DNA from: Desulfurivibrio sp.
Lineage (GTDB): Bacteria; Desulfobacterota; Desulfobulbia; Desulfobulbales; SURF-16
NCBI GenBank assembly: GCA_003605035.1
Contig: QZKJ01000118.1
Coordinates: 18,304 to 82,303 of the forward strand
Reading direction: 5' to 3'
Length of the DNA: 64,000 nucleotides
Every line of letters starts with the position of its first letter. Within the stretch, counting starts at the first letter, position 1. Shown in pieces: positions 1-64,000 of this stretch. The notes under the pieces are model-generated. The model ran no database searches, was not told the DNA's origin, and saw only the letters and a list, made by a program, of their open reading frames with translations. The position numbers were made by a program, and so were the translations under genes.

Positions 1-218
1 CCTATCTGAGTCCTCTCGGCTGGGTCATGCAGAGTGATCTGGATGACGGCCTGGCCCTGTCAGGCGGCCAGCAGGTGAATAATACCTCGCTGGTCATCGG
101 GGATTACGAGGCGTTTCTGCAGTCGTCATTCGATCCTTATATTTCTCTGCGCGACGCCTATATCCAGTATCGCCAGAGCAAGATCAAAGACTCAAACCAG
201 AATAATAAAATTTATTGA
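1..218 (+). CDS. MlaA/VacJ-family lipoprotein, C-terminal fragment (start lies upstream of window)
   Basis: Frame is open from the window edge to the stop at 216-218. The tail DPYISLRDAYIQYRQ resembles the conserved C-terminal region of MlaA/VacJ as I recall it. It lies directly upstream of an MlaC-like gene. Confidence 0.45.
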   Translation, partial: YLSPLGWVMQSDLDDGLALSGGQQVNNTSLVIGDYEAFLQSSFDPYISLRDAYIQYRQSKIKDSNQNNKIY

Positions 219-264
219 AATCTTCCCCGCTGGTCATGGGGCTGCTGTCCGGGCATGCCGGCCG

Positions 265-936
265 ATGCCCCCTGGTTCGCCTGATTTAATGATTGCCTGC
301 TCTGTTATGCATAAATTATCTGCCTGCCGGCATACTGCGGCCATAGTGTTGTGTTGTCTGTTTGCCCTGCTGATCGAGGTCGAGGAGGCCGTCTGTCTGA
401 ACAGCCCGGCGGAGTATATGCAGAGCGCGGTTGAAGAAATGATGGCCATTCTGCAGGATGATCAGCTGAAACTGCCGGAAAACAGCCAGTACCGGCGAAA
501 ACTGATTCTCACCGTCATCCGCCATCATTTTGATTTCAAGGAGATGTCGAAATTGACCCTGGGGCCGCATTGGAAGCGGATAACCGCGACGGACCAGGAG
601 CAGTTTGTCGAGCTTTTTTCCCAGTTGATTGAAACTGCCTATGTCAATAAAATTGAAGCCTATTCAGATGAACGGATCATTTTTCTAAAAGAATCGGTAA
701 GACAGAACAAATCATTGGTTCCCACTCTGATCAAACACAACCAGCTTGACATCCCGATCAGTTACAAGCTTTATATGGCCCGGGACAGATGGCGGATTTA
801 CGATGTGGTTATCGAAGGGGTCAGCCTGGTGCAGAATTACCGCAGCCAGTTCAACAGCATTATCATGAAAGAACACTATGCCGGGCTGGTGAAGCGGCTT
901 GATGAAAAACTGAAAAATCCGGCTGAGGGACACTAG
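265..936 (+). CDS. mlaC: MlaC/Ttg2D-family periplasmic phospholipid-binding protein
   Basis: 223-aa ORF with a signal-like hydrophobic N-terminus (AAIVLCCLFALLI) and a Ttg2D/MlaC-like core (HFDFKEMSKLTLGPHWKRITATDQEQF...WRIYDVVIEGVSLVQNYRSQF). The true start may be the internal ATG at 307. Confidence 0.75.
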   Translation: MPPGSPDLMIACSVMHKLSACRHTAAIVLCCLFALLIEVEEAVCLNSPAEYMQSAVEEMMAILQDDQLKLPENSQYRRKLILTVIRHHFDFKEMSKLTLGPHWKRITATDQEQFVELFSQLIETAYVNKIEAYSDERIIFLKESVRQNKSLVPTLIKHNQLDIPISYKLYMARDRWRIYDVVIEGVSLVQNYRSQFNSIIMKEHYAGLVKRLDEKLKNPAEGH

Positions 937-944
937 GCGCCAGC

Positions 945-1421
945 ATGCAAGGTACGCAGGGAAAAGCACCGGAATCGCAGACAGCGCAGCGCCAGTTGCA
1001 GCAGGCCTTTCCTGACTTCACTGAAAAGGAGATAGCCCAGCTCATCAGCTATCTTGAACCCCGTCATTTTTCCCGGGGCGAGACAGTATGGCAGCAGGGC
1101 GATCCCATGGAGTATATGGGGCTGCTGGTTGCCGGCGTGCTGGTGGTCAAGCGTGAAGGCAGATTCCCGGGTAAAAATATCATTCTGGCGATTCTGGAAA
1201 AGGGCTCCCTCTTCGGGGAGATGGCCGTGGCGGCATCACATAAGCATTCGGTCACCATTGCCGCCATGGAAGCAACCCAGGCCTATGTGCTTAACTCCGA
1301 GAAGGCCCGGCAGCTCTTTGAGCAGCAACCAGCCTTAGCCATCAAACTTCTCAAGAAAATCGTCGTGGTCTGCGGCCTGCGCCTGCAGCATACGGGATCC
1401 AGGCTGGCGGAACTTCTTTAG
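945..1421 (+). CDS. cyclic-nucleotide-binding domain protein (Crp/Fnr-type cNMP domain only)
   Basis: 158 aa. cNMP-binding beta-barrel pattern FSRGETVWQQGDPMEYMGLLVAGVLVV...GSLFGEMAV. No DNA-binding HTH is evident. Confidence 0.7.
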   Translation: MQGTQGKAPESQTAQRQLQQAFPDFTEKEIAQLISYLEPRHFSRGETVWQQGDPMEYMGLLVAGVLVVKREGRFPGKNIILAILEKGSLFGEMAVAASHKHSVTIAAMEATQAYVLNSEKARQLFEQQPALAIKLLKKIVVVCGLRLQHTGSRLAELL

Positions 1422-1482
1422 CCGGATTACGTTTCATTTTTCTTCGCTGCCTTTCTATTTCCATTCTCTGCAATGAAAGCTC

Positions 1483-1510
1483 TTGACAAGAAATTAATTT
1501 TATCTATAAT
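1483..1510 (+). promoter_or_regulatory. sigma70-type promoter for the yceD-rpmF-plsX-fab operon
   Basis: Exact TTGACA (1483-1488), 16-nt spacer, exact TATAAT (1505-1510). It lies about 45 nt upstream of the GTG start at 1556. Confidence 0.6.
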
Positions 1511-1555
1511 TTCTTGTTCCTTTGCCTGCTATATATCCCTTTTGGAGCATGTCTG

Positions 1556-2065
1556 GTGAAGATTGATTTTTATGAGATTCCGGCAGAGGGTTTGGCCCTT
1601 ACCGTTGAGGATGCGCACTGGTTTCCGCCTGATCTTGAACGGCTGGGAAGAGCGGAGGCCTCCCTCAGACTGAAGAGACGCGGGCAGCGTGTGGTGGTTA
1701 CCGGAATACTGTCCGCGACCGTTGTCCTGGCCTGCGACCGTTGTCTGGGCACCTTTCAGCTGCCGCTTGATTCCGAGTTCAGCATAGAGCTGGAGCTCCC
1801 GGCGGAAGGCGTAAGCGAAGTGGAGGAAAAAGACCATTTCTGTCACGATAACGAGATGGATGTGGATATCCTGGACAGCAGTGAAATCAATATTACCGAT
1901 CTCCTGCAGCAGCAGCTCTATCTGGCCATGCCCATGAAAAAACTCTGCTCCGAAGAGTGCCGTGGGATGTGCAGCAGATGCGGGGCAAATCTGAATCATG
2001 AAAAATGTCGATGTCAGCCCGATAATTCTTCACCCTTCAGTGTGTTAGCCAGATTGAAGGGGTGA
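1556..2065 (+). CDS. yceD: YceD/DUF177-family protein (23S rRNA accumulation protein)
   Basis: Conserved position before rpmF, with the C-terminal Cys cluster [23 protein letters not shown] typical of DUF177. The start was moved to the in-frame GTG at 1556 (GGAG 8 nt upstream) because the track start at 1514 abuts the -10 box. Confidence 0.8.
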
Positions 2066-2132
2066 TGTTTGGCAGTTAAATTTACCAGTTGATTTTTTTT
2101 ATCACATAAACTCGTTGTCTGGAGGAAAGATA

Positions 2133-2324
2133 ATGGCCTTACCAAAAAGAAGACACTCCCGTTCCCGTACCAGAATCCGTCGCTCCCATGACGGATTGAC
2201 CGCACCCGGTATTTCCACATGCTCTGAATGTGGTGAGCCGAAACTGCCGCATCGGCTCTGTTCCGGCTGCGGTTCCTACAAGGGTCGTAAAGTAATCGAT
2301 CTTGGCGAAGAAGAGATTGACTAG
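2133..2324 (+). CDS. rpmF: 50S ribosomal protein L32
   Basis: [19 protein letters not shown]... plus a CxxC..CxxC zinc ribbon. ATG at 2133 is preceded by GGAGGA. The track start at 2115 is an upstream TTG. Confidence 0.95.
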
Positions 2325-2454
2325 ACTCCTCTGGCTGAAGGTGCGGCAGCCATAGCCTGCCGTCAGGCCTCAAGATGAATGACCTGGAAAATGGATTGCA
2401 GAGCCTGCTTCAGTTAAACAAGAAACGTGCTCGTTTGGCCAGAGGAGAAGTTGC

Positions 2455-3492
2455 GTGCGGATAGCTCTTGATGCCATGGGAAGTGACCGTGGTCCTGCAG
2501 AAATGGTTGCCGGTGCTGCGATGGCTGTCCGTGAGGCTGATGTGCAGATTACCATAGTCGGCAGCGAGGAGCAGATTAAACCCGCTCTGCAGAAAGAGGG
2601 CATCTCGCATCTGGTTGGCTTTGTGCCGACCTCCCAGGTCGTTACCATGCACGATTCACCCATCGAAGCCGTTCGCAAAAAGAAAGACTCTTCTGTTGTC
2701 GTCGCCTTTGAGCTGCTCAAAAAAGGTGAAGTGGATGCAGTGGTCAGCCCCGGCAATTCCGGGGCGGTCATGGCCGCTGCCGTCAAATTTCTCGGCAGGT
2801 TGAAGGATGTCTCACGTCCCGGCATTGCCAGTGTTTTCCCGACGCTGAAAGGGCCGGTTGTGGTCATGGACGTCGGCGCCAATGTTGATTGCCGCCCCAA
2901 GCATCTGCTGCAGTTCGGGGTGATGGCCTCCGCTTTTTCCCGTGTCATGTACGGCATTGAAAGACCCCGGGTCGGCCTGCTCAGTATCGGCGAGGAGGGC
3001 GGCAAGGGCAATGCGCTGGTGAAAAGCGCCCATGCCCTTTTCCAGAACAGCGGGCTCAATTTCATCGGCAATGTCGAGGGGCGCGATACCTTTGTCGGCG
3101 ATGTGGACGTGATTATCTGTGACGGCTTTGTCGGCAATGTCTGCCTGAAGCTCAGCGAAGGGCTGGCTGAAGCGATTTTATCCATGCTGCGGGAAGAAAT
3201 CGGCAAAACCTTCAAGGCGAGGCTGGGATATCTGCTCGCCCGGCAGGCCTTCGGCAATTTCAAGAAACGGGTCGACTATGCCGAATATGGCGGGGCTCCC
3301 CTGCTCGGCTTCAACGGTACGGGGGTTATCTGCCATGGCCGCTCCAATATGGTGGCCATCAAGAATGCCCTGCTGGTGGCAGACGGGCTGGCCAGACATA
3401 ATGTCAATGGCCACATTCTCGAATTGCTGGAAAAGACAGGACCGGCGTTAGCGCAATTCGACGAAAATCAGGTTCCGGCGGGAGCAGCGTAA
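2455..3492 (+). CDS. plsX: phosphate acyltransferase PlsX
   Basis: 345 aa. MRIALDAMGSD N-terminus and canonical position between rpmF and fabH. Confidence 0.95.
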   Translation: MRIALDAMGSDRGPAEMVAGAAMAVREADVQITIVGSEEQIKPALQKEGISHLVGFVPTSQVVTMHDSPIEAVRKKKDSSVVVAFELLKKGEVDAVVSPGNSGAVMAAAVKFLGRLKDVSRPGIASVFPTLKGPVVVMDVGANVDCRPKHLLQFGVMASAFSRVMYGIERPRVGLLSIGEEGGKGNALVKSAHALFQNSGLNFIGNVEGRDTFVGDVDVIICDGFVGNVCLKLSEGLAEAILSMLREEIGKTFKARLGYLLARQAFGNFKKRVDYAEYGGAPLLGFNGTGVICHGRSNMVAIKNALLVADGLARHNVNGHILELLEKTGPALAQFDENQVPAGAA

Positions 3493-4470
3493 ATGAAAAG
3501 AATGATTGTCCTGGGCACTGGTTCATTCCTGCCTGAGCGAGTGCTCTCCAATGCGGACCTGGAGAAAATGGTGGATACCACGGACGAGTGGATCACCACC
3601 AGGACGGGCATAAAAAACAGACGTATTGCCGGCAAGGGAGAAGAGACGTCCAAGCTCGCCTCCAAAGCCGCGGCCAGGGCCCTGGACATGGCCGGGCTGG
3701 CGCCCGGCGACCTCGACATGATTATTGTCGGTACCATCACCCCCGACATGGGCATGCCCTCGTGCGCCTGCCTGGTGCAGAAGGAACTCGGGGCCGCCAA
3801 GGCCTTTGCGCTTGATATCAATGCCGCCTGTTCGGGTTTTGTCTACTGTCTCGATGTTGCTGATAAATATATCAAAGCTGAGCCGGACATGAAAATTCTG
3901 GTGGTCGGCGCCGAGACCCTGTCGGCCCGGGTCAACTGGGAGGACCGCAACACCTGTGTTCTCTTTGGTGATGGAGCCGGGGCCTGCGTGGTGACCGGGA
4001 AGACAGGCAAACGCGGCCTGCTGGCCAGCAAGCTCTTTTCAGACGGCAGCCTCTACAAGCTGCTTTATATGGACAGCGCGCCAAGCATGAACAAGGAACT
4101 GGCCTGCCAGGACAATGACGGTTCCTATATCAAGATGGCCGGCCGGGATGTTTTCAAGTATGCGGTGCGCTCCATGGACATGGCTATCACGAATGTACTC
4201 GAGCAGGTGCAGGTGCCGGTTGAGGACATCAGCCTGATTATTCCCCATCAGGCCAATATCCGCATCCTGAAAAGCCTGGGAGAAAGGCTGGGCATAGCCG
4301 GTGAAAAAGTCTACATAAATCTGGACAAATATGGTAATACATCGGCGGCTAGTATCCCCATCGCCCTGGATGAGGCAAATCGGCTGGGGCATATCAAGTC
4401 CGGCGACCTTGTCCTGCTCTGCGCCTTTGGTGGAGGTTTCACCTGGGGCGCCGCTCTGTTTCGCTGGTAA
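3493..4470 (+). CDS. fabH: 3-oxoacyl-ACP synthase III
   Basis: 325 aa. KAS III motifs: active-site Cys context [19 protein letters not shown] and GGGFTWGA. Confidence 0.95.
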
Positions 4471-4505
4471 ATGTATCTGATTCTAACTTTGCTGAGGAGC
4501 AAGCT

Positions 4506-5660
4506 GTGGATTATTTTTTGACTGAAGAACAGCAGATGATTGTCGATCTCTCCAGGCAGATTGCCGACGAGCTAATCATTCCCCAACGCGCAGCCCTGGA
4601 TGAATCCGAGGATTTTCCGACTGAAATCCTCGACGCTGTTGCCAAGGCGGATCTTTTTGGTATTTATATCCCCGAACAATACGGCGGCATCGGCGCAGGC
4701 ACCTTTGAGATCGTCCTGGCCCTGGAACAGTTCGGTCGCGGCTGCGTCGGTGTGGCAACCGCCTTTGCCGCCAGCGCCCTCGGCGCCTTTCCCATTATGA
4801 TTGCCGGCAGCGAAGAAATGAAACAGAAATATCTGCCGGATATCGCCACGGGCTCGAAAAAGGCCGCTTTTGCCCTCACCGAGGCCAATGCCGGCAGTGA
4901 TGCCTCAGGCATCCAGACCACCGCTGTGCTCGATGGTGATGAGTGGGTGCTGAACGGCACCAAACAGTGGATAACCAACGCCGGTGAAGCCAGGATTTAC
5001 ACGGTGATCGCCATCACCGACCGTTCAAAAGGCCCGCGGGGCGCCTCCATGTTTGTCGTTGAGGACACTGATCCGGGTTTCTCCTACGGGGTCAAGGAAA
5101 AGAAACTGGGCATCCGGGCCTCATCAACCCGGGAGCTCATCTTCAAGGACTGCCGCATTCCCAAAGACCGGCTCATCGGCCGGGAAGGCACCGGTTTTAT
5201 TACCGTCATGAAAACCCTGGATAAGTCCCGGCCGGGCATCGCCATCCTTGGCGTCGGCCTTGGCCAGGCGGCCCTGGATGAGGCCGTCACCTATGCCAAG
5301 CAGCGGGTGCAGTTCGGTAAGCCGATCATCTCTTTTCAGGCCGTGCAGCACATGCTGGCCGACATGGCCATCCAGCTGGAGGCGGCCCGCTCGCTGGTGT
5401 ATGCGGCGGCCAAGCACATTGACGCCCACCCCAGAGACATGTCCAAAGCCTCTTCCATGTGCAAGGTGTTTGCCACTGATATGGCCATGAAGGTCACGGT
5501 TGATGCGGTGCAGGTTCTCGGCGGTTATGGCTACATGCGGGATTACCCGGTGGAAAAGATGATGCGGGACGCCAAAATTCTGCAGATTTATGAAGGAACC
5601 AACCAGATCCAGCGCAACGTGGTTGGTCAGGAACTGAACAAGGAGTACACCAAAGCCTGA
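4506..5660 (+). CDS. acyl-CoA dehydrogenase (butyryl-CoA dehydrogenase-like)
   Basis: 384 aa. ACAD motifs [14 protein letters not shown] and the C-terminal catalytic-base region YEGTNQIQR. The stop overlaps the etfB start. Confidence 0.9.
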
Positions 5661-6439
5661 TGAAGATTATCGTCTGTGTCAAGCAGGTCCCGGACGCCAA
5701 GGATGTCCGTCTGGACCCCAAGACCAATACTCTGTCCAGGGAAGGGGTGCAATCCATCATCAACCCCTATGACCGCCATGCCCTTGAAGAGGCGGTGCGC
5801 CTCAAGGAAAAGCATGGCGGCACGGTGATTGTGCTCACCATGGGGCCGCCCCAGGCCGCGGAGATTCTGCGGGAATCCGTTTCCTGCGGGGCCGACGAGG
5901 CAGTGCTTGTTTCAGACCGGGCCTTTGCCGGGGCCGATACCCTGGCGACCACCTATACCCTGTCCCAGGCCATCAGGAAAATCGGCGGGGCGGATCTTAT
6001 TCTGTGCGGCAAGCAGGCCATCGATGGCGACACCGCCCAGGTCGGGCCCGGGCTGGCCGTGCGCATGGACATTCCCTATGTTACCTGCGTCCGCAGGATC
6101 GCCCAGGTCAATGATAAGAGTTTTGTGGTCGAACGGTTGATGGATGACGGCTATGATGAGGTGGAAGTCGGGCTGCCGGCGCTGTTCACCGTGGTCAAGG
6201 AGATCAATGAACCGCGGCTGCCTTCCCTGAAAGGAAAGATGAAGGCCAAAAAGCTCGCCATCACCACTCTGACCGCCGCGGAAATCGATGCCGATGTCGC
6301 CCAGCTGGGCCTGAAGGGCTCGCCCACCTGGGTGGTCAGGGTTTTTGCCCCCCAGTTGAAGGGTGAGCGCAGCATGATTGCGGGCACGGTACAGGAACAG
6401 GTAGATCAGTTGGCTGAAAAACTGCTGGAATGGTGTTAG
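5660..6439 (+). CDS. etfB: electron transfer flavoprotein beta subunit (bifurcating-type signature)
   Basis: 259 aa. [13 protein letters not shown]-terminus. Carries CGKQAIDGDTAQVGP, the motif I recall from Bcd-associated (FAD-binding) EtfB, in contrast to the DDDCNQTG-type motif of mitochondrial ETF. Confidence 0.9.
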   Translation: MKIIVCVKQVPDAKDVRLDPKTNTLSREGVQSIINPYDRHALEEAVRLKEKHGGTVIVLTMGPPQAAEILRESVSCGADEAVLVSDRAFAGADTLATTYTLSQAIRKIGGADLILCGKQAIDGDTAQVGPGLAVRMDIPYVTCVRRIAQVNDKSFVVERLMDDGYDEVEVGLPALFTVVKEINEPRLPSLKGKMKAKKLAITTLTAAEIDADVAQLGLKGSPTWVVRVFAPQLKGERSMIAGTVQEQVDQLAEKLLEWC

Positions 6440-6443
6440 CTTT

Positions 6444-7643
6444 ATGTTGCTGATAGATATTGATGCCTGTATCGGCTGCGGACTCTGCGAGGCCAATTGC
6501 GCCTTTGATGCAATTCACGTGGTTGACGGGATTGCCGAGGTAAACGAAAACTGCACCCTGTGCGGCGGTTGCGTGGATGTCTGTGAAGCCGGCGCCCTGA
6601 AGATCGAGGGCAGGGAGCGCGAAGAAAAAGATGGACTGGCCGCCTGGTCCGGCATCTGGGTGTACGCCGAGTGCCGCCACGGCAGAGTCGCGCCGGTGAC
6701 CTTTGAGTTGCTCGGCGCCGGTCGCAGACTGGCCGACCTGAAGAAGGTGCCACTGTCCGCCGTGCTGCTCACCGACCAGGCGGGCGATATCCCGGCCTTG
6801 CTTATTTCCTATGGCGCGGACCAGGTCTATGTGGTCGAGGATCAGGCCCTGGCCGATTTTACCGATGAGGCTTACGGCAACGCCCTGGAGGACCTGGCCC
6901 GCCAGTACCGGCCGGAGGTGATTCTGGCCGGCGCCACGGCCATCGGTCGCTCCTTTATTCCCAGGGTGGCGACCTCGCTGAAAACAGGTCTCACCGCCGA
7001 CTGCACCCAGCTCGATATCCAGCCGGAAGACGGCGCCCTGCTGCAGACCAGACCCGCCTTTGGCGGCAACATCATGGCCACCATCGCCTGCCCCAACACC
7101 CGTCCGCAGATGGCCACCGTGCGGCCGCTGGTGATGAAGGCCCTGGCCGCTGATCCTGCCCGCACCGGCGCGGTGATCAACTGCCGTATCGCCCCGGAGC
7201 GGCTTCAGTCCCGGGTGAAGGTGCGCAACTTTGTCGCCCTGGAAGGAGACCAGGTCAATCTTAACGAGGCGGATATTGTGGTCTCAGGGGGACGCGGTCT
7301 GGAAGGGGAAAAGGGCTTTGCCCTGATTGCGGAGCTGGCGCACCTGCTCGACGGGGCGGTGGCTGCCTCCAGGGCCGCGGTTGACAGCGGCTGGATCCCC
7401 TATCCCCATCAGGTGGGGCAGACCGGTAAAACCGTCAGCCCCAAGGTCTATATTGCCTGTGGCATTTCCGGGGCCATCCAGCATCTGGTGGGCATGCAGT
7501 CAGCCGATACCATTATCGCCATCAACCGTGACCCGCATGCTCCCATTTTTGACGTGGCAACCTACGGGGTGGTCGGCGATGTTTTTGAAATTCTGCCGAA
7601 ACTGATTGAAAAAATCAAACAGGCCCGTACATCATCAATCTGA
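6444..7643 (+). CDS. etfA: electron transfer flavoprotein alpha subunit with N-terminal 2x[4Fe-4S] ferredoxin domain
   Basis: 399 aa. Two CxxCxxCxxxC motifs ([22 protein letters not shown]) are fused to an EtfA/FixB core ([21 protein letters not shown]). Confidence 0.9.
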
Positions 7644-7662
7644 CAACCAGGATACCAACGAC

Positions 7663-8409
7663 ATGAGCTTGGACGGAAAAATAGCGGTCGTCACCGGAGG
7701 AAGCCGCGGCATAGGCAAGGCTGTCTGCCTTCGTCTTGCCGGCCTGGGCGCCACTGTGGTAGTCAATTATGTCAGCCGGCCCGATGCGGCGGAAGCAACG
7801 GTGGCGGCCATCAAGGATGCTGGCGGTCAGGCAGCGGCGTATCAGTTCAACGTGGCTGATGCCCTTCAGGTGCAGGCCGCCTTTAAAAAGATACTGGCCG
7901 ATTTCGGCCGGGTTGATATACTGGTCAACAATGCGGGGATAACCCGCGACGGCCTCATTGCCATGATGAAGGAACAGGCCTGGGATGAGGTGCTTGACAC
8001 CAACCTCAAAGGCGCCTTCAATTGCATCAAGGCGGCCAGCCGCCCGATGATGAAGCAGCGCTGGGGACGGATTGTCTCGATCACCTCGGTGATCGGTTTT
8101 GCCGGCAATGCCGGGCAGGCCAACTATGCGGCGGCCAAGGCGGGGATGGTGGGGCTGACCCGTTCGGTGGCCAAGGAACTGGCATCCCGCGGGGTGACGG
8201 TCAATGGTGTGGCGCCCGGTTATATTGATACCGATATGACCAGGGAGCTTGCAGAAGAGGTAACGGAAAAAATCAAAGCGGAAATCCCCATGAATTCTCT
8301 CGGGACTGTTGAAGATGTGGCTGCTGCCGTGGCGTATCTGGCTTCAGAGGAGGCCCGTTATGTCACCGGCCAGTTTATCCATGTTAATGGCGGCATGTTC
8401 ATGGGCTGA
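7663..8409 (+). CDS. fabG: 3-oxoacyl-ACP reductase
   Basis: SDR motifs: MSLDGKIAVVTGGSRGIGKA, NNAGI, YAAAKAG. ATG at 7663 was chosen over the upstream track start at 7606, which overlaps etfA. Confidence 0.95.
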   Translation: MSLDGKIAVVTGGSRGIGKAVCLRLAGLGATVVVNYVSRPDAAEATVAAIKDAGGQAAAYQFNVADALQVQAAFKKILADFGRVDILVNNAGITRDGLIAMMKEQAWDEVLDTNLKGAFNCIKAASRPMMKQRWGRIVSITSVIGFAGNAGQANYAAAKAGMVGLTRSVAKELASRGVTVNGVAPGYIDTDMTRELAEEVTEKIKAEIPMNSLGTVEDVAAAVAYLASEEARYVTGQFIHVNGGMFMG

Positions 8410-8490
8410 AAAACAAAAAAGAGTGTATGCAGACCGCTGCTGTCCTGTCGGGCAGTATGATGGGTTATAAGGAAAAAGAAGGAGAAAAAC

Positions 8491-8721
8491 ATGTCTAAAG
8501 AAGAAAAACTTATTGATATCATTGTTGAGCAGCTCAGTGTAGACAAAGCAAAAGTTGTGCCAGCCGCCTCTTTCGTTGATGATCTCGGGGCAGATTCTCT
8601 GGACCTGGTCGAGTTGATCATGGCAATGGAAGAGGCTTTCGATACCGAGATCCCTGATGATGTGGCGGAAAAGATCACCACTGTTCAGCATGCGATCGAT
8701 CACATTAACTCCTTGAAATAA
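8491..8721 (+). CDS. acpP: acyl carrier protein
   Basis: 76 aa with the phosphopantetheine site [18 protein letters not shown]. Confidence 0.97.
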
Positions 8722-8810
8722 ATGCCTGTATCGCGTTTGCGGCTCTCCGTAAACGCTGATATGCGCTGCTGTTTCAGGTATTGTAATATCTCAAGCTTTC
8801 GAGGTTGCGA

Positions 8811-10052
8811 ATGGCGAGAAGAGTAGTCGTTACCGGTGTCGGGCTTGTTACCCCCTTAGGTACCGGAAATGAAAAGACATGGGATGGCATCTGTGCCGGC
8901 AGGAGCGGGGTCGCCTTGATAACCCGTTTTGATACGGCAGACCATGGAGTAAAAATTGCCGCCGAGGTCAAGGATTTTGTGGCCGAGGATTATATCGAGG
9001 CCAAAACCGCTAAACACCTGGATCTCTTTGTGCAGTATGCTGTGGCTGCGGCAGAGTTGGCCTTTACTGATTCAGGCCTGACGGTTACGGAGGAAAATGC
9101 CGCCCGGGTCGGGGTCATTACCGGCTGCGGCCTCGGGGGGCTGTCCACCATTGAGAAGTATCATCAGGTCTGCATGGAGCGGGGGCCGAAACGCATCACC
9201 CCTTTTTTTATTCCCATGGTCATACCCAACATGGGCGCCGGCCAGATCTCCATCGTCAAAAAGCTCAAGGGACCGAATCTGTCAGTAACCACCGCCTGCG
9301 CGGCCGGCACCCATGCGGTGGGCGAGGCCTTCCGGTTGGTGAGTTCAGGGGTCTGCGACGCGGCCGTAACCGGTGGCAGCGAATCGGTCATCTGCCCCCT
9401 GGCGGTTGGCGGCTTCAATGCCATGAAGGCCCTGTCCAGAAATAATGATTTTCCGGAGAAAGCCTCCCGCCCCTTTGACCGGGACCGCGACGGTTTCATC
9501 ATCGCCGAGGGCGCCGGCATTCTCATCCTGGAGGAGCTTGAACACGCCAGGGCCAGGGGCGCCCGCATCTATGCGGAAATGGCTGGTTACGGACTTTCCG
9601 GCGACGGCTTCCACATGGCTGCCCCGCCTGAAGACGGCGACGGCGCCATCCGCTGCATGAAGATGGCGCTGGCCGATGCCGGCATGAATGTTGACGAGAT
9701 TGACTATATCAATGCCCACGGCACCTCCACCCCTTTAAACGATGTGGTGGAGACCCGGGCCATCAAGAGCGTCTATGGCGACCACGCCAGAAAGCTCGCC
9801 ATCAGTTCCACCAAATCCATGACCGGCCACATGCTGGGCGGGGCAGGGGGAATTGAATCCGTTTTTACGGCCCTGGCCATTCATCATCAGCTTGCTCCTC
9901 CCACGGCAAATCTGGAACATCCGGATGAGGAATGCGATCTTGATTATATACCGGGCAGTGCGCGGGAGATGAAAATCCGGGCGGCCATGTCCAATTCCTT
10001 CGGATTCGGCGGCACCAACGCCGTCATCATCATGAAACGTTTTGAGGGATAG
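8811..10052 (+). CDS. fabF: 3-oxoacyl-ACP synthase II
   Basis: KAS II: RRVVVTGVG N-terminus, TACAAGTHA active-site Cys, NAHGTSTP, GFGGTNA. ATG at 8811 (the track lists TTG at 8805). Confidence 0.95.
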   Translation: MARRVVVTGVGLVTPLGTGNEKTWDGICAGRSGVALITRFDTADHGVKIAAEVKDFVAEDYIEAKTAKHLDLFVQYAVAAAELAFTDSGLTVTEENAARVGVITGCGLGGLSTIEKYHQVCMERGPKRITPFFIPMVIPNMGAGQISIVKKLKGPNLSVTTACAAGTHAVGEAFRLVSSGVCDAAVTGGSESVICPLAVGGFNAMKALSRNNDFPEKASRPFDRDRDGFIIAEGAGILILEELEHARARGARIYAEMAGYGLSGDGFHMAAPPEDGDGAIRCMKMALADAGMNVDEIDYINAHGTSTPLNDVVETRAIKSVYGDHARKLAISSTKSMTGHMLGGAGGIESVFTALAIHHQLAPPTANLEHPDEECDLDYIPGSAREMKIRAAMSNSFGFGGTNAVIIMKRFEG

Positions 10053-10054
10053 CG

Positions 10055-10483
10055 GTGAAGATAGCCATCGGATGTGATCACGGCGGTATTGCTTTGAAAG
10101 AGGTCATTCTGCCTCTGCTGGCGGAACTCGGACACCAGGTGAATGACCAGGGGACCGACTCAACCCTGTCGGTTGATTATCCCCAATACGCCAAAGCCGT
10201 CTGTGATCTGGTGGCGGACAACCGCTGCGACCGCGGCATTCTGATCTGCGGCACCGGTATCGGCATGTCCATGGCGGCCAACCGCCATAAAAAGATCCGG
10301 GCCGCCCTGTGCACGGAGATGTTTGCGGCCCGCATGAGCCGGGAGCACAATAACGCCAATGTGCTCTGTCTCGGGGCCAGGGTAACGGGGCCGGGGCTGG
10401 CCGAGGAAATTGTCCGCACCTGGCTCAGCACCGACTTTGCCGGAGACCGCCATCTGCGCCGTATTGAAATGTTTTCATCCTGA
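10055..10483 (+). CDS. rpiB: ribose-5-phosphate isomerase B
   Basis: 142 aa. MKIAIGCDHGG and ILICGTGIGMSMAANR, typical of RpiB/LacAB. Confidence 0.9.
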   Translation: MKIAIGCDHGGIALKEVILPLLAELGHQVNDQGTDSTLSVDYPQYAKAVCDLVADNRCDRGILICGTGIGMSMAANRHKKIRAALCTEMFAARMSREHNNANVLCLGARVTGPGLAEEIVRTWLSTDFAGDRHLRRIEMFSS

Positions 10484-10544
10484 ACCTGTTTAGGTCGCAG
10501 AAGTGACGCTGTATCGGTAAAATAAATCAATTTAAAGAGTATTT

Positions 10545-11801
10545 ATGTCAGCATTAAAACAGACAGACCCGGCGGTTTATCGCGCCATCCGCTATGAACT
10601 GGAGCGCCAGACCAACCAGCTGGAGCTGATCGCCTCGGAAAATATCGTCAGCATGGCGGTGCTTGAGGCCCAGGGTTCCATCTTCACCAACAAATACGCG
10701 GAAGGCTATCCGAGCAAGCGATACTATGGCGGCTGCGAGTATGCCGACGAGATTGAGTCGCTGGCCATCGACAGGGCCAAGGAGATCTTCGGGGCGGAGT
10801 ATGCCAATGTGCAGCCCCATTCCGGCAGCCAGGCCAATATGGCAGTCTATTTTGCCAGCTTGAAGCCGGGCGACAAGGTGCTGGGCATGGACCTGGCCCA
10901 CGGCGGCCATCTGACCCACGGCAGCGGGGTCAATTTCTCCGGACAACTGTATGATTTCGTCTCCTACGGGGTCAGGCAGGATACCGGCCAGATCGATATG
11001 GAAGCGGTGGAGCGCATTGCCCTGGCGGAAAGACCGAAGATGATCGTGGCCGGGGCCAGCGCCTATCCCAGGTTGATTGACTTTGCGGCCTTCCGCCATA
11101 TTGCCGATAAGATCGACGCCCTGTTCATGGTGGATATGGCCCATATCGCCGGTCTGGTCGCCGCCGGGGTGCACCCTTCACCGGTGCCCCATGCCCATTT
11201 TGTCACCACCACCACCCACAAGACCATGCGCGGCCCGCGGGGCGGCATGATCCTGGCCAAGGGTGAGTTTGACAAGAGGCTGAACAGTAAAATATTCCCG
11301 GGCATCCAGGGCGGACCACTGGTGCACGTGATTGCGGCCAAGGCGGTGAGCTTCAAGGAGGCCATGACCGAGGAGTTCAGGATCTATCAGGAGCAGGTGG
11401 TGAAAAATGCCAGGGCTCTGGCGGAAAACCTGCAGCAATTCAGCTTCCGGCTGGTGTCGGGCGGCACGGATAACCATCTGATGCTGGTCGACCTGACCAA
11501 CAAGGATATCACCGGCAAACTTGCCGAGGAGGTGCTGGAGGACGCCGGGCTGACGGTCAATAAGAATGCCATCCCCTTTGATACCCAGAGCCGTTTCGTC
11601 ACCAGCGGCATCCGCATCGGCACCCCGTCGGTGACCACCCGGGGCCTGCAGGAGCCGGAAATGGCCAAAATCGCCGAGTGGATCAACCGAGCTATCAGCA
11701 ACCGCGACAACAAGGAGACGCTCGCCGCCATCCGGCTTGAGGTTCGGATGCTCTGCGATCAGTTCCCCCTCTATCCGGACTTAGTGCGCGACGATGACTG
11801 A
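10545..11801 (+). CDS. glyA: serine hydroxymethyltransferase
   Basis: 418 aa. [10 protein letters not shown] and the PLP-lysine region [15 protein letters not shown]. Confidence 0.97.
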
Positions 11802-12267
11802 TCCCGCCCAGCGCCCATCCTGGTCCGAATATTTTCTTTCCATTACGGAACTGGTTGCCCAGCGGTCAACCTGCACCAGGCGCAAGGTGGGCGCCATCCT
11901 GGTGCGGGACAAACGAATCATTGCCACCGGCTACAACGGCGCCCCCACCAAGGTCCGCCATTGCCTGGAAGTCGGCTGTCTGCGGGCCCAGCAGAATATC
12001 CCTTCCGGTGAACGCCATGAACTGTGCCGGGGGCTGCATGCCGAGCAGAATGCCATTATCCAGGCGGCTCTGCACGGGGTCAGCGTGGAAAATTCCACGG
12101 TATACTGTACGAATATGCCCTGCTCAATCTGCAGCAAGATGCTGATCAACGCCCGGGTCAAGGCCATCTACTACAAGGACGGTTATGCCGACACCCTTGC
12201 CGCCTCCATGCTGGCCGAAGCCGGCATCCCCCTTATTCAGATGGGAAACCCGGCAGAAAACGGCTGA
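11794..12267 (+). CDS. dCMP deaminase / ComEB-family cytidine-deoxycytidylate deaminase
   Basis: 157 aa. Zinc motifs HAEQNAI and [10 protein letters not shown]. Overlaps the glyA stop by 8 nt. Confidence 0.85.
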
Positions 12268-12374
12268 GGAGCGCCTTGGAAAAAAAGGAGTATCGTTCCC
12301 CCTGCACTGGCCACGGAGAGGCGTTTCTCTCTTTGTGGCCTTTGTTCCATTCAAGAATGATTGCTGGCTGAAAA

Positions 12375-12854
12375 ATGAAATGCCCTTACTGTGGCCATCT
12401 TGAAAACAAGGTGGTTGACTCCCGCCTCAATAAAGACTACACCATCACCCGTCGCCGGCGTCTGTGCGATTCCTGCGGCCGCCGTTTCACCACCTATGAG
12501 CGGCTGGAGGTGACCATGCCCATGCTCATCAAGAAAGATGACCGCCGGGAAGCCTGGGACCGTTCCAAGGTGGTGGCCGGCCTGAAAAAGGCGTGTGAAA
12601 AGAGGCCGGTGAGCATGACCCAGATCGAGGAATTTGTCGATAACCTGGAAAGGGAACTGCAGGACATGGGGGAACGGGAGATTCCGGTGCGGATTGTCGG
12701 GGCGCGGGTGATGGACGCCCTGCGCAATATTGACGAGGTGGCCTATGTCCGTTTTGCCTCGGTTTACCGGCAGTTCAAGGATCTCAATGAGTTCATGGAG
12801 GAATTGAAGGGTTTGCTCGGCGCCCGGGAAGATGAAAAGAATGAAGGATCCTGA
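12375..12854 (+). CDS. nrdR: transcriptional repressor NrdR
   Basis: MKCPYCGH...[12 protein letters not shown] zinc ribbon followed by an ATP-cone. Confidence 0.95.
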
Positions 12855-13980
12855 CCTGGTCTTCATGAGCATGGCCCTGCGGGAGGCCCGCAAGGGCCTG
12901 GGCCGGACCTCCCCCAATCCCGCGGTTGGTTCGGTGGTGGTGCAGCAAGGCAGGGTGATCGGCAAAGGCTATCACCGCAAGGCAGGCACCCCCCATGCCG
13001 AGATCCACGCCCTGCGGGCGGCCGGGGAAAAAGCCCGGGGCGCGACCCTGTACGTCACCCTGGAACCATGCAACCACACCGGCCGCACCCCGCCCTGCAC
13101 CCGGGCCATCCTGGCAGCCGGCATCAGAAGGGTGGTGGCCGGCATGCTTGACCCCAATCCGCTGGTGGCCGGTTCCGGCTGCGCCTTTCTGCAGGACAAT
13201 GGCATTGAGGTGAGAACCGGGGTGCTGGCCGACGCCTGCCGGGAGCTGAATTATCCGTTCATCAAGCATATTACCACCGGCCTGCCCTGGGTGATCATGA
13301 AGGCAGGCTGTAGTCTGGACGGCCGGATTGCCGCGGCAGACGGGCAGAGCAGCTGGATTACCTGCGCCAAATCACGGGCCGAGGTGCACCGCCTCCGCGA
13401 CCGGGTGGACGCCATTCTGATCGGCGCGGGTACGGCCCTGACCGACGACCCTTCCCTCACCACCAGATTACCGGGGAAAAGGGGTAAAGATCCCGTGCGG
13501 GTGTTGCTGGACAGCAGGCTCCGCCTGACCCCGGCCGCCCTGATGCTTACCCAGCAGTCCCCGGCGCCCACCTGGATTTTCTGCTCCCGCCAGGCCGGGC
13601 AGGCCAGGGCTGAGGCCCTGGAAAAGGCGGGGGCGAAAATCATCCGGGTGGACAGCGGCCGGGACGGTCTGGATCTGCGGCAGGTGCTGCGGTTTTTAGG
13701 CGATGCCCAGCTGAACAGCGTACTGGTGGAGGGCGGCAGCCAGGTGCATGGCTCCTTTCTGCGGGCCGGGCTGGTGGATCAGGTCTGCCTTTTTCTGGCC
13801 CCGCTTTTTCTGGGCGGCGACGCGGTGCCGGTGGTTGACGGTCTGCGGCTGGCCGGGGTGCAGGAGGGCAAGCGCTTTGTCACCCGCCGCATCAGACGTT
13901 TTGATGACGATGTGCTGATTGACGGACTGTTTACCACCATGCAGGAGACGGGCGGCAAACAGCTGAACGTGACCATTTAA
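12832..13980 (+). CDS. ribD: bifunctional diaminohydroxyphosphoribosylaminopyrimidine deaminase / 5-amino-6-(5-phosphoribosylamino)uracil reductase
   Basis: 382 aa. Deaminase motifs HAEIHAL and [13 protein letters not shown], with a C-terminal reductase domain. Sits in a rib operon. Confidence 0.93.
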
Positions 13981-14003
13981 CGGGAAAAACCTTACGCAAG
14001 AAC

Positions 14004-14663
14004 ATGTTTACCGGAATTATTCAGGGGAAAGGCAAACTCATCGAAAAAAGGCCCGCCGGCGGCGGCATGGTTTTCGGGGTGGAGGCGGATTTTGCCCTCA
14101 CCGAGCCACAGGAGGGTGAATCCATTGCCTGCAACGGCGTCTGTCTGACCGCCAAGAAGATCAGCGGCCGGCGTTTTGAGGTGGATGTGTCGCCGGAAAG
14201 CCTGTCCCGCACCAATCTCGGCAGCATCGCCGTCGGCATGCAGCTGAATCTCGAGCGGGCCCTGCGCTTAAGCGACCGGCTGGGCGGCCACCTGGTCAGC
14301 GGCCACGTGGATGCCACCACGCCGATAGTGGAAAGAAAGCCGGAGGGTGATTTCGTGCGGTTTCATTTTGCCGTACCGCAAGGACTGGGCCGCTATATTA
14401 TTGAGAAGGGCTCCATCACCATCAATGGCATCAGCCTCACGGTGAACGCTTGTGATGACCGCACCTTTTCCGTGGCCATCATCCCCCATACCCTGCAGGT
14501 CACCACCCTGGGCCTGCTGAAACAGGGGGACCTGGTGAACATCGAGGTGGACCTGATCGGTAAATACGTGGAAAAGCTGCTGCAGGTTAAGGAGAATGGC
14601 GAAAAAAACCAGGGGTCGCGCATCAATCCGGCTTTTCTGGCGGAGCATGGTTTTTTGAAGTAA
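14004..14663 (+). CDS. ribE: riboflavin synthase (alpha chain)
   Basis: MFTGIIQGKG N-terminus and duplicated lumazine-binding repeats (ACNGVCLT / INGISLTV). Confidence 0.93.
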   Translation: MFTGIIQGKGKLIEKRPAGGGMVFGVEADFALTEPQEGESIACNGVCLTAKKISGRRFEVDVSPESLSRTNLGSIAVGMQLNLERALRLSDRLGGHLVSGHVDATTPIVERKPEGDFVRFHFAVPQGLGRYIIEKGSITINGISLTVNACDDRTFSVAIIPHTLQVTTLGLLKQGDLVNIEVDLIGKYVEKLLQVKENGEKNQGSRINPAFLAEHGFLK

Positions 14664-14835
14664 TACGCTGAACGGTATAAGGGGCGGCCGTAACCAGATG
14701 AATGGTTATTCCGCAACGGCCCTTATGCCGTTTACAGCATTACGCTGTTACCGTTATTTTTGAACAAGGGCTTACAGTACCCCTAAATTTACACTTTTAT
14801 TTATTCCTATTTCAGATCCGGCCCGGCCGGATCAG

Positions 14836-16068
14836 GTGAAGAACATGCCGGTAAGCAGTATAGAAGAGGTAATCGAAGACATCAGGGCAGGGAAGATGAT
14901 CATCCTGGTTGATGATGAGGACAGGGAAAATGAAGGCGACCTGTGCATGGCCGCCCAGATGGCCACCCCGGAGGCCATCAACTTCATGGCCACCCATGGC
15001 AGGGGCTTGATCTGTCTGACCCTGACCCCGGAGCATCTTGAGCGGCTGAAACTGCCCATGATGGTGCAGAACAACCAGTCGCCGTATCAGACCGCCTTTA
15101 CCGTGAGCATCGAGGCGCGGCAGGGCGTGACCACCGGCATCTCCGCCGCCGACCGGGCCAGGACCATCCAGGCGGCGGTGGCCCCTGATGTCAAACCCGA
15201 GGACCTGGTCAGCCCGGGCCATGTGTTCCCCCTGCGGGCGCGCCGGGGCGGGGTGCTGGTGCGCACCGGCCAGACCGAAGGTTCGGTTGATCTGGCCAGG
15301 CTGGCCGGCCTTTCCCCGTCCGGGGTCATCTGCGAGATCATGAAAAACGACGGCACCATGGCCAGGATGCCGGACCTGCAGATCTTTGCCAGAGAGCATG
15401 GCCTGAAGATCGCCACCATCGCCGATCTGGTCGCCTACCGCATGAAGATGGACAAGCTGGTCCACCGGGCCGCGGAGACCAAACTGCCCACCCGCTATGG
15501 CGGAGAATTCAAGGCCGTGGTATACACCAATGATGTGGATGACTATGAGCACCTGGCCCTGATCAAGGGCGACATCAGCGCGGACAAGGGGGTGCTGGTG
15601 CGGGTTCATTCCGAATGCCTGACCGGTGATGTTTTCGGTTCCATGCGCTGCGACTGCGGCGGCCAGCTGCAGGCGGCCATGCGCATGGTCAACCGGGAGG
15701 GTTGCGGCGTCATCCTCTATATGCACCAGGAGGGCCGGGGAATCGGGCTGGCCAATAAGATCAAGGCCTATGCCCTGCAGGATAAGGGGATGGATACGGT
15801 GGAGGCCAATCTGAAACTTGGCTTCAAGGCCGATCTGCGCGATTACGGCATCGGCGCCCAGATCCTGCGGGATATCGGGGTCAGGAAGATGAAACTGATG
15901 ACCAACAATCCCAAAAAGATCGTCGGACTCGAGGGATACGGGCTGGAGGTGGTGGACCGGGTGAAGATCGAGACCAATCCGGTGCCGGAAAACCTGGGCT
16001 ATCTGCGTTGTAAAAAGGATAAAATGGGCCATCTTCTTGAGCTGAACGGTTCGGAAGAGGTAGACTGA
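14836..16068 (+). CDS. ribBA: bifunctional 3,4-dihydroxy-2-butanone-4-phosphate synthase / GTP cyclohydrolase II
   Basis: 410 aa. DHBP synthase motif [11 protein letters not shown] and GCH II motif [21 protein letters not shown]. An alternative ATG lies at 14845. Confidence 0.95.
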
Positions 16069-16088
16069 AAAAAAATTGGAGTTCGGTA

Positions 16089-16556
16089 ATGGCAAAATAT
16101 TTTGAAGGAAATTTCCAGGCTGAAGGGAAAAAAATCGGCATCGTGCTGGCCCGTTTCAACTCATTTATCGCGGAACGTCTGCTGGAGGGTGCCCTGGACA
16201 CCCTGCTCCGATTCGGCGCCACTGACGATGACATCGAGGTGGCCAGGGTGCCGGGCGCTTTTGAAATACCCCTGGTGGCCCAGAAAATGGCCCGATCCGG
16301 ACGCTATGACGCGGTGATCTGTCTAGGCGCCGTCATCCGCGGGGCGACCCCGCATTTTGATTTCGTGGCAAACGAGGCGGCCAAAGGGATTGCCCAGGCC
16401 AGCATGGAGAGCGGGGTGCCGATCATCTTTGGCGTACTCACCACCGACACCATCGAACAGGCCATTGAGCGGGCCGGGTCCAAGGCCGGCAATAAAGGTT
16501 CCGAGTGCGCCGCCGCTGCCATCGAGATGGTTAACCTGTTAAAAAGCCTCCTATGA
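16089..16556 (+). CDS. ribH: 6,7-dimethyl-8-ribityllumazine synthase
   Basis: 155 aa. [33 protein letters not shown]. Confidence 0.95.
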
Positions 16557-16960
16557 GCATCCGTCGCAAATCACGGGAACTCGCCCTGCAATGTCTCTAT
16601 CAGCTTGATCAGTGCGGCGGCCAGCAGACTGATATTGCCCGTATGGGCGAACATTTTGATGTGAACAAGAAGGCGGTTCCCTATGCCCAGGAGCTGATCA
16701 GCGGCATTCAGCTGCAGTGGGATGCCATCAACAGCATGATCGAGCTGCACGCCAAGAACTGGCGGCTCAGCCGGATGGCGGTGATTGACCGCAATATCCT
16801 CCGCATTGCCAGCTTTGAGCTGGCCCATATGCCTGATGTCCCTTCGTCCGTGATTCTCAACGAGGCCATTGAGATTGCCAAGCGTTTCAGCACCGATGAT
16901 GCCGCCCCCTTCATCAACGGCATACTCGACTCCATCTGCCGCAGTGTCAGGAAGGAATAG
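16553..16960 (+). CDS. nusB: transcription antitermination factor NusB
   Basis: 135 aa. [15 protein letters not shown]-terminus. Canonical ribH-nusB linkage with a 4-nt overlap. Confidence 0.93.
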
Positions 16961-17008
16961 GCTGGAAAAATTTCACGCGGAAGCGGAGAACCTTCTGCCG
17001 GCCATGTT

Positions 17009-19165
17009 ATGGTAAAAGCCACAAGCAATCAAACCTACCAGCCCACTCTTGGGCAAGAGGTGGCAGCTGTTCTCGCCATCGTTGCCGGTCTTTTTCTGCT
17101 GCTCTCCTTTGTCAGTTTCTCTGCCCCTGCCGGGCCGGCCATGGCCGGCGCCTCCGCCAACTGGTGCGGCAGCGTGGGCAATTTTCTGGCCACCCTGTTC
17201 ATGAGTTTTCTGGGACTCAGCTCCTTCTGGCTGCCGGTTCTCCTGTTTTTTTTCGGGGTGTCGATCTTTTTCGGCAGGTTCGCCCTCCAGCGGCTGCCCA
17301 TTATCTGCGGCGGCTGTACCGGCCTGCTGATGGGCAGCAGCGCCCTGCTGGCCTCGCTTGCCTGGCAGCGCCTGCCGCTCTTTGGCCGCGCTTATCCCAT
17401 TGCCGGCCGGCTGGGGGAGATCCTCTTCGGGGTGACCAGCACCTATTTCGGCTGGGCGGGCGCCTTGCTCTTTTACGCCACCGTCCTGCTGCTGTCGCTG
17501 ATGGCCACGGTGCGTTTTTCCCCCTTTTTTGTGGGGAGAAGCGTGGTGCAGACCTGCGGCACCATCAACCAGAAACTCAAGCAGCGCAAACAGCTGAAAT
17601 CGCTGCCGGACAAGGGGGTAGTTAACGGCAATGGCAACAGCGGCGAGCGGCTGCGGCCTGATGAGCCGGATGAGCCGCAGCTCGCCCTCCCGCAGCTGCA
17701 TGAACCGGTTGCCCTGAAAAATGTCGTGGCCAGGGAGGAGTTTCAGCCCCTGCCCGTGCAGCCGGGCAATTTCCAACTGCCCAGCCTCTCCCTGCTCAAT
17801 AACCCCCCTGAGGATGCGGTGGTTATCGAAAGGGAGCATTATCTGGCGGTCAGCCGCACCCTGGAAAGCAAACTGGCCGATTTCGGGGTCAAGGGCAATG
17901 TGACGGGCATCTCCCCCGGGCCGGTGATCACCACCTATGAATTCGCCCCGGCCCCGGGGGTCAAGATCAACCGCATCGTTTCCCTGGCCGATGATCTCGC
18001 CCTTGGCCTGCAGGCGGAAAGCGTGCGCATCATCGGCTCCATTCCCGGCAAGGCGGCAGTGGGCATCGAGATCCCCAATCCCCGCCGCAAAACCGTCACC
18101 ATCCGTGAAATTCTCGCCACCGATAAATTCATCAAGGCCGAATCCAAGCTGACCATCGGCCTCGGCATGGATGTGGTCGGCCGGCCGGTCTGCGCCGATC
18201 TGACCAGAATGCCCCATCTGCTCATCGCCGGCGCCACCGGGGCGGGCAAAAGCGTGGCCATCAACGCCATCATCTGCAGCATTCTCTTCAAGGCCACCCC
18301 GGACGAGGTGCGCCTGCTCATGGTTGACCCCAAACGCATCGAGCTCTCCAGCTATGAGGCGATTCCCCATCTGCTGCATCCGGTGGTGGTCGATCCGAAG
18401 ATGGCCAGCCGCGCCCTGCAGTGGGCCGTCCGGGAGATGGAGCGGCGCTACATCCTCATGGAGGCCATGCGGGTCAAGGGCTTTGCCAGTTATAATGAGA
18501 TCGCCGAGGAGAAGCTCCCCTATATCGTCATCATCATCGATGAGCTGGCCGATCTGATGATGGTCTCCTCCAATGAGGTGGAAACCGCCGTGGCCCGCCT
18601 GGCCCAGATGGCCAGGGCGGCCGGCATGCATCTTATCCTGGCCACCCAGCGGCCCTCGGTGGATGTCCTGACCGGGCTGATCAAGGCCAATTTCCCCACC
18701 AGGATGTCGTTCAAGGTCTCCTCCAAGATCGATTCCCGCACCATTCTTGACACCAGCGGGGCGGAACATCTGCTCGGCGCGGGCGACATGCTCTTTCTGC
18801 CGCCGGGCACGGCCCGGCTGCAGCGCATCCACGGGGCCTATATCTCGGAGCAGGAATCCGAGCGGCTGGTCACCTTTCTCAAGCAGCAGGGCAGCGCCCG
18901 CTATGATGAGTCCGTCATCCAGAGCGTGGAAAAGGAGGAGGAAGCGCTGGACGACGATGCCGAAGGGGATCTGGACGAGAAATACGATGAGGCGGTGGCC
19001 ATTGTCTGCGAAACCGGCCAGGCCTCCATCTCCATGATCCAGCGCCGGCTGCGGGTGGGCTACAACCGGGCGGCCCGCATGATCGAAACCATGGAAAAGG
19101 AAGGGGTCATCGGCCCGGCGGACGGGGCCAAACCGAGGGAAGTGCTGGCCCGCAGGAATTATTGA
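17009..19165 (+). CDS. ftsK: DNA translocase FtsK
   Basis: 718 aa. N-terminal membrane helices, Walker A LLIAGATGAGKSV, Walker B IVIIIDELADL, and a C-terminal gamma winged helix ASISMIQRRLRVGYNRAARMIE. Confidence 0.93.
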   Translation: MVKATSNQTYQPTLGQEVAAVLAIVAGLFLLLSFVSFSAPAGPAMAGASANWCGSVGNFLATLFMSFLGLSSFWLPVLLFFFGVSIFFGRFALQRLPIICGGCTGLLMGSSALLASLAWQRLPLFGRAYPIAGRLGEILFGVTSTYFGWAGALLFYATVLLLSLMATVRFSPFFVGRSVVQTCGTINQKLKQRKQLKSLPDKGVVNGNGNSGERLRPDEPDEPQLALPQLHEPVALKNVVAREEFQPLPVQPGNFQLPSLSLLNNPPEDAVVIEREHYLAVSRTLESKLADFGVKGNVTGISPGPVITTYEFAPAPGVKINRIVSLADDLALGLQAESVRIIGSIPGKAAVGIEIPNPRRKTVTIREILATDKFIKAESKLTIGLGMDVVGRPVCADLTRMPHLLIAGATGAGKSVAINAIICSILFKATPDEVRLLMVDPKRIELSSYEAIPHLLHPVVVDPKMASRALQWAVREMERRYILMEAMRVKGFASYNEIAEEKLPYIVIIIDELADLMMVSSNEVETAVARLAQMARAAGMHLILATQRPSVDVLTGLIKANFPTRMSFKVSSKIDSRTILDTSGAEHLLGAGDMLFLPPGTARLQRIHGAYISEQESERLVTFLKQQGSARYDESVIQSVEKEEEALDDDAEGDLDEKYDEAVAIVCETGQASISMIQRRLRVGYNRAARMIETMEKEGVIGPADGAKPREVLARRNY

Positions 19166-19177
19166 TGAAACGGTAGG

Positions 19178-19320
19178 AGGTTGTTTAGACTATTAGACTG
19201 TAGTCTGTTAGGTAAAAAAAACAGCCTCATCTGGTAATTTTTCATTACTAACAGGCTAAATACCTACAGACTATACACCTAAGGTTGTTTAGACTGCAGT
19301 CTGTTAGGTAAAAAAACCAG
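19178..19320. repeat. two direct copies of a ~40-bp element with an internal palindrome, in the ftsK-PHP intergenic region
   Basis: Copy 1 (19178-19224) is AGGTTGTTTAGACT[ATTAGACT]GTAGTCTGTTAGGTAAAAAAAACAG. Copy 2 (19282-19320) is AGGTTGTTTAGACTGCAGTCTGTTAGGTAAAAAAACCAG. The core palindrome is AGACTGCAGTCT. An inverted partial copy CCTACAGACT sits at 19263-19272. Confidence 0.7.
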
Positions 19321-19325
19321 ACTCT

Positions 19326-20147
19326 ATGCACCTTCCCTTGCCTTTTATTATGCCGCAAGCCCCCATCGACATCACCACGGACGGCCATGTCCATACCCGG
19401 CTCTGCCACCACGCCAGGGGCGAGATGGAGGAGTACGTGCAGGCCGCGGTTGCCGCGGGGCTTAAAAAAATCATTTTTCTTGAGCACTATGAAACCGGTA
19501 TCGACTACTTTGAATCCACCTGGCTGACCGAGGCGGATTTCGTTTATTATCATGGGGAAGGCAGACGGCTGGCGGAAAAATACCAGGGGCTCATTGCGGT
19601 GGGCGCAGGCGTTGAGGTGGGCGCCAATCCGGAGCATCTGCAGGACGCCGTGGCTTTTCTGGGCAAATTCAAGTGGGAGCGCATCGGCCTCTCCTACCAT
19701 TACCTGAAAACGGATCTCGGCCATGTCAACATGGTGAGCCGCCGGCCGGCCAGCATCGCCCTGATGGAGAGGTTCGGTGTGGCAAATGTCGCGGCCGCCT
19801 ATTTTGCCGGGCTCAAAAAGGCCCTGGCCGTGATCCCGGCTGATGTGGTCTGCCATCTCGATGCCGTGATGCGCCATTGCCCGTCCTTTGTCTTTGCCGA
19901 GGATGATTTTGCCAGAACGGTGGAAATCCTCTCGCTCATGCGGGAAAAAGATGTGGCCCTGGAGGTGAACACCTCAGGCTATCCCCTGCGGGGTGAACCG
20001 TTTCCCTCGCTGCGGCTGCTCAAGGTGGCCCAGGGCATGGGAGTGCGGCTGGTGGCCGGCTCGGACGCCCATAGGCCTGAGCATGTGGGGCGGTATTTTG
20101 ACCGGCTGGCTGAGCTGCTTGGGTTAAGGTTGCCAAATAAGGAGTAA
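19326..20147 (+). CDS. PHP-domain phosphoesterase (histidinol-phosphatase HisJ-like family)
   Basis: 273 aa. PHP metal-ligand pattern DGHVHTRLCHHA near the N-terminus, ...LEH..., and C-terminal GSDAHRPEHVG. An alternative ATG lies at 19353. Confidence 0.75.
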   Translation: MHLPLPFIMPQAPIDITTDGHVHTRLCHHARGEMEEYVQAAVAAGLKKIIFLEHYETGIDYFESTWLTEADFVYYHGEGRRLAEKYQGLIAVGAGVEVGANPEHLQDAVAFLGKFKWERIGLSYHYLKTDLGHVNMVSRRPASIALMERFGVANVAAAYFAGLKKALAVIPADVVCHLDAVMRHCPSFVFAEDDFARTVEILSLMREKDVALEVNTSGYPLRGEPFPSLRLLKVAQGMGVRLVAGSDAHRPEHVGRYFDRLAELLGLRLPNKE

Positions 20148-20152
20148 CGAGT

Positions 20153-20698
20153 ATGGAAAGGGATGACAAAAAGCGTTTTCTATCTTATGAACTTGGTCTT
20201 CTTACGCTGAAAGCCGCTTTGTCTACCCGAGATAAAGAGTACCCCGTCTATAACAAAGCCACGAAAGACTTTCAAAGAAAAGAACCAAAACGAGTTTTTC
20301 GAGAGTGTTTGTGTACTATAGAGACCAAGTATTCTGAGGGCGCGGTTCCCGAAAACAAACATACTGCGTTTATCGCTGAGGTTGCCTCAAATCTCTCAAA
20401 AAAGCTATCTTGTTATTTATATAACAGTAAGTTCAGGATTGGTGTAGCCCAAAAACTCGTTAATCTTCACTTGAAGTATCTCTGGACTGCCGGGTTCTGC
20501 CCAGAGCCGCCGCACTGCCCAATAGATGGCATTATTCGAGATCGTGCTGGTCTCAATTATAATTGGACAAGTAGTGACTCTATTGAGGAATACACACAAG
20601 CCATTAAAGCCTTGAGAAGGATTGCCAGCACAAAAGGCCTAACATTGGCCCAATGGGAGCTTGAATCATTTCGAAGAAGAGAAGATGAAGAGATCTAA
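20153..20698 (+). CDS. hypothetical protein (AT-rich orphan)
   Basis: 181-aa ORF starting 5 nt after the PHP stop, with AAGGAG 8 nt upstream of its ATG. Codon usage is visibly A/T-rich compared with all neighbours. I recognise no family. Confidence 0.55.
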   Translation: MERDDKKRFLSYELGLLTLKAALSTRDKEYPVYNKATKDFQRKEPKRVFRECLCTIETKYSEGAVPENKHTAFIAEVASNLSKKLSCYLYNSKFRIGVAQKLVNLHLKYLWTAGFCPEPPHCPIDGIIRDRAGLNYNWTSSDSIEEYTQAIKALRRIASTKGLTLAQWELESFRRREDEEI

Positions 20699-20776
20699 TA
20701 TGCCAATGACACGCACACCCCATCTCGCCTGGTTGTTCTGGTGCCAATGTTGAGTATTGAAGGAGTGAGCGTTGCT

Positions 20777-21169
20777 CTACCCCACCTCAATCACCAGTGG
20801 AATAATGTGCAGCTCGCTGGAAACGGACTTGGTGCTCTTCAGTGCCCACTTGTTGCAGGTGAGTTGCCCGGCGAGCAGCTTGCTGATTTCCCCCACCAGG
20901 CCCTTGATATTGATCACCGGATGGCGGGAAAAGACCTCGGGCAGGCCGTAGGTCAGGTTGCAGGCCAGGCATTTGCCCGGGCGCTGGATGAGATGCAGCT
21001 GGAAATGCAGCTGTCTGTTCTGTGAGTCGTAGCCGCTGAATTTGAGAGCGATATCATAGGCCCCTTCGGCGGCATCACCGAACAGGGCATCAAAAAAATC
21101 ATTGGCCCGGCTGACTGGGAAGAGATTCTGGAGCGCATCATCGGTGAAGATATCGTGCAGATCAGCCAT
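20777..21169 (-). CDS. conserved hypothetical protein
   Basis: Start set at MADLHDIF (ATG at 21169, GGAGG 10 nt upstream); the track ORF extends to 21196. GC-typical codon usage. No domain assignment from memory. Confidence 0.55.
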   Translation of the reverse strand: MADLHDIFTDDALQNLFPVSRANDFFDALFGDAAEGAYDIALKFSGYDSQNRQLHFQLHLIQRPGKCLACNLTYGLPEVFSRHPVINIKGLVGEISKLLAGQLTCNKWALKSTKSVSSELHIIPLVIEVG

Positions 21170-21297
21170 TTTCAGAAAACCTCCTCGCTTGGTCATTACA
21201 GGGCGGCAATACGTAGTAATTGAATATCATTTGTAATTTGGCATACTACTTTTTTTGCGGGTTCAGGTCAAACCAAAAAAATATATAGTGCATAACT

Positions 21298-23556
21298 ATG
21301 GAACAGACAAGTCTTTTCCCCTCAGGCAAGGCCTCCAGCCACCGCTTTTCGTCACGCATCGGCGCAGATGATTTGAATCCCGCCCAGTTTGAAGCCGTCA
21401 GAACCATCAACGGGCCGGTGCTGGTCATTGCCGGGGCCGGCAGCGGCAAGACCCGCACCCTGGTCTACCGGCTGGTCCATCTGGTGGAGCAGGGCATCGA
21501 CCCGGACAATATCCTGCTGCTCACCTTTACCCGCAAGGCAGCCCAGGAGATGCTGAGCCGAGCCTCGACCCTGCTGGATGACACCTGCCGGCGGGTCATG
21601 GGCGGCACCTTCCATGCGGTGGCCAGCCTGCTGCTGCGCCGTTATGGTCATCATGTGGGCTATGCCCCTAATTTCACCATTATTGACCGGGCGGACGCCG
21701 AGGGGATCATCAACCTGCTCAAATCATCCCTTGATCTCTCCGGGGCCGGCAAGCGCTTTCCCTCCAAACGGGTGATCGTCAACATCATCAGCGGCTCGGT
21801 CAACAAATCCCATTCCCTGGAGGAACTGGTCAACAGCCAGTACTTTCATCTGGCGGAATTCATGGATGACCTGCTCCGCATCCGCAAACATTACCAGCAG
21901 TTCAAACGCGATCATGTTCTGATGGATTATGACGATCTGCTGGTCAATTTCCGCGACGTGCTGGCTGAGCAGGAACAGGTCCGCCACGAGATCTCCGCCC
22001 GTTTCCGTTACCTGATGGTGGACGAGTATCAGGATACCAACCGGATTCAGGCGCAGATCGTGCGGCTCATCGCCTCAAGTCATGACAATGTCATGGTGGT
22101 GGGTGACGACAGTCAGTCCATTTACAGTTTTCGCGGCGCTGATTTCCGCAACATCATGGATTTCCCGAAAATTTTCACCGGCGCCAGAATTATCCGGCTG
22201 GAGGAGAATTACCGGAGCAGCCAGAAGATTCTTGAAGCAACCAACGCCATCATCGAGCAGGCCCAGGAGAAATACACCAAAAAGCTGTTCAGCAACATCA
22301 CCACCGGGGAAAAACCGTTGCTCTTTGCCGCCCGGGACGAAGGAGAGCAGGCCAGATACGTGGCCGGCAAGATTGCCGAACTCCATCAGCAGGGCACGCC
22401 CTATCACGAGATGGCGGTGCTGTTCCGCGCCGGGTTCCATTCCTTCAAGCTTGAACTTGAGCTGGCCAGCAGCCAGATCGCCTTTGAAAAGAGGGGCGGG
22501 TTGAAGCTGACGGAAACGGCCCATGTCAAGGATGTCATTTCCTATCTGCGGCTCATTGTCAACCTGCGGGACAATCTGTCCTGGCACCGGGTGCTGCTGC
22601 ATCTGCCCAAGGTCGGCCCGAAAACAGCCCAGAAGATCGTGGCAGAGGTGCGCGAGGCCGGGGACCCGCTGGCGGCCCTGCGCGGCTATCCGACCGCCCC
22701 GGCCTGGAAGAACGAATTCAATGAGCTGGTGCGCATGTTTCATGAACTGGGAGCCATGCATACCCCCCTTGCCCAGTTTGAACGGATCATGGAGTATTAT
22801 CAACCGGTGTTCGAGCGCCTGTACCATGATGATTACCCCAGCCGGGCCCGGGATCTGGAACAGTTCAAGGTGATCATCGGCGATTACCGGACCCTGCAGG
22901 ATTTTCTGGACGACGCCTCCCTTGATCCGCCGGAGCTTACGGCAGACCCTTTTGCCGCGGCGGACAGCCGGACCCTGGTCCTTTCCACCATCCACTCGGC
23001 CAAAGGGCTGGAGTGGGACACGGTTTTCATCATCGATCTGGCGGAGGGCAAGTTCCCCTCGGCCCATGCCATGCCCTTCCCGGATCAGTATGAAGAGGAG
23101 AGGCGCCTGCTCTATGTGGCGGCAACCAGGGCCAAAACCCGTCTTTTCCTCAGCTACCCGCGGGAAACTGTCGCCCCTGACCGCACGCGGCACTACTGCA
23201 CCATTTCTCCCTTTTTGGCGCAACTGCCGGCGGGACTGATCAATCATGTCAAGCCAAAGGGCGGGGGTAGCTCCAGCGGTTATGGCGCGGCTGCCACGCG
23301 CTTTTCCTATCAGGGAAAGCCGGAGCCGGACTTTTCCTCCCGGAAAACCGCTGAGGCCAGCCGGGCTGAAAATCCGGCAGCCACGGGGAAAATCACCAGT
23401 ACCAGCATACTTTCTCCCGGCATGGAGGTACGCCACGGTTTCTTCGGCCACGGGCAGATCAGAAAGATCAGCGGGGATAAGATTGTGGACGTTTTTTTCC
23501 CCCGCCACGGTCTGAAAACCCTCAGACTTGACTATGCGCAGCTGGAACTTGCCTGA
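21298..23556 (+). CDS. UvrD/PcrA/Rep-family ATP-dependent DNA helicase
   Basis: 752 aa. SF1 motifs AGAGSGKT, DEYQDTN, VGDDSQSIYSFRGA, LEENYRS, TIHSAKGLEWD, YVAATRAK. Confidence 0.92.
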   Translation: MEQTSLFPSGKASSHRFSSRIGADDLNPAQFEAVRTINGPVLVIAGAGSGKTRTLVYRLVHLVEQGIDPDNILLLTFTRKAAQEMLSRASTLLDDTCRRVMGGTFHAVASLLLRRYGHHVGYAPNFTIIDRADAEGIINLLKSSLDLSGAGKRFPSKRVIVNIISGSVNKSHSLEELVNSQYFHLAEFMDDLLRIRKHYQQFKRDHVLMDYDDLLVNFRDVLAEQEQVRHEISARFRYLMVDEYQDTNRIQAQIVRLIASSHDNVMVVGDDSQSIYSFRGADFRNIMDFPKIFTGARIIRLEENYRSSQKILEATNAIIEQAQEKYTKKLFSNITTGEKPLLFAARDEGEQARYVAGKIAELHQQGTPYHEMAVLFRAGFHSFKLELELASSQIAFEKRGGLKLTETAHVKDVISYLRLIVNLRDNLSWHRVLLHLPKVGPKTAQKIVAEVREAGDPLAALRGYPTAPAWKNEFNELVRMFHELGAMHTPLAQFERIMEYYQPVFERLYHDDYPSRARDLEQFKVIIGDYRTLQDFLDDASLDPPELTADPFAAADSRTLVLSTIHSAKGLEWDTVFIIDLAEGKFPSAHAMPFPDQYEEERRLLYVAATRAKTRLFLSYPRETVAPDRTRHYCTISPFLAQLPAGLINHVKPKGGGSSSGYGAAATRFSYQGKPEPDFSSRKTAEASRAENPAATGKITSTSILSPGMEVRHGFFGHGQIRKISGDKIVDVFFPRHGLKTLRLDYAQLELA

Positions 23557-23638
23557 AATATTAAATAAAATTAATAAATGTCTAATAAACCCCTAACAAT
23601 TCCCGGTTATCTTCCCTGAAAATTCAAGGAGGATTACC

Positions 23639-23854
23639 ATGATCTGTAACTATTTATCGATTTATTCGAGCAGCGAGTTCCACTGGCAGGTTGCCTCATG
23701 TTCCGCCAGAAAGGAAAATTACATCCCGAGCATTGCCGACCTGGAAGGTCTCTGCCGTCAGGACCATTCTCGTTGTCCTTTTTTCGCCTCGACCAGCAAA
23801 CAGGCTGCCGGCAACATGGAGGGGCTTGCTCCCGCTTTCTCTCCCTCCTGCTGA
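23639..23854 (+). CDS. possible small Cys-containing protein (71 aa), unverified
   Basis: ATG at 23639 is preceded by AAGGAGG (23626-23632) at an ideal 6-nt spacing. The ORF lies in an otherwise unassigned 518-bp gap. No recognisable family. Confidence 0.3.
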   Translation: MICNYLSIYSSSEFHWQVASCSARKENYIPSIADLEGLCRQDHSRCPFFASTSKQAAGNMEGLAPAFSPSC

Positions 23855-23912
23855 ACTGGAAGGGGAAGGGCCTGAATTTCCGCACTAAGCTGGAGAAATG
23901 CGCGGAACGGCA

Positions 23913-23962
23913 GGAGCCGTAACGAAATTGAAAAAATGGCCATGTTATTTCGTAACGGCTCC
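23913..23962. repeat. 16-nt inverted repeat (stem-loop) in the uvrD-folC gap
   Basis: GGAGCCGTAACGAAAT (23913-23928) and ATTTCGTAACGGCTCC (23947-23962) pair at 15 of 16 positions with an 18-nt loop. No T-tract follows. Confidence 0.6.
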
Positions 23963-24074
23963 TAAATGATGGTGACCTGTTGATGCTGTTGCAGGTTGTC
24001 TCCTGTTCTGCTATTTTTAGCGGCTTGATAAACCGGAAATTTTTCTTCCCCCTCTTTTTCGCAGGAAGCATCGT

Positions 24075-25421
24075 ATGCACTATCAGCAGGCCTGGTCCTA
24101 TCTGGACCAGTTGCAGTTCTTCAAGATCAAGCTCGGCCTTGACAGCATGGCCGCCTTTCTTGAAGCCGTCCATCATCCCCAGCGCGATCTGCGCTTTATC
24201 CACGTGGCCGGCACCAACGGCAAGGGCTCCGTCTCCGCCACCCTGCTGGCCCTGTTAAGCGGGGCCGGTTACCGGGTCGGGCTGTACACCTCTCCCCATC
24301 TCTCCTGCGTGCGGGAACGGTTCCGCATCAATGACCGTTTTATCAGCGAGGATGCCTTTGCCGAAACAGCGACCATCATCCGCGACAGCCTCAACGGGCG
24401 GCAGATCACCTATTTTGAATTCACCACCGCCCTGGCCCTGCTCTGGTTTGCCGGACAAAAGGTGGATATCGTCATCCTCGAGGTAGGACTCGGCGGCAGG
24501 CTGGACGCCACCAATGTCATTACCCCGCTGGTCAGCATCATTACCAATGTTTCCATGGACCATGAGGCCCATCTCGGCACCACCCTCGGGCAGATTGCGG
24601 CGGAAAAGGCCGGCATTGTCAAAAACGGTATTCCGGTGGTCTCGGGGGTGGCGGTGGATGACAGCCTGGAGGTGGTCAGCCGCACCTGTCTGGAGAGGCA
24701 GGCGCCGCTGTACTTGCTGGGCCGTGATTTCCAGACAGTCAGACATGCTGACGGCAGCTGGGATTATCTGGGGCCGGGCGGCAGGGTGCGAAATAACCTG
24801 CCCCTGCTGCTGAAAGGGGGCCATCAGTTTGATAATACGGCCGTTGCCCTGGCCGCCCTGGACCTGTTGCAGCCGCACGGCTTTACCGTGACAGAGGAAC
24901 AGATCCGCGCGGGCCTGACCAGGGTGCGCTGGCCGGGGCGGCTGGAATATTTCTGCCTGGACCGCGCCGGCGGCAGGCCTGTCGACTGTCCTGCCGAGCC
25001 TCTGGCGGCGGGGAACAGCGGTCTGCGCCGTTATCTGCTTGACGGGGCCCATAACCCGGCCGGCATTTTATCGCTTACCCGCAGCCTTGAGGCGGATTTT
25101 GTCTACCGCAGGCTGATCTGTGTCTGGGCCAGCATGGCGGATAAGGATATTGCCAGAACCCTGAGTGCCATTGCCCCGTACTGCCAGCGCCTCATCTTTA
25201 CCCGTCCGGAGGCGGAGCGCTCGGCCACCCCGGAACAACTGCGGGACATTCTTCCGGGCTCGCTGCAGGAACGCGCCAGTGCCAGCGCCAGTGTGGCAGA
25301 GGCCCTTGCCCTGGCGGCAGAAGAGGCCGGGCCGGCGGACCTGATCTGCGTGGCTGGCTCTCTCTATCTGGTCGGGGCGGCGCGGAAGATTCTGCTGGGC
25401 GACATGGTCGACGGGCACTGA
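24075..25421 (+). CDS. folC: bifunctional folylpolyglutamate synthase / dihydrofolate synthase
   Basis: 448 aa. Mur-ligase P-loop HVAGTNGKGS, followed by the FolC-type middle and C-terminal domains. Confidence 0.9.
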   Translation: MHYQQAWSYLDQLQFFKIKLGLDSMAAFLEAVHHPQRDLRFIHVAGTNGKGSVSATLLALLSGAGYRVGLYTSPHLSCVRERFRINDRFISEDAFAETATIIRDSLNGRQITYFEFTTALALLWFAGQKVDIVILEVGLGGRLDATNVITPLVSIITNVSMDHEAHLGTTLGQIAAEKAGIVKNGIPVVSGVAVDDSLEVVSRTCLERQAPLYLLGRDFQTVRHADGSWDYLGPGGRVRNNLPLLLKGGHQFDNTAVALAALDLLQPHGFTVTEEQIRAGLTRVRWPGRLEYFCLDRAGGRPVDCPAEPLAAGNSGLRRYLLDGAHNPAGILSLTRSLEADFVYRRLICVWASMADKDIARTLSAIAPYCQRLIFTRPEAERSATPEQLRDILPGSLQERASASASVAEALALAAEEAGPADLICVAGSLYLVGAARKILLGDMVDGH

Positions 25422-25431
25422 GGGGCGGCAG

Positions 25432-25743
25432 ATGGTGAGAGAAGATTACGTTTTTACCGGGGTGGATGAGCAGGTCATCAAAAAAGAAAAGGCCAGGGCC
25501 AGGGAGCTGCGCCGGACCTCCTGGTGGCAAAATAAAATCGCTGCCGGCATCTGCTACTATTGCGGCAGGAAGTTTCCGGCAAAAGAGCTGAGCATGGACC
25601 ATCTGGTTCCCCTGGCCCGGGGAGGCACGAGCAGCAAGGGCAACATCGTGGCCGCCTGCAAGGAGTGCAATACCAGGAAAAAAACGCTGCTGCCGCTGGA
25701 GTGGGAGGAATACATGGCCAGTCTCGACCGGCCCGGGCGCTGA
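25432..25743 (+). CDS. HNH endonuclease-domain protein
   Basis: 103 aa. CYYCGRKF...MDHLVPLARGG...NIVAACKECNTRK, which is the HNH beta-beta-alpha-metal motif. Confidence 0.85.
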   Translation: MVREDYVFTGVDEQVIKKEKARARELRRTSWWQNKIAAGICYYCGRKFPAKELSMDHLVPLARGGTSSKGNIVAACKECNTRKKTLLPLEWEEYMASLDRPGR

Positions 25744-25828
25744 GGCACGGCAGGGCCGCTCTATCCTCTATCCGCGCAACAGCCGGCCCTGGCAGCTCGC
25801 TGCCCGGGCCGGCTGGTCAATCCTGCGT

Positions 25829-26917
25829 TTATCCTCCGAAGCAGATGCCGATTTCCCGGGCGGTCTGCACCTTGTCGCTGTCCAGCGGCACCTTTTTGCG
25901 ACTTTTGATGGCATCGGCCAGGGGAACGGCGCTCATCTGGTCGCCTGCCAGGGCCACCATCTGATCAAAATTCTCTTTTTCGGCCAGACGAACCGCCGTG
26001 GCGCCGAAGCGCAGGGCCAGCAGCCGGTCAAAGGTGGTCGGCGAGCCGCCCCGCTGCAGATGGCCGAGGACCAGGGAGCGGGTGTCCTTGCCCGTCCGCT
26101 TGTTGATCTCCTTAGCCACCCATTCGCCGATGCCTCCCAGCACCTTCTCCGACCGGCCGATCTCGCCGACGCCCTTGTAAATGGTTTCCTGATCAATGGC
26201 CCTTGCCCCTTCCGCCACCACCACGATATCGTAATGCTTGTCCAGCAGCTCGTTGTCATTGATCTTTTCACAGACGATATCAAGATCAAAGGGGATTTCC
26301 GGAATGAGGATGACATCCGCCCCGCCGGAGATGCCGGAATTCAGGGCGATCCAGCCGGAATCACGGCCCATGACCTCAACCACCATCACCCGGTCGTGGG
26401 ATTTGGCGGTGGAGTGGAGTTTGTCCAGGGCCTCGGTGGCGGTGGATACCGCGGTGTCAAAACCAAAGGTCAACTGGGTTGCCAGCAGATCGTTGTCAAT
26501 GGTTTTCGGCACGCCGATGACCGGCATGCCTTTTTCCACGGCAAAGCGATGGGCGATCTCCAGGCTGCCGTCGCCGCCGACCGCAATGTGACAGGAAAAA
26601 TTCATACGCAGGAAATTTCTCATGATCCGGTCGGAAACGTCGCGGATCTGGATCTCGCCGGCCAGGTTTTCAATAGGCATGGCAAAGGGGTTGCCCTTGT
26701 TGGTTGAACCAAGGATCGTTCCTCCGGTAGGGGTGATATCCGCCACATCCTCGGGCCGCAATCGCACCAGTTGGTCCTTGTCCAGCAAACCCAGATAGCC
26801 CTGGCGACTGCCGTAAACCTCCCACCCCCGGGAATTAGACGCCATGACCACTGCATAGATGACCGCATTCAGGCCTGGAGCATCGCCACCACCGGTTGAT
26901 ATAACAATTTTTTTCAT
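25829..26917 (-). CDS. pfkA: ATP-dependent 6-phosphofructokinase
   Basis: 362 aa. STGGGDAPGLNAVI, GGDGS, VPKTIDND, VEVMGRDSG. Confidence 0.9.
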   Translation of the reverse strand: MKKIVISTGGGDAPGLNAVIYAVVMASNSRGWEVYGSRQGYLGLLDKDQLVRLRPEDVADITPTGGTILGSTNKGNPFAMPIENLAGEIQIRDVSDRIMRNFLRMNFSCHIAVGGDGSLEIAHRFAVEKGMPVIGVPKTIDNDLLATQLTFGFDTAVSTATEALDKLHSTAKSHDRVMVVEVMGRDSGWIALNSGISGGADVILIPEIPFDLDIVCEKINDNELLDKHYDIVVVAEGARAIDQETIYKGVGEIGRSEKVLGGIGEWVAKEINKRTGKDTRSLVLGHLQRGGSPTTFDRLLALRFGATAVRLAEKENFDQMVALAGDQMSAVPLADAIKSRKKVPLDSDKVQTAREIGICFGG

Positions 26918-27225
26918 CGCCTATCCCTGATTGAATATTAAGAAAAAAAAATTCCAGCAATTTATTTCTGATTATAGAGGGTTAGATTTCCCCATGCAAA
27001 CAATTGTCACGGTTTTTTTGATTTCAGCGGCTGACCGTCATATTGACTTATACAATTTTATTACTTATTATCTCAATAAACATTACTAAATAGATTTTTT
27101 TGGGATTAAGCGAAATTTTGCGGCGACTTTTCAGTCCGATCGATTAATATGACTTAAAATTTAACCTGAAATTCTCGATTTTTTCATTTTTGATAATTAT
27201 TTTCAATTTTTAGGAGGTTTCAACC

Positions 27226-27555
27226 ATGTTGAATGTTACAGCGCTGGCGATAAAGAATCTCAAAGCGTATCTGGAGCAGAATAATATTGATTCTGCCATC
27301 CGGATTGCCCTGATGCAGGGCGGCTGAGCCGGGCCATCCCTTGGCTTGGCTCTGGATGAGCCGAAAAAGACGGACCAGGTATTTGACCAGGATAATCTGA
27401 AGTTTTTGGTTGAGACCAATCTACTGAACACCTGCGGCAGCATCAAGGTTGATTTTATTGATGCCGGCCCCCGTTCAGGATTTGCCATTTCTTCCAGCAT
27501 GCCGCTGGGCGGCGGTTCCGCCTGCGGATCCTGCGGCAGCAGCTGCGGCACCTGA
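27226..27555 (+). CDS. HesB/IscA-like selenoprotein (in-frame UGA = selenocysteine at 27325-27327)
   Basis: ATG at 27226 has AGGAGG 7 nt upstream. Reading through the TGA at 27325 joins two same-frame segments into 109 aa: MLNVTALAIKNLKAYLEQNNIDSAIRIALMQGG-U-AGPSLGLALDEP...FAISSSMPLGGGSACGSCGSSCGT. The U falls where IscA/HesB proteins carry the cluster-ligand Cys (GGGC-type motif). A SECIS-like hairpin follows directly. Confidence 0.8.
27326..27352 (+). promoter_or_regulatory. SECIS-like stem-loop immediately 3' of the in-frame UGA
   Basis: GAGCCGGGCCA (27326-27336) pairs with TGGCTTGGCTC (27342-27352) over 11 bp, including two G-U pairs. The loop is the 5-nt UCCCU. Confidence 0.6.
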
Positions 27556-27585
27556 GTTCAGTTTCCTGCATGAGTAATACGGAGA

Positions 27586-27614
27586 GCCTCGCCTGTTGGC
27601 GGGGCTTTTTTTTT
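27586..27614 (+). terminator. rho-independent terminator after the selenoprotein gene
   Basis: GCCTCGCC-TGTT-GGCGGGGC forms an 8-bp stem with one G-U pair, followed by nine T residues. Confidence 0.8.
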
Positions 27615-27731
27615 GCCCCTGCCGCTTCGTGAGAAGCGAAGGGAGAAGGGAGAAGGGAGAGCGGGGGCGCTCTTCGCGGACCCGGATTTGCCGGCAGCGT
27701 AAAATCTGCCTGAATCAGGTTGACTGAACTT

Positions 27732-28892
27732 ATGAAAATTCACGAATACCAGGCCAAGGAGCTTTTCCGCCGCTACGCCATCCCGGTGCCGGAGGGCGGC
27801 GTGGCCGCCACGATCGATGAGGCCCTGGCGGTGGCCGATGGCCTGCCTGGCTATCCCCTGGTGGTCAAGGCGCAGATCCATGCCGGCGGCCGGGGCAGGG
27901 GCGGGGGAGTGCAGCTTGTTGCCCGCCGTGAGGAGCTGCGGCAGCGGGCCGGCGCAATCCTCGGCATGACCCTGATCACGCCCCAGACCGGCCCGGAGGG
28001 TCGCCTGGTGCGCAGGGTGCTGGTCGAGCAGGCGGCGGACAGCGGCCGGGAACTCTATCTCTCGCTGCTGGTGGACCGGGACAGCGCCTCAATTGTCATC
28101 ATGGCAGGCGCCGCCGGCGGCATGGATATCGAAAAAACCGCCGCTATCGCGCCGGAGAAAATCAGCAGGGTGCAGGTAAACCCCCTGCAGGGCCTGCAGC
28201 CCCATCATATCCGCCAGGCGTTGTCCGGTCTTGGCCTCACGCCGGACGCCATGAAGCAGTGGCCGGCCCTGCTTGCCGCGCTCTATCGTCTTTTTGTGGA
28301 AAACGACTGTCTGCTTCTCGAAATTAATCCGCTGGTCATTACCGGCGCAGGTTCACCCCTGGCGGTGGACGCCAAGATGGAACTGGATGACAACGCCCTT
28401 TTTCGCCATGCTGATCTGCTGCAATACCGCGATATTCATGAAGATGACCCGCTGGAGGCCAGAGCCAGGGAGGATAACCTCAAGTATATCAGGCTCTCCG
28501 GCAATGTCGGCGTTATGGTGAACGGGGCGGGGCTGGCCATGGCAAGCATGGATATCATTAAAAAAGCCGGGGCCGCGCCTGCCAATTTCCTGGATGTGGG
28601 CGGCGGGGCAAGCGCTGAGATGGTGGAAAAGGGATTTGCGATCATTTCAGGCGATCCCCACGTCAAGGGGATTTTCATTAATATCTTCGGCGGCATTCTG
28701 CGCTGCGACGTCCTGGCCAGCGGTATCGTCGCAGCCGTGAAGAGGTGCGGGGTTGCCGTGCCCCTGCTGATCCGCATGGAGGGCACCAATGTGGAGCAGG
28801 GCCGGCAAATTCTCGCCGACGCCGGGCTGCAGCTGATAACCGCTGCGGATATGGCCGATGCCGCGGCAAAGGTGGCGGAGATGGTGGCATGA
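27732..28892 (+). CDS. sucC: succinyl-CoA synthetase beta subunit (ADP-forming)
   Basis: [13 protein letters not shown]-terminus and an ATP-grasp fold. ATGA overlap with sucD. ATG at 27732 (the track lists TTG at 27720). Confidence 0.93.
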
Positions 28893-29773
28893 GCATCTTT
28901 GTCGATCACTCCACCCGCCTTGTCGTGCAGGGCATCACCGGCCGGGAAGGCAGGTTTCATAACAGGCAGTGCCGGGACTACGGCACCAGGATCGTGGCCG
29001 GCGTCACTCCGGGCAAGGGGGGAAGCGAGGTGGACGGCATTCCGGTCTTTAACACGGTGCGGTCAGCTCTCGCCCGCACGGAGGCCAATACCAGCCTGAT
29101 TTTCGTGCCCCCGGCCTTTGCCGCGGACGCCATCTGCGAGGCGGCTGATGCCGGGGTGCCGCTCATCATCTGCATCACCGAGGGCATTCCGGTGCATGAC
29201 ATGCTCCGGGTGAAACAGTATCTGCGGCTGACCGGCGCCCGGCTGATCGGCCCCAACTCTCCGGGCATTATCAGTCCTGGCCTCTGCAAGGCAGGCATCA
29301 TGCCCGCTGCGATCCACCTGGCCGGAGGCCCCATCGGCGTGGTCTCCCGCTCCGGCACCCTGACCTATGAGGTGGTGCACCAGCTGACCCGCCAGGGGAT
29401 CGGCCAGACCACCTGCATCGGCATCGGCGGCGATCCGGTGACCGGCACCTCCTTTATTGACTGTCTGGCCGCCTTTGCACAGGATCCCGCCACCAGGGGC
29501 ATGGTCATGGTCGGGGAGATCGGCGGCAAGGCCGAAGAGGAGGCCGCGCTATACGTCCGGCAGCACGTGACAAAACCGGTGGCGGGGTTTATCGCCGGAC
29601 TCACCGCTCCGCCCGGCCGCAGGATGGGCCATGCCGGCGCCATCGTCAGCGGCGGCAGCGGCACGGCCCTGGGGAAGATCGCCGCCATGCGGGAGGGCGG
29701 CATCCAGGTCTGCGAGGATCTGGGCAGACTGGGTGAATTCTGCCGGGAAATCTTCAGCCATGTCCTGGCATGA
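28889..29773 (+). CDS. sucD: succinyl-CoA synthetase alpha subunit
   Basis: [22 protein letters not shown]-terminus and phosphohistidine loop [10 protein letters not shown]. The track start at 28745 lies inside sucC and was rejected. Confidence 0.93.
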
Positions 29774-29931
29774 CAGCCATTTTCGCCTTCAGCTCGGCAA
29801 ACCTGATCGGGCTGCCCGGCCATGACCGCCGGTGTTCACCGCTCGGCCCTGGACAGGTTTTGCAATTTATCTCCATCATTTGCAGCTTGCCAACCAGCCG
29901 GCAATATGCTAAAAAAGGCAATCAAAATCAG

Positions 29932-30020
29932 GCCCGGATGGCGGAACAGGTAGACGCAAGGGACTTAAAATCCCTCGATCCTTAGTGATTGTGCGAGTTC
30001 GATTCTCGCTCCGGGCACCA
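29932..30020 (+). tRNA. tRNA-Leu (anticodon TAA), encoded CCA
   Basis: Acceptor GCCCGGA/TCCGGGC, anticodon stem-loop AGGGA-CTTAAAA-TCCCT, long variable arm, T-arm GCGAG-TTCGATT-CTCGC, discriminator A plus CCA. Confidence 0.93.
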
Positions 30021-30031
30021 AGTAATATCAG

Positions 30032-30066
30032 GGAGTTACAGATTTAAGTCTGATAACTCCTTTTTT
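30032..30066 (+). terminator. rho-independent terminator after tRNA-Leu
   Basis: GGAGTTACAGA / TCTGATAACTCC stem (11 bp with one bulged A), 6-nt loop, then TTTTTT. Confidence 0.75.
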
Positions 30067-30578
30067 ATTCGGGGAAAGAATAGGGAAAGTTATTACACGT
30101 TAAAGTGTACTAATTTTAAATTTTTGCCGTCATGCAACCGGCAGCGGCCATTTGCCATAGCCGGGCATTGGCAGGATGTTCCCCGGCGGGTTTGGCCACC
30201 AACTCCGGTAGTTGAATTATTCAGCAGAAGATAATCTTTGTTGATTATCGCATCCTAACTTTAAGCCCATGCCGCAGCTCATCATATTGCCTCATTTTTC
30301 GAGGGACTGACGAAGAGCGGCAGAGATGAGTGGGGTAAATGCCTGGTGTGGAAGACAGCCGACCAGCCTATGATAACTTCCTGATTTGTCGAGATGAAAT
30401 TTCGCTTGCCCGGATTTTTTATGTAGGTGTCAATTTCCAGGATGTGGTATATTCTGCCCAAACAGCCTTTTCCCAATTCCCGGGAACCAAGCAGCGGTTA
30501 CGGGAAAAAATAGTTCCAAAAACATTTAATTTTCTCAGGTTATCCCAACTCCCCGGAACGTTGAGCTAGCCGCAAAGG

Positions 30579-31877
30579 ATGGTGCCCATGCAGCCGACCC
30601 ATCTTGATTTTGCCATAGACCATCTCGGCCCCCGGGAGCGGATTTCCCCCATCAACAACATTGACTTTGTCGATGATCGGGAAAGGGTTCTCTATCATAC
30701 CGACCCGGCCCTGGTGGAGGATTGTCGGCGTCGTAACGAGATCCCTCCCTCCTTCGAGGTGGCCGGTCCCCGGCGGCAGATCTTTTTTGATCCGGCTGAC
30801 CTGCATTGCGGCATTGTCAGCTGCGGCGGACTGTGTCCCGGCATCAACGATGTCATCCGCGCCATGGTGCTGAGCCTGTTTTACCACTACGGGGTGACCA
30901 GCATCTGCGGTTTCCGTTACGGCTTCGAGGGGCTGAATCCCGCGTTCGGTCATTCCCCCCTGGAACTTTCGCCGGAGCTGGTCAATGACATCCACCAGAA
31001 AGGCGGCACCATTCTGGGCACCTCCAGGGGACCGCAGGATATCAGCGTCCTGGTGGACACCCTGGAGCGGCGGGGGATCGGCATACTGTTCACCATCGGC
31101 GGCGACGGCACCCTGCGCGGCAGCCGGGCCATTGCCGCTGAAATCAAGCGCCGTGGTCTGCAGATAGCCGTAGTCGGGGTGCCCAAGACTATCGATAATG
31201 ATATCGCCTTTGTGGACCAGTCCTTTGGCTTTGCCACCGCGGTCACCGAAACCAGGACGGCGGTCTACGCGGCGCATATGGAAGCGGTGGGAGCCCGCAA
31301 CGGCATCGGCCTGGTCAAATTGATGGGACGTCAATCCGGCTTCATTGCCGCCTATGCGACCCTGGCCAGCAGTGATGTCAACTTCTGCCTGGTGCCCGAG
31401 ATCCGTTTCACCACCGCGGCGTTTCTGGAGGCCCTGCGGGAACGTCTCGTCAGCAAGCGGCACGCAGTGATCGTGGCGGCGGAGGGGGCAGGCCAGGATC
31501 TGATGGAGGCCACCGGCCAGCGCGACGCCTCCGGCAATATCCGGCTCGGCGACATCGGCACCTTCCTGCGCCAGGCCATCCAGGAGCATTTCAGCTCGAT
31601 AGGCCTGGAATACACCCTGAAATACATTGATCCCAGCTACACCATCCGCAGTGTGCGGTCCAACGCCTATGACTCGGTGTTCTGTCTGCTGCTGGGGCAT
31701 AATGCGGTGCACGCCGGCATGGCAGGTTACACCAACATGCTGGTGGGCTACTGGAAAAACCAGTTTACCCATGTGCCGATCTCGCTGGCCGTCTCCCGGC
31801 GTAAAAAGATCGAGCCCGGCGACCGGTTGTGGAACAATGTCCTGGCGGCCACGGGGCAGCCGGCCGCCATGTACTGA
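30579..31877 (+). CDS. 6-phosphofructokinase, long-form paralogue (GGDG-type, likely ATP-dependent)
   Basis: 432 aa. SCGGLCPGINDVIRA, TIGGDGTLRGS, VGVPKTIDNDI, KLMGRQSGFIA. An alternative ATG at 30588 has better SD spacing (AAAGGA 8 nt upstream). Confidence 0.88.
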   Translation: MVPMQPTHLDFAIDHLGPRERISPINNIDFVDDRERVLYHTDPALVEDCRRRNEIPPSFEVAGPRRQIFFDPADLHCGIVSCGGLCPGINDVIRAMVLSLFYHYGVTSICGFRYGFEGLNPAFGHSPLELSPELVNDIHQKGGTILGTSRGPQDISVLVDTLERRGIGILFTIGGDGTLRGSRAIAAEIKRRGLQIAVVGVPKTIDNDIAFVDQSFGFATAVTETRTAVYAAHMEAVGARNGIGLVKLMGRQSGFIAAYATLASSDVNFCLVPEIRFTTAAFLEALRERLVSKRHAVIVAAEGAGQDLMEATGQRDASGNIRLGDIGTFLRQAIQEHFSSIGLEYTLKYIDPSYTIRSVRSNAYDSVFCLLLGHNAVHAGMAGYTNMLVGYWKNQFTHVPISLAVSRRKKIEPGDRLWNNVLAATGQPAAMY

Positions 31878-31956
31878 AACGTTGTAGCGTCCGAACGTTC
31901 CAGCGTTTCAGTGATCAAACGTTTGAACGTTGCAACGTTACACCGTTTGAACCTTT
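31877..31956. repeat. tandem array of ~10 units of an 8-bp repeat (core AACGTT)
   Basis: AAACGTTG TAGCGTCC GAACGTTC CAGCGTTT CAGTGATC AAACGTTT GAACGTTG CAACGTTA CACCGTTT GAACCTTT. The array fills the whole convergent spacer between the pfk stop and the malQ stop. Confidence 0.85.
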
Positions 31957-33857
31957 CATTCCCCTGCCGACTCCAGTTGCCGGATTAGTTCGTCACGGCT
32001 GCTTCCTCCTGCTTCCCGCCTTCCGGCCCGGAGCGCCATGGCCAGGGCTCCGGGGATGTGCAGAGCGCGGCCCTGGCCGGCCAGCTCCGGGTAACGCTGG
32101 CGGAAATCCGGCGTAATCCGCAGGGACCAGTTGTGGTCGCCTGTTGTGCCCGGAATATTGTAGGCCTCCTCGATGCCGAACAGATCGGTGAAAAAGAGCA
32201 TGACGTTTGTTCCCGGCCCGACAAAGAGATCGGCGAATTTGGCCTGGGCGAGCGCTCCGGCTGCAGACGCAGTGCGTTCTATCCATTCTGCCCGTTCGCG
32301 CTCGGGGATGCGCAGCCGCTCCGCCAGATAGGCGGCCTGCCGGTCTGCGACGCCCGAAGCAACCCATTGTCCGGCCAGCTGCCAGATCGACGGGGTATCA
32401 TGATTGCCCAGCATCAGCCAGTCTTCCGGCCGGGCGTTTTCGCTGCGGTAGACATCGCGGGGGTTGTCCAGGTCCGCCTTCTGGGTAACCCGGAAACGGC
32501 CGAGTCCGTGACGCGCCATCACCTGGCGGATCGGGCAGGGCTGGGTGCTGAGAATTTCGCAGGAGATCTCGCAGACGCCGCGGCAGTTGTCCCGGGCCGA
32601 TTCCATCACCATCTCAAAGAGCGCGGCATAGCGGTCGATCTGTTCCGGCTCCAGCTGCCGGACCCAGTCGTCATCCCAGCGTCTGGCCGCGGGGTTGAGC
32701 TGCCCGGGCCGGGCAATGGCAAAGGGGGCCAGCTCCGGATGATCGGCCAGGTTCGGGGAGGCGAAGAGCCGGGCGCCCTGCTGCACGGCCAGGATGGGGT
32801 CCGGCTGACCGGCGCGGTAGACCCATGGGCAGATGAGACCATGGGGGTGATCGATGCGCAGCCCTTCGTATTCTTCAAACAGTTTGTCAATCCTGGCCCG
32901 GAAGAAACGAAGCGCCGGGCCGGGCCGGCCATCCGACTGGTGATACCGGCGCGGATCGAGCACCGCGTAGTTCCACGGCTGGCCGGCCGGGTTGGTGCGG
33001 CTCGGCGGGGCGCCCATCACGTAATCGCGCAGCAGAAAGGACCGGGCATACCACGCGTCGCGGCCGGATAGGCCGATCTGGCAGTCACCGAACAGGTTGA
33101 GGCCGCGCAGGCCGCAGCCCAGCCTGAACTCCCGGTGCAGCTCGGCCAGCAGGAACTGGATGAAACAGTATTCGTCGATCTCCGCCTGATGACATGTACG
33201 CAGCTCGGCCAGCCTCTGGCGGGCCGCCTCTTCCTGACCTCTGGCCGGCGCGAAGAGACTCTGGTCCAGTCCTGCCTGGCCGTCTTCTCCCCAGTGCCGC
33301 CAGTTGCGGCCGTGGTAGCGGCGGCGGAGGATTTCATAGCAGCCGTCCCGCTCCAGCCAGTCGGCATGGCGGCGCCGGAAGGCGGCAAAGGCCTCCTGCT
33401 GCTCCAAAGACCCTGCGCTGAAACGGTGGCGCGCCTCCTGTTCGATAACCGCGATGGCCCGGGCGGCAAAGAGTGACTGGACGCGGTTTGCCGGCAGGGG
33501 CCGCTGGGCGGCCAGCCCGGCCAGTTGATCAGCGGCCAGTAGATTCCAGGGCGGCTCGCACAGACGCAGGGTGGCCAGGGAGAGGGGATTTCTGGAAAAC
33601 AGGCTGCCGTCGTAGGGGGAGGGATTGGCCGGGGTGGTGATGCCCTGGGGGCCGAGCTGGATGCCGTTAAAGCCCAGGATCCGGGCAAAGTCCAGAAAAT
33701 CGGCCGCCCCCCTGGAATAGGGCGAGCCGCGGCCGATGTCCTCCTCCGGCCGGCTGGGAAAGGCGGCGTCATGCATGCCCAGCAGAAAGTTGTGGATGCC
33801 GAGCACCTGCAGCGCCTCCTTTACCGCCGGCCTCAGTTTTTCAAAATGTTCGATCAT
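31956..33857 (-). CDS. malQ: 4-alpha-glucanotransferase (amylomaltase, GH77)
   Basis: 633 aa. GH77-like catalytic motifs GLRIDHPHGL and MLGNHDTPS. Sits within the glucan locus. Confidence 0.8.
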   Translation of the reverse strand: MIEHFEKLRPAVKEALQVLGIHNFLLGMHDAAFPSRPEEDIGRGSPYSRGAADFLDFARILGFNGIQLGPQGITTPANPSPYDGSLFSRNPLSLATLRLCEPPWNLLAADQLAGLAAQRPLPANRVQSLFAARAIAVIEQEARHRFSAGSLEQQEAFAAFRRRHADWLERDGCYEILRRRYHGRNWRHWGEDGQAGLDQSLFAPARGQEEAARQRLAELRTCHQAEIDEYCFIQFLLAELHREFRLGCGLRGLNLFGDCQIGLSGRDAWYARSFLLRDYVMGAPPSRTNPAGQPWNYAVLDPRRYHQSDGRPGPALRFFRARIDKLFEEYEGLRIDHPHGLICPWVYRAGQPDPILAVQQGARLFASPNLADHPELAPFAIARPGQLNPAARRWDDDWVRQLEPEQIDRYAALFEMVMESARDNCRGVCEISCEILSTQPCPIRQVMARHGLGRFRVTQKADLDNPRDVYRSENARPEDWLMLGNHDTPSIWQLAGQWVASGVADRQAAYLAERLRIPERERAEWIERTASAAGALAQAKFADLFVGPGTNVMLFFTDLFGIEEAYNIPGTTGDHNWSLRITPDFRQRYPELAGQGRALHIPGALAMALRAGRREAGGSSRDELIRQLESAGE

Positions 33858-33858
33858 G

Positions 33859-33929
33859 AACCCAATAACCCAACCAACCCAACCAACCCAATCAACCCAA
33901 TTAACCCAATCAACCCAATCAACCCAACC
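33859..33929 (-). repeat. tandem array of ~8 units of a 9-bp repeat (plus strand AACCCAAYC; mRNA strand TTGGGTTGR) spanning the glgB stop to the malQ start
   Basis: AACCCAAT AACCCAACC AACCCAACC AACCCAATC AACCCAATT AACCCAATC AACCCAATC AACCCAACC CCCCC. The glgB stop codon (33919-33921) lies inside the array, and the malQ ATG (33857) is 2 nt from its end. Confidence 0.9.
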
Positions 33930-35813
33930 CCCCCTTCAGCCGAAACACCACCACAGCCAGGGGCGGCAGGGTGATATTGATCGACTGGTACTGGCCGTGC
34001 ATGGCCACCGGGGTCGCCTCCACCCCGCCCAGGTTGCCCTGGCCGCTGCCGCCGTAGAGGGTGGCGTCGCTGTTTATCCGCTCCTCCCAGTAGCCCGGTT
34101 CCGGCACCCCCAGTCGGTAGTTGTGGCGGGGTACCGGGGTGAAGTTGGCGATGCAGACCAGGATGTCACGGCTGTCCCTGCCCCGGCGCAGGAAACTGAC
34201 GATGCTCTGGTTATGGTCGGTGCAGTCGATCCAGGCAAAGCCGGCCTGGTCGAAATCAAGCTCGTGCAGGGCAGGCTCACCGCGCAGAAAGGTGTTGAGG
34301 TCCCGCACCCAGCGCTGCATCCCCTGGTGCAAGGGATACTGCAGGTGGGACCAGGCGATGCCGGCATCATGGTTCCATTCCGGCCACTGGGCGATTTCAT
34401 TGCCCATGAACAGCAGCTTCTTGCCCGGGTGGGTGTACATGTAGCCGTACAGCAGCCGCAGGTTGGCGAACTTGCGCCACTCGTCCCCCGGCATCCTGGC
34501 GATCATCGAGCCCTTGCCGTGGACCACCTCGTCGTGGGAAATGGGCAGCACGAAATTCTCCTGAAAGGCGTAGAGCAGGCTGAAGGTGAGGTTATGGTGG
34601 TGATGGGGGCGGTGAATCGGGTCCTTGCCCATGTAAAGCAGGGTGTCGTGCATCCAGCCCATGTTCCACTTGAAGCCGAAGCCGAGCCCCCCCACATAGG
34701 TCGGCCGGGAGACCATGGGCCAGGCGGTGGACTCCTCGGCCATGGTTATGATGTCCGGATGTTCCGCGTAGACCAGCTCGTTGAAGCGCTTGATGAAGGT
34801 GATGGCCTCCAGGTTTTCGCGGCCGCCGTAACGGTTGGGAATCCATTCCCCCTCCTTGCGGGAATAGTCGAGGTAGAGCATGGAGGCCACCGCATCCACC
34901 CGCAGGCCGTCGATATGGTAGACCTCCAGCCAGAACAGGGCGTTGCTCAGCAGGAAGTTGGCCACCTCGCGCCGGCCGAAGTTGAAGATGAAGGTGCCCC
35001 AGTCCTGGTGCTCGCCCTGGCGGGGGTCGGCATGCTCGTAGAGATGGGTGCCGTCAAAGTAGCCGAGGCCGTGGGCGTCACGGGGGAAATGGGCCGGCAC
35101 CCAGTCGAGAATGACGCCGATGCCGTGCCGGTGCAGGGTGTCGATCAGGTACATGAAGTCCTGGGGGGTGCCGAACCGGCTGGTGGGGGCGAAATAGCCG
35201 ATGGTCTGGTAGCCCCAGGAGCCGTCAAAGGGATGTTCGTTGATCGGCAGCAGCTCCACATGGGTGAAGCCCAGGTGACTGACGTATTCGGCCAGTCTGC
35301 CGGCCATGTCCCGGTAAGTGAGAAAGCCTCCTTCTTCGTCGCGCATCCAGGAGCCGAGATGCACCTCGTAGATGGCGATCGGCGCGTCGATCCGGTGGCG
35401 CTCGGCCCGGGAGGCCAGCCATTCACTGTCCTGCCACTGGTAGCCGGCGAGATCCCAGACGATGGAGGCGGTAGCCGGCCGTATTTCAAAAAAGAAGGAA
35501 TAGGGATCGGCCTTCTGCATCCGGTAACCCTGGTACTGGGAGGTAATATCGAACTTGTACAGGGCGCCTTGACCGATGCCGGGCACAAAGCCCTGCCAGT
35601 GGCCGGTGTCGCCGGTGTTTTGCAGCACATTGGCAGTCGGGTCCCATTTGTTGAAATCACCGACCACCGCTACCCGGGAGGCGTTGGGGGCCCAGACCGC
35701 GAAATGGGTGCCCTGGCCAACGGGATGGGCGCCGAGTTTCTCCCAGGCCCGGTAATGGGTGCCCTCGGCCAGCAGGTGCAGGTCGTAGTCGCTCAGAAAA
35801 TCCTTGCTTGCAT

Positions 35814-35817
<4 letters not shown>
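33919..35817 (-). CDS. glgB: 1,4-alpha-glucan branching enzyme
   Basis: 632 aa. GH13 motifs [40 protein letters not shown]. Confidence 0.93.
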
Positions 35818-39161
<3,344 letters not shown>

Positions 39162-39171
39162 CGGCTCTCCT

Positions 39172-39251
39172 TAAGCGTTACAGCGTTTCAACGTTTCAAC
39201 GCTCGAACGCTCGAACGCTTAAACGTTTGAACGCTTGATCGCTTGAACGTC
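39172..39251. repeat. tandem array of 10 units of an 8-bp repeat (core AACGYT) between the glgE stop and the treS start
   Basis: TAAGCGTT ACAGCGTT TCAACGTT TCAACGCT CGAACGCT CGAACGCT TAAACGTT TGAACGCT TGATCGCT TGAACGTC. The array ends 1 nt from the treS SD (GGAGAG on the minus strand). Confidence 0.9.
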
Positions 39252-39255
39252 TTTC

Positions 39256-41265
39256 CTACATAAAGTAATCGAAATCGTGCTCGGTGCGCAAGCGCCGCCG
39301 TACCCGGAAGATCTGGGCCGGGGAGGAGGCGGGATCGAGCCGGACGTAATTGCGGCTGCCCTGCCACAGGTAGCGGCTGTCGCCGATCAGCTCGTGGACC
39401 TGGTAGATCTCGTTGTCAGCGATGGCCAGTTCCTCCAGGGGCACCTCCAGCCAGCCTTCCTGCACATGGTGGGGGTCGAGGTTGACCGCCGCCAGGATGA
39501 TGTTGCTCAGGTCCTCGGTGTGCTTGCCGTAGAAAAGCAACTGCTCATTATCCACCGGGTAGAAGGCCAGTCCGCGGTTGGCGGCCAGGGCGGCATTTTC
39601 CCGGCGGATGCGGTTGATTCTGGCGATAAAGGCGCGCAGGTTGCCGGGACTGCTCCAGTCCCGCGGTTTGATCTCGAATTTTTCCGAATTGAGATATTCC
39701 TCGCTGCCCGGCAGGGCCTCGTTTTCCAGCAGTTCAAAGCCGCTGTAAATGCCGTAGCTGGCCGACAGGGTGGCGGCCAGCACCAGGCGGGTCATGAAGG
39801 CCGGCCGGCCGCCGAACTGCAGATATTCGGGCAGGATGTCCGGGGTGTTGGCAAAGAAGTTGGGCCGGAAATATTCGTAGACCTCGGTGTTGACCAGTTC
39901 CTGCAGATACTCGGTCAGCTGCCATTTGGTGTTTCGCCAGGTGAAATAGGTATAGGACTGACTGAAGCCGGCCTTGGCCAGGGCATACATGACCCGGGGC
40001 CGGGTAAAGGCCTCGGAGAGAAAGACGGTGTCCGGATAATCGCGGCGCACCTCGCTGATCAGCCATCCCCAGAAGCGCAGGGGCTTGGTGTGGGGATTAT
40101 CCACCCGGAAGATCCGCACCCCGCGGTCGATCCAGAAGAGGACCACGCTTTTCAGTTCCAGCCACAGGGACTGCCACTCCTGGCAGTCGAAGTTGAGCGG
40201 GTAGATATCCTCGTATCGTTTCGGTGGATTTTCGGCGAATTTGATGGTGCCGTCCGGCCGGTGCCGGAACCATTCCGGATGTTCGCGCACGTAAGGATGA
40301 TCCGGCGAACACTGGAAGGCGAGATCCAGGGCCAGGGTCAGTCCCTGTCTGCCGGCGGATTCGAGCAGGGCGTCAAAGTCCGCCAGGGTACCGAGGTCAG
40401 GATGCACATCCTTGTGGCCCCCCGCCTCGGAGCCGATGGCCCAGGGGCTGCCGGGGTCCCCCGCTTCCACCGACAGCCGATTGTTGCGGCCTTTGCGGTT
40501 GGTGCGGCCGATGGGATGGATGGGGGGAAGGTAGAGGACGTCGAAGCCGAGACGGGCGATCTCCGGCAGCATCTTTTCCAGGTCGGTAAAGGTGCCGCTC
40601 CGCTCCGGCGAGGAGGTAACGGAACGTGGGAATATTTCATACCAGGCACTGCAGGCGGCAATAACCGGTTCCACGGTCACGACGAGGTGCGGCTCGAAAA
40701 CACTCTCCCGGCTGCGATCAGGATAGCGGCTCATCATGGCGCCGGCATCGGCGGCGGTGGCAAGGGTTACCCGCTCGGCGGCTGATCCGGCGCCCCGCAG
40801 TCTGGCAGCCAGGGCTGAAAGCCACTGACGGTCCGGCTCGGCCGCCCGCCCGAGGGCGGCCTCGATCATGGCCGCGCCTTCCAGTACTTCGCTCTCCACT
40901 GTTTGGCCGGCGGAGAATTTCTTCCGCAGATCCTTCTGCCAGGTGGAAAAATGATCGATCCAGGCCTTGACCGTGTACTCAAAGGTGCCGAGGCTGTCCA
41001 CCGGGAATGCCGCACTCCACCGGTCACCTGCAAGCCGGGCCATGGCGGTTTCCTGCCAGTTCCGCTCAGCCTGCCGGTGGCAGAGGACCGCTTGCACCTC
41101 ATCGTGGCCATCGGCAAAAACAAAGGCTGAAACCTGGACTTTTTCGCCAATGATGCGCTTGATCGGGAAACGGCCGCAATCCACCTGCGGAGAGATGTTT
41201 TCTATCCACACTCTGGCCGCTTTCTCCCTTGGCAGGGGAGGGGGGAGGTTCTGTTCTGCCGGCAT
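39256..41265 (-). CDS. glgE: alpha-1,4-glucan:maltose-1-phosphate maltosyltransferase
   Basis: 669 aa. N-terminal domain IENISPQVDCGRFPIKR and GH13 core GVRIFRVDNPHTKP, characteristic of GlgE. Confidence 0.9.
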   Translation of the reverse strand: MPAEQNLPPPLPREKAARVWIENISPQVDCGRFPIKRIIGEKVQVSAFVFADGHDEVQAVLCHRQAERNWQETAMARLAGDRWSAAFPVDSLGTFEYTVKAWIDHFSTWQKDLRKKFSAGQTVESEVLEGAAMIEAALGRAAEPDRQWLSALAARLRGAGSAAERVTLATAADAGAMMSRYPDRSRESVFEPHLVVTVEPVIAACSAWYEIFPRSVTSSPERSGTFTDLEKMLPEIARLGFDVLYLPPIHPIGRTNRKGRNNRLSVEAGDPGSPWAIGSEAGGHKDVHPDLGTLADFDALLESAGRQGLTLALDLAFQCSPDHPYVREHPEWFRHRPDGTIKFAENPPKRYEDIYPLNFDCQEWQSLWLELKSVVLFWIDRGVRIFRVDNPHTKPLRFWGWLISEVRRDYPDTVFLSEAFTRPRVMYALAKAGFSQSYTYFTWRNTKWQLTEYLQELVNTEVYEYFRPNFFANTPDILPEYLQFGGRPAFMTRLVLAATLSASYGIYSGFELLENEALPGSEEYLNSEKFEIKPRDWSSPGNLRAFIARINRIRRENAALAANRGLAFYPVDNEQLLFYGKHTEDLSNIILAAVNLDPHHVQEGWLEVPLEELAIADNEIYQVHELIGDSRYLWQGSRNYVRLDPASSPAQIFRVRRRLRTEHDFDYFM

Positions 41266-41640
41266 TGTTTTTGCTCCGTGAAGATATTTGGGAGGGTTGA
41301 TTTTGGCTCACCATTAACCGCAATATTTATGCCATCCATTGATGACGAGGCAGATCAGGAGGCTGGCAATGGGGTGCGTTAGCTGATAAGGGTATCGCAA
41401 GCGGCGCAACGAACAAGAAAAGGCCGCGGACAGGATGACCTGCCGGGCAGCGGCAGGGACATTCCCGTGAAGTTGCGTTAGAGGGGAAAAGTCGAGGGCC
41501 GGAATCGTTTAATCAGGAGTGGCGATGATTTTGCATAACAAAGCATGAGTTTGCAGAAAGCTGTCTGAAGAATGAGTCGCAGCCGGGCAGTACTGCCGGG
41601 CGTCGGCTGCGGCAGATAAATCCGGCAAGGAGGAAAAATC

Positions 41641-42165
41641 ATGCTGCTGACCAGCAAGAAGGCCGTTATCCTGGTGGAGACGCTCTACAATGATCGTGAA
41701 TTCTGGTATCCGTACTATCGTCTCAGGGAAGAGGGGGCGGAGGTTTGTGTGGTCGGCCCTGAGGCCGGCAGGGAGTACCGGGGCAAAGATGGCATCATGG
41801 CCAGGGCGGACAAGGGCATGAACGAGGTCCAGGCCCGGGACTATGATGCCATCATCATCCCGGGCGGCTATGCGCCTGATCATATGCGCCGGCACCCGGC
41901 CATGGTGAGCCTGGTGAAGGATTTTCACGCCGCGGGCAAAATCGTGGCAGCCATCTGCCATGCCGGCTGGATGCTCGCTTCGGCCGATATCCTCAAGGGG
42001 AGAACGGTCACCGCCTTTTTTGCCATCAAGGATGATCTGGTCCATGCCGGCGCCAATTTCGTTGACCAGGAGGTGGTCAGCGACGCTAATCTGGTCACCA
42101 GCCGCAAACCCGAAGACCTGCCGGCTTTCATGCGGGTGATCATCGACAAGATGGCGGGGCGCTAG
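41641..42165 (+). CDS. DJ-1/PfpI-family protein (intracellular protease/amidase type)
   Basis: 174 aa. IIIPGGYAPD and the nucleophile elbow AAICHAGWML. GGAGGA lies upstream of the ATG. Confidence 0.85.
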   Translation: MLLTSKKAVILVETLYNDREFWYPYYRLREEGAEVCVVGPEAGREYRGKDGIMARADKGMNEVQARDYDAIIIPGGYAPDHMRRHPAMVSLVKDFHAAGKIVAAICHAGWMLASADILKGRTVTAFFAIKDDLVHAGANFVDQEVVSDANLVTSRKPEDLPAFMRVIIDKMAGR

Positions 42166-42324
42166 CCTGAATGCCGTTGTGTGCTGGTGTCTGAACAAAC
42201 ACAAATGCAGTTAGTTGCAACGAAATGCTCAGAGGTCGGGTTAACGCTTGTGCTTGCCAGATGATCAGCATGGTCGAGCCCTGGCAAGGGAATACCCGCG
42301 GCTTCGCACTTGTCCCGCGGAAAC

Positions 42325-44469
42325 TCACCCGGTGGATTTTGCCGGGGACTTCAAAACGACGAGGGAGCGGGAAGCTGTTTCATGCTTTCCCCGTACCGGC
42401 CTGCCGCTCTGTTTGGGGTCCCAGGTTTCCCCGGTATGCAGAACAAGTTCCCACCGGTTGCCGGGAACATCACGGGGCAGGACAAAGGAGACCGCCTCAT
42501 CCTGGGCATTGAGGATGATCAGCAGGGTGTCATCGAGGATTTTATTCCCTTCTTCATCCATCTCTTCGATGGCGTCGCCGGCAAGCCGGAAGCCGAAACA
42601 GCACAAATCGGGATTCCGCCACTCCTCTTCGCTCATCTCTCTGCCGTTCGGCATGAACCAGGTCAGGTCCTTAACCTCGGAGCCGCTGATCTTTCTTCCC
42701 ATGAAGAACCTGCGGCGCCGCAGCACGGGGTGCTTCCGGACAAGGGAAACGACCTGTCTGGTAAATTCCAGCAGGGCACGATCCTCTTCAGCAAGATCCC
42801 AGTCGATCCAGGAAATTTCGTTGTCCTGGCAGTAGCTGTTGTTGTTGCCCTGCTGGGTGTTGCCCATCTCGTCACCGGCCAGCAGCATGGGAACTCCCTG
42901 GGACAGGAACAGGGTGGCGATAAAGTTTCTTTTTCGCTGCTGCCGCAGGAGCCTGATTGCAGGGTTGTCGGCGGGCCCCTCCGCTCCGGTGTTCCAGCTC
43001 AGATTGTCATCCATGCCGTCACGGTTTACCTCGCCATTGGCCTCATTGTGCTTTTCGTTGAAGGAGACGAGATCGTGCAGGGTAAAACCATCGTGGCAGG
43101 TGACAAAATTGATGCTGGCATAAGGCCGGCGACCGTCAAGCTGATACAGATCGGAGGAGCCGGTCAGACGATAGGCCAGATCGCTCAGCTGGCCCTGGTC
43201 GCCACGCCAGTAGCGCCGGACCGTATCGCGGTATTTACCGTTCCACTCGGCCCAGAGAATGGGGAAGTTGCCCACCTGATAGCCGCCTTCTCCCAGATCC
43301 CAGGGTTCGGCGATGAGTTTGACCTGGGAGAGGACCGGATCCTGATGAATGATATCGAAAAAGGCGCCCAGCCGGTCCACGTCGTGCATCTCCCGGGCCA
43401 GGGCGGCGGCGAGATCAAAGCGGAAGCCGTCCACGTGCATTTCCAGCACCCAGTAGCGCAGACTGTCCATGATCATCTGCAGAACGCGGGGATGCATCAT
43501 GTTCAGGGTGTTGCCGGTGCCGGTATAGTCCATGTAGTAACGGGGATTTTCCGGGTCAAGACGGTAGTAGGCGGAGTTGTCGATGCCCCGGAAGGAGAGG
43601 GTGGGGCCGAGCTGATTACCCTCGGCGGTGTGATTGTATACCACGTCGAGGATCACCTCCAGCCCTTCCCGGTGGAATTGTTTTACCATCTCTTTGAACT
43701 GGGGTACCTGTTCGCCCCGGCCGGTCTTGCTGCAATATCGGGCATCAGGAGCGAAATAGCCGATGGAATTGTAGCCCCAGTAGTTGGTCAGCCCCCTGTC
43801 CAGCAGATGTCCTTCCACCACGAAATGGTGCACCGGCATCAGTTCCACCGCCGTAACGCCGAGGGCTTTGAGATGCGCGATAACAGCCGGATGGGTCAAG
43901 CCGGCGTAAGTGCCTCGTATTTCCGGTTCCAGCGCTGGGTGCAGGGCAGTCAAACCCTTGACATGCAGTTCGTAGATAAAGGTTTTATACCAGGGAATCT
44001 TGGGAGGACGGTCCCCCTCCCAATCAAAGGCGGGATCAATGACCACGGATCTGGGCGTGAAGGGGGCACTGTCACCGGGATTTCTGGAAAGGTCGCCTTC
44101 CGCGTCCCCGATGGTGTATCCGAACACGCAGTCATCCCACTTGATCGTGCCCGTGATCGCCTTGGCATAGGGGTCCAGCAGCAGTTTTGCCGGGTTGAAG
44201 CGCAGCCCCGATTCCGGTTCATAGGGACCGTACACCCGGTAGCCGTAGAGCTGGCCCGGCTTGATCCCCGGCAGGTAGGCATGCCAGACCTGATCGGTAT
44301 ATTCCGGCATCCGGATGCGCGCACTTTCCTGATACTGCCCGCTGTCATCAAACAGGCAGAGTTCCACCTTCTCGGCGCCGCCCGAAAAGAGGGCGAAGTT
44401 GCATCCCCTGCCGTCCCAGGTCGCTCCCAGGGGATAGGGATTGCCCGGTAAAACTTTCAGCTGATGCAT
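42325..44469 (-). CDS. glgX: glycogen debranching enzyme GlgX
   Basis: 714 aa. [23 protein letters not shown]-terminus. GH13 motifs [32 protein letters not shown]. Confidence 0.93.
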
Positions 44470-44500
44470 CCGGGGCCGGGGTCAACAGGTATGTTCATGG

Positions 44501-44650
44501 TCATGGGGAGCCTTTTGTCAGCAGGGCGTGCCCTGCCGGATGCGGATGCAGGTGCGAGCGGATGATAACCTCTCCCGAGCTGCCGCATTTCATACAGTTC
44601 CGGGCGCTGGTTTCCGCTATTCCCAGGCATTCCGGGCATTTGTCCGCCAT
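44501..44650 (-). CDS. possible 49-aa zinc-ribbon protein upstream of glgX, unverified
   Basis: MADKCPECLG...CMKCG (CxxC..CxxC). ATG at 44650 has AAGAGG 7 nt upstream. The ORF ends 32 nt before the glgX start. The longer track ORF (to 44806) has no better support. Confidence 0.35.
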   Translation of the reverse strand: MADKCPECLGIAETSARNCMKCGSSGEVIIRSHLHPHPAGHALLTKGSP

Positions 44651-45155
44651 TGCCGACCTCTTTTCTTTTTTGGTTTTGTTGAACAGCGCCGCAGGTTTGG
44701 TCCGGGTGATCCGGGCTGAGCAAGCTCCAGGGCCGATCTTTTCCTTTGCCGAGCCCGCGGAAGATTGGGTCATCTGCTTCATTACCGATATTCTAACAAT
44801 ATTCATGCCAGCCGGAAGAGAGACGGGTTTGCCGGCACGGATTCCTGATGGCGGTCCCCGGCCGCGACTTTAATCGTGCCCAGGCCGCGCTCTGGGGCGA
44901 GGCCGGCTGCCAGGCAGTTTCTCCCTGATTGTCCTCTCTGGCGGGACTCAGTCCTGTGAGCATGGACGATGTCAGCCGTCCCGCTGCTGCCGGATGTACT
45001 CCAGGGCGCTGATGGCAATGGCTCCCGGCGAGGCGGTTCGGCAGGGCAATTGCGGCCGGGATGGAGTAACCCGTTCACGTTTTTGTTTGCAACGGGACAC
45101 CCGGAGTGGTCAGCGGACGCTCTGCCCGCGGTGGTACAGTGGCCTGGCGAAGTCA

Positions 45156-46874
45156 TCAGGAATTGAGGAGCAGCTTCAGTTCCGGCCACGGCCTGGTGTT
45201 GAGCACATCGTCAGCCGCCAGCCAGCCGCGCCGGGCCTGCCAGACCCCGAAATCCATGTGCGCGAGGGCTTTGACGCTGTGGGCATCGGTGGAAACCGCC
45301 ACCTTGACCCCCATTTCCCTGGCCAGCTTGAGATAGGTGGCGTTGAGGTCGAGCCGGTCAGGATTGGCGTTGCATTCCAGAAAACGCTTTCTCTGCGCCG
45401 CGGCGGCGATGAGTTCTTCCATGTCGACTTCATAGGGCGGCCGCTGGTTGATGAGCCGGCCGCCGGGATGGCCGAGGATGCGGAAATAGCGCTTGTCCAT
45501 GGCCCGGATAATCCGTTCGGTCTGTTTCCGGCGGGACAGGTTGAAATGCGAATGCACCGAGCAGACGGTGAAGTCAAGTTCCCGCAGGATATCATCGTCC
45601 AGGTCCAGGCTGCCGTCCTCCAGGATGTCCACCTCCACCCCCTTGAGCAGCAGGATGCCGTCGAGCCGCTCGTTCAGCCGGTCAATGTCCCGGATATGGG
45701 CGCGCAGCCCATCGGCATCAAGCCCGTTGGCCGGCGTCACCAGCCTGGCGTGTTCGGTGATGGCCAGATACTCATAGCCGCGTTGCCCGGCCGCCCTTGC
45801 CATGGCTTCCAGCCCTGCCTGGCCGTCGCTGCGCGTGGTATGGGCATGGAGATCACCGCGAATGTCCCGCAGGGTCAGCAGCCGGGGCAGTTCACCCCTG
45901 GCGGCGGCCTCGATTTCTCCCCGGTTCTCCCGCAGTTCCGGCGGGATAAAGGGGAGACCCACCTGCTGGTATACCTCCTCCTCGGTGCGGCCGGCGATCC
46001 TCTGCCCGTCCTTGAACACGCCGTACTCGTTGATCTTCAGTTTTTTCTTTACCGCCATCCGGCGCACCGCGATATTATGGGCCCGGGAGCCGGTGAAGTA
46101 GTGCAGCGCCGCGCCGTAGCTCTCCTGGCCCACGGCGCGCAGATCCACCTGCACCCCGGACCTGAGCAGCACGGTGCAGCGGGTTGCCCCCTGGGAGACG
46201 ACTTTTTCCACCTCCTCATAATCGACCAGACGTTGCATCACCCGGGCATTTTCGGCATGGGTCACCAGGATGTCAAGATCGCCGATGGTTTCCTTGCGGC
46301 GGCGGTAGCTGCCGGCGATTTCCACCTGCAGCACCCCTGCGGTCTGCCGGAGATAGGCGAGCAGCGGGGCGGCGATTTCCATGGCCGTAGCCAGTTTGAG
46401 GCGCTGTTCGCTGGCCGCCAGCCGTTCGAGTTCCTCACCGATGTTCAATTCGGTCTTGGCGCCAAAACCTTCCAGCTGCCGTACCTTTTCCTGCTTGACC
46501 GCCTCCCGGAGCCCCGCCAGGGAGGTGATGCCGAGTTCCCGGTAGAGGGCTCTGACCTTGCGGGGACCAAGGCCGGAGATGCGCAGCAGGTCGACGAGGC
46601 CGCCGGGCACCTCCTCCTCCAGTCTGCGCAGAAAAGACAGGGAATCGCTGTCGACCATTTCCAGGATTTTAGCGGCCAGTTCCTTGCCGATGCCCGGCAG
46701 CCGGGTGAGATCCTCGCCCGCGTGAACCATTTCGGCCAGGCTGGCGGACAGCTCCGCCACCGTGCGCGCCGCCTCGCGATAGGCCCTGATGCGGAAGGGG
46801 TTGTCCCCCTTGATGTCGAGCAGGTCGGCAATGCGGTTGAAAATTTCGGCGATATCGGAATTATGGACAGGCAT
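45156..46874 (-). CDS. polX: DNA polymerase X family protein with C-terminal PHP domain (PolX)
   Basis: Start set at MPVHNSDIAEIFNRIADLL (ATG at 46874). HhH and Pol-beta nucleotidyltransferase motif GSYRRRKETIGDLDILV, then PHP motif RGDLHAHTTRSDG. The track start at 47243 adds about 120 implausible residues. Confidence 0.88.
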   Translation of the reverse strand: MPVHNSDIAEIFNRIADLLDIKGDNPFRIRAYREAARTVAELSASLAEMVHAGEDLTRLPGIGKELAAKILEMVDSDSLSFLRRLEEEVPGGLVDLLRISGLGPRKVRALYRELGITSLAGLREAVKQEKVRQLEGFGAKTELNIGEELERLAASEQRLKLATAMEIAAPLLAYLRQTAGVLQVEIAGSYRRRKETIGDLDILVTHAENARVMQRLVDYEEVEKVVSQGATRCTVLLRSGVQVDLRAVGQESYGAALHYFTGSRAHNIAVRRMAVKKKLKINEYGVFKDGQRIAGRTEEEVYQQVGLPFIPPELRENRGEIEAAARGELPRLLTLRDIRGDLHAHTTRSDGQAGLEAMARAAGQRGYEYLAITEHARLVTPANGLDADGLRAHIRDIDRLNERLDGILLLKGVEVDILEDGSLDLDDDILRELDFTVCSVHSHFNLSRRKQTERIIRAMDKRYFRILGHPGGRLINQRPPYEVDMEELIAAAAQRKRFLECNANPDRLDLNATYLKLAREMGVKVAVSTDAHSVKALAHMDFGVWQARRGWLAADDVLNTRPWPELKLLLNS

Positions 46875-47067
46875 CGGTTTCACGCTGCTCCTTGAATGCT
46901 GACTTTGGTGCTCGAAGGCATAGCCGGCAACTGCGGTTTCTTGGGTCCGACAGACCTGGCGGAATCGTCCCTCGGGCCTGCTTGTCAGGCTTGCTGAAGT
47001 GATCGACAGCAAATTACGTTCCATCTTTCTTCCGCTTGCCGATAATGACTGTTCATTCACCGGCAAA

Positions 47068-47083
47068 TGGAACATATATTGCA
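47068..47083 (+). promoter_or_regulatory. sigma54-like -24/-12 element upstream of the ferredoxin gene
   Basis: TGGAAC-ATATA-TTGCA with GG-N10-GC spacing, about 150 nt upstream of the ATG at 47231. One mismatch to the TGGCAC consensus. Confidence 0.45.
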
Positions 47084-47230
47084 ATTTCAGGTTCTCACGG
47101 CGGGCAGCTGCCAAGGCCTGTCCGGCCGGCTGCTCACGGATATCAGCAAGTAACATGAAGAGGGAATACGACGTGGTCATTGCCGGCACGGGGCCGCGGC
47201 GAGGCCATGCGGGAAAAGGAGGGTGGGCTG

Positions 47231-47431
47231 ATGGCAAAACCATTTTATATTGATGAACAAGAGTGCATCGGCGACGGCAGCTGCGCGGATATCTGCCCCG
47301 CTTGTTTCAGCTTCGCCCCCGGCATGGATACGCCCAGGGTGATCAGTTTTGACTGTGAGAAGGAATTGGTTGAGGCAGCCATGGAAAATTGCCCGACCAA
47401 CTGTATCCATTACGAGGATGAGCGAGGTTAA
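47231..47431 (+). CDS. small [4Fe-4S]/[3Fe-4S] ferredoxin
   Basis: 66 aa. MAKPFYIDEQECIGDGSCADICP...CPTNCI. AAGGAGGG lies 7 nt upstream of the ATG. Confidence 0.85.
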   Translation: MAKPFYIDEQECIGDGSCADICPACFSFAPGMDTPRVISFDCEKELVEAAMENCPTNCIHYEDERG

Positions 47432-47530
47432 CGGCCGCGGCCCGGCTGCCGATTTTCTCCCCAGCCGCGCTCTGCGGTAAAGCCCCGCGGAACGCTGCCA
47501 TCCCGCAGGCCTTTGCTGACGGCAACTGAG

Positions 47531-47571
47531 TCAAAATGACCCATGGACAGAAAGTTGTTGGGTCATTTTGA
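47531..47571. promoter_or_regulatory. 13-bp perfect inverted repeat, candidate enhancer (UAS) site
   Basis: TCAAAATGACCCA (47531-47543) and TGGGTCATTTTGA (47559-47571), about 170-200 bp upstream of the sigma54 promoter at 47733. Confidence 0.5.
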
Positions 47572-47662
47572 TACACTTTGGCCGCTTCCCTGTGTAATAA
47601 CGCCCGCCGGGGTTCTTAACCCGCTGTTTTTTCTTTCCCGCCCGGTCTTATTTTCCGACTGC

Positions 47663-47679
47663 TGGGTCATTTTGACCCA
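47663..47679. promoter_or_regulatory. palindrome TGGGTCA-TTT-TGACCCA, candidate enhancer-binding-protein site
   Basis: Perfect 7-3-7 palindrome about 55-70 bp upstream of the -24 element. Same half-site as the 47531-47571 repeat. Confidence 0.5.
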
Positions 47680-47732
47680 ATCCTTGTTCCTTCAGCTTCG
47701 GTAACCACTTGATTTATAAGATTTTGTTGAGC

Positions 47733-47748
47733 TGGCATGAAACCTGCT
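47733..47748 (+). promoter_or_regulatory. sigma54 promoter of the adh-kinase-regulator operon
   Basis: TGGCAT-GAAAC-CTGCT with GG-N10-GC spacing, 112 nt upstream of the adh ATG. The operon encodes a sigma54 activator. Confidence 0.6.
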
Positions 47749-47859
47749 CAAAAAAACTACCAGGGTAAATAAGGTAATAATAATTATCAATAAACTGAAC
47801 TTTCTCTTAAATATTCAGTCTTCATAGTGAATATTTAAAAATCAGCATGGTAATCAAAA

Positions 47860-49008
47860 ATGGAAACAACCAAATTCGCTATACCTGAAATCATTTTCGG
47901 CAGAGGAAGTATCAGCTATGCGGGGCAATGTGCCCTGCGGCATGGCGCGAAAAAGGTTTTTTTAGTCAGTGATCCGGGCATTGAGGAGGTTGGCTGGGTG
48001 CAGCGCCTCATGGATATTCTCAAAGGCGAGGGCATAGACTGGATCTATTACCCCAGGGTAACCTCCAATCCCCGCGATTACCAGGTGGAGGAGGGGGCGG
48101 AATTCTATCTGAAAAACCGGGCTGATGTCATCATGGCCATTGGCGGCGGCAGCGCCATGGATACCGCCAAGGGTATTGCCATCATTGCCAGCAACGGCGG
48201 CCGGATCCGTGATTATGAAGGGGCGAACCGGGTGCAGCGGCCTCTGCCGCCCATGGTGTTCATCACCACCACCGCGGGAAGCGGCTCTGACATCTCCCAG
48301 TTCTGCATCATCACCGATGTGAAGCGCGCGGTGAAAATGTCCATTATCACCCGCACCCTGGTCCCTAATATATCCATCGTCGACCCCTTGATTTTACGCA
48401 CAAAAACAGAAAAACAGATCATCCAGTCCGCGGTAGACGCCCTGGCCCATGCCATCGAGGCGTATCTTTCCCGCATCGCCTCGCCCTTTACAATGCCGCA
48501 GTCCCTGAAAGCCATTGATCTGATTCTCCGCCATCTGCAGTCAGCCGTGGAAACCCGCTCGCTGGATTCCCTGGAGCAATTGAGCATCGCCTCCATAGCC
48601 GCCTCAATGGCCTTCAGCAATGCCGGACTCGGAGCCGAACACGCCCTGGCCCACTCCCTGGGCGGCCAGTTCGACATGAGCCACGGCGTTGTGCATCCCA
48701 TCCTGCTGGCGGCGGTGATGCGTTTTAACATGCCGTCCTGCCCTGACAGGATGGCTGATATCGGCCGGGTCATCCTTGATAAACAGCTGGCTTCCGGCCA
48801 CGAAACAGCCCTGGCGGGAATTGCCAGGCTGGAGGAGTTTTTTGCCTCTTTCAACGTTTCCCTCAGGCTGAGCGATGAGGTCGGCGAGGTTGACAAGCAG
48901 TTTCTCGAGCCGATCTGCAAAATGGCGGTCAAGGATGCCTGCAATCTGACCAATCCCAGGCAGGCCACCTGGCAGGATTTTCTGTCAATCTGCGAGGAGG
49001 TTTGGTGA
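47860..49008 (+). CDS. iron-containing (group III) alcohol dehydrogenase
   Basis: 382 aa. GGGSAMDTAKG and His-rich metal-site regions (ALAHAIE, EHALAHSLGG). Confidence 0.9.
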   Translation: METTKFAIPEIIFGRGSISYAGQCALRHGAKKVFLVSDPGIEEVGWVQRLMDILKGEGIDWIYYPRVTSNPRDYQVEEGAEFYLKNRADVIMAIGGGSAMDTAKGIAIIASNGGRIRDYEGANRVQRPLPPMVFITTTAGSGSDISQFCIITDVKRAVKMSIITRTLVPNISIVDPLILRTKTEKQIIQSAVDALAHAIEAYLSRIASPFTMPQSLKAIDLILRHLQSAVETRSLDSLEQLSIASIAASMAFSNAGLGAEHALAHSLGGQFDMSHGVVHPILLAAVMRFNMPSCPDRMADIGRVILDKQLASGHETALAGIARLEEFFASFNVSLRLSDEVGEVDKQFLEPICKMAVKDACNLTNPRQATWQDFLSICEEVW

Positions 49009-50201
49009 TGTCCGCCCCGACCACGCTTGATGATCTTATCGGCATTGAACACTGCAAACTCGGCTTTTATCAGGAACTCCAGCGCAAGGTGGAGGAGCTG
49101 AAGCACTCCAACCGTGAGCTTGAAAAGAAACGCCAGGAATTCAAGGGACTGCTGGACGCCATCACCGATCTGATGGTGGTGCTCTCCGAAGACCTCAGGA
49201 TTCAATCCGTCAACCACGTGTTTAAGGAATGGTATCCTGATGCCGACCCGAAAGGGGAATTCTGCTATAAATTTTTCCGTGACAGGAGCACCCCCTGTGA
49301 GAACTGCCCGGTGATCAAGGCTCTGGATCGTGATGAGATATGCAAGGATTCCTGCATCCATAAGGTGAAAGATAAATTCCGCCATTTTGAGTTGATTGCC
49401 TCACCGCTGAAGACGAGTCCCACCGGCGAGCGCAACGTGCTGCTTTTTAAACGGGATGTCACGGTGGAAAAGGAATTCCAGGCCCAGTTTTATCAGGCAG
49501 AGAAAATGGCCACCGTCGGGGCCCTGGCCGCCGGCGTGGCCCATGAAATAAACAACCCGCTTACCGCCATCAGCGGCTTTGCCGAAGGGCTGCGGCGCCG
49601 GCTCGGCCGTATTCACGACCAGGTGGATGAAGACCTGTACGGCGATTTTCAGGAATATACCGATACCATTATCAAGGAATGCCTGCGCTGCCGGGATATC
49701 GTCCGCACGCTGCTCACCTTCAGCCGGCCCATCGCCTCCAGTCTGTGCCCGGTGAATCTCAATGACTGCATCAACGACACCCTGTTCATCCTGAAGCATC
49801 ACTTCAAGGAGCAGCATAATGTCATCGTCAAGATCGAGTTGCATGACGAGCTGCCGCTGATCATGGGGGACGAATCGCAGCTCAAGCAGGTCATCATCAA
49901 CCTGCTGACCAATGCCCTGGATGCCAGCGGGGAAGGCGGCACCATCCTGATCAAAACCTATCCGGCGGAATCCGGCGGGGTAGCCATGCTTGTTGAGGAT
50001 TCCGGCTGCGGCATCCCGCTGGAACTGCAGGATAAGCTGTTTGAGCCCTTTTTTACCACCAAGCCGGTGGGTAAAGGAATCGGCATCGGCCTGTCCACCT
50101 GCTACACCATCGTGAAAAATCACAATGGCAGGATCAGTATGACCAGCGAGGTGGGCAAGGGCACGACATTCTGTATACATCTACCCGGAATTTCAGCATA
50201 A
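49008..50201 (+). CDS. PAS-domain sensor histidine kinase
   Basis: H-box AHEINNPL, N-box LLTNALDA, G-boxes DSGCGIP / GKGIGIGL. ATG at 49008 overlaps the adh stop (TGATG). Confidence 0.88.
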   Translation: MSAPTTLDDLIGIEHCKLGFYQELQRKVEELKHSNRELEKKRQEFKGLLDAITDLMVVLSEDLRIQSVNHVFKEWYPDADPKGEFCYKFFRDRSTPCENCPVIKALDRDEICKDSCIHKVKDKFRHFELIASPLKTSPTGERNVLLFKRDVTVEKEFQAQFYQAEKMATVGALAAGVAHEINNPLTAISGFAEGLRRRLGRIHDQVDEDLYGDFQEYTDTIIKECLRCRDIVRTLLTFSRPIASSLCPVNLNDCINDTLFILKHHFKEQHNVIVKIELHDELPLIMGDESQLKQVIINLLTNALDASGEGGTILIKTYPAESGGVAMLVEDSGCGIPLELQDKLFEPFFTTKPVGKGIGIGLSTCYTIVKNHNGRISMTSEVGKGTTFCIHLPGISA

Positions 50202-51538
50202 TGGTAAACGAAAAATACCCTGTTCTGGTTATTGACGACGAAGAGCCGATCAGAAGACTGCTGCAGAAGGAACTGGCCAACTCCGGGCGGGAGATCTTTA
50301 CTGCCGCCACGGCGGCGGAAGCAATGGCCCTGGTGCGGAGCCGCTGGTTCGATGTCATTATCATGGACCTGCGGCTGCCCGACACCACCAATCTTGATCT
50401 GCTGATCAAGGTGCGGGACTCCATTCCCCATACCGAGGTAATCATGATCACCGGCCACGGGGACATTGACAGTGCCGTGGAGGCCATGAAACTCGGGGCC
50501 TGCGACTTTATTCCCAAGCCGTTCAATCTCGACCGGCTTGATCTGGTGGTGGAAAAGGCCCACCAGCGGGTGCGCCTGTCCCGGGAAAACATGATTCTGC
50601 GCCATAAGGCCGGTTATGACCAGGGGACGGTGAAATTTATCGGCAACTCCATGGCCATCCGCAATATCCAGTTTCTGGTGGATAAGGTGGCGCCGGCCAA
50701 TATTCCGGTGCTCATCACCGGGGAGTCGGGCGTAGGCAAGGACGTGGTGGCCCATGCCATCCATGATCGTTCCGGCCGGGCGGGCAATGAGCTGATCATC
50801 AAAAACTGCGCCTCTCTGCAGAAGGATCTTGCCCGCAGCGAGCTTTTCGGCCATGTGAAGGGTTCGTTTACCGGCGCCGACGAATCCAGGGAAGGGCTCA
50901 TGTCCTACGCCCACGAGAGCACCCTGTTCCTTGACGAGATCGGCGAACTGCCCCTGGAGGTGCAGGCCTCCCTGTTGCGCATGCTGGAGACCCAGACCTA
51001 CCGCCGGGTCGGTGAAAAGGATGAACGGCGGGTGGATATCCGCTTCCTGTTCGCCACCAACCGCGACCTGGCCGATGAGGTCAAAAAAGGCCGCTTCAAC
51101 GAGGCGTTCTATCATCGCATCAATGTCTTTAACATTGATATTCCTCCTTTGCGTGAACGTAAGGAGGATCTCCCCCTGCTGGTTGATTATTTTCTCACCT
51201 CGCTCAGCCCTGATTCCACCACCTACCGGATGGTGCAGAACGCCATGGACTGCGTGCTCCGCTATGACTGGCCGGGCAACATCCGGGAGTTGCGCAACGT
51301 TATCGAGCGCAGCATTATTCTTGCTGAAAACGGCATCATCACCGAACGTTGTCTGCCCCGCGAACTGGTGGTGAGCGCGGAAACTTCCGAGGCGAGCATC
51401 ACCCTTGAGTCGGTGGAAAAAAAGCACATCCTCAAGATGCTGAATTTCTATAACGGCAACCGGCGCAAGGCCGCTGAGGCCCTTGGCATCAGCCGCAAAA
51501 CCCTGTATCGCAAGATGAGCCAGTTCAACGTCGAGTGA
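50201..51538 (+). CDS. sigma54-dependent response regulator (NtrC family: REC-AAA+-Fis HTH)
   Basis: 445 aa. Receiver IIMDLRLPD, Walker A GESGVGKD, GSFTGA (GAFTGA variant), and C-terminal HTH AAEALGISRKTLYRKM. Confidence 0.92.
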   Translation: MVNEKYPVLVIDDEEPIRRLLQKELANSGREIFTAATAAEAMALVRSRWFDVIIMDLRLPDTTNLDLLIKVRDSIPHTEVIMITGHGDIDSAVEAMKLGACDFIPKPFNLDRLDLVVEKAHQRVRLSRENMILRHKAGYDQGTVKFIGNSMAIRNIQFLVDKVAPANIPVLITGESGVGKDVVAHAIHDRSGRAGNELIIKNCASLQKDLARSELFGHVKGSFTGADESREGLMSYAHESTLFLDEIGELPLEVQASLLRMLETQTYRRVGEKDERRVDIRFLFATNRDLADEVKKGRFNEAFYHRINVFNIDIPPLRERKEDLPLLVDYFLTSLSPDSTTYRMVQNAMDCVLRYDWPGNIRELRNVIERSIILAENGIITERCLPRELVVSAETSEASITLESVEKKHILKMLNFYNGNRRKAAEALGISRKTLYRKMSQFNVE

Positions 51539-51781
51539 CAGTGGTCCCCACCGGGATCCCTGCACCTGCGGCGTAGCGTTTCCCTTAGGCGGGACAGCCC
51601 CCGTCCTGTCCGTAACGGCCTTACCGCCACTTTCCTCCCACCGAACCAATGTATTATTATGACCCATCTGAATATTTCCGGTGGGTCGTTTTACCCCTGC
51701 AGCCGGCCGGGCCGGTGCATCCCGCTCTGCTGCGGGTCAGTCGGCAGGTTGCAGACAGATAGGAATCATTGTCAGCTTTGC

Positions 51782-51798
51782 TGGGTCAAAATGTCCCA
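51782..51798. promoter_or_regulatory. near-palindrome TGGGTCA-AAA-TGTCCCA, candidate enhancer site
   Basis: Same motif as 47663-47679 with one mismatch, 55-70 bp upstream of the sigma54 promoter at 51853. Related half-sites are TGACCCA (51660-51666) and TGGGTCGTTTTACCC (51682-51696). Confidence 0.45.
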
Positions 51799-51852
51799 GA
51801 GCTTTTCTTAATAAATTAATGCAATATGCTGATATTACGTAATTTATTTACA

Positions 51853-51868
51853 TGGCACCAATATTGCC
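51853..51868 (+). promoter_or_regulatory. sigma54 promoter
   Basis: TGGCAC-CAATA-TTGCC, a near-perfect match to TGGCAC-N5-TTGCW. It lies 59 nt upstream of the ATG at 51927. Confidence 0.75.
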
Positions 51869-51926
51869 ATTGCAGGGGTGGACACCAGTACCAAAAACTC
51901 ACAGTTTAACCAATGGGAGTCCACCG

Positions 51927-52400
51927 ATGGGATTTGAATTTATTGCTGACGAAATTTTTGAGATGGCGGAACAGGTCGAGAAAAATGGCGCGAAATTTTA
52001 CCGAATGGCTGCCGAGAAGGTGAACGGCGATGAGAGAAAGATTCTGCTCGAACTGGCCGGCATGGAAGATTGCCACGGGATGAAATTCGCCGATTTCAGA
52101 AAGGCCCTGGCGCTTTGTGACAAAAACTCAACTACTTTTGATCCGGATGGGGAGACCGCCCTGCATCTCAAGACCCTTTCCGAGAGCAGAGGTTTTTTTG
52201 AAAAAGATCTCGATATCTCAGACAAGGAAGCAATTTTGAAATCCGCCATTACGGTAGGGAAAGAATCCATTATCTTTTATCTCGGACTGAAAGACCTGGT
52301 GGACTGCAAAGCCGGCAAAGAGAAAATTGATGCCATCATCAATGAGGAGATGCGACATCTCAAGCTGCTGAACGGCAGGCTCCACTCCTCTCTGCGCTAG
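51927..52400 (+). CDS. ferritin-like / rubrerythrin-family diiron protein (no rubredoxin domain)
   Basis: 157 aa. Helical ExxH-type pairs (ELAGMEDCHG, INEEMRHLK). The start was moved to 51927 (GGGAG upstream) because the track start at 51852 overlaps the sigma54 promoter. Confidence 0.7.
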   Translation: MGFEFIADEIFEMAEQVEKNGAKFYRMAAEKVNGDERKILLELAGMEDCHGMKFADFRKALALCDKNSTTFDPDGETALHLKTLSESRGFFEKDLDISDKEAILKSAITVGKESIIFYLGLKDLVDCKAGKEKIDAIINEEMRHLKLLNGRLHSSLR

Positions 52401-52648
52401 CCCTGACGTGTCGCACACACCGCAACCGCGCTGAAACACTAACACTATTCAAAATTCCCGCGGTACAGCATTGCGCCACTCCTCTTCCCGCGGACTCTGG
52501 ACGCACGTGAAACGACTCATCGCTTAAAATTGCTCCTGTCGGCCAGGCGGCGCCGCCGCGTTTCCGTGCCACAAGGGCGCTGCCGCCCCTGGTGGCCACC
52601 ATGAATTCCCCTCCATTCCCGCAGAGTTGTCCGGGAGCGTTTTCATTT

Positions 52649-52689
52649 CTTGTGCGGTAAGGTGTCAGGATGTCCCTTTGCCGCACAAG
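52649..52689. promoter_or_regulatory. 9-bp perfect inverted repeat, candidate enhancer site for the mop promoter
   Basis: CTTGTGCGG (52649-52657), 23 nt spacer, CCGCACAAG (52681-52689). It lies about 180-215 bp upstream of the sigma54 promoter at 52866. Confidence 0.4.
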
Positions 52690-52865
52690 AAGTGTTTCCT
52701 TTTGACACATTTCCTTTAATGGCTATCCTGCATTTGTTTTGCAGGTCCGCTGGCGCCCTGTTTGCGAGCCCCCAGAAGCAAGATCATCTCCGGATGAGTC
52801 ATGTTGTCCCCCCTTGTTTATTGGTCCGGGCGTGAAAACGGTTGAACTGCCGCCATATTACCGTG

Positions 52866-52881
52866 TGGCACATGAGTTGCT
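52866..52881 (+). promoter_or_regulatory. sigma54 promoter upstream of the mop cluster
   Basis: TGGCAC-ATGAG-TTGCT, an exact -24/-12 consensus. The next convincing downstream CDS is mop at 53372, which implies a leader of about 480 nt. Confidence 0.7.
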
Positions 52882-53371
52882 TAAAAGAGAGCAAAGCAGT
52901 TCCCGGATGCAGGCTGAGGCCGGAAAGCATCTCCGATCAATCCGAGGATACAGCGCCTGTCATTGCGCTTTCCTTATGAACGCTTCAGGTGTACTGGAGT
53001 CACAGGTCGAAGCTCATCTCAGCCACAGGACAGGCTTAGAGAAGACATTGCTTAACGGTTACGGGTGTGATAAAAAATTAAGTTAGGCAGCCCGGAGAAT
53101 GGTCATCACAGAGGGAGGCAGCCGCAACTTCCCGCGTGTCGATGCCGATCCCGGGCCAGCCGTTTTTTTATTTCACGCCGTTTCCGTGTTTGTGCCGCTT
53201 TAAGCCACCTGAAGTATCCGCAGAGAGCAATTTTGATGAAATCGGCAGATATGGTTTCATCAGCTTTGGTTGCGTGGAGAATGTGAGTGGAAACCACCTG
53301 CATCTTTCACCTGTTCGCCACCTTGAGATAACCGTTTTTTCATTACTAACACACTTAATCTGGAGAATGAA

Positions 53372-56089
53372 ATGATCAGAAAAAAACTATACGTCAATGG
53401 TATAGAAAAAAATCTTATCGTGGATGCTGATGAAAGTCTGGCGGAAGTTCTGCGCAAAAGGCTGAGACTCACCGGCACCAAGATCGGCTGCGGCAAGGCC
53501 CAGTGTGGCGCCTGCAATGTCATCATGGACGGCAAGCTGACCAGGTCCTGCGTGACCAAGATGTCACGGGTGGCTGATGGCGCCGCCGTTACCACCATTG
53601 AGGGTATCGGCACCCCGGACGACCTTCATGCCCTGCAGATGGCCTGGATGGTGCATGGCGGCGCCCAGTGCGGCTTCTGTACCCCCGGTTTCATCGTTTC
53701 CGCCAAGGCCCTGCTTGATGCCAATGCCGACCCTTCCCGTGAAGAGGTGCGTGACTGGTTTCAGAAAAACCGCAATGCCTGCCGCTGCACGGGATACAAG
53801 CAGCTGGTTGATGCGGTGCAGGATGCCGCCAGGGTGCTGAAAGGCGAAATCAGCCTGAAAGACCTGGCCTACAAGATTCCGGCGGACGGCAAGGTGTTCG
53901 GCACCCATCAGCCCCGGCCGAGCGCTGCCGCCAAGGTTACCGGCACTTGGGATTTCGGAGCGGACCGCGGCCTGCAGCTTCCCGATGAGACCCTGCAGCT
54001 GGCCCTGGTGCAGGCTGAGGTTTCCCACGCCAATATCCTCTCCGTGGATACCAGCGAGGCGGAAAAAATGCCCGGCGTCTTCAAGGTGGTCACCGCCAGG
54101 GACATCAAGGGCAAGAACCGCATCACCGGGCTGATCACCTTCCCCACCAACAAGGGTGACGGCTGGGACCGCCCCATCCTCTGCGATGAAAAGGTCTTCC
54201 AGTTCGGCGATGCAATTGCCATCGTCTGCGCCGATACCGAAAAGCACGCCAAAGAGGCGGCTAAGATGGTCAAGGTGCAGTTGGAAGAGCTGCCGGCCTA
54301 CATGAGCGCGCCGGCGGCCATGGAAGAGGATGCCCTGGAAATCCATCCCGGCACTCCGAACGTCTATTTTATCCAGAAGATCGCCAAGGGTGAGGAGACC
54401 GCCCCTATTTTCGACAAGGCGGAGGTCGTCATCGAGGGCAACTATTATGTCGGCCGCCAACCCCATATGCCCATTGAACCTGATGTCGGTTTTGCCTATT
54501 ACAACGACGACAACAAGCTGGTCATCCATTCCAAATCCATCGGCGTCCATCTCCATCTCTATATGATCGCCCCGGGGCTCGGCGTGGCGCCGGAAGACCT
54601 GATCCTGGTGCAGAACAACACCGGCGGCACCTTCGGCTACAAGTTCAGCCCCACCATGGAGGCCCTGGTCGGCGCCGCGGCCATTGCCACCGGCCGTCCC
54701 GTATTTCTCTGCTACGATTATTTCCAGCAGCAGACCTATACCGGCAAACGCTCGCCTTTCTTCATGAATGTCAAGATGGCCACGGACAAGAACGGCATGA
54801 TCAAGGCCATGGAAACCGACTGGACCGTTGACCACGGACCCTATTCGGAATTCGGCGACCTGCTCACCCTGCGCGGCGCCCAGTTCATCGGCGCGGGCTA
54901 TGACATCAGAAATATCCGCGGCGAAGGCCGCACGGTGTGTACCAACCATGCCTGGGGTTCCGCCTTCCGCGGCTACGGCTCGCCCCAGTCCGAGTTCGCC
55001 TCCGAGGTTTTGATGGACGAACTGGCGGAAAAACTCGGCATGGATCCCCTGGAACTGCGCTACAAGAACTGTTACCGCAAGGGCGCCACCAGCCCCACCG
55101 GCCAGGACCCCGAGGTCTATTCCCTGCCGGAGATGCTCGATATCCTGCGTCCCAAATATGAGGCGGCCAAAAAGAAGGTTGCCGCCACCTCCACCGATGC
55201 GGTAAAACGCGGGGTAGGCATCGCTCTGGGCGTTTACGGTTGCGGTCTGGACGGCCCGGATACGGCGGAAGTGGATGTTGAACTGAACGCCGACGGCACG
55301 GTAACTGTCTACAACTGCTGGGAAGACCATGGCCAGGGAGCTGACATGGGAAGCCTGGGCACCGCCCATGAGGCCTTAAAACCCCTGGGAATTTCCGGCG
55401 ATCGCATTAAACTGGTGATGAACGACACGAGCATCTGCCCCAACTCCGGGCCTGCCGGCGGCAGCCGCAGCCAGGTGGTGGTCGGTCAGGCCATCCGGGT
55501 CGCCTGCGAGGAGCTGATCAAGGCCATGAAAAAGGCTGACGGTTCCTTCCGTACCTGCGAGGAAATGAAGGCGGAAAACATCCCCACCAGGGTGAACGGC
55601 AAATGGTCGGCCCCGGCCGGGGCCTGCGATGAAAACGGCCAGGGCAATCCCTTCTGCTGCTACATGTACGGTATGTTCATGGCCGAGGTAGCCGTGGAAG
55701 TGGCCACCGGCAAGACCACGGTTGAAAAAATGACCTGCGTGGCCGATGTCGGCAAGATCAACAACAAACTGGTGGTGGACGGTCAGCTTTACGGCGGTAT
55801 GGCCCAGGCCATCGGTCTTGCCCTGACCGAGGATTTCGAGGACATCAAAAAGCACTCAACCCTGGTTGGCGCGGGATTTCCTTATATCAAACAGATCCCT
55901 GACGACATGGAGCTGTTCTATGTGGAAACCCCGCGTCCCGACGGTCCCTTCGGCGCCTCGGGTGTCGGCGAATTACCGCTGACCTGCCCCCATGCCGCCG
56001 TGATCAACGGTATTTATCATGCCTGTGGCGCCCGAGTCAGAAACCTGCCGGCCCTGCCGGAAAAGGTGCTGGCCGCCATGAAGAAGTAA
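53372..56089 (+). CDS. mop: molybdopterin (MCD)-dependent aldehyde oxidoreductase, Desulfovibrio gigas Mop type
   Basis: 905 aa single chain. N-terminal plant-type [2Fe-2S] GCGKAQCGACNVIMDG, second [2Fe-2S] CGFCTPGF...CRCTGY, then a xanthine-oxidase-family Mo domain with no FAD domain. Length and architecture match D. gigas MOP (about 907 aa). Confidence 0.92.
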   Translation: MIRKKLYVNGIEKNLIVDADESLAEVLRKRLRLTGTKIGCGKAQCGACNVIMDGKLTRSCVTKMSRVADGAAVTTIEGIGTPDDLHALQMAWMVHGGAQCGFCTPGFIVSAKALLDANADPSREEVRDWFQKNRNACRCTGYKQLVDAVQDAARVLKGEISLKDLAYKIPADGKVFGTHQPRPSAAAKVTGTWDFGADRGLQLPDETLQLALVQAEVSHANILSVDTSEAEKMPGVFKVVTARDIKGKNRITGLITFPTNKGDGWDRPILCDEKVFQFGDAIAIVCADTEKHAKEAAKMVKVQLEELPAYMSAPAAMEEDALEIHPGTPNVYFIQKIAKGEETAPIFDKAEVVIEGNYYVGRQPHMPIEPDVGFAYYNDDNKLVIHSKSIGVHLHLYMIAPGLGVAPEDLILVQNNTGGTFGYKFSPTMEALVGAAAIATGRPVFLCYDYFQQQTYTGKRSPFFMNVKMATDKNGMIKAMETDWTVDHGPYSEFGDLLTLRGAQFIGAGYDIRNIRGEGRTVCTNHAWGSAFRGYGSPQSEFASEVLMDELAEKLGMDPLELRYKNCYRKGATSPTGQDPEVYSLPEMLDILRPKYEAAKKKVAATSTDAVKRGVGIALGVYGCGLDGPDTAEVDVELNADGTVTVYNCWEDHGQGADMGSLGTAHEALKPLGISGDRIKLVMNDTSICPNSGPAGGSRSQVVVGQAIRVACEELIKAMKKADGSFRTCEEMKAENIPTRVNGKWSAPAGACDENGQGNPFCCYMYGMFMAEVAVEVATGKTTVEKMTCVADVGKINNKLVVDGQLYGGMAQAIGLALTEDFEDIKKHSTLVGAGFPYIKQIPDDMELFYVETPRPDGPFGASGVGELPLTCPHAAVINGIYHACGARVRNLPALPEKVLAAMKK

Positions 56090-56188
56090 GCGGTACCGGC
56101 CCCTCCGGGCCAGAAAAAAAGTGGAGAGGGCAGCCACCCGGCTGTCCCCTCGCTTCATAACCTTTCAACCAGAAGGTTCCCACCCACC

Positions 56189-58489
56189 ATGGAGCAACAG
56201 CAACTCCGCAAGCTCGAAGCGACCTGCATACAGGAGGAATCACCCCAGTGCTCGGCCGCCTGCCCGATCCATATTGATGTCCGGGCCTTCATGGCCTGTC
56301 TGGCCGGGAAGGACTGGCGGGGCGCCAGGCGCGTGCTTGACCGGACCATGCCTTTTGCCGACATTGTCGGCCGCATCTGCGACGAACCCTGCCGCCAGGC
56401 CTGCAAGCGGTCCGAGATCGGCGATCCCCTGGCGGTTCACCGCCTGGAAAGATTCTGCGTGACCACTCAGCCCATGGTGCTCAGGTCACCCCGGCTGCCT
56501 GCCAAGGGAGGCAGCGTGGCGGTGATCGGTTCCGGCCTGGCCGCCATGACCGCAGCCCTTGACCTGGCCCGCAAGGGCCGCACCGCGGTGATGCTGACCA
56601 GTGATGAGCAGATCGGTGGCTCCCTGCGGCAGTATGCGGAGGAGATGCTGCCGGCCCAGGTGCTGGCCGTCGGCGTGGAGACCCTCTACTCCTATGGCGT
56701 CATCCTGCACTTCGGCTGCTCGCTCAACCAGGAATTTCTTGCAACGGTCAGACAGGATCATGATGCCGTTTTTCTGGACAGGGACTGCCGGGGCCTTGCC
56801 ACCCTGGCCGTTGATTGCACCCAGCCGGACCCCGTGACTCTTGCCATCGGCCTGGATGGCTGTTTTGCCGGCGGCGGCAGCACGGCAAACGGTTTTTCCG
56901 TCATGAAACAGGTGGAGGACGGCCGCCGGGCCGCTCTATCCATCGAACGCTATCTGCAGAAGGTATCACTTACCGCCCAGCGGGAACGGGAGGGCGTCTG
57001 CCCGACCCGGCTGTTTACCCAAATCGCCGGCATCCCGCCCCTCAGCGAGGTGCTGCCAGCCGACCCGGCCGCAGGCTATACCGCCCGGGAGGCCGTAGCG
57101 GAAGCGGCTCGCTGCATCCAGTGCGAGTGCATGGAATGCGTCAAGCAGTGCGCCTTCCTGCAGGAATTCAACGATTACCCCAAACGGCTGGTACGCAAAA
57201 TATATAACAACGAGGCCATTGTCCAGGGCACCCGCACCGCCAACAAAATGATCAACTCCTGCATGCTCTGCGGCCAGTGCACGGTGATCTGCCCCCACGA
57301 CTTCCCTCTGAACACGGTCTGCCGCACCACCAGGGCCAACATGGTGGCAAGCGCCACCATGCCGCCCTCGGCCCATGAGTTTGCCCTGCAGGACATGGAG
57401 TTCAGCCTCGGTACGTTCGCCGCCCTGGCCCGCCACCAGCCTGGCCGGGACAGCAGCCGCCTCCTCTTCTTTCCCGGCTGCCAGCTGGCCGGCTCCGCGC
57501 CACAGACGGTGGAACAGACCTACCTGCATCTGACCCGTCATCTGGACGGCGGGGTAGGGCTGATGCTTGGCTGCTGCGGCATTCCCGCCCACTGGTCCGG
57601 CCGGCAGGAGCTTTTCCACCGGACCATGCAGACCCTGGTGGCCGAAGTCGGCAGACTGGGCGATCCCCTCATTGTCACTGCCTGTTCCAGTTGCTATACC
57701 GTGTTCAAGGAATTTGCCCCGCAGCTTACGGTGCAGTCCCTCTGGCAGCTGCTGGACAAGATGGAACTCCCTGCTAATGCAGCGGCCCCGCCGCAGCCCA
57801 TGGCCATTCATGACCCCTGCACGGTCAGGCATGAGCCGCAGATACGCGCAAGCGTGCGTAATATCATAAAAAAAATCGGCATCAGCACCGAGGAACATCC
57901 CTATGCCGGCGAACTGACCGACTGCTGCGGCTACGGCGGACTGATGCAGTTCGCCAATGTGCCGCTAGGCGAAAAGGCCGCCCGCGCCAAGGCCCGGCGC
58001 AGCGAGTGCGACGGGCTGGCCTACTGCGCCATGTGCCGGGACAATATGGCCGCCACCGGCCGGCGTGTCGCCCATCTGCTTGACTATCTCTTCCCCGCGG
58101 CAAGCCGGCAGGACCCCCTGCTGCGGCCCAACCCCGGTTTTTCAGGACGCCATGAAAACCGGGCCAGACTCAAGCAGCATCTGCTTACCACCCTTTGGCA
58201 GGAGGAACCGCCGATGAACCCCGCTCACAAAGAAATCAAGCTGGTTATCGCCCCGCAGCTCATGGAGCTGCTGGACAAAAGACATATTCTGGAGGACGAC
58301 ATCCGGAAGGTCATTGGGCAGGCCGAGCAGAGCGGCAGACGGCTGGTTGATCCGGAAAACGGTCACTTTCTGGCCAGTTACCGGCCGGTGCGGGTGACCT
58401 ACTGGGTGGAGTATCAGCCGGGCCGGCAGGGATTTATCGTCCACAACGCCTACAGTCATCGCATGATCCTGCCGGGAGAAGCCAAATGA
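56189..58489 (+). CDS. fusion protein: GltD-like NAD(P)H/FAD oxidoreductase + 2x[4Fe-4S] + two CCG (HdrD/GlcF-like) domains + C-terminal extension
   Basis: 766 aa. N-terminal Cys cluster CSAACPIH...CDEPCRQAC, dinucleotide fold VAVIGSGLAAMTAALDLARKG, CIQCECMECVKQC + CMLCGQCTVICP, CCG-type segments FFPGCQ...GCCG and IHDPC...TDCCGYGG, then CDGLAYCAMCRD and a ~100-aa tail. Confidence 0.85.
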   Translation: MEQQQLRKLEATCIQEESPQCSAACPIHIDVRAFMACLAGKDWRGARRVLDRTMPFADIVGRICDEPCRQACKRSEIGDPLAVHRLERFCVTTQPMVLRSPRLPAKGGSVAVIGSGLAAMTAALDLARKGRTAVMLTSDEQIGGSLRQYAEEMLPAQVLAVGVETLYSYGVILHFGCSLNQEFLATVRQDHDAVFLDRDCRGLATLAVDCTQPDPVTLAIGLDGCFAGGGSTANGFSVMKQVEDGRRAALSIERYLQKVSLTAQREREGVCPTRLFTQIAGIPPLSEVLPADPAAGYTAREAVAEAARCIQCECMECVKQCAFLQEFNDYPKRLVRKIYNNEAIVQGTRTANKMINSCMLCGQCTVICPHDFPLNTVCRTTRANMVASATMPPSAHEFALQDMEFSLGTFAALARHQPGRDSSRLLFFPGCQLAGSAPQTVEQTYLHLTRHLDGGVGLMLGCCGIPAHWSGRQELFHRTMQTLVAEVGRLGDPLIVTACSSCYTVFKEFAPQLTVQSLWQLLDKMELPANAAAPPQPMAIHDPCTVRHEPQIRASVRNIIKKIGISTEEHPYAGELTDCCGYGGLMQFANVPLGEKAARAKARRSECDGLAYCAMCRDNMAATGRRVAHLLDYLFPAASRQDPLLRPNPGFSGRHENRARLKQHLLTTLWQEEPPMNPAHKEIKLVIAPQLMELLDKRHILEDDIRKVIGQAEQSGRRLVDPENGHFLASYRPVRVTYWVEYQPGRQGFIVHNAYSHRMILPGEAK

Positions 58490-58695
58490 GCACATTTTCC
58501 TTCATAAGCGAGACAGCCTGGCGCTGCGCCAGTTGCAATAAGGAACTGCATCCCCGCAAGGTGAATGTGGAATATATGGGCTCGGTGTTCAATGTTGAGC
58601 TGATGGTCTGTCCTGTCTGCGGCTTTGTGTTGATTCCCGAGAATCTGGCCCTCGGCAAGATGCTCGAGGTCGAGCAGCTGCTGGAAGACAAATGA
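58486..58695 (+). CDS. 69-aa four-Cys zinc-ribbon/rubredoxin-like protein
   Basis: CASC...CPVC pairs. ATGA overlap with the upstream gene. Confidence 0.7.
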   Translation: MSTFSFISETAWRCASCNKELHPRKVNVEYMGSVFNVELMVCPVCGFVLIPENLALGKMLEVEQLLEDK

Positions 58696-58705
58696 GCCAA
58701 ACCCC

Positions 58706-59440
58706 ATGACCAGCGCAACCTTGACACATACCCCTCTTCTCTGTGAACAGCAGGAACTGCGGCAGCTCACCGGCGACACACTGCGGCCCGGGGGGCTGGC
58801 GCTGACCAGCAGGGCCATGCAGTACTGCGCTCTGCCTGCCCGCAGCACCATTCTCGATGTGGGCTGCGGGTATGGCCGGACCATGGCCCTGCTTGCTGCG
58901 CAGTTTGCCCTGGCCCCGACCGGGCTGGATCCCTCGCCAGCCATGCTGCGGCAGGCGGCCTGCAGCTGTCCCGGCCTGCCGCTGCTGCAGGCCACGGCCG
59001 CCGCCATCCCCGTCCGCAACGGTTTTTTTGCTGCCCTGATCTCGGAATGCGTGCTGTCGCTGGCCGGCAATATGCCGGCCTGCCTGCGGGAAATGGGGCG
59101 GGTGCTGGCGCCGGGCGGCAAACTGGTGCTGACCGACATCTACGCCCGCAAACCAGACTCATTGCCTGCCGCCCGGCAGGGTGCGATCCGCAGCTGCTTT
59201 CACGGCGCGGTCTGCCTGGAAACCCTGGAGACATCCCTGCGGGACGCCGGCTTTACCATCCGGCTCTTTGAGGACCACACCGCCATGCTGCGGCAGCTGG
59301 CCGGGCAGATCATCTTCACTTATGGCAGCCTGGCCGCCTTCTGGCAGCTGTTCATGGGCGCGGAGCAGGCCGCCTGCACCTGCAGTTCCCTGGCCACGGC
59401 CAAGCCCGGTTATTACCTGCTCATCGCCGAAAAGGAGTAA
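58706..59440 (+). CDS. class I SAM-dependent methyltransferase
   Basis: 244 aa. Motif I ILDVGCGYGRTMALLA and post-I/II segments PGGKLVLTD. Confidence 0.85.
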   Translation: MTSATLTHTPLLCEQQELRQLTGDTLRPGGLALTSRAMQYCALPARSTILDVGCGYGRTMALLAAQFALAPTGLDPSPAMLRQAACSCPGLPLLQATAAAIPVRNGFFAALISECVLSLAGNMPACLREMGRVLAPGGKLVLTDIYARKPDSLPAARQGAIRSCFHGAVCLETLETSLRDAGFTIRLFEDHTAMLRQLAGQIIFTYGSLAAFWQLFMGAEQAACTCSSLATAKPGYYLLIAEKE

Positions 59441-59445
59441 GCGCC

Positions 59446-59901
59446 ATGGATGACACCGCACTCCGCATCATGCAGCTCAGCTCCCAGGGGCTCTGCTGCA
59501 GCCAGATTCTGATGAAGCTGGCCCTTGAAGACATGGGTGAGGAAAACCTTGCCCTGGTGCGCGCCATGTCCGGCCTCTGCCAGGGGCTGGGAGCAGGGGA
59601 GATGTGCGGGGCGGCCAGCGGCGCGGCCTGCGTCATCGCCCTCTATGCGGCCAAGGGGGACGGCAGTGAAGAGGAATCGCCGGATTATCAGCTGATGCTG
59701 GCCGATTTCACGGCATGGTTCACCGGCACAGCCCCGGGCAGGTGGGGAGGAATCAGATGCGATGAGATCATCCCCGCCGGGGCGGCCATGGAAATGCGCA
59801 AGTGCGGCGATATCATTGTCGAAAGTCGCAATAAGGTTCTGGAAATCCTTGCCGCCTACGGTGTTGACCCGAGTGTCTCCAGAGAGCTGCGCCATGGCTG
59901 A
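59446..59901 (+). CDS. C_GCAxxG_C_C-family putative redox-active protein
   Basis: 151 aa. N-terminal CCSQIL, central GEMCGAASGAACVI and a distal Cys pair (RCDEI...KCGDI), matching the family's namesake Cys pattern. Confidence 0.8.
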   Translation: MDDTALRIMQLSSQGLCCSQILMKLALEDMGEENLALVRAMSGLCQGLGAGEMCGAASGAACVIALYAAKGDGSEEESPDYQLMLADFTAWFTGTAPGRWGGIRCDEIIPAGAAMEMRKCGDIIVESRNKVLEILAAYGVDPSVSRELRHG

Positions 59902-61282
59902 TGGTACCCGTACAGATATCCTGGCCCGGACGGAGAGCGTCTGTCCGACCTGCCTGAGGCGTCTGCCGGCAATGCGGGAAAAGCAGGGCGAGGATGTCTA
60001 TCTGGTGAAAAAATGCCCGGAGCACGGAGAATTCAGGACCATCATCTGGCGGGGGCCGCTGCCTTTTTCCTCCTGGCAGCGACCGAAAAAGGCCTCCCCG
60101 CCCAGGCAGACCTTCACCGATACGGAAAAGGGCTGCCCCTTTGACTGCGGGCTCTGCCCGGACCACGGCCAGCATACCTGTACGGCCCTGATCGAGGTCA
60201 CTTCCCGCTGCAATCTGCGCTGCCAGGTTTGTTTTGCCGCTGCCGGCGATCACGGGGCTGCTGATCCGCCGCTTGAGCGGATCGCTTTCTACTATGACCG
60301 GCTGCTGGCGGCCAGCGGCCCCTGCAATATCCAATTGTCCGGCGGCGAGCCCACGGTACGTGAAGACCTGGCCGAGATCATCCGCTTAGGCCGGGACAAA
60401 GGCTTTTCCTTTCTGCAGCTCAACACCAACGGCATCCGTCTGGCCGAGGAGGAAGGCTATGCCAGGAGTCTGAAGGCGGCCGGCCTGTCATCCGTCTTTC
60501 TGCAGTTTGACGGCATCAGCGACGAAGTGCACCAGGCCCTGCGGGGACGGGCCCTGGCGGCAGTCAAGGAAAGGGCACTGGTCAACTGCGGCTTTGCCGG
60601 CCTCGGCGTGGTGCTGGTGCCTACCATCATGCCAGGGGTCAACTCCGGGGAAATCGGCAGCATCATCAACTATGCGGCCCGCTTTTCCCCCACGGTGCGG
60701 GGCGTGCATTTTCAACCGGTGAGCTATTTCGGCCGCTACCCGCATCAGCCCCATAACAGCGCCCGCATCACCCTGCCGGAGATATTGCTGTTGCTGGAAG
60801 AACAGACGAGGGGCAAGGTGGCGGCCAGTCTCTTCGCCCCGCCGGCCTGTGAACACGCCCTCTGCTCCTTTCATGCCAATTTTCTGGTGCAGGACAATTA
60901 CCGGCTGCAGGGGATCACCTCCTGGCAGCAGACCTGCTGTGCAGCCGCGGAAGCCAACGTTGAGATCCCCTCAGCCGTGGAGGGCCGGGAGAAAAACATC
61001 TCTTTTACCGCCAGGCAATGGGCCGCCCCCAAGGCCTGCGTTTGCCCGCCCACCATGGTGCAGGAAAATGAGGATGAGCTGGATTACTTTCTCAGAAGGG
61101 CCAAGACCCATACCTTTTCCATCTCGGGCATGGCCTTTCAGGATGCCTGGAATCTGGACCTGGAACGGCTGCAGGGGTGCTGCATCCATGTGGTTTCGCC
61201 GGAGGGGAAGGTGATCCCCTTCTGCGCCTATAACCTGACATCAAGCGAGGGCCGGGCCCTGCACCGGACTTGGGACGTCTGA
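59894..61282 (+). CDS. radical SAM protein with N-terminal zinc-ribbon and CxxxCxxCxxH pre-motif
   Basis: Start at MADGTRTD (ATG at 59894, 8-nt overlap with the upstream gene). CPTC...CPEHGEF, GCPFDCGLCPDHGQHTC, and the radical SAM triad SRCNLRCQVCFA. Confidence 0.85.
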   Translation: MADGTRTDILARTESVCPTCLRRLPAMREKQGEDVYLVKKCPEHGEFRTIIWRGPLPFSSWQRPKKASPPRQTFTDTEKGCPFDCGLCPDHGQHTCTALIEVTSRCNLRCQVCFAAAGDHGAADPPLERIAFYYDRLLAASGPCNIQLSGGEPTVREDLAEIIRLGRDKGFSFLQLNTNGIRLAEEEGYARSLKAAGLSSVFLQFDGISDEVHQALRGRALAAVKERALVNCGFAGLGVVLVPTIMPGVNSGEIGSIINYAARFSPTVRGVHFQPVSYFGRYPHQPHNSARITLPEILLLLEEQTRGKVAASLFAPPACEHALCSFHANFLVQDNYRLQGITSWQQTCCAAAEANVEIPSAVEGREKNISFTARQWAAPKACVCPPTMVQENEDELDYFLRRAKTHTFSISGMAFQDAWNLDLERLQGCCIHVVSPEGKVIPFCAYNLTSSEGRALHRTWDV

Positions 61283-62619
61283 TGAAAAGGACAACGGTTG
61301 AAGAGATCCTGCTCAGCAGCATGAAGGCCGCAGCAGGGCAGCTGCCTGACCGGGCCGCCATCGAAAGGTACCAGTTCGGCAGACTGCGGCAGACCATCGC
61401 GCATGCCGCGGCAAAGAGCCCCTTTTACCGGGACAGACTGGCGGGAGTCAGGCCGGCGGAGATCACGGACCACGGCTCCCTGTCCCGTTTGCCCTTTACC
61501 AGCGAAGATGATCTGCGCCGCCGGGGCCAGCAGATGCTCTGCGTCAGCCAGGATGAGGTGGCCCGCATCATCACCATGCAGAGTTCCGGCACCACCGGCC
61601 CGCCCAAGCGGCTGTTTTTCAGCGAGGAGGACCTGGAGCGCACCCTTGATTTTTTCCATCACGGCATGCGCGCCCTGGTCAGGCCGGGGCAGAAGGTGCT
61701 GATCCTGCTACCCGGCGCCACCCCGGACTCCACCGGCGATCTGCTGGCCCGCGGCCTGGCGAGGATGGAGGTGGCCAGCCGCATCTACGGGCTGGTGGCT
61801 GATCCGCTGCAGGCGGCCGCGGAGGTGTTTGCCGAAGGTTTTGACGCCCTGGTCGGCTTTCCGGTGCAGGTGCTGGCCCTGTCCCGCACCCCGGCCGGGC
61901 AGTCCGTGCCGGCCGGACGGATCAAATCCGTGCTGCTCTGCTCGGATTACATCCCGCGGACCGTGTGCGACGAAGTATCCGCCGCCTGGCGCTGCCGGGT
62001 CTTCAGCCATTACGGCACCGTGGAAAGCGGGCTGGGTGGCGGAGTGGAGTGCGAAGCCCTGTGCGGCTGTCATCTGCGGGAAGCGGACCTGCTCTTTGAA
62101 GTGGTCTGCCCGCGGACCGGCGTCGCCCTGCCCCCGGGTCAGTGGGGTGAACTCGTCTTTTCCACCCTGAGCCGCCGGGCCATGCCTCTGATCCGCTACC
62201 GGACCGGCGATCGGGGCCGTCTGCTTGCCGGGCCCTGCAGGTGCGGCAGCCCGCTTGCCAGGCTGGACAAGGTGCGCGGCAGGATCAGCCAGGTGCGGCA
62301 ACTGGCCAACGGTCAGACCCTCTCCCTGGCCCTGCTGGATGAACTGCTGCTCGCCATTCCCGGGGTGCTGGATTTTCAGGCAGTGCTCGACCGGGACAAG
62401 GATGGCGAGCGACTCACGGTCCGTCTGACCACTCTTCCGGCAAAGCGGGACCAGTCGTTGCAGCAGGCTGCCCTGCAGCTCAAGGAGCTTGCCCGACTGC
62501 GGGATTTGCAGATTGGTATGGCGGCAAACCCTGGCGGCCTCATCAACCGAGGTAAACGCATAATCGAAGACAACAGAGGAAAAATCAGCCATGAAACAGC
62601 TTATCAGGCAGCTTTGTGA
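61282..62619 (+). CDS. PaaK/coenzyme-F390-synthetase-like adenylate-forming (AMP-dependent) ligase
   Basis: About 445 aa. Phosphate-binding loop SSGTTGPPKR, YGTVESG, and YRTGDRG near the C-terminal hinge. ATG at 61282 shares one nt with the radical SAM stop. Confidence 0.85.
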   Translation: MKRTTVEEILLSSMKAAAGQLPDRAAIERYQFGRLRQTIAHAAAKSPFYRDRLAGVRPAEITDHGSLSRLPFTSEDDLRRRGQQMLCVSQDEVARIITMQSSGTTGPPKRLFFSEEDLERTLDFFHHGMRALVRPGQKVLILLPGATPDSTGDLLARGLARMEVASRIYGLVADPLQAAAEVFAEGFDALVGFPVQVLALSRTPAGQSVPAGRIKSVLLCSDYIPRTVCDEVSAAWRCRVFSHYGTVESGLGGGVECEALCGCHLREADLLFEVVCPRTGVALPPGQWGELVFSTLSRRAMPLIRYRTGDRGRLLAGPCRCGSPLARLDKVRGRISQVRQLANGQTLSLALLDELLLAIPGVLDFQAVLDRDKDGERLTVRLTTLPAKRDQSLQQAALQLKELARLRDLQIGMAANPGGLINRGKRIIEDNRGKISHETAYQAAL

Positions 62620-63637
62620 CATATTGGCCGGCGGTGAAGACCTGGTGCTGGCCACCGTTTCGAGCAAGAACGGCTCCGCTCCCCGCATGGCCGGCGCCCG
62701 CATGATCGTCCGGCAGGACGGCCGTATTGCCGGCACCATCGGCGGCGGCAAGGTCGAGGCCGTGGCCATTGCCGAGTCGGTGCAGGCCTTTGCCCATAAA
62801 AACTCCGGCCGGTGCTTTTTTGATCTGACCAACGCCGATGCCGCCGGCACGGACATGATCTGCGGCGGCACCATGGAAATATTCCTGGATTACATTGCCG
62901 CGGGGCCGGCCAATCTGCAGGTGTTCTCGACCCTGCTGACCGCCCTTGACAGCGGCCGCCGGGTCTCCTTTGTCAGCAAACTGAATGACCGGGACGGTGG
63001 CGGTGCCCGCTTTGTCATTGCCGATGGCGGCAAGACAAACTATAGCCAGGCCCCGGAGGCGCTGCTGTCCGCCGTCAAAAAACTCCGCCTCTCCTCCTCG
63101 GCCCCTTCGGTGGTCACCCATGACAACGAGGAGTATCTGGTTTCCTACTTTGCCATCCCCGGCGACCTCTTTCTGCTGGGCGCCGGTCATGTGGCGGCCT
63201 GTACCGCCGAGGCCGCGGCCAGGGTTGGCTTTAAGGTCATCGTCATGGATGACCGGTCCGAATTCGCCAACCGGCAGCGCTTCCCCATGGCGGACGAGGT
63301 GGTGGTGCTTGACTCCTTTGCCGATTGTTTTCAGGGGTATGACATCAGCCACGACAGCTACCTGGTCATCGTCACCAGGGGACACATGCATGACCGGGAC
63401 GTGCTGGAGCAGGCGCTCTCCACCAACGCCGGCTATGTGGGCATGATCGGCAGCCGCAAAAAGCGTGATGCCATTTACACCAATCTGCTGGCCAAGGGCA
63501 CGGCGCCTGAGCAGCTGGGCCGGGTTCATTGTCCCATCGGCCTGGCCATCGAGGCGGACACCCCGGAGGAGATCGCCGTCAGCATCGTCGGTGAACTGAT
63601 CCAGCAGCGCGCCAGGGGGCAGAACCGTGGAAAGTGA
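62591..63637 (+). CDS. xdhC: XdhC/CoxI-family molybdenum-cofactor insertion chaperone
   Basis: 348 aa. N-terminal XdhC_CoxI region (LATVSSKNGSAPRMAGARMIV) and C-terminal Rossmann-like region (LFLLGAGHVA, VTRGHMHD, YVGMIGSRKK). Confidence 0.85.
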   Translation: MKQLIRQLCDILAGGEDLVLATVSSKNGSAPRMAGARMIVRQDGRIAGTIGGGKVEAVAIAESVQAFAHKNSGRCFFDLTNADAAGTDMICGGTMEIFLDYIAAGPANLQVFSTLLTALDSGRRVSFVSKLNDRDGGGARFVIADGGKTNYSQAPEALLSAVKKLRLSSSAPSVVTHDNEEYLVSYFAIPGDLFLLGAGHVAACTAEAAARVGFKVIVMDDRSEFANRQRFPMADEVVVLDSFADCFQGYDISHDSYLVIVTRGHMHDRDVLEQALSTNAGYVGMIGSRKKRDAIYTNLLAKGTAPEQLGRVHCPIGLAIEADTPEEIAVSIVGELIQQRARGQNRGK

Positions 63638-64000
63638 GCTTGCCGCCATCATCCCCGCCGCCGGGCTCTCCTCCAGGATGGGAGAGCTGAAGGCCCTGCT
63701 CCCCCTGGGCCAGACCACTGTGCTGGGCCATCTTATCGATCTCTTCCACCGCTGCGGCATCCGGGATGTTATCGTCGTCACCGGCCACCGGGCCGGGGAA
63801 GTCGGCCAGGCTGCCCTGGCGGCCGGCGCCCGGGTGGTGCACAATGGCGACTATGAACAGGGCATGTTTTCCTCGATCAAAAGCGGCATCCGGGCCCTGG
63901 CGTCGGAAACCAGGGGCTTTTTTCTGCTGCCGGTGGATATCCCGCTGATCCGTCCGGGCACCATCAGGCTGCTGGCCGAGGCCTTCACCTCCTTCCCGCT
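63627..64000 (+). CDS. MobA/MocA-like NTP transferase (probable molybdenum cofactor cytidylyltransferase), 3'-truncated by window end
   Basis: Not in the ORF track. GTG at 63627 opens a frame with no stop up to position 64000. Translation VESELAAIIPAAGLSSRMGELKALLPLG...FFLLPVDIPLI carries the MobA-like N-terminal signature. 11-nt overlap with xdhC. Confidence 0.8.
   Translation, partial: MESELAAIIPAAGLSSRMGELKALLPLGQTTVLGHLIDLFHRCGIRDVIVVTGHRAGEVGQAALAAGARVVHNGDYEQGMFSSIKSGIRALASETRGFFLLPVDIPLIRPGTIRLLAEAFTSFP

Follow-up and report, generated by a model that had tools for sequence, protein, structure and literature searches.

Bifurcating-type acyl-CoA dehydrogenase and Etf genes within the fatty-acid synthesis operon of Desulfobulbales: a possible enoyl-thioester reductase

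Organisation of the locus

The window, the whole 64,000-nucleotide stretch of Desulfurivibrio sp. DNA that we analysed, carries a type II fatty-acid synthesis (FAS II) operon in which genes for an acyl-CoA dehydrogenase (ACAD) family flavoprotein and for the two subunits of an electron-transfer flavoprotein (Etf) lie between fabH and fabG. The gene order is yceD-rpmF-plsX-fabH-[ACAD-etfB-etfA]-fabG-acpP-fabF, with a single perfect sigma-70 consensus upstream. An earlier note, made from the sequence alone, had read the order from plsX to fabF in the same way, and the open reading frames (ORFs) together with their Pfam and NCBIfam matches confirm it. The features, all on the + strand, are:

1483..1510, +, candidate sigma-70-type promoter, TTGACA-16 nt-TATAAT (12/12), upstream of yceD; the sole perfect match in 14.8 kb
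1553..2065, +, yceD, first gene of the cluster (Pfam YceD, 4.7e-29; gene call in locus L001)
2133..2324, +, rpmF, ribosomal protein L32 (TIGR01031, 88.7 bits, cut-off 22.6)
2455..3492, +, plsX, phosphate acyltransferase (TIGR00182, 344 bits, cut-off 243)
3493..4470, +, fabH (NF006829, 429 bits, cut-off 249; TIGR00747, 412 bits, cut-off 292)
4506..5660, +, ACAD-family flavoprotein, 384 aa, proposed enoyl-thioester reductase subunit (three ACAD Pfam domains)
5660..6439, +, etfB, bifurcating-type small Etf subunit, 259 aa (PDB matches; DGDTAQVGP at aa 122-130)
6444..7643, +, etfA, large Etf subunit, 399 aa (ferredoxin domain at about aa 1-60, nt 6444-6623; CarE match)
7663..8409, +, fabG, 3-oxoacyl-ACP reductase (TIGR01830, 331.7 bits, cut-off 297.75)
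8491..8721, +, acpP, acyl carrier protein (NF002149, 112 bits, cut-off 106; TIGR00517, 104.8 bits, cut-off 70)
8811..10052, +, fabF (TIGR03150, 633.9 bits, cut-off 493.75)
12309..12340, +, intrinsic-terminator-like hairpin with a 13-bp stem, the first strong one downstream, after rpiB, glyA and a deaminase gene

PlsX, FabH, FabG, AcpP and FabF all score above NCBIfam equivalog or subfamily cut-offs. The gaps bounding and within the module are 35 nt (fabH-ACAD), -1 nt (ACAD-etfB), 4 nt (etfB-etfA) and 19 nt (etfA-fabG). The tight junctions that the earlier note had described are there: the ACAD gene and etfB share one nucleotide at 5660 (TGATG), and the etfB-etfA spacer occupies 6440-6443. The ACAD gene starts with GTG, 7 nt downstream of GAGGAG. 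For fabG we take the ATG at 7663, preceded by AGGA, as the start, the mechanical ORF start at 7606 being unlikely. The note's single consensus promoter also held up as a sequence match. On the + strand, the hairpin at 12309-12340 is the only strong terminator-like hairpin in the 14.8 kb scanned, and weak hairpins within the module are not in excess (21, against 15.2 +/- 4.6 expected from shuffles).

Steps of FAS II without a gene in the operon

The operon has a gene for each step of the elongation cycle other than enoyl reduction and dehydration (FabZ). A Pfam scan of the 38 ORFs of the window gave no match to Acyl_transf_1 (FabD), NMO (FabK), FabV or any enoyl-ACP reductase (ENR), in agreement with the earlier reading that the window holds neither a FabD nor an ENR, and the sole SDR-family match among these ORFs is FabG. 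Searches by tblastn with E. coli FabI, FabD and FabZ and with FabK and FabV returned nothing beyond weak cross-matches of FabI to FabG in related loci. Neither the window nor some 1.5 Mb of flanking sequence from related loci yielded a canonical ENR.

Little can be concluded from the lack of fabI in the window, since Proteobacteria normally carry that gene apart from the fab operon. Rattray et al. 2009 (PMC2649909) placed a FabI of Desulfotalea psychrophila, a member of the Desulfobulbales, in an unrelated cluster using loose BLAST criteria. If that FabI is genuine, the complex proposed here is at most a second ENR.

Conservation of the module

We compared the 80 best species-representative loci from a genome scan, all of them from Desulfobulbales. 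In 80/80 of these the order plsX-fabH-ACAD-etfB-etfA-fabG-acpP-fabF is kept on one strand. The genera sampled include Desulfobulbus, Desulfocapsa, Desulfopila, Desulforhopalus, Desulfurivibrio and Desulfoprunum, and the loci also include Desulfogranum marinum, Hydrosulfovibrio ferrireducens and Ca. Electrothrix. The median fabH-ACAD gap is 24 nt and the median etfA-fabG gap about -10 nt, the latter extrapolated from tblastn. The ACAD is the best conserved of the 12 genes compared, with a median identity to the window protein of 79.9%, followed by AcpP (77.6), GlyA (76.3), RpmF (73.3), FabF (71.3) and FabH (62.3%) among the others. We read this highest identity in the operon as probable purifying selection on the ACAD and count it in support of the function proposed below.

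A sister clade in other phyla has ACADs that are 65-69% identical to that of the window and keeps the ranking, with FabF at 55-58% and FabH at 49-52%. Two of its loci (L084, L086) read fabH-ACAD-etfB-etfA-fabD-x-fabG-acpP-fabF. In Ca. Schekmanbacteria (L087) a toxin-antitoxin insert separates plsX-fabH from ACAD-etfB, and in a further locus (L088) ACAD-etfB-etfA-fabD stands apart from the remaining fab genes. The ACAD orthologue of Thermodesulfovibrionales (Nitrospirota), also 65-69% identical, adjoins pmbA, and the surrounding 8-10 kb contain neither etf nor fab genes. Orthologues are annotated as 'acyl-CoA dehydrogenase', 'AidB-like acyl-CoA dehydrogenase' or, for many by JGI, 'butyryl-CoA dehydrogenase', and we found no description of this ACAD-Etf/fab arrangement in the literature.

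The link between the module and FAS II is thus not a one-off: it extends across the Desulfobulbales, recurs in differing arrangements elsewhere and is far stronger than could be known when the earlier note was made. The note's placing of the module at the usual site of fabD needs correction. In the sister clade the module lies between fabH and fabD, which makes it an insertion beside fabD and no substitute for it. Desulfobulbales encode a divergent fabD elsewhere, in ileS-lspA-fabD-bioBAFGCD; fabD has moved to this operon. Of the note's overall interpretation, the bifurcating type of the Etf and the connection with FAS II stand, while the placement in lieu of fabD falls.

The ACAD subunit

All three ACAD domains (PF02771, PF02770 and PF00441) match the window protein. 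The predicted catalytic glutamate is E363, in the motif IYEGT, and is invariant in 81 ACAD sequences. The protein reaches no NCBIfam equivalog cut-off, the top score being that of AcrC (418 bits against 640). Comparison with the PDB gave C. difficile butyryl-CoA dehydrogenase (Bcd; 5OL2_C, 403.6 bits) as the closest solved structure, and identity outside its own clade and the sister clade does not exceed about 53%.

The acyl pocket does not look like that of a Bcd. In helix E the window ACAD aligns with MCAD gap-free and at equal length, whereas the true Bcds 5OL2_C and 4L1F_A have one extra residue. The position of MCAD Gln95 is A84 in the window protein (Ala in 48, Gly in 32 and Ser in 1 of the 81 sequences) and that of Glu99 is A88 (Ala in 77, Ser in 4). 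Small residues at these positions reportedly deepen the cavity in the structures of MCAD (Kim 1993) and VLCAD (McAndrew 2008; Gly175/Gly178). The small pocket floor and the missing Bcd residue suggest that the pocket accepts long acyl chains, an argument built on the alignment of two positions.

ACADs that depend on carrier proteins score far lower against the window ACAD than Bcd does (4IRN, 187.7 bits; 6AF6, 155.9 bits), and the MbtN profile (NF037942) gives 67 bits. By sequence the protein thus appears nearest to acyl-CoA enzymes and far from carrier-protein ACADs, which we count against a role as an ENR. ACP specificity has arisen several times among ACADs, however, so this distance is not decisive.

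The Etf subunits

Residues 118-133 of EtfB, KQAIDGDTAQVGPGLA, contain IDGDTAQVGP, the core of which, DGDTAQVGP, is invariant in 76 EtfB orthologues. Each of the five best PDB matches of EtfB comes from a bifurcating complex (CarD, 256 bits; 7KOE_A; 4KPU_B; LctB; 5OL2_B, 209 bits), against at most 101 bits for the beta subunits of non-bifurcating, AMP-type ETFs. EtfA matches CarE best (6FAH_A, 405.7 bits) over aa 7-392, ferredoxin domain included, and AMP-type ETFs reach at most 172 bits. Taken together, EtfB and EtfA score 209-406 bits against CarD/CarE, the Etfs of A. fermentans and C. difficile, LctBC and 7KOE. Fer4 Pfam families match EtfA at aa 2-60, where its cysteines fall into two sets of four (C9/C12/C15/C19 and C37/C40/C43/C47). 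R203 aligns with Arg203 of CarE, and this residue and the eight cysteines do not vary among 72 orthologues. We take the functions of the beta-FAD, of the 8-Cys domain and of CarE Arg203 from PMC5861303.

These features support the assignment of EtfAB to the FAD-binding, bifurcating (group-2, FAD/FAD) type rather than the respiratory AMP type, as the earlier note had suggested from DGDTAQVGP. They equally support its description of EtfA as a CarE-like large subunit with a predicted N-terminal 2x[4Fe-4S] ferredoxin domain.

Proposed function

We propose that the module encodes a reductase of enoyl thioesters that serves FAS II and is coupled to NADH and ferredoxin, a reading to which we give about even odds. 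The three gene products would form a cytoplasmic complex of the ACAD-family flavoprotein with a group-2 (FAD/FAD) EtfAB that carries two [4Fe-4S] clusters on its large subunit. Its architecture would be like that of Bcd-EtfAB and CarCDE, and it is from analogy with these that we infer bifurcation and draw the mechanism. NADH would reduce the bifurcating FAD of EtfB. One electron would then travel uphill, reaching ferredoxin or flavodoxin by way of the fused ferredoxin domain, and the other would go downhill via the FAD of EtfA to that of the ACAD. After two such rounds the ACAD would saturate the double bond of a trans-2-enoyl thioester, giving the acyl thioester.

Because the module lies within the FAS II operon and is inherited with it, we propose that the substrates are the trans-2-enoyl intermediates of FAS II, from C4 to C16-18, with ACP a more probable carrier than CoA. 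The energetics of the Bcd-EtfAB reaction favour the reductive direction: its standard free energy is close to -40 kJ/mol, and PMC5861303 calls it 'essentially irreversible in vivo'. The complex would then be an enoyl-ACP reductase, main or second, that recovers part of the large free energy of the step as reduced ferredoxin. The lone Nitrospirota ACAD orthologue, with neither etf nor fab neighbours, counts against this reading.

A stronger form of the proposal can be framed, though we consider it fairly unlikely. The complex would be the housekeeping enoyl-ACP reductase of the Desulfobulbales, cable bacteria included, and of several other anaerobic lineages, and would represent a new flavin-based bifurcating class of ENR. 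Each double bond would cost it 2 NADH, reduced ferredoxin would be given back, and FabI, FabK, FabL and FabV would be absent or dispensable.

Alternative explanations

A reductase linked to FAS II need not be its main one. It could act on a special substrate, such as an unsaturated or branched intermediate, with a canonical ENR encoded elsewhere for the bulk, or it could be a second ENR used under particular conditions. Many bacteria carry two ENRs with split roles, and the linkage to FAS is conserved. The FabI homologue reported in Desulfotalea (PMC2649909) points the same way, and the FabI/FabK pair of E. faecalis (PMC9671860) provides a precedent. We nevertheless think this rather unlikely: the very high conservation and the presence in all 80 loci are more readily explained by a core than by an accessory function, and the neighbouring genes suggest no special substrate. 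Desulfobulbales lipids are rich in monounsaturated acids, ACADs can have enoyl isomerase side activity and the operon has no fabA/fabB/fabM-like gene. These points, together with the tie to FAS, would suit an enzyme working in the opposite direction, in which the ACAD oxidises C8-C10 acyl-ACP to trans-2-enoyl-ACP, perhaps isomerising it to cis-3 for elongation by FabF to monounsaturated acids, and the Etf drains the electrons. The FabX of H. pylori, a flavoenzyme with a [4Fe-4S] cluster, reportedly dehydrogenates and isomerises decanoyl-ACP (PMC8626469). FabX belongs to another family (FabK/NMO-like), however, the Etf here is of the NADH-oxidising, bifurcating type, and the small pocket floor of the ACAD (A/G, A/S) does not look tuned for a stop at C10. 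The reverse of the Bcd-Etf reaction would also cost about +40 kJ/mol, the forward one being 'essentially irreversible in vivo' (PMC5861303), and we judge this route improbable.

The module might instead lie outside the elongation cycle, as an ordinary Bcd-EtfAB that reduces crotonyl-CoA or another short enoyl-CoA, giving FabH primers such as butyryl-CoA or balancing NADH and ferredoxin. Among solved structures the ACAD matches C. difficile Bcd best, many orthologues bear the JGI name 'butyryl-CoA dehydrogenase', and the gene lies directly 3' of fabH, whose product uses acyl-CoA primers. Against this, the ACAD has neither the extra helix-E residue nor large residues at the MCAD Gln95 and Glu99 positions, neither the window nor the conserved flanks have a gene for a thiolase, 3-hydroxybutyryl-CoA dehydrogenase or crotonase, and primer supply offers no obvious reason for the ACAD to be the most conserved gene of the operon, which makes the idea distinctly improbable. 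It is very improbable that a catabolic ACAD/Etf, for beta-oxidation or another degradation, is hitch-hiking in the operon. Both families are mainly catabolic and the Nitrospirota orthologue is not linked to FAS, but the placement between fabH and fabG or fabD, with gaps of -1 to 35 nt, is kept in no fewer than 80 species and in two or more further lineages, the Etf belongs to the bifurcating and not the respiratory AMP type, and no EtfQO/FixCX or other beta-oxidation genes are nearby.

Significance

Enoyl reduction is the pace-setting and strongly exergonic step of bacterial fatty-acid synthesis. To our knowledge only SDR-type (FabI, FabL and FabV) and FMN-type (FabK) enzymes carry it out. In the sulfate reducers of the Desulfobulbales and a few other anaerobe lineages, the ACAD-Etf complex probably performs enoyl reduction for lipids in a manner not described before. 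If so, a bifurcating complex like Bcd or CarC would be a mechanistically new class of ENR, insensitive to FabI-directed inhibitors, and the first case of flavin-based electron bifurcation within core anabolism. Lipid synthesis would return low-potential electrons to energy-limited sulfate reducers, sulfur disproportionators and cable bacteria, and making membrane lipids would itself conserve energy. The hydride source for lipid hydrogen would also be altered, which bears on the 2H/1H signatures of sulfate-reducer lipids. Should the complex prove to be a second reductase, the bifurcating Etf module is still tightly linked to fabH, fabD and fabG in several phyla, an unannotated feature open to direct testing.

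Comparison with known systems

With Bcd-EtfAB the module shares its make-up (ACAD, EtfB and EtfA), the catalytic glutamate in YEGT and a FAD-type EtfB with DGDTAQVGP. It differs in the additional N-terminal 2x[4Fe-4S] domain of EtfA and in its ACAD, whose helix E is without the additional Bcd residue and whose pocket floor has Ala/Gly and Ala/Ser. Its genes also lie in a FAS II operon, not beside thl, hbd or crt, none of which occurs in the window or in locus L001.

CarCDE, the bifurcating caffeyl-CoA reductase of Acetobacterium woodii (6FAH), provides the best solved matches to EtfB and EtfA, and the EtfA match spans the 8-Cys ferredoxin domain and Arg203. CarC, in contrast, is only the ninth-best match to the ACAD (320 bits), below Bcd and seven other ACADs. 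No caffeate-activation genes are nearby, and the fab neighbours indicate lipid biosynthesis rather than caffeate respiration.

Among NCBIfam models, the acryloyl-CoA reductase AcrABC (Clostridium propionicum type) has the top score for the ACAD (AcrC) and EtfA (AcrA), and AcrB has the second-highest for EtfB, after NF040731 (314.6). We ruled out membership of this family, as the scores fall far short of the curated cut-offs (NF042972, 418.2 against 640; NF042971, 246.6 against 475; NF042970, 347.8 against 600). The best stretch of AcrA covers only aa 196-393 and leaves the N-terminal ferredoxin domain of EtfA unmatched.

The module is not a canonical FabI, FabL or FabV (SDR) or FabK (NMO), because its proteins match only ACAD, ETF and Fer4 families; it may at best be a functional analogue of these enzymes. 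The proposed reaction, trans-2-enoyl-ACP to acyl-ACP, would be theirs, and in the sister clade the module lies directly 5' of fabD, the position that fabK occupies in firmicute fab operons. The fold is unrelated, an ACAD with an Etf for which three FAD and two [4Fe-4S] are predicted, and the proposed stoichiometry of 2 NADH plus ferredoxin differs too. No ENR built on an ACAD or an Etf is mentioned in a 2022 review of the ENR classes. FabX of Helicobacter pylori is a single FabK/NMO-like polypeptide that works in the oxidative direction without an Etf, yet it is a precedent for a flavin/Fe-S enzyme of FAS II that converts acyl-ACP and enoyl-ACP into one another (PMC8626469).

Organisation of the operon

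The genes yceD, rpmF, plsX, fabH, ACAD, etfB, etfA, fabG, acpP and fabF follow one another in that order on the + strand at 1553-10052 of the window. ACAD, encoding an acyl-CoA-dehydrogenase-family flavoprotein, forms with the two etf genes a module inside this type II fatty acid synthesis (FAS II) operon:

4506-5660, + strand: ACAD, acyl-CoA-dehydrogenase family; GTG start with GAGGAG ahead of it
5660-6439, + strand: etfB, small Etf subunit
6444-7643, + strand: etfA, large Etf subunit with an N-terminal ferredoxin-like domain
7663-8409, + strand: fabG, ATG start

The ACAD GTG lies 35 nt from fabH, ACAD and etfB overlap by 1 nt (TGATG), etfB and etfA are 4 nt apart and the fabG ATG begins 19 nt after etfA, bearing out in full the gene order and junctions described in the earlier note. 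The single upstream sigma-70 consensus proposed there also stood as a putative promoter: the only perfect match in 14.8 kb is at 1483-1510, where about 0.005 would be expected in random sequence (a hand estimate). The first strong terminator-like hairpin on the + strand is at 12309-12340, and weak hairpins inside the module showed no excess over shuffle expectation.

PlsX, FabH, FabG, AcpP and FabF passed their curated NCBIfam cut-offs. ACAD, EtfB and EtfA reached none; AcrC, AcrB and AcrA gave their highest or, for EtfB, second-highest scores (418, 247 and 348 bits, against cut-offs of 640, 475 and 600). The earlier note had seen no FabD or enoyl-ACP reductase (ENR) in the window, and Pfam searches of its 38 ORFs agreed, with no FabD, FabK or FabV family and no ENR; FabG was the only SDR-family match. 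Searching the window and all fetched loci by tblastn with FabI, FabD, FabZ, FabK and FabV sequences returned one FabD, in the Desulfobulbales locus L072, and weak cross-matches of FabI to FabG.

Beyond the operon, at 12832-16960 (+), rpiB-glyA-deaminase-nrdR are followed by ribD, ribE, ribBA, ribH and then nusB. That flavin-synthesis genes lie beside an operon for a predicted three-FAD complex is probably coincidence. An alpha-glucan cluster at 31956-44469 (-) encodes a 4-alpha-glucanotransferase, a GlgB-like branching enzyme, a GlgE-type maltosyltransferase, an isoamylase-like enzyme and a 1115-aa alpha-amylase/maltokinase fusion (TreS-Mak-like), with phosphofructokinase genes nearby at 25829-26917 (-) and 30579-31877 (+). 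Two genes lie at 53372-58489 (+). The first encodes a 905-aa member of the molybdopterin aldehyde-oxidase/xanthine-dehydrogenase family that carries a fused [2Fe-2S] domain, and the product of the second, 766 aa long, joins a dicluster ferredoxin and an HdrD-like CCG domain to a DPD-domain-II 4Fe-4S region. Four ORFs, all on the - strand, had no Pfam match at E <= 1e-5: 41509-42204, 48213-49385, 50120-51667 and 62585-63844 (231, 390, 515 and 419 aa).

Nature of the three proteins

Small subunits of electron-bifurcating complexes fill the first five places among the solved relatives of EtfB, from CarD (256 bits) through 7KOE_A, A. fermentans EtfB and LctB to C. difficile EtfB (209 bits). No AMP-binding respiratory ETF-beta exceeded 101 bits. 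EtfA aligned with CarE, of the bifurcating caffeyl-CoA reductase, at 405.7 bits over residues 7-392, including the N-terminal ferredoxin-like domain, whose two CxxCxxCxxxC motifs supply eight cysteines. The EtfB motif DGDTAQVGP, the eight cysteines, R203 and the ACAD catalytic Glu363 were invariant among 72-81 orthologues. The earlier reading of a bifurcating-type EtfB and a CarE-type EtfA with an added ferredoxin domain was thus upheld. The nearest solved structure to ACAD was C. difficile butyryl-CoA dehydrogenase (Bcd; 403.6 bits), with CarC only ninth among the solved matches (320 bits). At the level of sequence these matches are unambiguous, and together with the conserved residues they place the module among Bcd/CarC-like reductases, its Etf being CarDE-like and of the bifurcating type; from this we infer its cofactors, complex formation and bifurcation.

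The substrate pocket differs from that of a short-chain enzyme. Each of two solved short-chain Bcds forced a one-residue gap in the window ACAD within helix E, where human MCAD (sequence verified against 1EGE) aligned without a gap. Among the Desulfobulbales orthologues, the position of MCAD Gln95 holds Ala, Gly or Ser (48, 32 and 1) and that of Glu99 Ala or Ser (77 and 4). In a sister clade outside the order, with ACADs 65-69% identical to that of the window, the residues are Ala or Ser and Ala respectively. In MCAD these two positions are said to make up the floor of the acyl-binding pocket (Kim et al. 1993), and in VLCAD small residues there, Gly175 and Gly178, reportedly lengthen it (McAndrew et al. 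2008). As a lead, the pocket residues speak for substrates with long acyl chains and against a plain crotonyl-CoA reductase. Helix-E length, pocket residues and gene context together rule out classing the module as simply Bcd.

Conservation in the Desulfobulbales

We scanned for ACAD in one genome per species and kept the best 80 loci, all of which were from Desulfobulbales. They include the cultured Desulfogranum marinum, Desulfoprunum benzoelyticum and Hydrosulfovibrio ferrireducens, together with MAGs attributed to Desulfobulbus, Desulfocapsa, Desulfopila, Desulforhopalus, Desulfurivibrio and Ca. Electrothrix. The labels Myxococcota and Promethearchaeota on a few contigs are implausible, and those contigs are probably mis-binned. 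The nearest relatives were MAGs labelled Desulfobulbaceae, Thermodesulfobacteriota, Proteobacteria or delta proteobacterium.

In 80 of these 80 loci plsX-fabH-ACAD-etfB-etfA-fabG-acpP-fabF stood in this order, closely spaced on a single strand, ruling out the FAS linkage as a quirk of one MAG. ACAD had the highest median identity of the 12 genes compared (79.9%), ahead of AcpP (77.6%), GlyA (76.3%), RpmF (73.3%), FabF (71.3%), EtfB (69.7%), FabG (68.0%), EtfA (63.7%), FabH (62.3%) and PlsX (62.0%), and therefore behaves as a core gene rather than a passenger.

One contig, L001 (GCA_049325115.1), is nearly identical to the window (EtfA 97% and FabG 94% at the protein level), with a 1-nt indel ahead of fabG; the window extends about 13.6 kb beyond its end and so belongs to a different, though closely related, assembly. 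Two relatives near the cable bacteria (L078:9492-11400 and L081:12039-13182), one of them labelled Ca. Electrothrix marina, have etfB and etfA separated by an insertion of 1.2-2 kb with small ORFs of antitoxin-like and PIN/VapC-like type; both genes are otherwise intact.

The module outside the Desulfobulbales

Among 50%-identity representatives searched with the window ACAD, full-length ACADs from beyond the Desulfobulbales clade did not exceed 53% identity, but fragments reached 65-67%. One fragment, P0177, used as query, led to the sister clade:

L084 and L086, two unclassified assemblies: yceD-rpmF-plsX-fabH-ACAD-etfB-etfA-fabD-(unknown)-fabG-acpP-fabF-rnc
L087, a Ca. Schekmanbacteria MAG: plsX-fabH-[toxin-antitoxin pair]-ACAD-etfB
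L088, a 555-kb metagenome contig: mdh-ndk-ACAD-etfB-etfA-fabD, further fab genes being absent within 8 kb

All four carry the EtfB motif, and the three complete EtfAs have the eight cysteines; the L087 contig stops before etfA. Here too ACAD is the most conserved protein. The L087 pair (7122-7987) is of the nucleotidyltransferase/HepT type, a second case, after L078 and L081, of toxin-antitoxin modules entering this operon. The unknown gene (L084:14525-15799, L086:12100-13584) encodes a 424/494-aa protein with no Pfam match, in which an N-terminal membrane helix is followed by the stretch KAFYIAQAGLKK, PilX/pseudopilin-like in look. Directly after fabD in L088, four genes (12210-16223) matching Fer4_22, FAD/NAD-binding, Oxidored_q6 and NiFeSe_Hases resemble a soluble NAD(P)-linked [NiFe] hydrogenase.

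The earlier note had the module standing in place of fabD. This is ruled out by L084, L086 and L088, where fabD is immediately downstream of the module, and is further countered by FabD encoded elsewhere in Desulfobulbales. In L072 ileS-lspA-fabD lies about 2 kb upstream of the operon (1603-5995), and in the complete genome of Desulfocapsa sulfexigens it runs directly into bioB-bioA-bioF-bioG-bioC-bioD (L092:6672-16585). The Desulfobulbales FabD is only 33% identical to that of E. coli, the operon-encoded FabDs of L084, L086 and L088 46-49%. The most economical account is an ancestral fabH-ACAD-etfBA-fabD-fabG order from which fabD was lost or relocated in Desulfobulbales.

The association with FAS II recurs in different arrangements and lineages, and nothing else in the analysis speaks as strongly for a functional link. 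It does not hold everywhere: in Thermodesulfovibrionales (Nitrospirota; L082, L083, L089, L090 and L091) an orthologous ACAD (at 10001-11158 or 8001-9161), 65-69% identical, stands alone after pmbA, as in the complete genome of Dissulfurispira thermophila. Its context, hpt-PTPS-pmbA-ACAD adjoining cytochrome bd-like oxidase genes, is conserved, with neither etf nor fab genes within 8-10 kb.

Discussion

Our best explanation, and one whose chances we regard as roughly even, is that the module may be the FAS II enoyl-ACP reductase, with ACP or CoA as carrier, because the operon has a gene for every elongation step except dehydration and enoyl reduction. The stronger version, that it is the sole or main ENR, is about half as probable. 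By analogy with Bcd-EtfAB and CarCDE, we propose that NADH would reduce the FAD of EtfB. From there one electron would travel to ferredoxin by way of the fused [4Fe-4S] domain, and the other to the FAD of ACAD by way of the FAD of EtfA; the ACAD flavin would then reduce the trans-2 double bond. The net equation would read 2 NADH + enoyl thioester + 2 Fd(ox) -> 2 NAD+ + acyl thioester + 2 Fd(red). The crotonyl-CoA reaction has a standard free energy of about -40 kJ/mol and is 'essentially irreversible in vivo' (PMC5861303).

The complex might instead be a second or specialised ENR working alongside a canonical one, which we think unlikely. The one relevant published statement found is a figure legend that places a FabI of Desulfotalea psychrophila in an unrelated cluster, on a criterion of 20% identity or more across no less than 70% of the length (PMC2649909); should this be a genuine FabI, the species would have an ENR besides the complex. 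A dehydrogenase acting on acyl-ACP for unsaturated fatty acids, as FabX does in H. pylori, is improbable, as the Etf is of the bifurcating type and the thermodynamics oppose the reverse reaction. An ordinary Bcd making primers would fit poorly with the ACAD pocket residues and the missing thl, hbd and crt genes, and seems distinctly improbable. That a catabolic enzyme is hitch-hiking in the operon is highly improbable.

Our search of the full-text literature found no ACAD/Etf-based ENR, no fabH-etf cluster and no etf genes within a fab operon. The ENR classes covered by a review of 2022 are limited to FabI, FabK, FabL, FabV and FabI-like enzymes, and Etf and ACAD terms are absent from it (PMC9260719). 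Public annotations call the orthologues 'acyl-CoA dehydrogenase', 'butyryl-CoA dehydrogenase' or 'AidB-like'. A predicted bifurcating-type ACAD-Etf complex in a conserved biosynthetic context thus appears unprecedented.

Among known systems, AcrABC gives ACAD and EtfA their best NCBIfam scores and EtfB its second-best, all below the cut-offs. C. difficile Bcd is the nearest solved match to ACAD, yet the window protein differs from it at helix E and in the pocket. CarC is more distant from ACAD than Bcd is, and it is the Etf of the module that resembles CarCDE, through its CarD-like and CarE-like subunits.

Follow-up and report, generated by a model that had tools for sequence, protein, structure and literature searches.

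The window, i. e. the whole stretch of 64,000 nucleotides of Desulfurivibrio sp. DNA that we analysed, very probably contains at positions 27226-27555 the gene for a HesB-like selenoprotein of 109 residues, in which a UGA at the position of the first ligand cysteine is translated as selenocysteine, with the hairpin at 27346-27364 as the most likely decoding signal. The gene is a member of a known and curated family, and as such it was already known. It is at the same time a textbook example of how ORF finders split a selenoprotein gene: The mechanical ORF list has at this locus a piece of 33 aa, a piece of 69 aa that starts at the TTG at 27346, and an antisense ORF of 113 aa, and the public records of the same gene are truncated to 69 aa, carry a tryptophan at the UGA, or give an antisense ORF instead.

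As read from the sequence, the frame of 109 codons extends on the forward strand from the ATG at 27226 to the TGA stop codon at 27553-27555. Translation places the in-frame TGA in the context IRIALMQGG-*-AGPSLGLALDE, and the C-terminal sequence of the frame is GGGSACGSCGSSCGT. The coding sequence and the signals around it are the following:

27226-27555, forward strand: predicted coding sequence of the HesB-like (IscA_HesB_Se) selenoprotein with selenocysteine at codon 34, based on the translation, the models NF038090 and PF01521, and 84 orthologous Sec-type genes.
27212-27217, forward strand: Shine-Dalgarno sequence AGGAGG, 8 nt 5' of the ATG; (A)GGAGG is kept in close relatives.
27325-27327, forward strand: in-frame UGA, most likely the codon for selenocysteine (U34, motif U-A-G-P); TGA in 84 of 84 orthologues, cysteine codons in paralogues and distant homologues.
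27581-27614, forward strand: intrinsic terminator, as judged from the fold, with a GC-rich stem of 13 bp, the loop UGUU and a U-run.
27043-27071, forward strand: weak candidate for a sigma-70-type promoter, TTGACT-17-TATTAT, with 10 of 12 matches in a consensus scan.
27210-27551, reverse strand: antisense ORF of 113 aa, judged spurious; a mechanical ORF only, without family support.

The earlier note on this DNA had claimed that the AGGAGG and the ATG at 27226 open the frame, that the frame is broken only by the TGA at 27325-27327, and that the ORF track gives no more than a 69-aa fragment from 27346 and a spurious antisense ORF; all of this agrees with what we found. We did consider the antisense ORF as a gene and rejected it, since the coding signal at the locus, i. 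e. the retention of amino acids with varying synonymous sites, is that of the forward frame. The same antisense artefact has been called as a gene without any Pfam match opposite the Sec gene of a related locus (L085). The selenoprotein gene appears to be monocistronic, as it is followed by the terminator hairpin and its U-run: The fold of 27556-27625 has a free energy of -27.2 kcal/mol (z = -2.96), and Rfam gives weak terminator-type matches over this stretch. The -10 region of the candidate promoter falls into a block that is conserved among close relatives.

The product belongs to the HesB-like selenoproteins, which form a subfamily within the fold of the A-type iron-sulfur carriers (IscA/SufA/ErpA). 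In the profile searches, for which U34 was replaced by C, the product matched the NCBIfam model NF038090 ('IscA_HesB_Se') with 144.4 bits at a cutoff of 85 (E = 1e-42), and residues 1-102 covered positions 1-101 of the 101 positions of the profile. The Pfam model PF01521 (Fe-S_biosyn) was passed marginally, with 28.9 bits at a gathering score of 26.3. The equivalog models for IscA, SufA and ErpA remained far below their cutoffs (27-38 bits as compared to 117-181), e. g. TIGR02011 with 34.2 vs 150.6, TIGR01997 with 38 vs 136.2, and NF010147 with 29.8 vs 117 bits. The HesB-like protein is an established selenoprotein family that had 11 bacterial members in 2006, among them proteins of D. vulgaris, D. 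desulfuricans, S. fumaroxidans, S. aciditrophicus, G. sulfurreducens, and D. acetoxidans (PMC1794560). The earlier note had mentioned predictions of such proteins in surveys of the Deltaproteobacteria, and these are indeed listed there. With the sequences from the supplement of PMC1794560, the HesB-like proteins of D. vulgaris, S. fumaroxidans and S. aciditrophicus reached 114, 114 and 107 bits on NF038090, respectively. The window protein is 43% identical to that of D. vulgaris, and the selenocysteine columns of the two proteins are aligned. More recently, a 2026 review has listed the HesB-like selenoprotein with the motif UxGP (PMC13188914).

Two types of HesB-like selenoproteins can be compared with the window protein. 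It shares with the deltaproteobacterial type the same HMM (NF038090), the selenocysteine column, the motif GG-U-x-G-P...L.LDE, a length of about 100-110 aa, and a C-terminal tail that is rich in glycine and cysteine. There is no essential difference from this type; the orthologue group of the Desulfobulbales adds an invariant Cys70 and a strongly conserved, divergently oriented PFK neighbour. With the type from Methanococcus and the Clostridia, described by TIGR01911 (HesB_rel_seleno), the window protein has in common that it is a small HesB/IscA-related homologue with selenocysteine at the UxGP position, but it is not a member of this model: It scored 40.7 bits at a cutoff of 66.35, whereas the C. 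perfringens HesB-like protein reached 98.8 bits. Moreover, the SECIS element of the archaeal members is located in the 3'-UTR (PMC13188914), whereas it would be inside the coding sequence here. For the HesB-like selenoprotein of M. maripaludis, verification was achieved by mutagenesis and 75Se labelling, and the sole phenotype reported for a disruption mutant is that nitrogen fixation was unimpaired (PMC11097638).

In a phmmer search against the sequences of the PDB, residue 34 was aligned with the cysteine of GGC-SG in Aq_1857 of Aquifex (1NWB, E = 4e-9), of SGC-SG in E. coli IscA (1R94, 1S98), and of TGC-AG in SufA (2D2A). This column is that of the first cluster-ligand cysteine of the A-type carriers, which is Cys35 of E. 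coli IscA in the standard numbering. The claim of the earlier note that the UGA occupies this ligand position is thus in line with the alignments to IscA, SufA and Aq_1857. An AlphaFold2 model was made of P0017, the closest full-length Cys orthologue, which is 69% identical to the window protein. The mean pLDDT of this model is 83, its tail is disordered (residues 97-109, pLDDT below 50), and its best matches in the PDB are IscA (1R94, 1S98), SufA (2D2A), the [2Fe-2S]-bound IscA 1X0G, Aq_1857, and HI1723, with a TM score of about 0.7. The product therefore resembles the A-type carriers of PF01521 in the fold, as judged from the orthologue model, and in having Sec34 at the site of the first ligand cysteine. 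It differs from them in two respects: selenocysteine replaces the cysteine, and instead of their CGCG there is a C-x2-C-x3-C arrangement (C100, C103, C107) in the disordered, glycine-rich tail, which is not the canonical CGC. C103 and C107 are invariant, and it is plausible that the cysteines of this CxxCxxxC motif serve as ligands. We would predict a role in the handling of iron-sulfur clusters or iron, with Sec34 and the C-terminal tail providing the ligands.

The comparison with relatives shows that the in-frame UGA is no product of chance. A protein search retrieved 269 homologues, and most of them have a cysteine at the TGA column of the alignment (QGGCSGPSLGLALDE). In a scan of one genome per species, 515 relatives were found, and the TGA column was analysed for the best 80 of the 515 loci. 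A TGA was present at the identical column in all of these 80 loci as well as in three metagenome loci and in the window, i. e. in 84 of 84 genes. Counted as distinct sequences, these genes give 81 segments of 75 nt around the TGA and 82 coding segments, and their identities range from 64 to 95%. The Sec-type loci come from Desulfobulbus, Desulfopila, Desulfoprunum, Desulfogranum, Desulfosediminicola, Candidatus Electronema, Desulfocapsa, and many MAGs. Six tandem paralogues or more distant homologues have TGC or TGT at this column, and the comparison with cysteine-containing homologues that the earlier note had proposed thus gave the expected correspondence of selenocysteine and cysteine. Among the 82 distinct coding segments, the amino acids are kept on either side of the TGA while the synonymous sites vary; the arginine at position -8, for instance, is invariant with all six codons in use. 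From this pattern on both sides we can conclude that the two halves are translated in one frame.

These data bear on the idea that the TGA is a genuine stop codon, so that the locus would be a pseudogene or encode two small products of 33 aa and, from the TTG at 27346, of 69 aa. Exactly these pieces are given by the mechanical ORFs and by several public gene calls, and the machinery for selenocysteine insertion was not seen in the window. On the other hand, such a reading is barely credible in view of a TGA that is fixed at one column in 84 orthologues (64-95% identity) and flanked on either side by sequence under purifying selection in one and the same frame, and of the cysteine that takes its place in homologues. 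Moreover, it is the upstream part that has the Shine-Dalgarno sequence and the ATG, whereas the 69-aa piece starts without a Shine-Dalgarno sequence at a TTG within the conserved LGLALDE motif, and the curated selenoprotein model NF038090 matches over the full length. It is similarly hard to believe that the UGA is read through as tryptophan, cysteine or glycine due to a reassignment of the codon or to suppression that does not depend on a SECIS element. This idea can draw on the four closest full-length public protein records, all of which have a W at the UGA position. For one of them we checked the DNA: The codon is TGA, and the deposited protein is not obtained under translation table 11, which identifies the W as an artefact of gene calling. 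In addition, TGA is the commonest stop codon of the window and terminates 24 of the 37 genes with family support, including the selenoprotein gene itself. As it is an ordinary stop codon in these genes, it has not been reassigned, and its recoding must depend on the local context. Finally, the TGA-type genes specifically have a conserved hairpin at the distance of a SECIS element. We therefore infer that selenocysteine is inserted at residue 34. The earlier identification of the locus as a HesB/IscA-like selenoprotein gene split by a UGA is supported by NF038090, the correspondence of selenocysteine and cysteine, the match of the fold, and the literature.

Three hairpins have to be considered in the coding sequence at and downstream of the UGA:

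27326-27352, forward strand: hairpin A, with a stem of 11 bp and a 5-nt loop (UCCCU), an alternative fold in this lineage and probably not a SECIS element.
27334-27344, forward strand: spacer hairpin of 3 bp (CCN / UCNYU / NGG) between the UGA and the SECIS, based on covariation and compatible with hairpin B.
27346-27364, forward strand: hairpin B, most likely the SECIS element, with a stem of 27346-27352 and 27358-27364 and the loop UGGAU (27353-27357).

According to the published criteria, a bacterial SECIS element has an apical loop of 3-9 nt on an upper stem with 4-16 bp, a G among the first two loop nucleotides, a spacing of 16-37 nt from the UGA to the loop, and a minimum free energy of -7.5 kcal/mol or lower (PMC13188914). 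Hairpin B has all four of these properties: Its loop of 5 nt is closed by a stem of 7 bp, the second loop position is a G, the loop is 25 nt away from the UGA, and the free energy is -10.8 kcal/mol in the window (z = -3.4) and -9.9 kcal/mol on average over the genes. Over 81 genes, 97.5% of the cells of this hairpin are paired; the pairing is perfect in 67 genes, and 14 genes have lost the outermost pair alone. The loop is UGGAU in 74 and UGGAC in seven of these genes, and the consensus structure computed by RNAalifold is hairpin B rather than hairpin A. The motif GGCTCTGGATGAGCC of hairpin B occurs once in the window. In its 5-nt loop with a G at position 2 that is followed by a second G, its 7-bp upper stem, the 25 nt between UGA and loop, and the free energy of -10.8 kcal/mol, hairpin B is like the consensus bacterial SECIS of the bSECISearch model and the E. 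coli fdhF type. It differs from this consensus in that it has no evident lower stem, that a small covarying hairpin fills the spacer, and that in this lineage a competing, more stable hairpin overlaps its 5' arm. At the gathering and E-value thresholds, no SECIS family of Rfam was found over the hairpins.

The second line of evidence for hairpin B comes from the codons. Among the 82 distinct Sec-type coding segments, the entropy of the synonymous codons collapses at codons +7 to +12 only, and this frozen block coincides exactly with hairpin B. The shares of the Sec-type genes with the frozen codons are, from +7 to +12:

TTG 82%, GCT 100%, CTG 100%
GAT 91%, GAG 100%, CCA 84%

At codons +1 to +6, all synonymous codons are in use among the Sec-type genes. 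We have examined six Cys-type genes, and five of them have other codons here and lack hairpin B; the structures computed in isolation, for all of these five except L054, reach 0 to -4 kcal/mol. The remaining one, the Cys paralogue L035, still forms a B-like hairpin (-9.7 kcal/mol), which would fit a remnant SECIS such as has been described for this family. The columns of hairpin B are conserved without compensatory changes, and its pairing is therefore deduced from the invariance in combination with the thermodynamics. The constraint on hairpin B acts at the level of the RNA, and judging from the sequence comparison this hairpin most likely directs the insertion of selenocysteine.

The earlier note had proposed hairpin A as the SECIS element. 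The 11-bp stem with the 5-nt loop does fold, but it does not start 1 nt after the UGA: Position 27326 is the G of the UGA, and the stem includes its GA. Hairpins A and B exclude each other since the segment UUGGCUC is common to both, and in the window hairpin A is more stable by about 10 kcal/mol (-20.7 kcal/mol, z = -4.9; with an outer helix of 5 bp -27.1 kcal/mol, z = -1.96). Both in the window and in the nearest relatives, hairpin A is the fold with the minimum free energy, its three apical base pairs show real covariation, and some bacterial SECIS elements are off-consensus according to reviews (PMC13188914 among them). Thus, one might argue that hairpin A is the functional SECIS, whether by itself or as the lower portion of a larger element, and that hairpin B is conserved for another reason. 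We regard this as quite improbable, and the comparison of the orthologues speaks against hairpin A. It fails two of the four criteria: The loop is UCCCU in the window and UCNYU throughout the family and thus lacks a G among its first two nucleotides, and it starts 9 nt after the UGA instead of 16-37 nt. Over 81 orthologues, 88% of the cells of hairpin A are paired, but it is perfect in only 17 of them, and three of its pairs are lost, one in 53, one in 22, and one in 16 orthologues. The synonymous sites in the 5' arm of hairpin A vary freely. Moreover, as the stem contains the GA of the UGA, it would have to melt when this codon is decoded. Hairpin B thus remains the most likely SECIS element, and the case illustrates that SECIS prediction can be misled by the hairpin that is locally the most stable.

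The covariation at the apex of hairpin A is found in the spacer hairpin. The pair 27336-27342 is formed in 86% of the genes with CG, UG, AU, GC, and UA variants, whereas other columns at third codon positions are paired in 7-44%, and the observed pairing was not attained in any of 20,000 permutations. The overall covariation score has to be read with caution since a codon-phase-matched slide by +3 was equally high, and only the pair 27336-27342 survived a specific control.

Of the machinery for the insertion of selenocysteine, neither tRNA-Sec nor selA, selB or selD was found in the 64-kb window by a tRNA scan, with Rfam, and in the NCBIfam annotation of 30 window ORFs, and a tRNA scan of the flanks of 60 related loci did not find tRNA-Sec either. 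Within the Desulfobulbales, Desulfotalea psychrophila has four entries in a published sequence file for SelA, SelB, SelD and YbbB and is credited with 12 selenoproteins (PMC1794560); one of these entries has the N-terminus of a SelB-like GTPase. In 71 of the 84 loci, a divergently oriented PFK gene is located upstream of the Sec gene, at a distance of 270-850 nt. In five related loci, a tandem Cys paralogue adjoins the Sec gene; the window contains no paralogue of this gene.

Some observations in the window concern other elements. A Fur-box-like palindrome at 27191-27205 has one mismatch, and two such sites are present in the window with 0.04 expected. We have rejected it as a conserved regulatory site, since 82 orthologues do not have it in their upstream regions and since a deletion of 6 nt, as seen by comparison with close relatives, has created it. 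A scan of the window for frames interrupted by TGA gave 137 candidates in this GC-rich DNA and was too noisy to be of use. At the right end of the window (53372-63637), there is a curated gene neighbourhood with a link to selenoproteins according to NCBI. It encodes an aldehyde oxidoreductase of the Mop type, a 'diclust_near_Sec' protein, a methyltransferase of the DVU_1556 family, a ligase of the DVU_1553 family, and a maturation factor of the XdhC type as well as the radical SAM (seleno)protein TrsS, which is here without an in-frame TGA.

From these data we propose how the UGA would be decoded. The hairpin at 27346-27364 would bind SelB-GTP-Sec-tRNA(Sec) and thus direct selenocysteine to the UGA. 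Once the UGA has reached the A site, the ribosome should enclose the 5' arm of hairpin A, and the unwinding of hairpin A would then free the segment UUGGCUC, allowing hairpin B to form; this step is suggested by the known footprints of ribosomes and by the SECIS of E. coli fdhF. In the most far-reaching version of this idea, the selenocysteine signal would be switchable, with the covarying 3-bp spacer hairpin and the invariant SECIS on the one side and the much more stable hairpin that hides the UGA together with the SECIS 5' arm on the other, and in the protein the selenium of Sec34 would truly ligate an iron-sulfur cluster in an A-type carrier. We consider it unlikely that this combination applies as a whole. 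If it did, the switchable structure could tune the efficiency of selenocysteine insertion or the conditions under which it takes place, and the tandem Cys paralogue that is present in some relatives could be a backup for the selenoprotein when selenium is scarce.

With respect to biology, the gain from this gene is small, as HesB-like selenoproteins have been catalogued since the mid-2000s and a dedicated NCBI model exists for the subfamily. At least 80 species representatives of the Desulfobulbales type carry an orthologue, and from the comparative data the SECIS element can be assigned with precision to the hairpin with the UGGAU loop, 25 nt downstream of the UGA. Finally, the possible ligation of an iron-sulfur cluster by selenocysteine, together with what it would change, is the chemically interesting aspect of this family.

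The HesB-like Sec gene is miscalled in three ways in public gene calls (protein homologue records P0001, P0002, P0006 and P0013; L081:9881-10210; L085:3386-3817 (-)): (i) In some records, the TGA has been translated as tryptophan, and a 'W' appears in the protein. (ii) Others cut the gene into two genes of 33 and 69 amino acids. (iii) In still others, an antisense open reading frame without any Pfam match is placed over the gene in its stead, as at L085:3386-3817 (-).

The region upstream of the gene contains a palindrome that resembles a Fur box. The Fur-box palindrome TGATAATnATTATCA has two matches in the window, each with one mismatch, as compared to 0.04 expected:

27191-27205, Fur-box-like match, 6 nt 5' of the Shine-Dalgarno sequence of the HesB-like gene
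47775-47789, Fur-box-like match, 5' of the gene for an ErcA-like iron alcohol dehydrogenase

Since the first match was not found in any of 82 orthologous upstream regions, and since the comparison with close relatives revealed that it was created by a 6-nt deletion, it is probably fortuitous. A divergent 6-phosphofructokinase gene lies 270-850 nt 5' of the Sec gene in 71 of the 84 related loci, and thereby in the majority of the Desulfobulbales loci:

25829-26917, (-), 6-phosphofructokinase gene, divergent to the Sec gene

The intergenic region between the two genes contains blocks that are kept among close relatives, e.g. TTTAACCTGAAATTCTCAATTTGTCATTTTTAGATATTTCAAC, and the pairing may reflect either shared regulation or merely stable synteny. 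Downstream, the closest syntenic contig, L081 (JGI Ga0209164_1000130), carries an acetyl-CoA synthetase gene (10537-12429) between the HesB-like gene and sucC, whereas no such gene is present in the corresponding interval of the window (27556-27719). A tRNA-Leu(UAA) comes directly after the HesB-like gene in several further relatives; in the window, this tRNA is located at 29932-30020, 3' of sucCD.

Several other gene clusters are present in the window. The fatty acid synthesis cluster plsX-fabH-...-fabG-...-fabF (2455-10052, +) contains, inserted between fabH and fabG, genes for an acyl-CoA dehydrogenase, with the acryloyl-CoA reductase AcrC as its best match at a score below the AcrC cutoff, and for the beta and alpha subunits of an electron-transfer flavoprotein, the latter with an N-terminal ferredoxin domain. 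A run of alpha-glucan genes (31956-44469, -), named by eye from their translations, encodes a putative 4-alpha-glucanotransferase, GlgB, a TreS-maltokinase fusion (1,115 aa), GlgE and GlgX, and would, judged by these products, be a GlgE-type pathway cluster. The cluster is followed by:

45156-47243, (-), putative PolX-type polymerase

Finally, positions 53372-63637 (+) correspond to a curated gene neighbourhood tied to selenoproteins, and include on the (+) strand:

molybdopterin aldehyde oxidoreductase (NF045668)
'diclust_near_Sec' (NF045663)
DVU_1556-family methyltransferase
'radical SAM (seleno)protein TrsS' (NF045646)
DVU_1553-family AMP ligase
XdhC-related maturation factor

The window TrsS matches the full profile without an in-frame TGA and therefore appears to be a Cys form.

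In the HesB-like selenoprotein itself, residue 70 (motif TCGS, 27433-27435) is a Cys in every one of the 82 distinct Sec-type genes of the Desulfobulbales. The published HesB-like selenoproteins (of D. vulgaris, S. fumaroxidans and others) lack this residue, as do some Cys-type homologues, which have TTGD there. Cys70 could serve, in this clade specifically, as an additional ligand or as a resolving cysteine.

Next to the Sec-type gene lies a Cys-type paralogue, with TGC or TGT at the Sec column, in five related genomes:

L035:1434/1858
L054:5676/6100
L069:6100/6798
L085:3100/3542
L086:2679/3130

As compared to the Sec-type genes, the Cys-type copies of these pairs have changed codons at the site of the SECIS hairpin. 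In L085, the Cys copy deviates from the adjoining Sec copy in this stretch by no more than TTG>CTG and GAG>GAA, and the stretch looks like a SECIS element in decay. The tandem pairs could provide isoforms for use in the presence and in the absence of selenium.

Follow-up and report, generated by a model that had tools for sequence, protein, structure and literature searches.

REP units, found in enterobacteria, are imperfect palindromes of 20-40 nt that are mobilised by RAYT transposases. The short tandemly repeated repetitive (STRR) heptamers of cyanobacteria are said to have been described by Mazel and colleagues in 1990. TAACTGA heptamers form direct repeats in the intergenic DNA of marine Beggiatoaceae, cyanobacteria and Bacteroidetes (MacGregor 2015, PMC4679880), and GGGNATC heptamers form quadruplex-forming repeats in Xanthomonas and Nostoc (Rehm et al. 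2015, PMC4692102). RNA G-quadruplexes in bacterial 5'UTRs, both natural and engineered, can raise or lower translation (PMC11087576, PMC6974567).

The window analysed here, 64,000 nucleotides in length, carries a 9-nt tandem array at the junction of glgB and malQ (Table 1), one member of a dispersed family with the unit TTGGGTT(N2). In common with the GGGNATC repeats the unit is short, G-rich and tandem, occurs genome-wide and is over-represented in non-coding DNA; the arrays lie mostly between co-directional ORFs, their neighbours are of mixed function, there is no link to mobile elements, and coding-strand G typically falls within 50 bp after the stop codon or overlaps it (PMC4692102). The differences are that the unit is 9 nt (in some cases 8 nt) with loops of 5-6 nt rather than 4 nt, that the host is a Desulfobulbales-type bacterium, and that the quadruplex is predicted only. 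The glgB-malQ array has at least four G3 tracts and its family is spread genome-wide with non-coding enrichment, but there is no preference for four units, this array having eight and the family 3 to 21. With respect to strand, the overlap with the glgB stop fits the pattern of the GGGNATC repeats, whereas the G strand running in sense up to the malQ ATG is the rarer orientation there; across the family seven of the nine arrays abutting a start codon do fit.

The TAACTGA repeats provide a second comparison. Many intergenic arrays finish a few nucleotides upstream of starts in both cases, the downstream genes lack a functional theme and the phylogenetic distribution is patchy (PMC4679880). However, the TTGGGTT(N2) unit differs from TAACTGA in sequence and length, arrays here exceed 20 copies, and there are many unit families instead of the one dominant unit of the TAACTGA genome. 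The resemblance to cyanobacterial STRR is general only, with short tandem unit families scattered in intergenic DNA but in another taxon and with other units. As with REP/BIME elements the repeats are dispersed in operon spacers and between convergent genes, with some GGGTT arrays in inverted pairs, but the units are 7-9 nt, tandem and non-palindromic; the 9-nt unit has no self-complementarity because it is C-free on one strand. G tracts near a start codon recall the 5'UTR quadruplexes. Those are single, short-looped and placed upstream of a ribosome-binding site, whereas here we find long loops, no Shine-Dalgarno (SD) sequence and a copy of a repeat family, and the conservation at orthologous sites to be expected of a quadruplex regulator is not seen at related glgB-malQ junctions.

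Table 1. Features of the glgB-malQ junction, in coordinates of the window.
Feature	Coordinates	Strand	Evidence
glgB, 1,4-alpha-glucan branching enzyme, 632 aa	33919..35817	-	NCBIfam NF003811, 999 bits (cut-off 741)
AAGGGGGGG, G7 run plus two A, candidate ancestral SD of malQ	33928..33936	-	Homologous position in relatives
9-nt tandem array, TTGGGTT(N2) units, 7.8 copies	33859..33927	-	Tandem Repeats Finder
Three additional glgB-frame stops, one per repeat unit	33892..33912	-	Frame reading
22-codon array-encoded open frame, candidate relay ORF	33854..33922	-	Frame F+2
malQ-like GH77 4-alpha-glucanotransferase, 633 aa	31956..33857	-	Pfam PF02446, 133 bits (cut-off 25)

Tandem Repeats Finder assigns the array a period of 9, 91% matches and a score of 110. 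The unit reads AACCCAATC on the + strand and TTGGGTTGA on the minus strand; the G-rich, C-free strand is the mRNA sense and the length is 69 nt. Nine tracts of three or more G are present at the junction, a G7 run (33934-33928) and eight GGG, separated by loops of 2, 6, 6, 6, 6, 6, 6 and 5 nt, and the formal G3+N1-7 quadruplex rule is satisfied, as had been proposed. The preliminary description counted the tracts correctly but placed the final one 6 nt before the malQ ATG; this tract stops 3 nt before it. The extent of 33857-33936 given earlier is likewise corrected, its end point of 33936 falling 2 nt ahead of the G run. A first-order Markov sequence of 2.56 Mb contained no array with a period of 7-9 nt that had three or more copies and scored 40 or above, the top score being 42. 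Chance is excluded as the origin of the glgB-malQ array.

GlgB, with CBM_48, Alpha-amylase and Alpha-amylase_C domains in Pfam, ends ...F R L K G G L G, and repeat unit 1 is the source of the final Leu-Gly codons and the TGA stop (33921-33919). The additional stops in this frame are TGA 33912-33910, TAA 33903-33901 and TGA 33894-33892; such a series is automatic since the 9-nt unit contains TGA. Both the 9-nt array and the serial in-frame stops of the preliminary description are thus borne out by Tandem Repeats Finder and by frame reading. The spacer from the glgB stop to the malQ ATG (33857-33855) is 61 nt. The malQ product scores under the NCBIfam equivalog cut-offs, and its N-terminus, MIE...RPAVKEAL, agrees in length and motif with those of three relatives (L004, L005 and G012). 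An internal start at codon 18, AAGGAGG-N8-GTG (33804..33821, minus strand), was considered and rejected, a helix with the pattern xxALxxLGI upstream of it being conserved in all homologues. None of the SD 4-mers AGGA, GGAG and GAGG occurs within 20 nt before the malQ ATG, so the earlier observation that malQ lacks an SD sequence stands. It is nothing special, however, because an SD 4-mer precedes only 43% of the well-defined starts in this genome. The 16S 3' end was not found in this assembly. Scans of the operon for promoters, terminators and Rfam families gave no match inside the array. Nor would gain or loss of a unit switch a reading frame or promoter spacing, as at a phase-variable contingency locus, since a 9-nt unit preserves all frames and there is no promoter-like site in or near the array.

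The wider genome was surveyed for tandem arrays that have a period of 7-9 nt and three or more copies, using genes from a codon-usage-trained call. There are 261 such arrays, all but four of them (257/261) internal to contigs, and 197 are intergenic, yet non-coding DNA makes up only 20% of the genome. The density is 62 per Mb, compared with 7 per Mb in 274 kb of sequence from relatives further removed and none in the simulated sequence; within the genus it ranges from 20 to 62 per Mb. Arrays occur in both orientations and in all gene arrangements, about in proportion to the background, and often end a few nucleotides from start codons that have no SD; in ten cases an array fills the whole spacer between co-directional genes. 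Coding DNA holds 24% of the 9-nt arrays and 8-9% of the 7- and 8-nt arrays, as expected of a mutational process filtered by frame. There is no sense-strand bias among 9-nt arrays (21 versus 22), whereas G exceeds C in heptamers, 49 to 21. At least five unit families can be named, and 212 of the 261 arrays match none of them.

The TTGGGTT(N2) family comprises 14 loci by Tandem Repeats Finder, ten of them intergenic, or 28 segments and 50 pattern matches by regular expression, with 3 to 16 units per uninterrupted stretch and a Tandem Repeats Finder maximum of 21.4 copies. GAG is the natural variant within the family. Other lineages in the order carry the family as well (G039, G068). The mRNA is C-rich at eight loci and G-rich at four, a split that is not significant, and seven of the nine start-abutting arrays are C-rich in sense. 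The adjoining genes are unrelated and include sugar transferase/glmS-like genes, epimerases, secA-argJ, nif, Cas6, TssC-Hcp and M23 peptidase-mutL. At the last of these a second array with G-rich sense, one of the ten that fill a whole spacer, ends 1 nt before the mutL ATG; the mutL spacer in the relatives G001, G008, G012 and G016 is unique, non-repetitive sequence. No conserved flanks suggestive of a mobile element were seen around GGGTT arrays. Some GGGTT loci are inverted array pairs.

How the junction looks in relatives is informative. The preliminary description had proposed a comparison of copy number with related genomes; neither the array nor a quadruplex motif is present at any related glgB-malQ junction examined. 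These junctions are 4-15 nt long, overlapping (ATGATTGA in G012) or fused, with GlgB-MalQ encoded as a single ORF in L011 (1297 aa) and L043 (1320 aa). Such overlap or abutment points to ancestral coupling of glgB and malQ. G-rich sites precede malQ in two relatives (AAGGGGGGA in L014 and GGGGAG in L007), each a few nucleotides before the start, and AAGGGGGGG in the 3' end of glgB is probably, judging from the homologous position, the ancestral ribosome-binding site of malQ, now some 70 nt away on the 5' side of the ATG. This operon has two further arrays, and neither occurs at the orthologous junctions of G001, G003 and G012. Some arrays of other families do persist at orthologous junctions between species, where the flanking proteins are approximately 89% identical, and in one such orthologous pair of junctions the two species carry arrays of different unit families.

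The glgB-malQ array is not specific to this locus and is not a purpose-built malQ switch. We consider it reasonably probable that the array is a lineage-specific local expansion of the dispersed TTGGGTT(N2) family which has uncoupled malQ, with quadruplex potential as a by-product. Observed directly are membership of the family, the occurrence of both orientations, the unrelated neighbours and the absence of the array from related junctions. The family would have proliferated in the non-coding DNA of the genome, and the array would have grown within, or replaced, a formerly overlapping or abutting junction by replication slippage or unequal exchange, tolerated rather than selected. It now supplies the end and stop of glgB, the probable old ribosome-binding site being displaced about 70 nt from the malQ ATG. 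The main effect may be a looser translational coupling of the two genes, with malQ initiation independent of an SD on a C-free, weakly structured leader and probably at a lower level than that of glgB. The quadruplex-forming potential would follow from the sequence of the unit.

At glgB-malQ, then, repeat expansion can rewrite an operon junction while both genes stay intact, one gene gaining a new stop and the next being parted from its ribosome-binding site. The unit families of this Desulfobulbales-type genus are patchily shared across lineages, with changing copy number in some orthologous arrays, and they add a deltaproteobacterial case to the repeat families of cyanobacteria, Xanthomonas and Beggiatoaceae. 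The array also provides natural cases in which to study initiation without an SD immediately behind leaders that lack C or G. Several points count against local expansion as a full account. Local slippage alone does not account for TTGGGTT(N2) being present at many loci and in further lineages; the units may have been spread by some seeding mechanism, or a binding factor may be shared among them. Array persistence at orthologous junctions could reflect function. Arrays may also actively support initiation, because essential or housekeeping genes (glmS-like, argJ, mutL) begin directly after them.

Do the G tracts instead fold in the glgB-malQ mRNA as an RNA G-quadruplex riboregulator? A 3' quadruplex of units 5-8 would then mask the initiation region, or act as a bulky barrier favouring initiation. 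We regard this as doubtful. The nine tracts yield a G4Hunter score of 1.35 over 82 nt (0.92 to 1.92 in 25-nt windows) and ViennaRNA with quadruplex terms places two quadruplexes in the isolated 82-mer, at -19.3 compared to -11.4 kcal/mol when quadruplexes are left out, a gain of 8 kcal/mol. The reported effects of 5'UTR quadruplexes on translation (PMC11087576, PMC6974567) are consistent with such a role, as is the position, a coding-strand G-rich repeat after or over a stop codon being the commonest arrangement in Xanthomonas and Nostoc (PMC4692102). However, the loops are mostly 5-6 nt, and the modelled gain disappears once 191-271 nt of mRNA on the flanks are taken into account; the junction quadruplex is predicted to be only marginal and to be lost in the mRNA context. 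The 5' quadruplex would be opened by ribosomes as they reach the end of glgB, and both the C-rich mRNA at most family loci and the absence of a quadruplex at this junction in every relative examined argue against regulation. The proposal of a dedicated leader on which malQ translation depends is not supported by these comparisons: the array is one of a family spread through the genome, whose members face either way and adjoin unrelated genes, it is missing from every related junction examined, the quadruplex brings no energy gain in context, and absence of an SD is common genome-wide. It is unlikely, too, that the array is a binding platform for a sequence-specific RNA- or DNA-binding protein, which would place the spacer in a genome-wide post-transcriptional or nucleoid-level regulon of the kind proposed for the TAACTGA repeats. 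The recurrence of TTGGGTT(N2) at many loci and in other lineages, the arrays that stop just before SD-less start codons and the retention of some at orthologous junctions all favour such a protein, but the multiplicity of unit families, their indifference to orientation and gene arrangement and the exchange of one family for another at an orthologous junction do not, and no candidate binding protein was found.

Two further readings concern the frames through the array. Ribosomes ending at the glgB TGA might restart at the overlapping TTG (TTGA), translate the 22-codon frame to its TGA and restart at the overlapping malQ ATG (ATGA), so that the ancestral coupling would be re-established. Between 33922 and 33854 this frame is open and in the required phase, its TTG is preceded at 5 nt by the G7 run, and related junctions suggest that coupling once existed. 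We nevertheless judge this relay improbable, as openness and the TTGA overlap are inherent in the unit, leaving the phase and the ATGA as the sole contingent features (a chance of about 1 in 10); nothing similar is arranged at the comparable mutL array, and TTG is a weak start codon. Less probable still is that the G7 run and array form a switchable linker, in which a +1 frameshift on GGG-GGG, perhaps quadruplex-aided, fuses GlgB to MalQ. The malQ frame is open from within the G7 run through the entire array to the malQ ATG, so such a shift would join the proteins by a (Trp-Val-Asp)-type linker, and a run shortened by a single G, whether in DNA or transcript, would have the same outcome; L011 and L043 encode exactly such fusions. 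No measurement here favours the linker: the unit by its very make-up leaves two of its three frames open, and the G7 site has none of the signals usual for a +1 frameshift.

That the array or its copy number is an artefact of assembly or a collapsed repeat is scarcely credible, even though the genome is a draft of 118 contigs. An error in copy number is unlikely because the array, at 69 nt, would fit within a typical read, shows its four unit variants in fixed order and lies inside an 85-kb contig; nearly all arrays are contig-internal, and arrays of the same families appear in independent assemblies of other species. There is no exact match on record for MalQ or GlgB, and hence no conspecific sequence for comparison of the array, the closest metagenome relative of MalQ being 61% identical and the closest genome relative 74-75%. 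Variability in copy number at glgB-malQ is nonetheless plausible, because the unit counts of other arrays in this genome are not the same from one species of the genus to another, for example 7 versus 10.

The junction between glgB and malQ, on the minus strand, is occupied by a 9-nt TTGGGTT(N2) tandem repeat, and the sequence of 33855-33936 matches the transcription in the preliminary description. The GlgB C-terminus reads ...FRLKGGLG, its TGA (33921-33919) lies within the first unit and frame reading confirms the serial stops proposed, with three more in frame at one per unit. A spacer of 61 nt precedes the malQ ATG (33857-33855). The nine tracts of three or more guanines that had been reported are present as one G7 run and eight GGG, with loops of 2 nt, six times 6 nt, and 5 nt. 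The tracts do reach close to the malQ start but the last is 3 nt from the ATG, not 6 nt. In 2.56 Mb of sequence simulated with the same first-order composition, no array of period 7-9 reached both three copies and a score of 40. The feature is genuine, and its anatomy had been described well.

Genes and repeat arrays of the glucan block
Feature	Position	Strand	Evidence
GlgE-like gene	39256-41265	minus	62-64% identical counterparts at same place upstream of treS in relatives; family assignment unconfirmed by profile search
8-nt AACGYT-unit array	39176-39249		fills glgE-like/treS gap
TreS-maltokinase fusion	35814-39161	minus	TIGR02456 927 bits; TIGR02457 440 bits
glgB	33919-35817	minus	NF003811 999 bits
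TTGGGTT(N2) array	33859-33927	minus	period 9, 7.8 copies, 91% matches, score 110 (Tandem Repeats Finder, TRF)
GH77 MalQ-like gene	31956-33857	minus	PF02446 133 bits; under NCBIfam equivalog cut-offs
8-nt AACGYT-unit array	31918-31958		fills malQ/pfk convergent gap
Phosphofructokinase gene		plus	converges on malQ

The ATG at 33857 is the correct malQ start, since the predicted N-terminus equals those at two compared loci (L004 and L005) in length and RP.VKEAL motif, and opens with MIE as in the relative G012. An internal start, AAGGAGG-N8-GTG at codon 18, was rejected; it would delete a helix kept by all homologues. As AACGYT arrays fill the other two gaps, all three spacers of the block are repeat arrays. 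In G001, G003 and G012 the orthologous glgE-treS junctions lack both AACGYT arrays. A second glgB paralogue, 54% identical, is found elsewhere in the source genome (contig C38, 32248-34131).

How might such a junction have arisen? Adjacent glgB and malQ genes were compared at loci L007, L008, L010, L014-L016, L020, L021, L038 and L039 and in G012. They overlap (ATGATTGA in G012) or are separated by 4-15 nt, with a Shine-Dalgarno (SD)-like G-rich stretch within the last glgB codons. In two Desulfobulbales-type relatives (L011, 2027-5920; L043, 518-4480) GlgB and MalQ form a single ORF of 1297 and 1320 aa, respectively, the halves joined by a Pro/Ala-rich linker, and L042 appears to carry the same form. 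None of the adjacent junctions or fusions compared contains an array. In the source genome AAGGGGGGG at 33928-33936 corresponds in position to the SD of relatives, for example AAGGGGGGA in L014, so that the array separates the old SD/stop region from the malQ ATG. A rearrangement may have produced this junction, given that a MalQ-like gene was detected in only two of the nine genomes of the genus, that another ORF directly follows glgB in G001 and G003, and that malQ of G001 is on a different contig. However, glgB-malQ adjacency is widespread in other families, and this makes an ancestral tight junction the simpler reading.

An 82-mer RNA carrying the whole array and the G7 run (33855-33936) has a moderate G4Hunter score of 1.35. 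For the isolated molecule ViennaRNA predicts two quadruplexes (G4s), at -19.3 compared to -11.4 kcal/mol without the quadruplex terms; once 191 or 271 nt of context is added, the optimum is equally stable whether G4 is allowed or not (-65.64 and -65.6), as the G run is then predicted to pair with C-rich glgB codons. Ribosomes that terminate on glgB could reach the predicted 5′ G4, and the 3′ G4 would sit over the region in which malQ translation initiates. Bacterial 5′UTR G4s can raise translation (PMC11087576) and can regulate it in either direction (PMC6974567), so by analogy any effect on malQ could have either sign. An SD-less start is itself ordinary in this genome, since, of 471 genes whose ATG start is unambiguous, only 43% have an SD 4-mer in front of it (11% at a control position). 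Two further readings of the frames largely follow from unit composition and are rated low. A 22-codon frame runs from a TTG overlapping the glgB stop to a TGA overlapping the malQ ATG, a possible termination-reinitiation relay. The malQ frame, in turn, contains no stop between the G7 run and the gene, and a +1 shift at that run would join GlgB to MalQ as in the natural fusions.

Used as a DNA query, the junction matched more than a dozen further places in the source genome. The TTGGGTT(N2) family comprises 14 arrays by TRF, or 28 uninterrupted segments by regular expression, with unit variants including GGGTTTGTT, GGGTTGGTT and GGGTTGATT; the G tract also occurs as GAG. The mRNA carries the C-rich strand at eight loci and the G-rich strand at four. 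The flanking genes share no theme: sugar transferase to glmS-like gene, two epimerases, asparagine synthase, a GNAT gene, secA to argJ, nitrogenase-type to NifB-like gene, TatD to PLP-binding protein, Cas6, Usp, T6SS sheath gene to hcp, and M23 peptidase to mutL. The last is a second array in G-rich sense (C50, 11695-11797; L104, 2696-2798), with 12 copies of 8/9-nt units, which occupies the entire spacer to 1 nt short of the mutL ATG. The same spacer in G001, G008, G012 and G016 is unique, non-repetitive sequence (about 120 nt in G008). A mismatch-repair gene behind a repeat array merits attention where slippage-type repeats abound, as they do in this genome. A polysaccharide-type cluster with the sugar transferase, glmS-like, epimerase and asparagine synthase genes (L098; C53, 10000-29614) packs 11 or more arrays into 20 kb, including a 21-copy AACCC array and inverted G-rich/C-rich pairs that could form long hairpins.

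The array belongs to a repeat population that extends through the whole genome, and the proposal of a dedicated malQ riboregulator is not supported. The nearest described system is the GGGNATC family of Xanthomonas and Nostoc, dispersed non-coding repeats between aligned ORFs. These occupy the coding strand where they overlap a stop codon or follow it by up to 50 bp, and the non-coding strand where they precede an ORF, and they form G4 in vitro (PMC4692102). Like the array described here, TAACTGA repeats of Beggiatoaceae lie just upstream of SD-less starts and are patchily distributed (PMC4679880). The glgB-malQ array differs from these in unit length, loop length and host lineage and lacks a four-unit preference, but in kind it fits such dispersed repeats. 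The locus is of modest interest, the genome-wide phenomenon somewhat more.

Four GGGTT units with a spacing of 9 nt, used as a search pattern, matched 50 times in the source genome and not at all in the four same-genus genomes sampled; of 150 other genomes of the order, only 4 had matches. Two of these, G039 and G068 (L053, L051, L054), from other lineages, carry TTGGGTT(N2)-family arrays with unit variants in common with the source genome, and G068 also shows the same composite layout and, at L054, the inverted G-rich/C-rich pairing; in G048 and G087 the matches are one short array each, built of other GGGTT units. Arrays of 7 and 8 nt number 48 and 20 per Mb in samples of two same-genus genomes, their unit families also occurring in the source genome, and about 7 per Mb at loci of more distant relatives. 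Three orthologous junctions inform on turnover. Between the same convergent genes, with flanking proteins about 89% identical, an AACGYT array of 10 units in G001 (L057, 16294-16325) corresponds to one of 7 in the source genome (C3, 75412-75455) with different unit variants, a case of long persistence with turnover. At another, both species carry an inverted heptamer pair, but in different copy numbers, and the third has a GCCATCA-type heptamer array in G006 (L076, 11124-11206) and a CTCACTC-type heptamer array in the source genome (C25, 40892-40990). An array can thus be retained, gain or lose units, or give way to another. The GGGTT family appears to have expanded more recently, in the source lineage.

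The source assembly (4.22 Mb, 118 contigs, 57% GC) contains 261 arrays with a period of 7, 8 or 9 nt and at least three copies, only four at contig ends. Intergenic arrays account for 197, against a non-coding share of 20% from a codon-usage-trained gene call. Ten, the mutL array among them, occupy the whole spacer between co-directional genes. Where the gap from array to start is 9 nt or more it usually contains an SD; smaller gaps have none. Purine-rich heptamer arrays of GAGTCAG/GAGACAG and GTGAGGA types (C13, 30180-30255; C27, 36394-36455) fill operon spacers in sense orientation, lining up many GGAG motifs immediately before a start codon.

Follow-up and report, generated by a model that had tools for sequence, protein, structure and literature searches.

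What do the genes behind a molybdenum enzyme do when most of them have no assigned role? The question is raised by a 64,000-nucleotide stretch of Desulfurivibrio sp. DNA (the window), in which a gene for a molybdopterin-dependent aldehyde oxidoreductase (Mop) is followed by eight closely packed genes, here numbered G2 to G9.

Gene content and layout of the mop operon

The nine plus-strand genes and all of their junctions were recomputed from the sequence; the coordinates, gaps and overlaps originally reported for them were reproduced exactly (9/9 genes). The features of the locus were as follows:

47860-49008, + strand: Fe-alcohol-dehydrogenase-like protein, ErcA-like (NCBIfam ErcA, 394.6 bits, below the 550 cut-off)
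49002-50201, + strand: sensor histidine kinase (NCBIfam AtoS-like, 240.7 bits)
50201-51538, + strand: sigma-54-dependent response regulator (NCBIfam AtoC/NtrC-like, 379/366 bits)
52866-52881, + strand: sigma-54 (-24/-12) promoter consensus, exact match to TGGCACATGAGTTGCT, ~490 nt upstream of the mop start
53372-56089, + strand: mop, molybdopterin-dependent aldehyde oxidoreductase, 905 aa (NF045668, 1709 bits, cut-off 1100)
56189-58489, + strand: G2, flavo-iron-sulfur/CCG fusion (NF045663, 1020.7 bits, cut-off 530)
~56219-56686, + strand: G2, NfnB/GltD-like 2x[4Fe-4S] + FAD module (Pfam)
57110-57304, + strand: G2, 4Fe-4S dicluster (Pfam)
57464-57988, + strand: G2, HdrB/HdrD-type CCG pair (Pfam CCG)
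~58217-58486, + strand: G2, C-terminal domain (G2C)
58486-58695, + strand: G3, 69-aa four-Cys zinc-ribbon protein, DVU_1557 family/DUF7479 (NF045645, 105.6 bits, cut-off 60; PF24292)
58706-59440, + strand: G4, class I SAM methyltransferase, DVU_1556 family (NF045667, 233.6 bits, cut-off 155)
59446-59901, + strand: G5, C-GCAxxG-C-C family, DVU_1555 subfamily (NF045669, 159.1 bits, cut-off 103; PF09719)
59894-61282, + strand: G6, TrsS, radical SAM enzyme (NF045646, 680.8 bits, cut-off 490)
61282-62619, + strand: G7, PaaK-like adenylate-forming ligase, DVU_1553 family (NF045666, 457.7 bits, cut-off 300)
62591-63637, + strand: G8, XdhC-family aldehyde oxidoreductase maturation factor (NF045664, 424.4 bits, cut-off 350; Pfam XdhC_CoxI and XdhC_C)
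63627-64000, + strand: G9, DVU_1551-family NTP transferase (MocA-like), N-terminal 124 aa (NF045665, 162 bits, profile positions 2-117 of 359)

All eight complete genes scored above the curated NCBIfam cut-offs. Full-length homologues of G9, which is cut by the window end, have an additional HD domain and scored 418.6 bits (cut-off 315). The "DVU_155x family" names given in the original prediction are thus real NCBIfam families whose profiles these genes match, and the operon contains both partners expected there, XdhC and a MocA-like transferase. Because its genes match curated families, the locus is, by profile, a new instance of an already catalogued neighbourhood, in a Desulfurivibrio metagenome-assembled genome. 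The module had been described as conserved and biochemically uncharacterised, in keeping with its wide genomic recurrence and with the literature searched, in which no characterisation was found.

The mop gene ends at 56089 with TAA and is separated from G2 by a 99-nt spacer. G2 and G3 overlap in ATGA (58486-58489), gaps of 10 and 5 nt separate G3 from G4 and G4 from G5, and the remaining junctions are overlaps of 8 nt (G5/G6), 1 nt (G6/G7), 29 nt (G7/G8) and 11 nt (G8/G9). None of the nine genes contained an in-frame stop. Terminator-like sites were absent from every junction of the operon, including the mop-G2 spacer, where hairpins form without a U-run. Alternative starts exist for three genes: G6 (ATG 59894 or ATG 59762), G7 (ATG 61282 or TTG 61270) and G9 (GTG at 63627); homologue alignments and the first profile positions matched back the G6 and G7 starts as first placed. 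Many anaerobes share this operon, and its gene order was found in Desulfobacterota, Chloroflexota, Bacillota, Actinomycetota, Acidobacteriota and Campylobacterota genomes, an arrangement far beyond chance. With conserved order, tight packing and terminator-free junctions, the nine genes are one operon, as had been proposed.

The sigma-54 consensus matched twice in the window, against 0.12 matches expected by chance, and sites resembling this promoter lay upstream of mop in 8/54 related loci. The mop leader matched no Rfam family. The ErcA-like, kinase and response regulator genes (47860-51538) are probable regulators of the operon, the one basis for this link being their adjacency to the sigma-54 promoter.

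The cassette with and without mop

Loci were surveyed by anchoring on TrsS and taking the best 80 per scan. Part of the linkage to TrsS therefore comes from the design itself, and the mop genes covered are those at loci with the cassette (G2C, G3, G4, G5, TrsS and G7). The best 80 TrsS-anchored genomes spanned at least seven phyla. Among their assessable loci, linkage was 58/60 for mop, 73/73 for G3, 71/74 for G4, 74/75 for G5 and 75/75 for the ligase, compared with 47/71 for XdhC and 40/67 for the MocA-like gene. XdhC and MocA are thus less tightly tied to mop than the "orphan" genes are, which is a new observation. The mop-type loci also carried MoCF_biosynth, ModABC/ModE and histidine phosphatase genes, and genes for Fe-alcohol dehydrogenases and for a sensor system of alcohol type occurred near the cassette.

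A separate TrsS clade comprised 34 metagenomic loci, Geobacter hydrogenophilus and Desulforhabdus. No window-type mop, XdhC or MocA-like gene was found in it; the only mop matches were two weak ones (L106 and L107, 34-37% identity). A BamB-type tungsten subunit adjoined the cassette in 16 of the 34 metagenomic loci, most of the others being too short to judge, and in both genomes. Matches of BamB to PDB 4Z3W reached 959 and 815 bits. BamC, two MoeA genes and a Mo/W-type regulator were close by, and the ligase gene was directly upstream of bamB in many loci. In one genome a true AOR-type tungsten enzyme immediately preceded G4-G5-TrsS-ligase. A minimal form, MoeA-G2C-G3-TrsS-ligase, lacked G4 and G5 and had no pterin enzyme within 19 kb. 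The core (G2C, G3, TrsS and ligase) thus also exists without mop, XdhC or MocA, and its position beside unrelated tungsten enzymes indicates that the cassette is not specific to Mop or to Mop's particular cofactor. The strict tie of the orphan genes to mop on which the original prediction depended was broken by these 34 metagenomic loci and at least two genomes. The proposal that these genes modify the pterin of Mop fails in its form specific to Mop and molybdopterin cytosine dinucleotide (MCD), since they occur without mop and since XdhC was missing from 24/71 and the MocA-like gene from 27/67 loci; its general form, maturation of Mo/W pterin enzymes or their partners, survives.

Proteins of the operon

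Mop carries two [2Fe-2S] domains and Mo-binding domains (Pfam Fer2, Fer2_2, Ald_Xan_dh_C and MoCoBD_1/2) and aligned with the crystal-structure sequences 1SIJ/1VLB (D. gigas) and 1DGJ (D. desulfuricans) at 1465-1477 bits. G2 matched Pfam Fer4_20, Fer4_17, CCG and FAD-binding domains, and its N-terminus had PDB matches to NfnA/NfnI/DPD. The G2 body was present at mop-type loci and absent where mop was absent, a pattern that fits its proposed role as Mop's redox partner. G2C was also found as a free 90-aa protein (L044) and as a fusion to G3.

The G3 C-terminus, LEDK-COOH, was kept in 73/76 genome loci and 24/24 BamB-type loci. Among 150 family representatives, 142 ended in Lys and 123 in EDK. 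Natural fusions joined G3 to full-length G2 or to G2C in some genomes; in 11 G2C-G3 fusions the E, E, D and K of the tail never varied, and two of the 11 had lost zinc-ribbon cysteines. DUF7479 had no fusion partners other than G2 or G2 C-terminal fragments and always stood at the extreme C-terminus. The predicted structure combined a zinc ribbon with a C-terminal helix (tail helix pLDDT 53-67), and Foldseek with G3 and with G2C-G3 gave no informative match. G3 was present in one copy per oxidoreductase paralogue at two loci (L038 and L080) and in C. ljungdahlii, which has the Mop-G2-4Cys-CGCA set of four genes duplicated as a whole, with upregulation of the first copy on syngas and/or H2/CO2 (PMC5640608). 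The numbering of the locus tags given there suggests that G4, TrsS and the ligase are single-copy in this species.

The second-best NCBIfam match of G4 was arsenite methyltransferase (55.8 bits). Its Cys115 and Cys164, each at least 90% conserved in 62 orthologues, align with Cys174 and Cys224 of ArsM, the As(III)-binding pair (ISNCVCNL/GECLGGA). G5 had four cysteines (18, 54, 105 and 120) at least 90% conserved in 61 orthologues, and no solved structural relative of it was found. The name TrsS was reportedly coined by Haft and Tolstoy in 2025. TrsS has an N-terminal zinc-ribbon/rubredoxin-like domain, a CxxxCxxC motif (C106/C110/C113) and, in the homologue alignment, many more invariant cysteines; the window copy has Cys only, without selenocysteine. 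Judged by alignment, the archaeal tetraether lipid synthase is a close homologue (PDB 7TOL, GDGT-MAS, E=9e-92), matching residues 11-317 and 401-448 with 318-400 unaligned, and the Tes/GDGT-MAS cluster cysteines are retained. G7 was far below the cut-offs of PaaK models (139 vs 700) and matched PDB phenylacetate-CoA ligases at E=2e-28. Its conserved motifs (72 orthologues) were a P-loop SGT.G..KR, RY..GD and a C-terminal-domain Lys425-Arg426 pair, the Lys of which is taken to be the adenylation Lys.

Possible roles of the cassette

The target of maturation by the cassette might be the metal-pterin centre and not G3, through sulfur/selenium delivery to Mo/W or pyranopterin tailoring. In that case G3 and G5 would be relays, G7 would be the activator and TrsS would supply the radical step. 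This widening of the pterin proposal from MCD to Mo/W cofactors is a rather unlikely alternative. The cassette always lay among cofactor genes (XdhC, MocA-HD, MoCF_biosynth, ModABC/ModE, two MoeA and a P-loop protein), and a pterin cofactor is the common feature of its XO-family, AOR-family and possibly DMSOR-family enzymes. Also consistent are the Cys-rich proteins, the ArsM-like pair in G4 and the Sec variants in the TrsS and C-GCAxxG-C-C families known from NCBIfam names and a review table. However, high-resolution D. gigas Mop structures (e.g., 1VLB) reportedly hold ordinary MCD, which speaks against a covalently altered pterin. The W ligands of BamB are the two dithiolenes, Cys322 and water (PMC12096430). 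No unexplained ligand remains in Mop or BamB, and the invariant G3 tail and the G2-G3 fusions are not explained by metal-centre maturation alone. A catabolic cassette, the second original proposal, is improbable. In it G7 would turn Mop's acid, or benzoate for BamB, into an acyl- or aryl-CoA, TrsS and G4 would modify that substrate, and G2, G3 and G5 would merely carry electrons. Phenylacetate-CoA ligases are nearest to G7, the ligase gene precedes bamB, alcohol dehydrogenase and sensor genes lie nearby, and D. vulgaris Mop and Adh proteins have been treated as an ethanol pathway (PMC10920352). Yet G7 falls far under the PaaK cut-offs, many hosts are not known as aromatics degraders, and no beta-oxidation or ring-cleavage gene was conserved with the cassette; nor does the catabolic reading account for the minimal loci without an oxidoreductase, the G3 tail or the presence of one G3 per enzyme.

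It is quite improbable that Mop, G2, G3 and G5 alone form an electron-transfer chain, possibly bifurcating and disulfide-linked, while G4, TrsS and G7 serve an unrelated process. The duplicated C. ljungdahlii set with its regulated first copy and the NfnB-like and CCG modules of G2 would suit such a chain, but G2C-G3 keeps TrsS and the ligase as neighbours even where Mop, the G2 body, G4 and G5 are all missing, and G7-TrsS linkage is complete. Least credible of all is lipid modification by the operon, with TrsS as a bacterial tetraether/membrane-spanning lipid synthase. Bacterial Tes homologues are proposed brGDGT synthases (PMC8941075), and TrsS, close to GDGT-MAS, has Tes as its second-best NCBIfam match. 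Its score is nevertheless under the Tes cut-off (NF045702, 360 vs 450), its central region does not align, no lipid-synthesis gene was conserved among 160 loci, and the context was always a Mo/W enzyme and cofactor genes.

The reading we favour, at a probability of roughly 40%, is that the cassette helps low-potential Mo/W pterin enzymes to mature or serves them as an accessory system, with the G3 tail at its centre; it would be neither a pterin modification specific to MCD nor a route of catabolism. The curated families, linkage, mop-free loci, G3 tail, fusions and one G3 per oxidoreductase point to it, as do the G7 adenylation motifs, the soft-atom-binding Cys pair of G4 and the TrsS cluster cysteines. 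Known carriers of the C-terminal type, however, depend on E1-like or ATP-grasp enzymes for activation and not on PaaK-like ligases, and the D. gigas Mop structures, reportedly without an extra subunit, weigh against a tightly bound G3; the G3 tail, with its helix predicted at modest confidence, may be merely a docking helix, and the ligase beside BamB could simply be an aryl-CoA ligase. We infer maturation rather than catabolism, G3 as target or carrier, and each chemical step below.

Under this maturation reading, the single sigma-54-driven operon would have three functional layers: the enzyme Mop with its redox partner G2; XdhC and the MocA-like/HD transferase, which would finish and insert the MCD cofactor; and the accessory cassette. 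G3 would be a small zinc-ribbon adaptor, docked on or fused to G2C, with the LEDK-COOH tail as its working end. G7 would activate or load this tail at its C-terminal carboxylate or Lys amine, the Tes-like TrsS would tailor the attached group, G4 and G5 would assist where present, and the CCG/flavin module of G2 would trade electrons with the tail. The chemistry would probably centre on sulfur or selenium. The cassette itself accompanies low-potential Mo/W pterin enzymes of unrelated families together with their metal-insertion genes.

Operon layout and family assignments

The nine forward-strand open reading frames of the original prediction and all eight of their junctions were reproduced exactly: the 99-nt spacer behind mop (the aldehyde oxidoreductase gene), an ATGA overlap, gaps of 10 and 5 nt, and overlaps of 8, 1, 29 and 11 nt. 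No internal stop occurred in the nine genes and no terminator-like site at the operon junctions. Alternative start codons exist for G6, G7 and G9 (the sixth, seventh and ninth genes); the starts of G6 and G7 were backed by homologue alignments and by matches to the first profile positions.

Features of the window (coordinates, strand where assigned, description)
8547-8562, minus: second exact sigma-54 consensus, TGGCACAACTTTTGCT, distant from the operon
29932-30017, plus: 86-nt tRNA with a long variable arm, the sole Rfam match in the window; its anticodon loop reads CUUAAAA by eye, which would make it tRNA-Leu(UAA)
39256-44469, minus: stretch holding a weakly matching second alpha-amylase-family ORF, with no relation to the operon
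42325-44469, minus: glycogen debranching enzyme GlgX (1061 bits), with no relation to the operon
47860-51538, plus: ErcA-like Fe-ADH protein, histidine kinase and sigma-54 response regulator, preceding the sigma-54 site
52866-52881, plus: perfect sigma-54 consensus, about 490 nt 5' of mop
53372-64000, plus: the operon, mop followed by G2 to G9
56090-56188: mop-G2 spacer, 99 nt, with two or three stable hairpins (-41.6 kcal/mol, z = -2.9) and without a U-run

The hairpins in the spacer might act in mRNA processing or stability and so separate the stoichiometry of Mop from that of the downstream genes. The ErcA-like, kinase and regulator genes, together with the sigma-54 site, suggest alcohol- or aldehyde-responsive control. 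No riboswitch was matched by Rfam in the 490-nt mop leader, either at gathering thresholds or at E<=1.

Families were assigned by NCBIfam profile search, membership being a score above the curated cut-off of each HMM.

NCBIfam assignments of the operon genes (score against cut-off, in bits)
Mop: NF045668, 1709 against 1100
G2: NF045663, 1020.7 against 530
G3: NF045645, "DVU_1557 family redox protein" (Pfam DUF7479), 105.6 against 60
G4: NF045667, "DVU_1556 family methyltransferase", 233.6 against 155
G5: NF045669, "DVU_1555 family C-GCAxxG-C-C protein", 159.1 against 103
G6: NF045646, "radical SAM (seleno)protein TrsS", 680.8 against 490
G7: NF045666, "DVU_1553 family AMP-dependent CoA ligase", 457.7 against 300
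G8: NF045664, "XdhC family aldehyde oxidoreductase maturation factor", 424.4 against 350
G9: NF045665, "DVU_1551 family NTP transferase", 162 against 315, partial gene

The "DVU_155x family" names given in the original prediction were correct, since NCBIfam assigns every operon gene to its dedicated family. G9 fell below its cut-off only because the window ends after 124 of its approximately 360 residues; 418.6 bits were reached by a full-length homologue against the same cut-off of 315. The genes were collinear on one strand in the order mop, G2, G3, methyltransferase, C-GCAxxG-C-C protein, TrsS, ligase, XdhC and NTP transferase, which agrees with the order implied by the DVU numbering. The locus is thus another member of the DVU_155x/TrsS neighbourhood (DVU_1551-DVU_1559 of Desulfovibrio vulgaris), with no difference in kind; the definitions of these families are bioinformatic. 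Sequence comparison identified Mop as orthologous to the enzymes crystallised from D. gigas and D. desulfuricans. GenBank lists the exact operon proteins (RJX24904-RJX24909) for a Desulfurivibrio sp. MAG, and 97%-identical copies in another MAG had already been given the DVU_155x/TrsS names by PGAP.

No tested function for G2 to G7 was found in the literature searched. A review from 2026 (PMC13188914) lists TrsS with reference to Haft & Tolstoy 2025 (mSystems 10:e0141724). D. vulgaris papers name DVU_1559 alone, as "Aor", and for DVU_1551 to DVU_1559 only proteome listings were found. A transcriptome study of C. ljungdahlii (PMC5640608) described two tandem sets of Mop, FAD/CCG fusion, four-Cys protein and C_GCAxxG_C_C protein; expression of the first was raised on syngas and/or H2/CO2, and the authors urged that the genes be studied.

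The cassette across genomes and metagenomes

Genomes were scanned with TrsS as the anchor, which gave 577 confirmed relatives; these were ranked by their similarity to the window, and the best 80 loci were analyzed. Their hosts were Desulfobacterota (several orders), Chloroflexota, Bacillota, Actinomycetota, Acidobacteriota and Campylobacterota. Gene presence was counted only in those of the 80 loci with enough flanking DNA.

Gene presence in assessable TrsS loci (best 80 of 577)
mop: 58 of 60
G2: 67 of 68
G3: 73 of 73
G4: 71 of 74
G5: 74 of 75
G7: 75 of 75
XdhC: 47 of 71
MocA-like: 40 of 67

From these counts the genes that had seemed unexplained are the constant partners of TrsS, and the expected MCD factors the variable ones; the XdhC and MocA-like genes are dispensable to the cassette (G3, G4, G5, TrsS, G7 and G2C, the C-terminal domain of about 90 residues of G2). 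Three apparent mop exceptions (L012, L030 and L058), with weak or partial mop matches, were set aside as truncated, frameshifted or chimeric MAG gene calls. Recurrent neighbors included a MoeA/MogA-type MoCF_biosynth protein, ModABC/ModE, a CobC-like histidine phosphatase and Fe-alcohol dehydrogenases. In mop-type loci (examples at L081 10432-13273 and L070 14926-15549) the MocA-like transferase had an HD phosphohydrolase domain. The CobC-like phosphatase lay directly 3' of this MocA-HD protein (G9) in 23 of the 80 loci, and a MoCF_biosynth protein followed as well; the three form a nucleotide- or phosphate-processing trio beside MCD synthesis.

The original prediction had asked whether the orphan genes occur strictly with mop and xdhC; they do not. 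The series G2C-G3-G4-G5-TrsS-G7 occurred without mop, the G2 body, XdhC and MocA in Geobacter hydrogenophilus (L080) and in Desulforhabdus (L044), where an AFOR-family gene stood alongside. A metagenome scan anchored on the Geobacter TrsS yielded 34 loci of that TrsS clade, which shared the Geobacter-type layout; the AFOR-family gene adjoined the cassette in 16 of the 34, and most of the others were too short to assess. The AFOR-family genes matched the BamB structure 4Z3W over their full length (959 bits in L090, 815 bits in L044), and most of these neighbors are BamB-type genes, BamB being the subunit of class II benzoyl-CoA reductase that carries the tungsten. The view that the cassette tracks aldehyde chemistry, which took the AFOR genes for tungsten aldehyde oxidoreductases, was dropped when the PDB sequence search placed most of them in the BamB type. 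Among the AFOR-family neighbors that search found the true AOR type in L066 only, a Syntrophobacteraceae genome in which the enzyme lay directly 5' of G4-G5-TrsS-G7, with mop-G2-G3 further on. A BamC-like polyferredoxin gene came after BamB, and L044 added HdrA-like and MvhD-like genes. The full BamB-type locus of L090 had the following order.

Gene order of the full BamB-type locus, L090
Mo/W-type HTH-PBP regulator, G2C, G3, G4, G5, TrsS, G7, BamB, BamC, P-loop protein, MoeA, MoeA

The smallest form, MoeA-G2C-G3-TrsS-G7 (L088), had neither G4 nor G5 and no pterin enzyme within 19 kb; L094, L100 and L110 shared its core. In L088 (12343-14867) the genes after the minimal cassette encode a polyferredoxin of membrane type (Fer4_5) and an ApbE flavin transferase. 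The Geobacter locus additionally held a second G2C-DUF7479 fusion gene (L080 226-4908) that overlapped the start of a DMSOR-family (Fdh-alpha-like) molybdo-/tungsto-enzyme gene, followed by MoxR-type AAA and CoxE-like VWA genes, which hints at a third family of pterin enzymes, DMSOR, with G3-type partner proteins.

Altogether, the enzymes associated with the cassette were Mop of the XO family and, from the AOR family, BamB and AOR enzymes; MoeA was a further associate, and the minimal core of the cassette was G2C-G3-TrsS-ligase. What the variants all have in common is a Mo/W pterin enzyme or the genes that insert its metal, not aldehyde chemistry and not MCD.

TrsS, G3 and their partner proteins

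TrsS was a close homologue of Tes/GDGT-MAS, the archaeal tetraether lipid synthase of known structure (PDB 7TOL; E=9e-92). The two had in common a zinc-ribbon/rubredoxin-like domain at the N-terminus, a radical SAM core and the majority of the cluster cysteines, with TrsS residues C17/C20/C41/H44, C81/C85/C88, C106/C110/C113, C232, C429/C430 and C444 aligned. TrsS carried the radical SAM CxxxCxxC, the N-terminal metal-binding ribbon and the auxiliary-cluster cysteines of Tes; it scored 360.3 bits with the Tes equivalog NF045702, below the cut-off of 450. It differed from Tes and GDGT-MAS in a central stretch of 80 unrelated residues, in the additional invariant HGQHTC, C319/C324 and C348/C349, and in its place beside Mo/W enzymes rather than lipid synthesis. 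Across 160 loci no lipid gene was conserved around TrsS, and a lipid role for TrsS was rejected on this genomic context. GDGT-MAS 7TOL is M. jannaschii MJ0619, formerly annotated as a pterin methylase, an annotation from which the Pfam name "HMPTM" derives. Because that protein was later recharacterized as GDGT-MAS, the name is no evidence for pterin methylation, and a pterin C-methylase role drawn from it was rejected. In the Tes mechanism a substrate carbon radical joins a sulfide of the auxiliary cluster, after which a C-C bond is formed, which by analogy makes C-C or C-S bond chemistry at an unactivated carbon plausible for TrsS. The window TrsS carried Cys only, without selenocysteine, and across the 80 genome loci none of the cassette genes had a TGA at a position aligned with Cys. 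N-terminally short TrsS calls (433 aa), considered as a sign of Sec, were traced to start-codon calling.

G3 is a 7.8-kDa protein whose family, DUF7479, formed 186 clusters at 50% identity among 1.84 billion representatives. Among the best 150 representatives, 142 ended in Lys and 123 in EDK, 113 of the latter exactly in LEDK; the exceptions look like frameshifts or false matches. LEDK also ended 24/24 of the BamB-type G3 copies and 73/76 of the genome-locus copies. Invariant G3 residues were Y30, C42, C45, E63, E67 and K69. DUF7479 always stood at the extreme C-terminus, and it was fused to nothing but complete G2, the G2 half that contains the CCG pair, or the G2C domain, which was also free-standing, encoded immediately 5' of G3. 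In 11 G2C-G3 fusions the tail residues E, E, D and K were invariant, and two of the 11 had lost zinc-ribbon cysteines. Where Mop was duplicated (L038 and C. ljungdahlii) there was one G3 per copy; the locus-tag numbering in PMC5640608 suggests that C. ljungdahlii has a single copy each of G4, TrsS and G7. AlphaFold predicted G3 as a confident zinc-ribbon hairpin followed by a C-terminal helix at lower confidence, and G2C-G3 as a well-defined two-domain model (pTM 0.75). Foldseek searches with both models retrieved only generic zinc ribbons (MqsA, ZifS; E>0.06) or noise.

G4 was nearest to ArsM-type methyltransferases and retained the Rossmann SAM site. Its C115 and C164, both at least 90% conserved in 62 orthologues, aligned with the As(III)-binding C174 and C224 of ArsM; the N-terminal Cys44/Cys72 pair of ArsM was not conserved in G4, the score of 55.8 bits was below the ArsM family cut-off of 263, and, unlike ArsM, G4 had no ars context. 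The alignment suggests a methyl acceptor that would be a soft atom (S, Se or As-like) or dithiol-bound. G5 retained four Cys. The adenylation motifs of G7 (SGT.G..KR, MPL.RY..GD and K425-R426) were at least 90% conserved, and a conserved Lys of the C-terminal domain is taken to be the putative adenylation Lys; with 139.2 against 700 and 113.8 against 646, G7 fell below both PaaK equivalog cut-offs. G2 comprised an NfnB/GltD-like 2x[4Fe-4S]-FAD module, a dicluster and an HdrB/D-type CCG pair, with the predicted HdrB/HdrD-type CCG at residues 426-507, adjoining the 4Fe-4S dicluster; weak GlcF, GlpC and TfrB matches covered residues 301-600. G8 contained XdhC_CoxI and XdhC_C domains and G9 a MobA-like NTP-transferase domain, as expected of XdhC and MocA proteins. 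The G9 family differed from MocA in an extra HD domain, and at full length scored 127.6 bits against the MocA cut-off of 186; it forms a family of its own.

Likeness to carrier systems and readings of the cassette

Sulfur oxidisers possess an sHdr-LbpA system, in which an Hdr-like complex is encoded with a lipoate-binding protein, its own ligase and radical SAM lipoyl synthases, and its carrier has one essential Lys. The cassette is like it only in design: genes for a redox protein of CCG/Hdr type, a small carrier, an adenylate-forming ligase and a radical SAM enzyme stand together. There is no homology: G3 is a zinc ribbon where LbpA is a lipoyl domain, G7 has an ANL/PaaK fold and not that of LplA, and TrsS is Tes-like, unlike LipA/LipS. 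Carriers that work through a C-terminal tail come with activators (MoaD/ThiS with MoeB/ThiF, HypE with HypF, LysW with LysX), and LysW is itself a zinc-ribbon protein with an acidic tail. G3 is like these in being a small protein with an invariant extreme C-terminus, encoded beside an ATP-dependent activating enzyme; it differs in its LEDK tail, against GG, PRIC or EDWGE, and in an activating enzyme from another superfamily. LysW was not among the Foldseek matches of the G3 model, and the same search found no fold homology to lipoyl or biotinyl domains; the likeness is one of functional logic only. The locus is without homology to, and not a member of, the sHdr-LbpA, MoaD/MoeB, HypE/HypF or LysW/LysX systems.

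Our overall reading, tentative at a probability of about 0.4, is that the G2 body would be the dedicated redox partner of Mop, that XdhC and the MocA-HD protein would complete and insert MCD, and that the cassette would be an accessory or maturation system, centred on G3, serving very-low-potential metallopterin enzymes. Inside the cassette G3 would act as adaptor or carrier, the ligase G7 would activate or load its tail, and TrsS would do the tailoring, probably chalcogen-centred, helped by G4 and G5 in loci that have them. The specific proposal of a group bound covalently to the G3 tail is doubtful. We likewise consider it unlikely that G3 represents a novel type of carrier or prosthetic arm borne on a protein, whose invariant LEDK tail would be loaded by the PaaK-like ligase and tailored by the tetraether-synthase-like radical SAM enzyme, with the ArsM-like methyltransferase and a Cys/Sec relay where present, to give an S- or Se-containing group serving very-low-potential Mo/W pterin enzymes, among them Mop and BamB-type benzoyl-CoA reductase. 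If true, this arm would be the third dedicated carrier protein tied to Hdr-like redox chemistry, after lipoyl-LbpA/sHdr and the C-terminal thiocarboxylate carriers.

The main rival, in which the same cassette proteins mature the metal-pterin site itself, is possible, if rather unlikely. A catabolic role for the cassette would account for the ligase and for little beyond it, and is improbable; a role in an electron chain only, which fails on the minimal loci, is quite improbable. A lipid role of TrsS or the operon is contradicted by its genomic context and is hardly credible.

Tes homology has been used as a marker of brGDGT producers, and the taxa flagged in those studies were Chloroflexota, Desulfobacterota and Acidobacteriota (PMC8941075; bioRxiv 10.1101/2024.06.25.600576). 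TrsS would pass the BLAST criteria for "bacterial Tes homologues" in such studies, and TrsS-type Tes homologues lay within mop operons in an Acidobacteriaceae MAG (L068), in Chloroflexota (L011-L079) and in others, including Desulfobacterota. Since the flagged taxa overlap with the TrsS hosts, some brGDGT biomarker assignments may be wrong. Relative to the accessible literature, this warning on Tes homologues, the BamB/MoeA association, the minimal core, the LEDK tail, the G2-G3 fusions and the ArsM-type Cys pair of G4 are possibly new, and Haft & Tolstoy 2025 may hold some of them.

No account of the four-to-six-gene cassette was found in the Mop or class II benzoyl-CoA reductase literature searched, and no paper found on BamB maturation mentions it. 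For decades Mop has served as a model in molybdenum enzymology, and among tungsten enzymes class II benzoyl-CoA reductase is a landmark; the cassette accompanies both in hosts from at least seven phyla. Defining its function would extend the known steps of Mo/W enzyme maturation or electron transfer, and could explain the difficulty of producing such enzymes heterologously.
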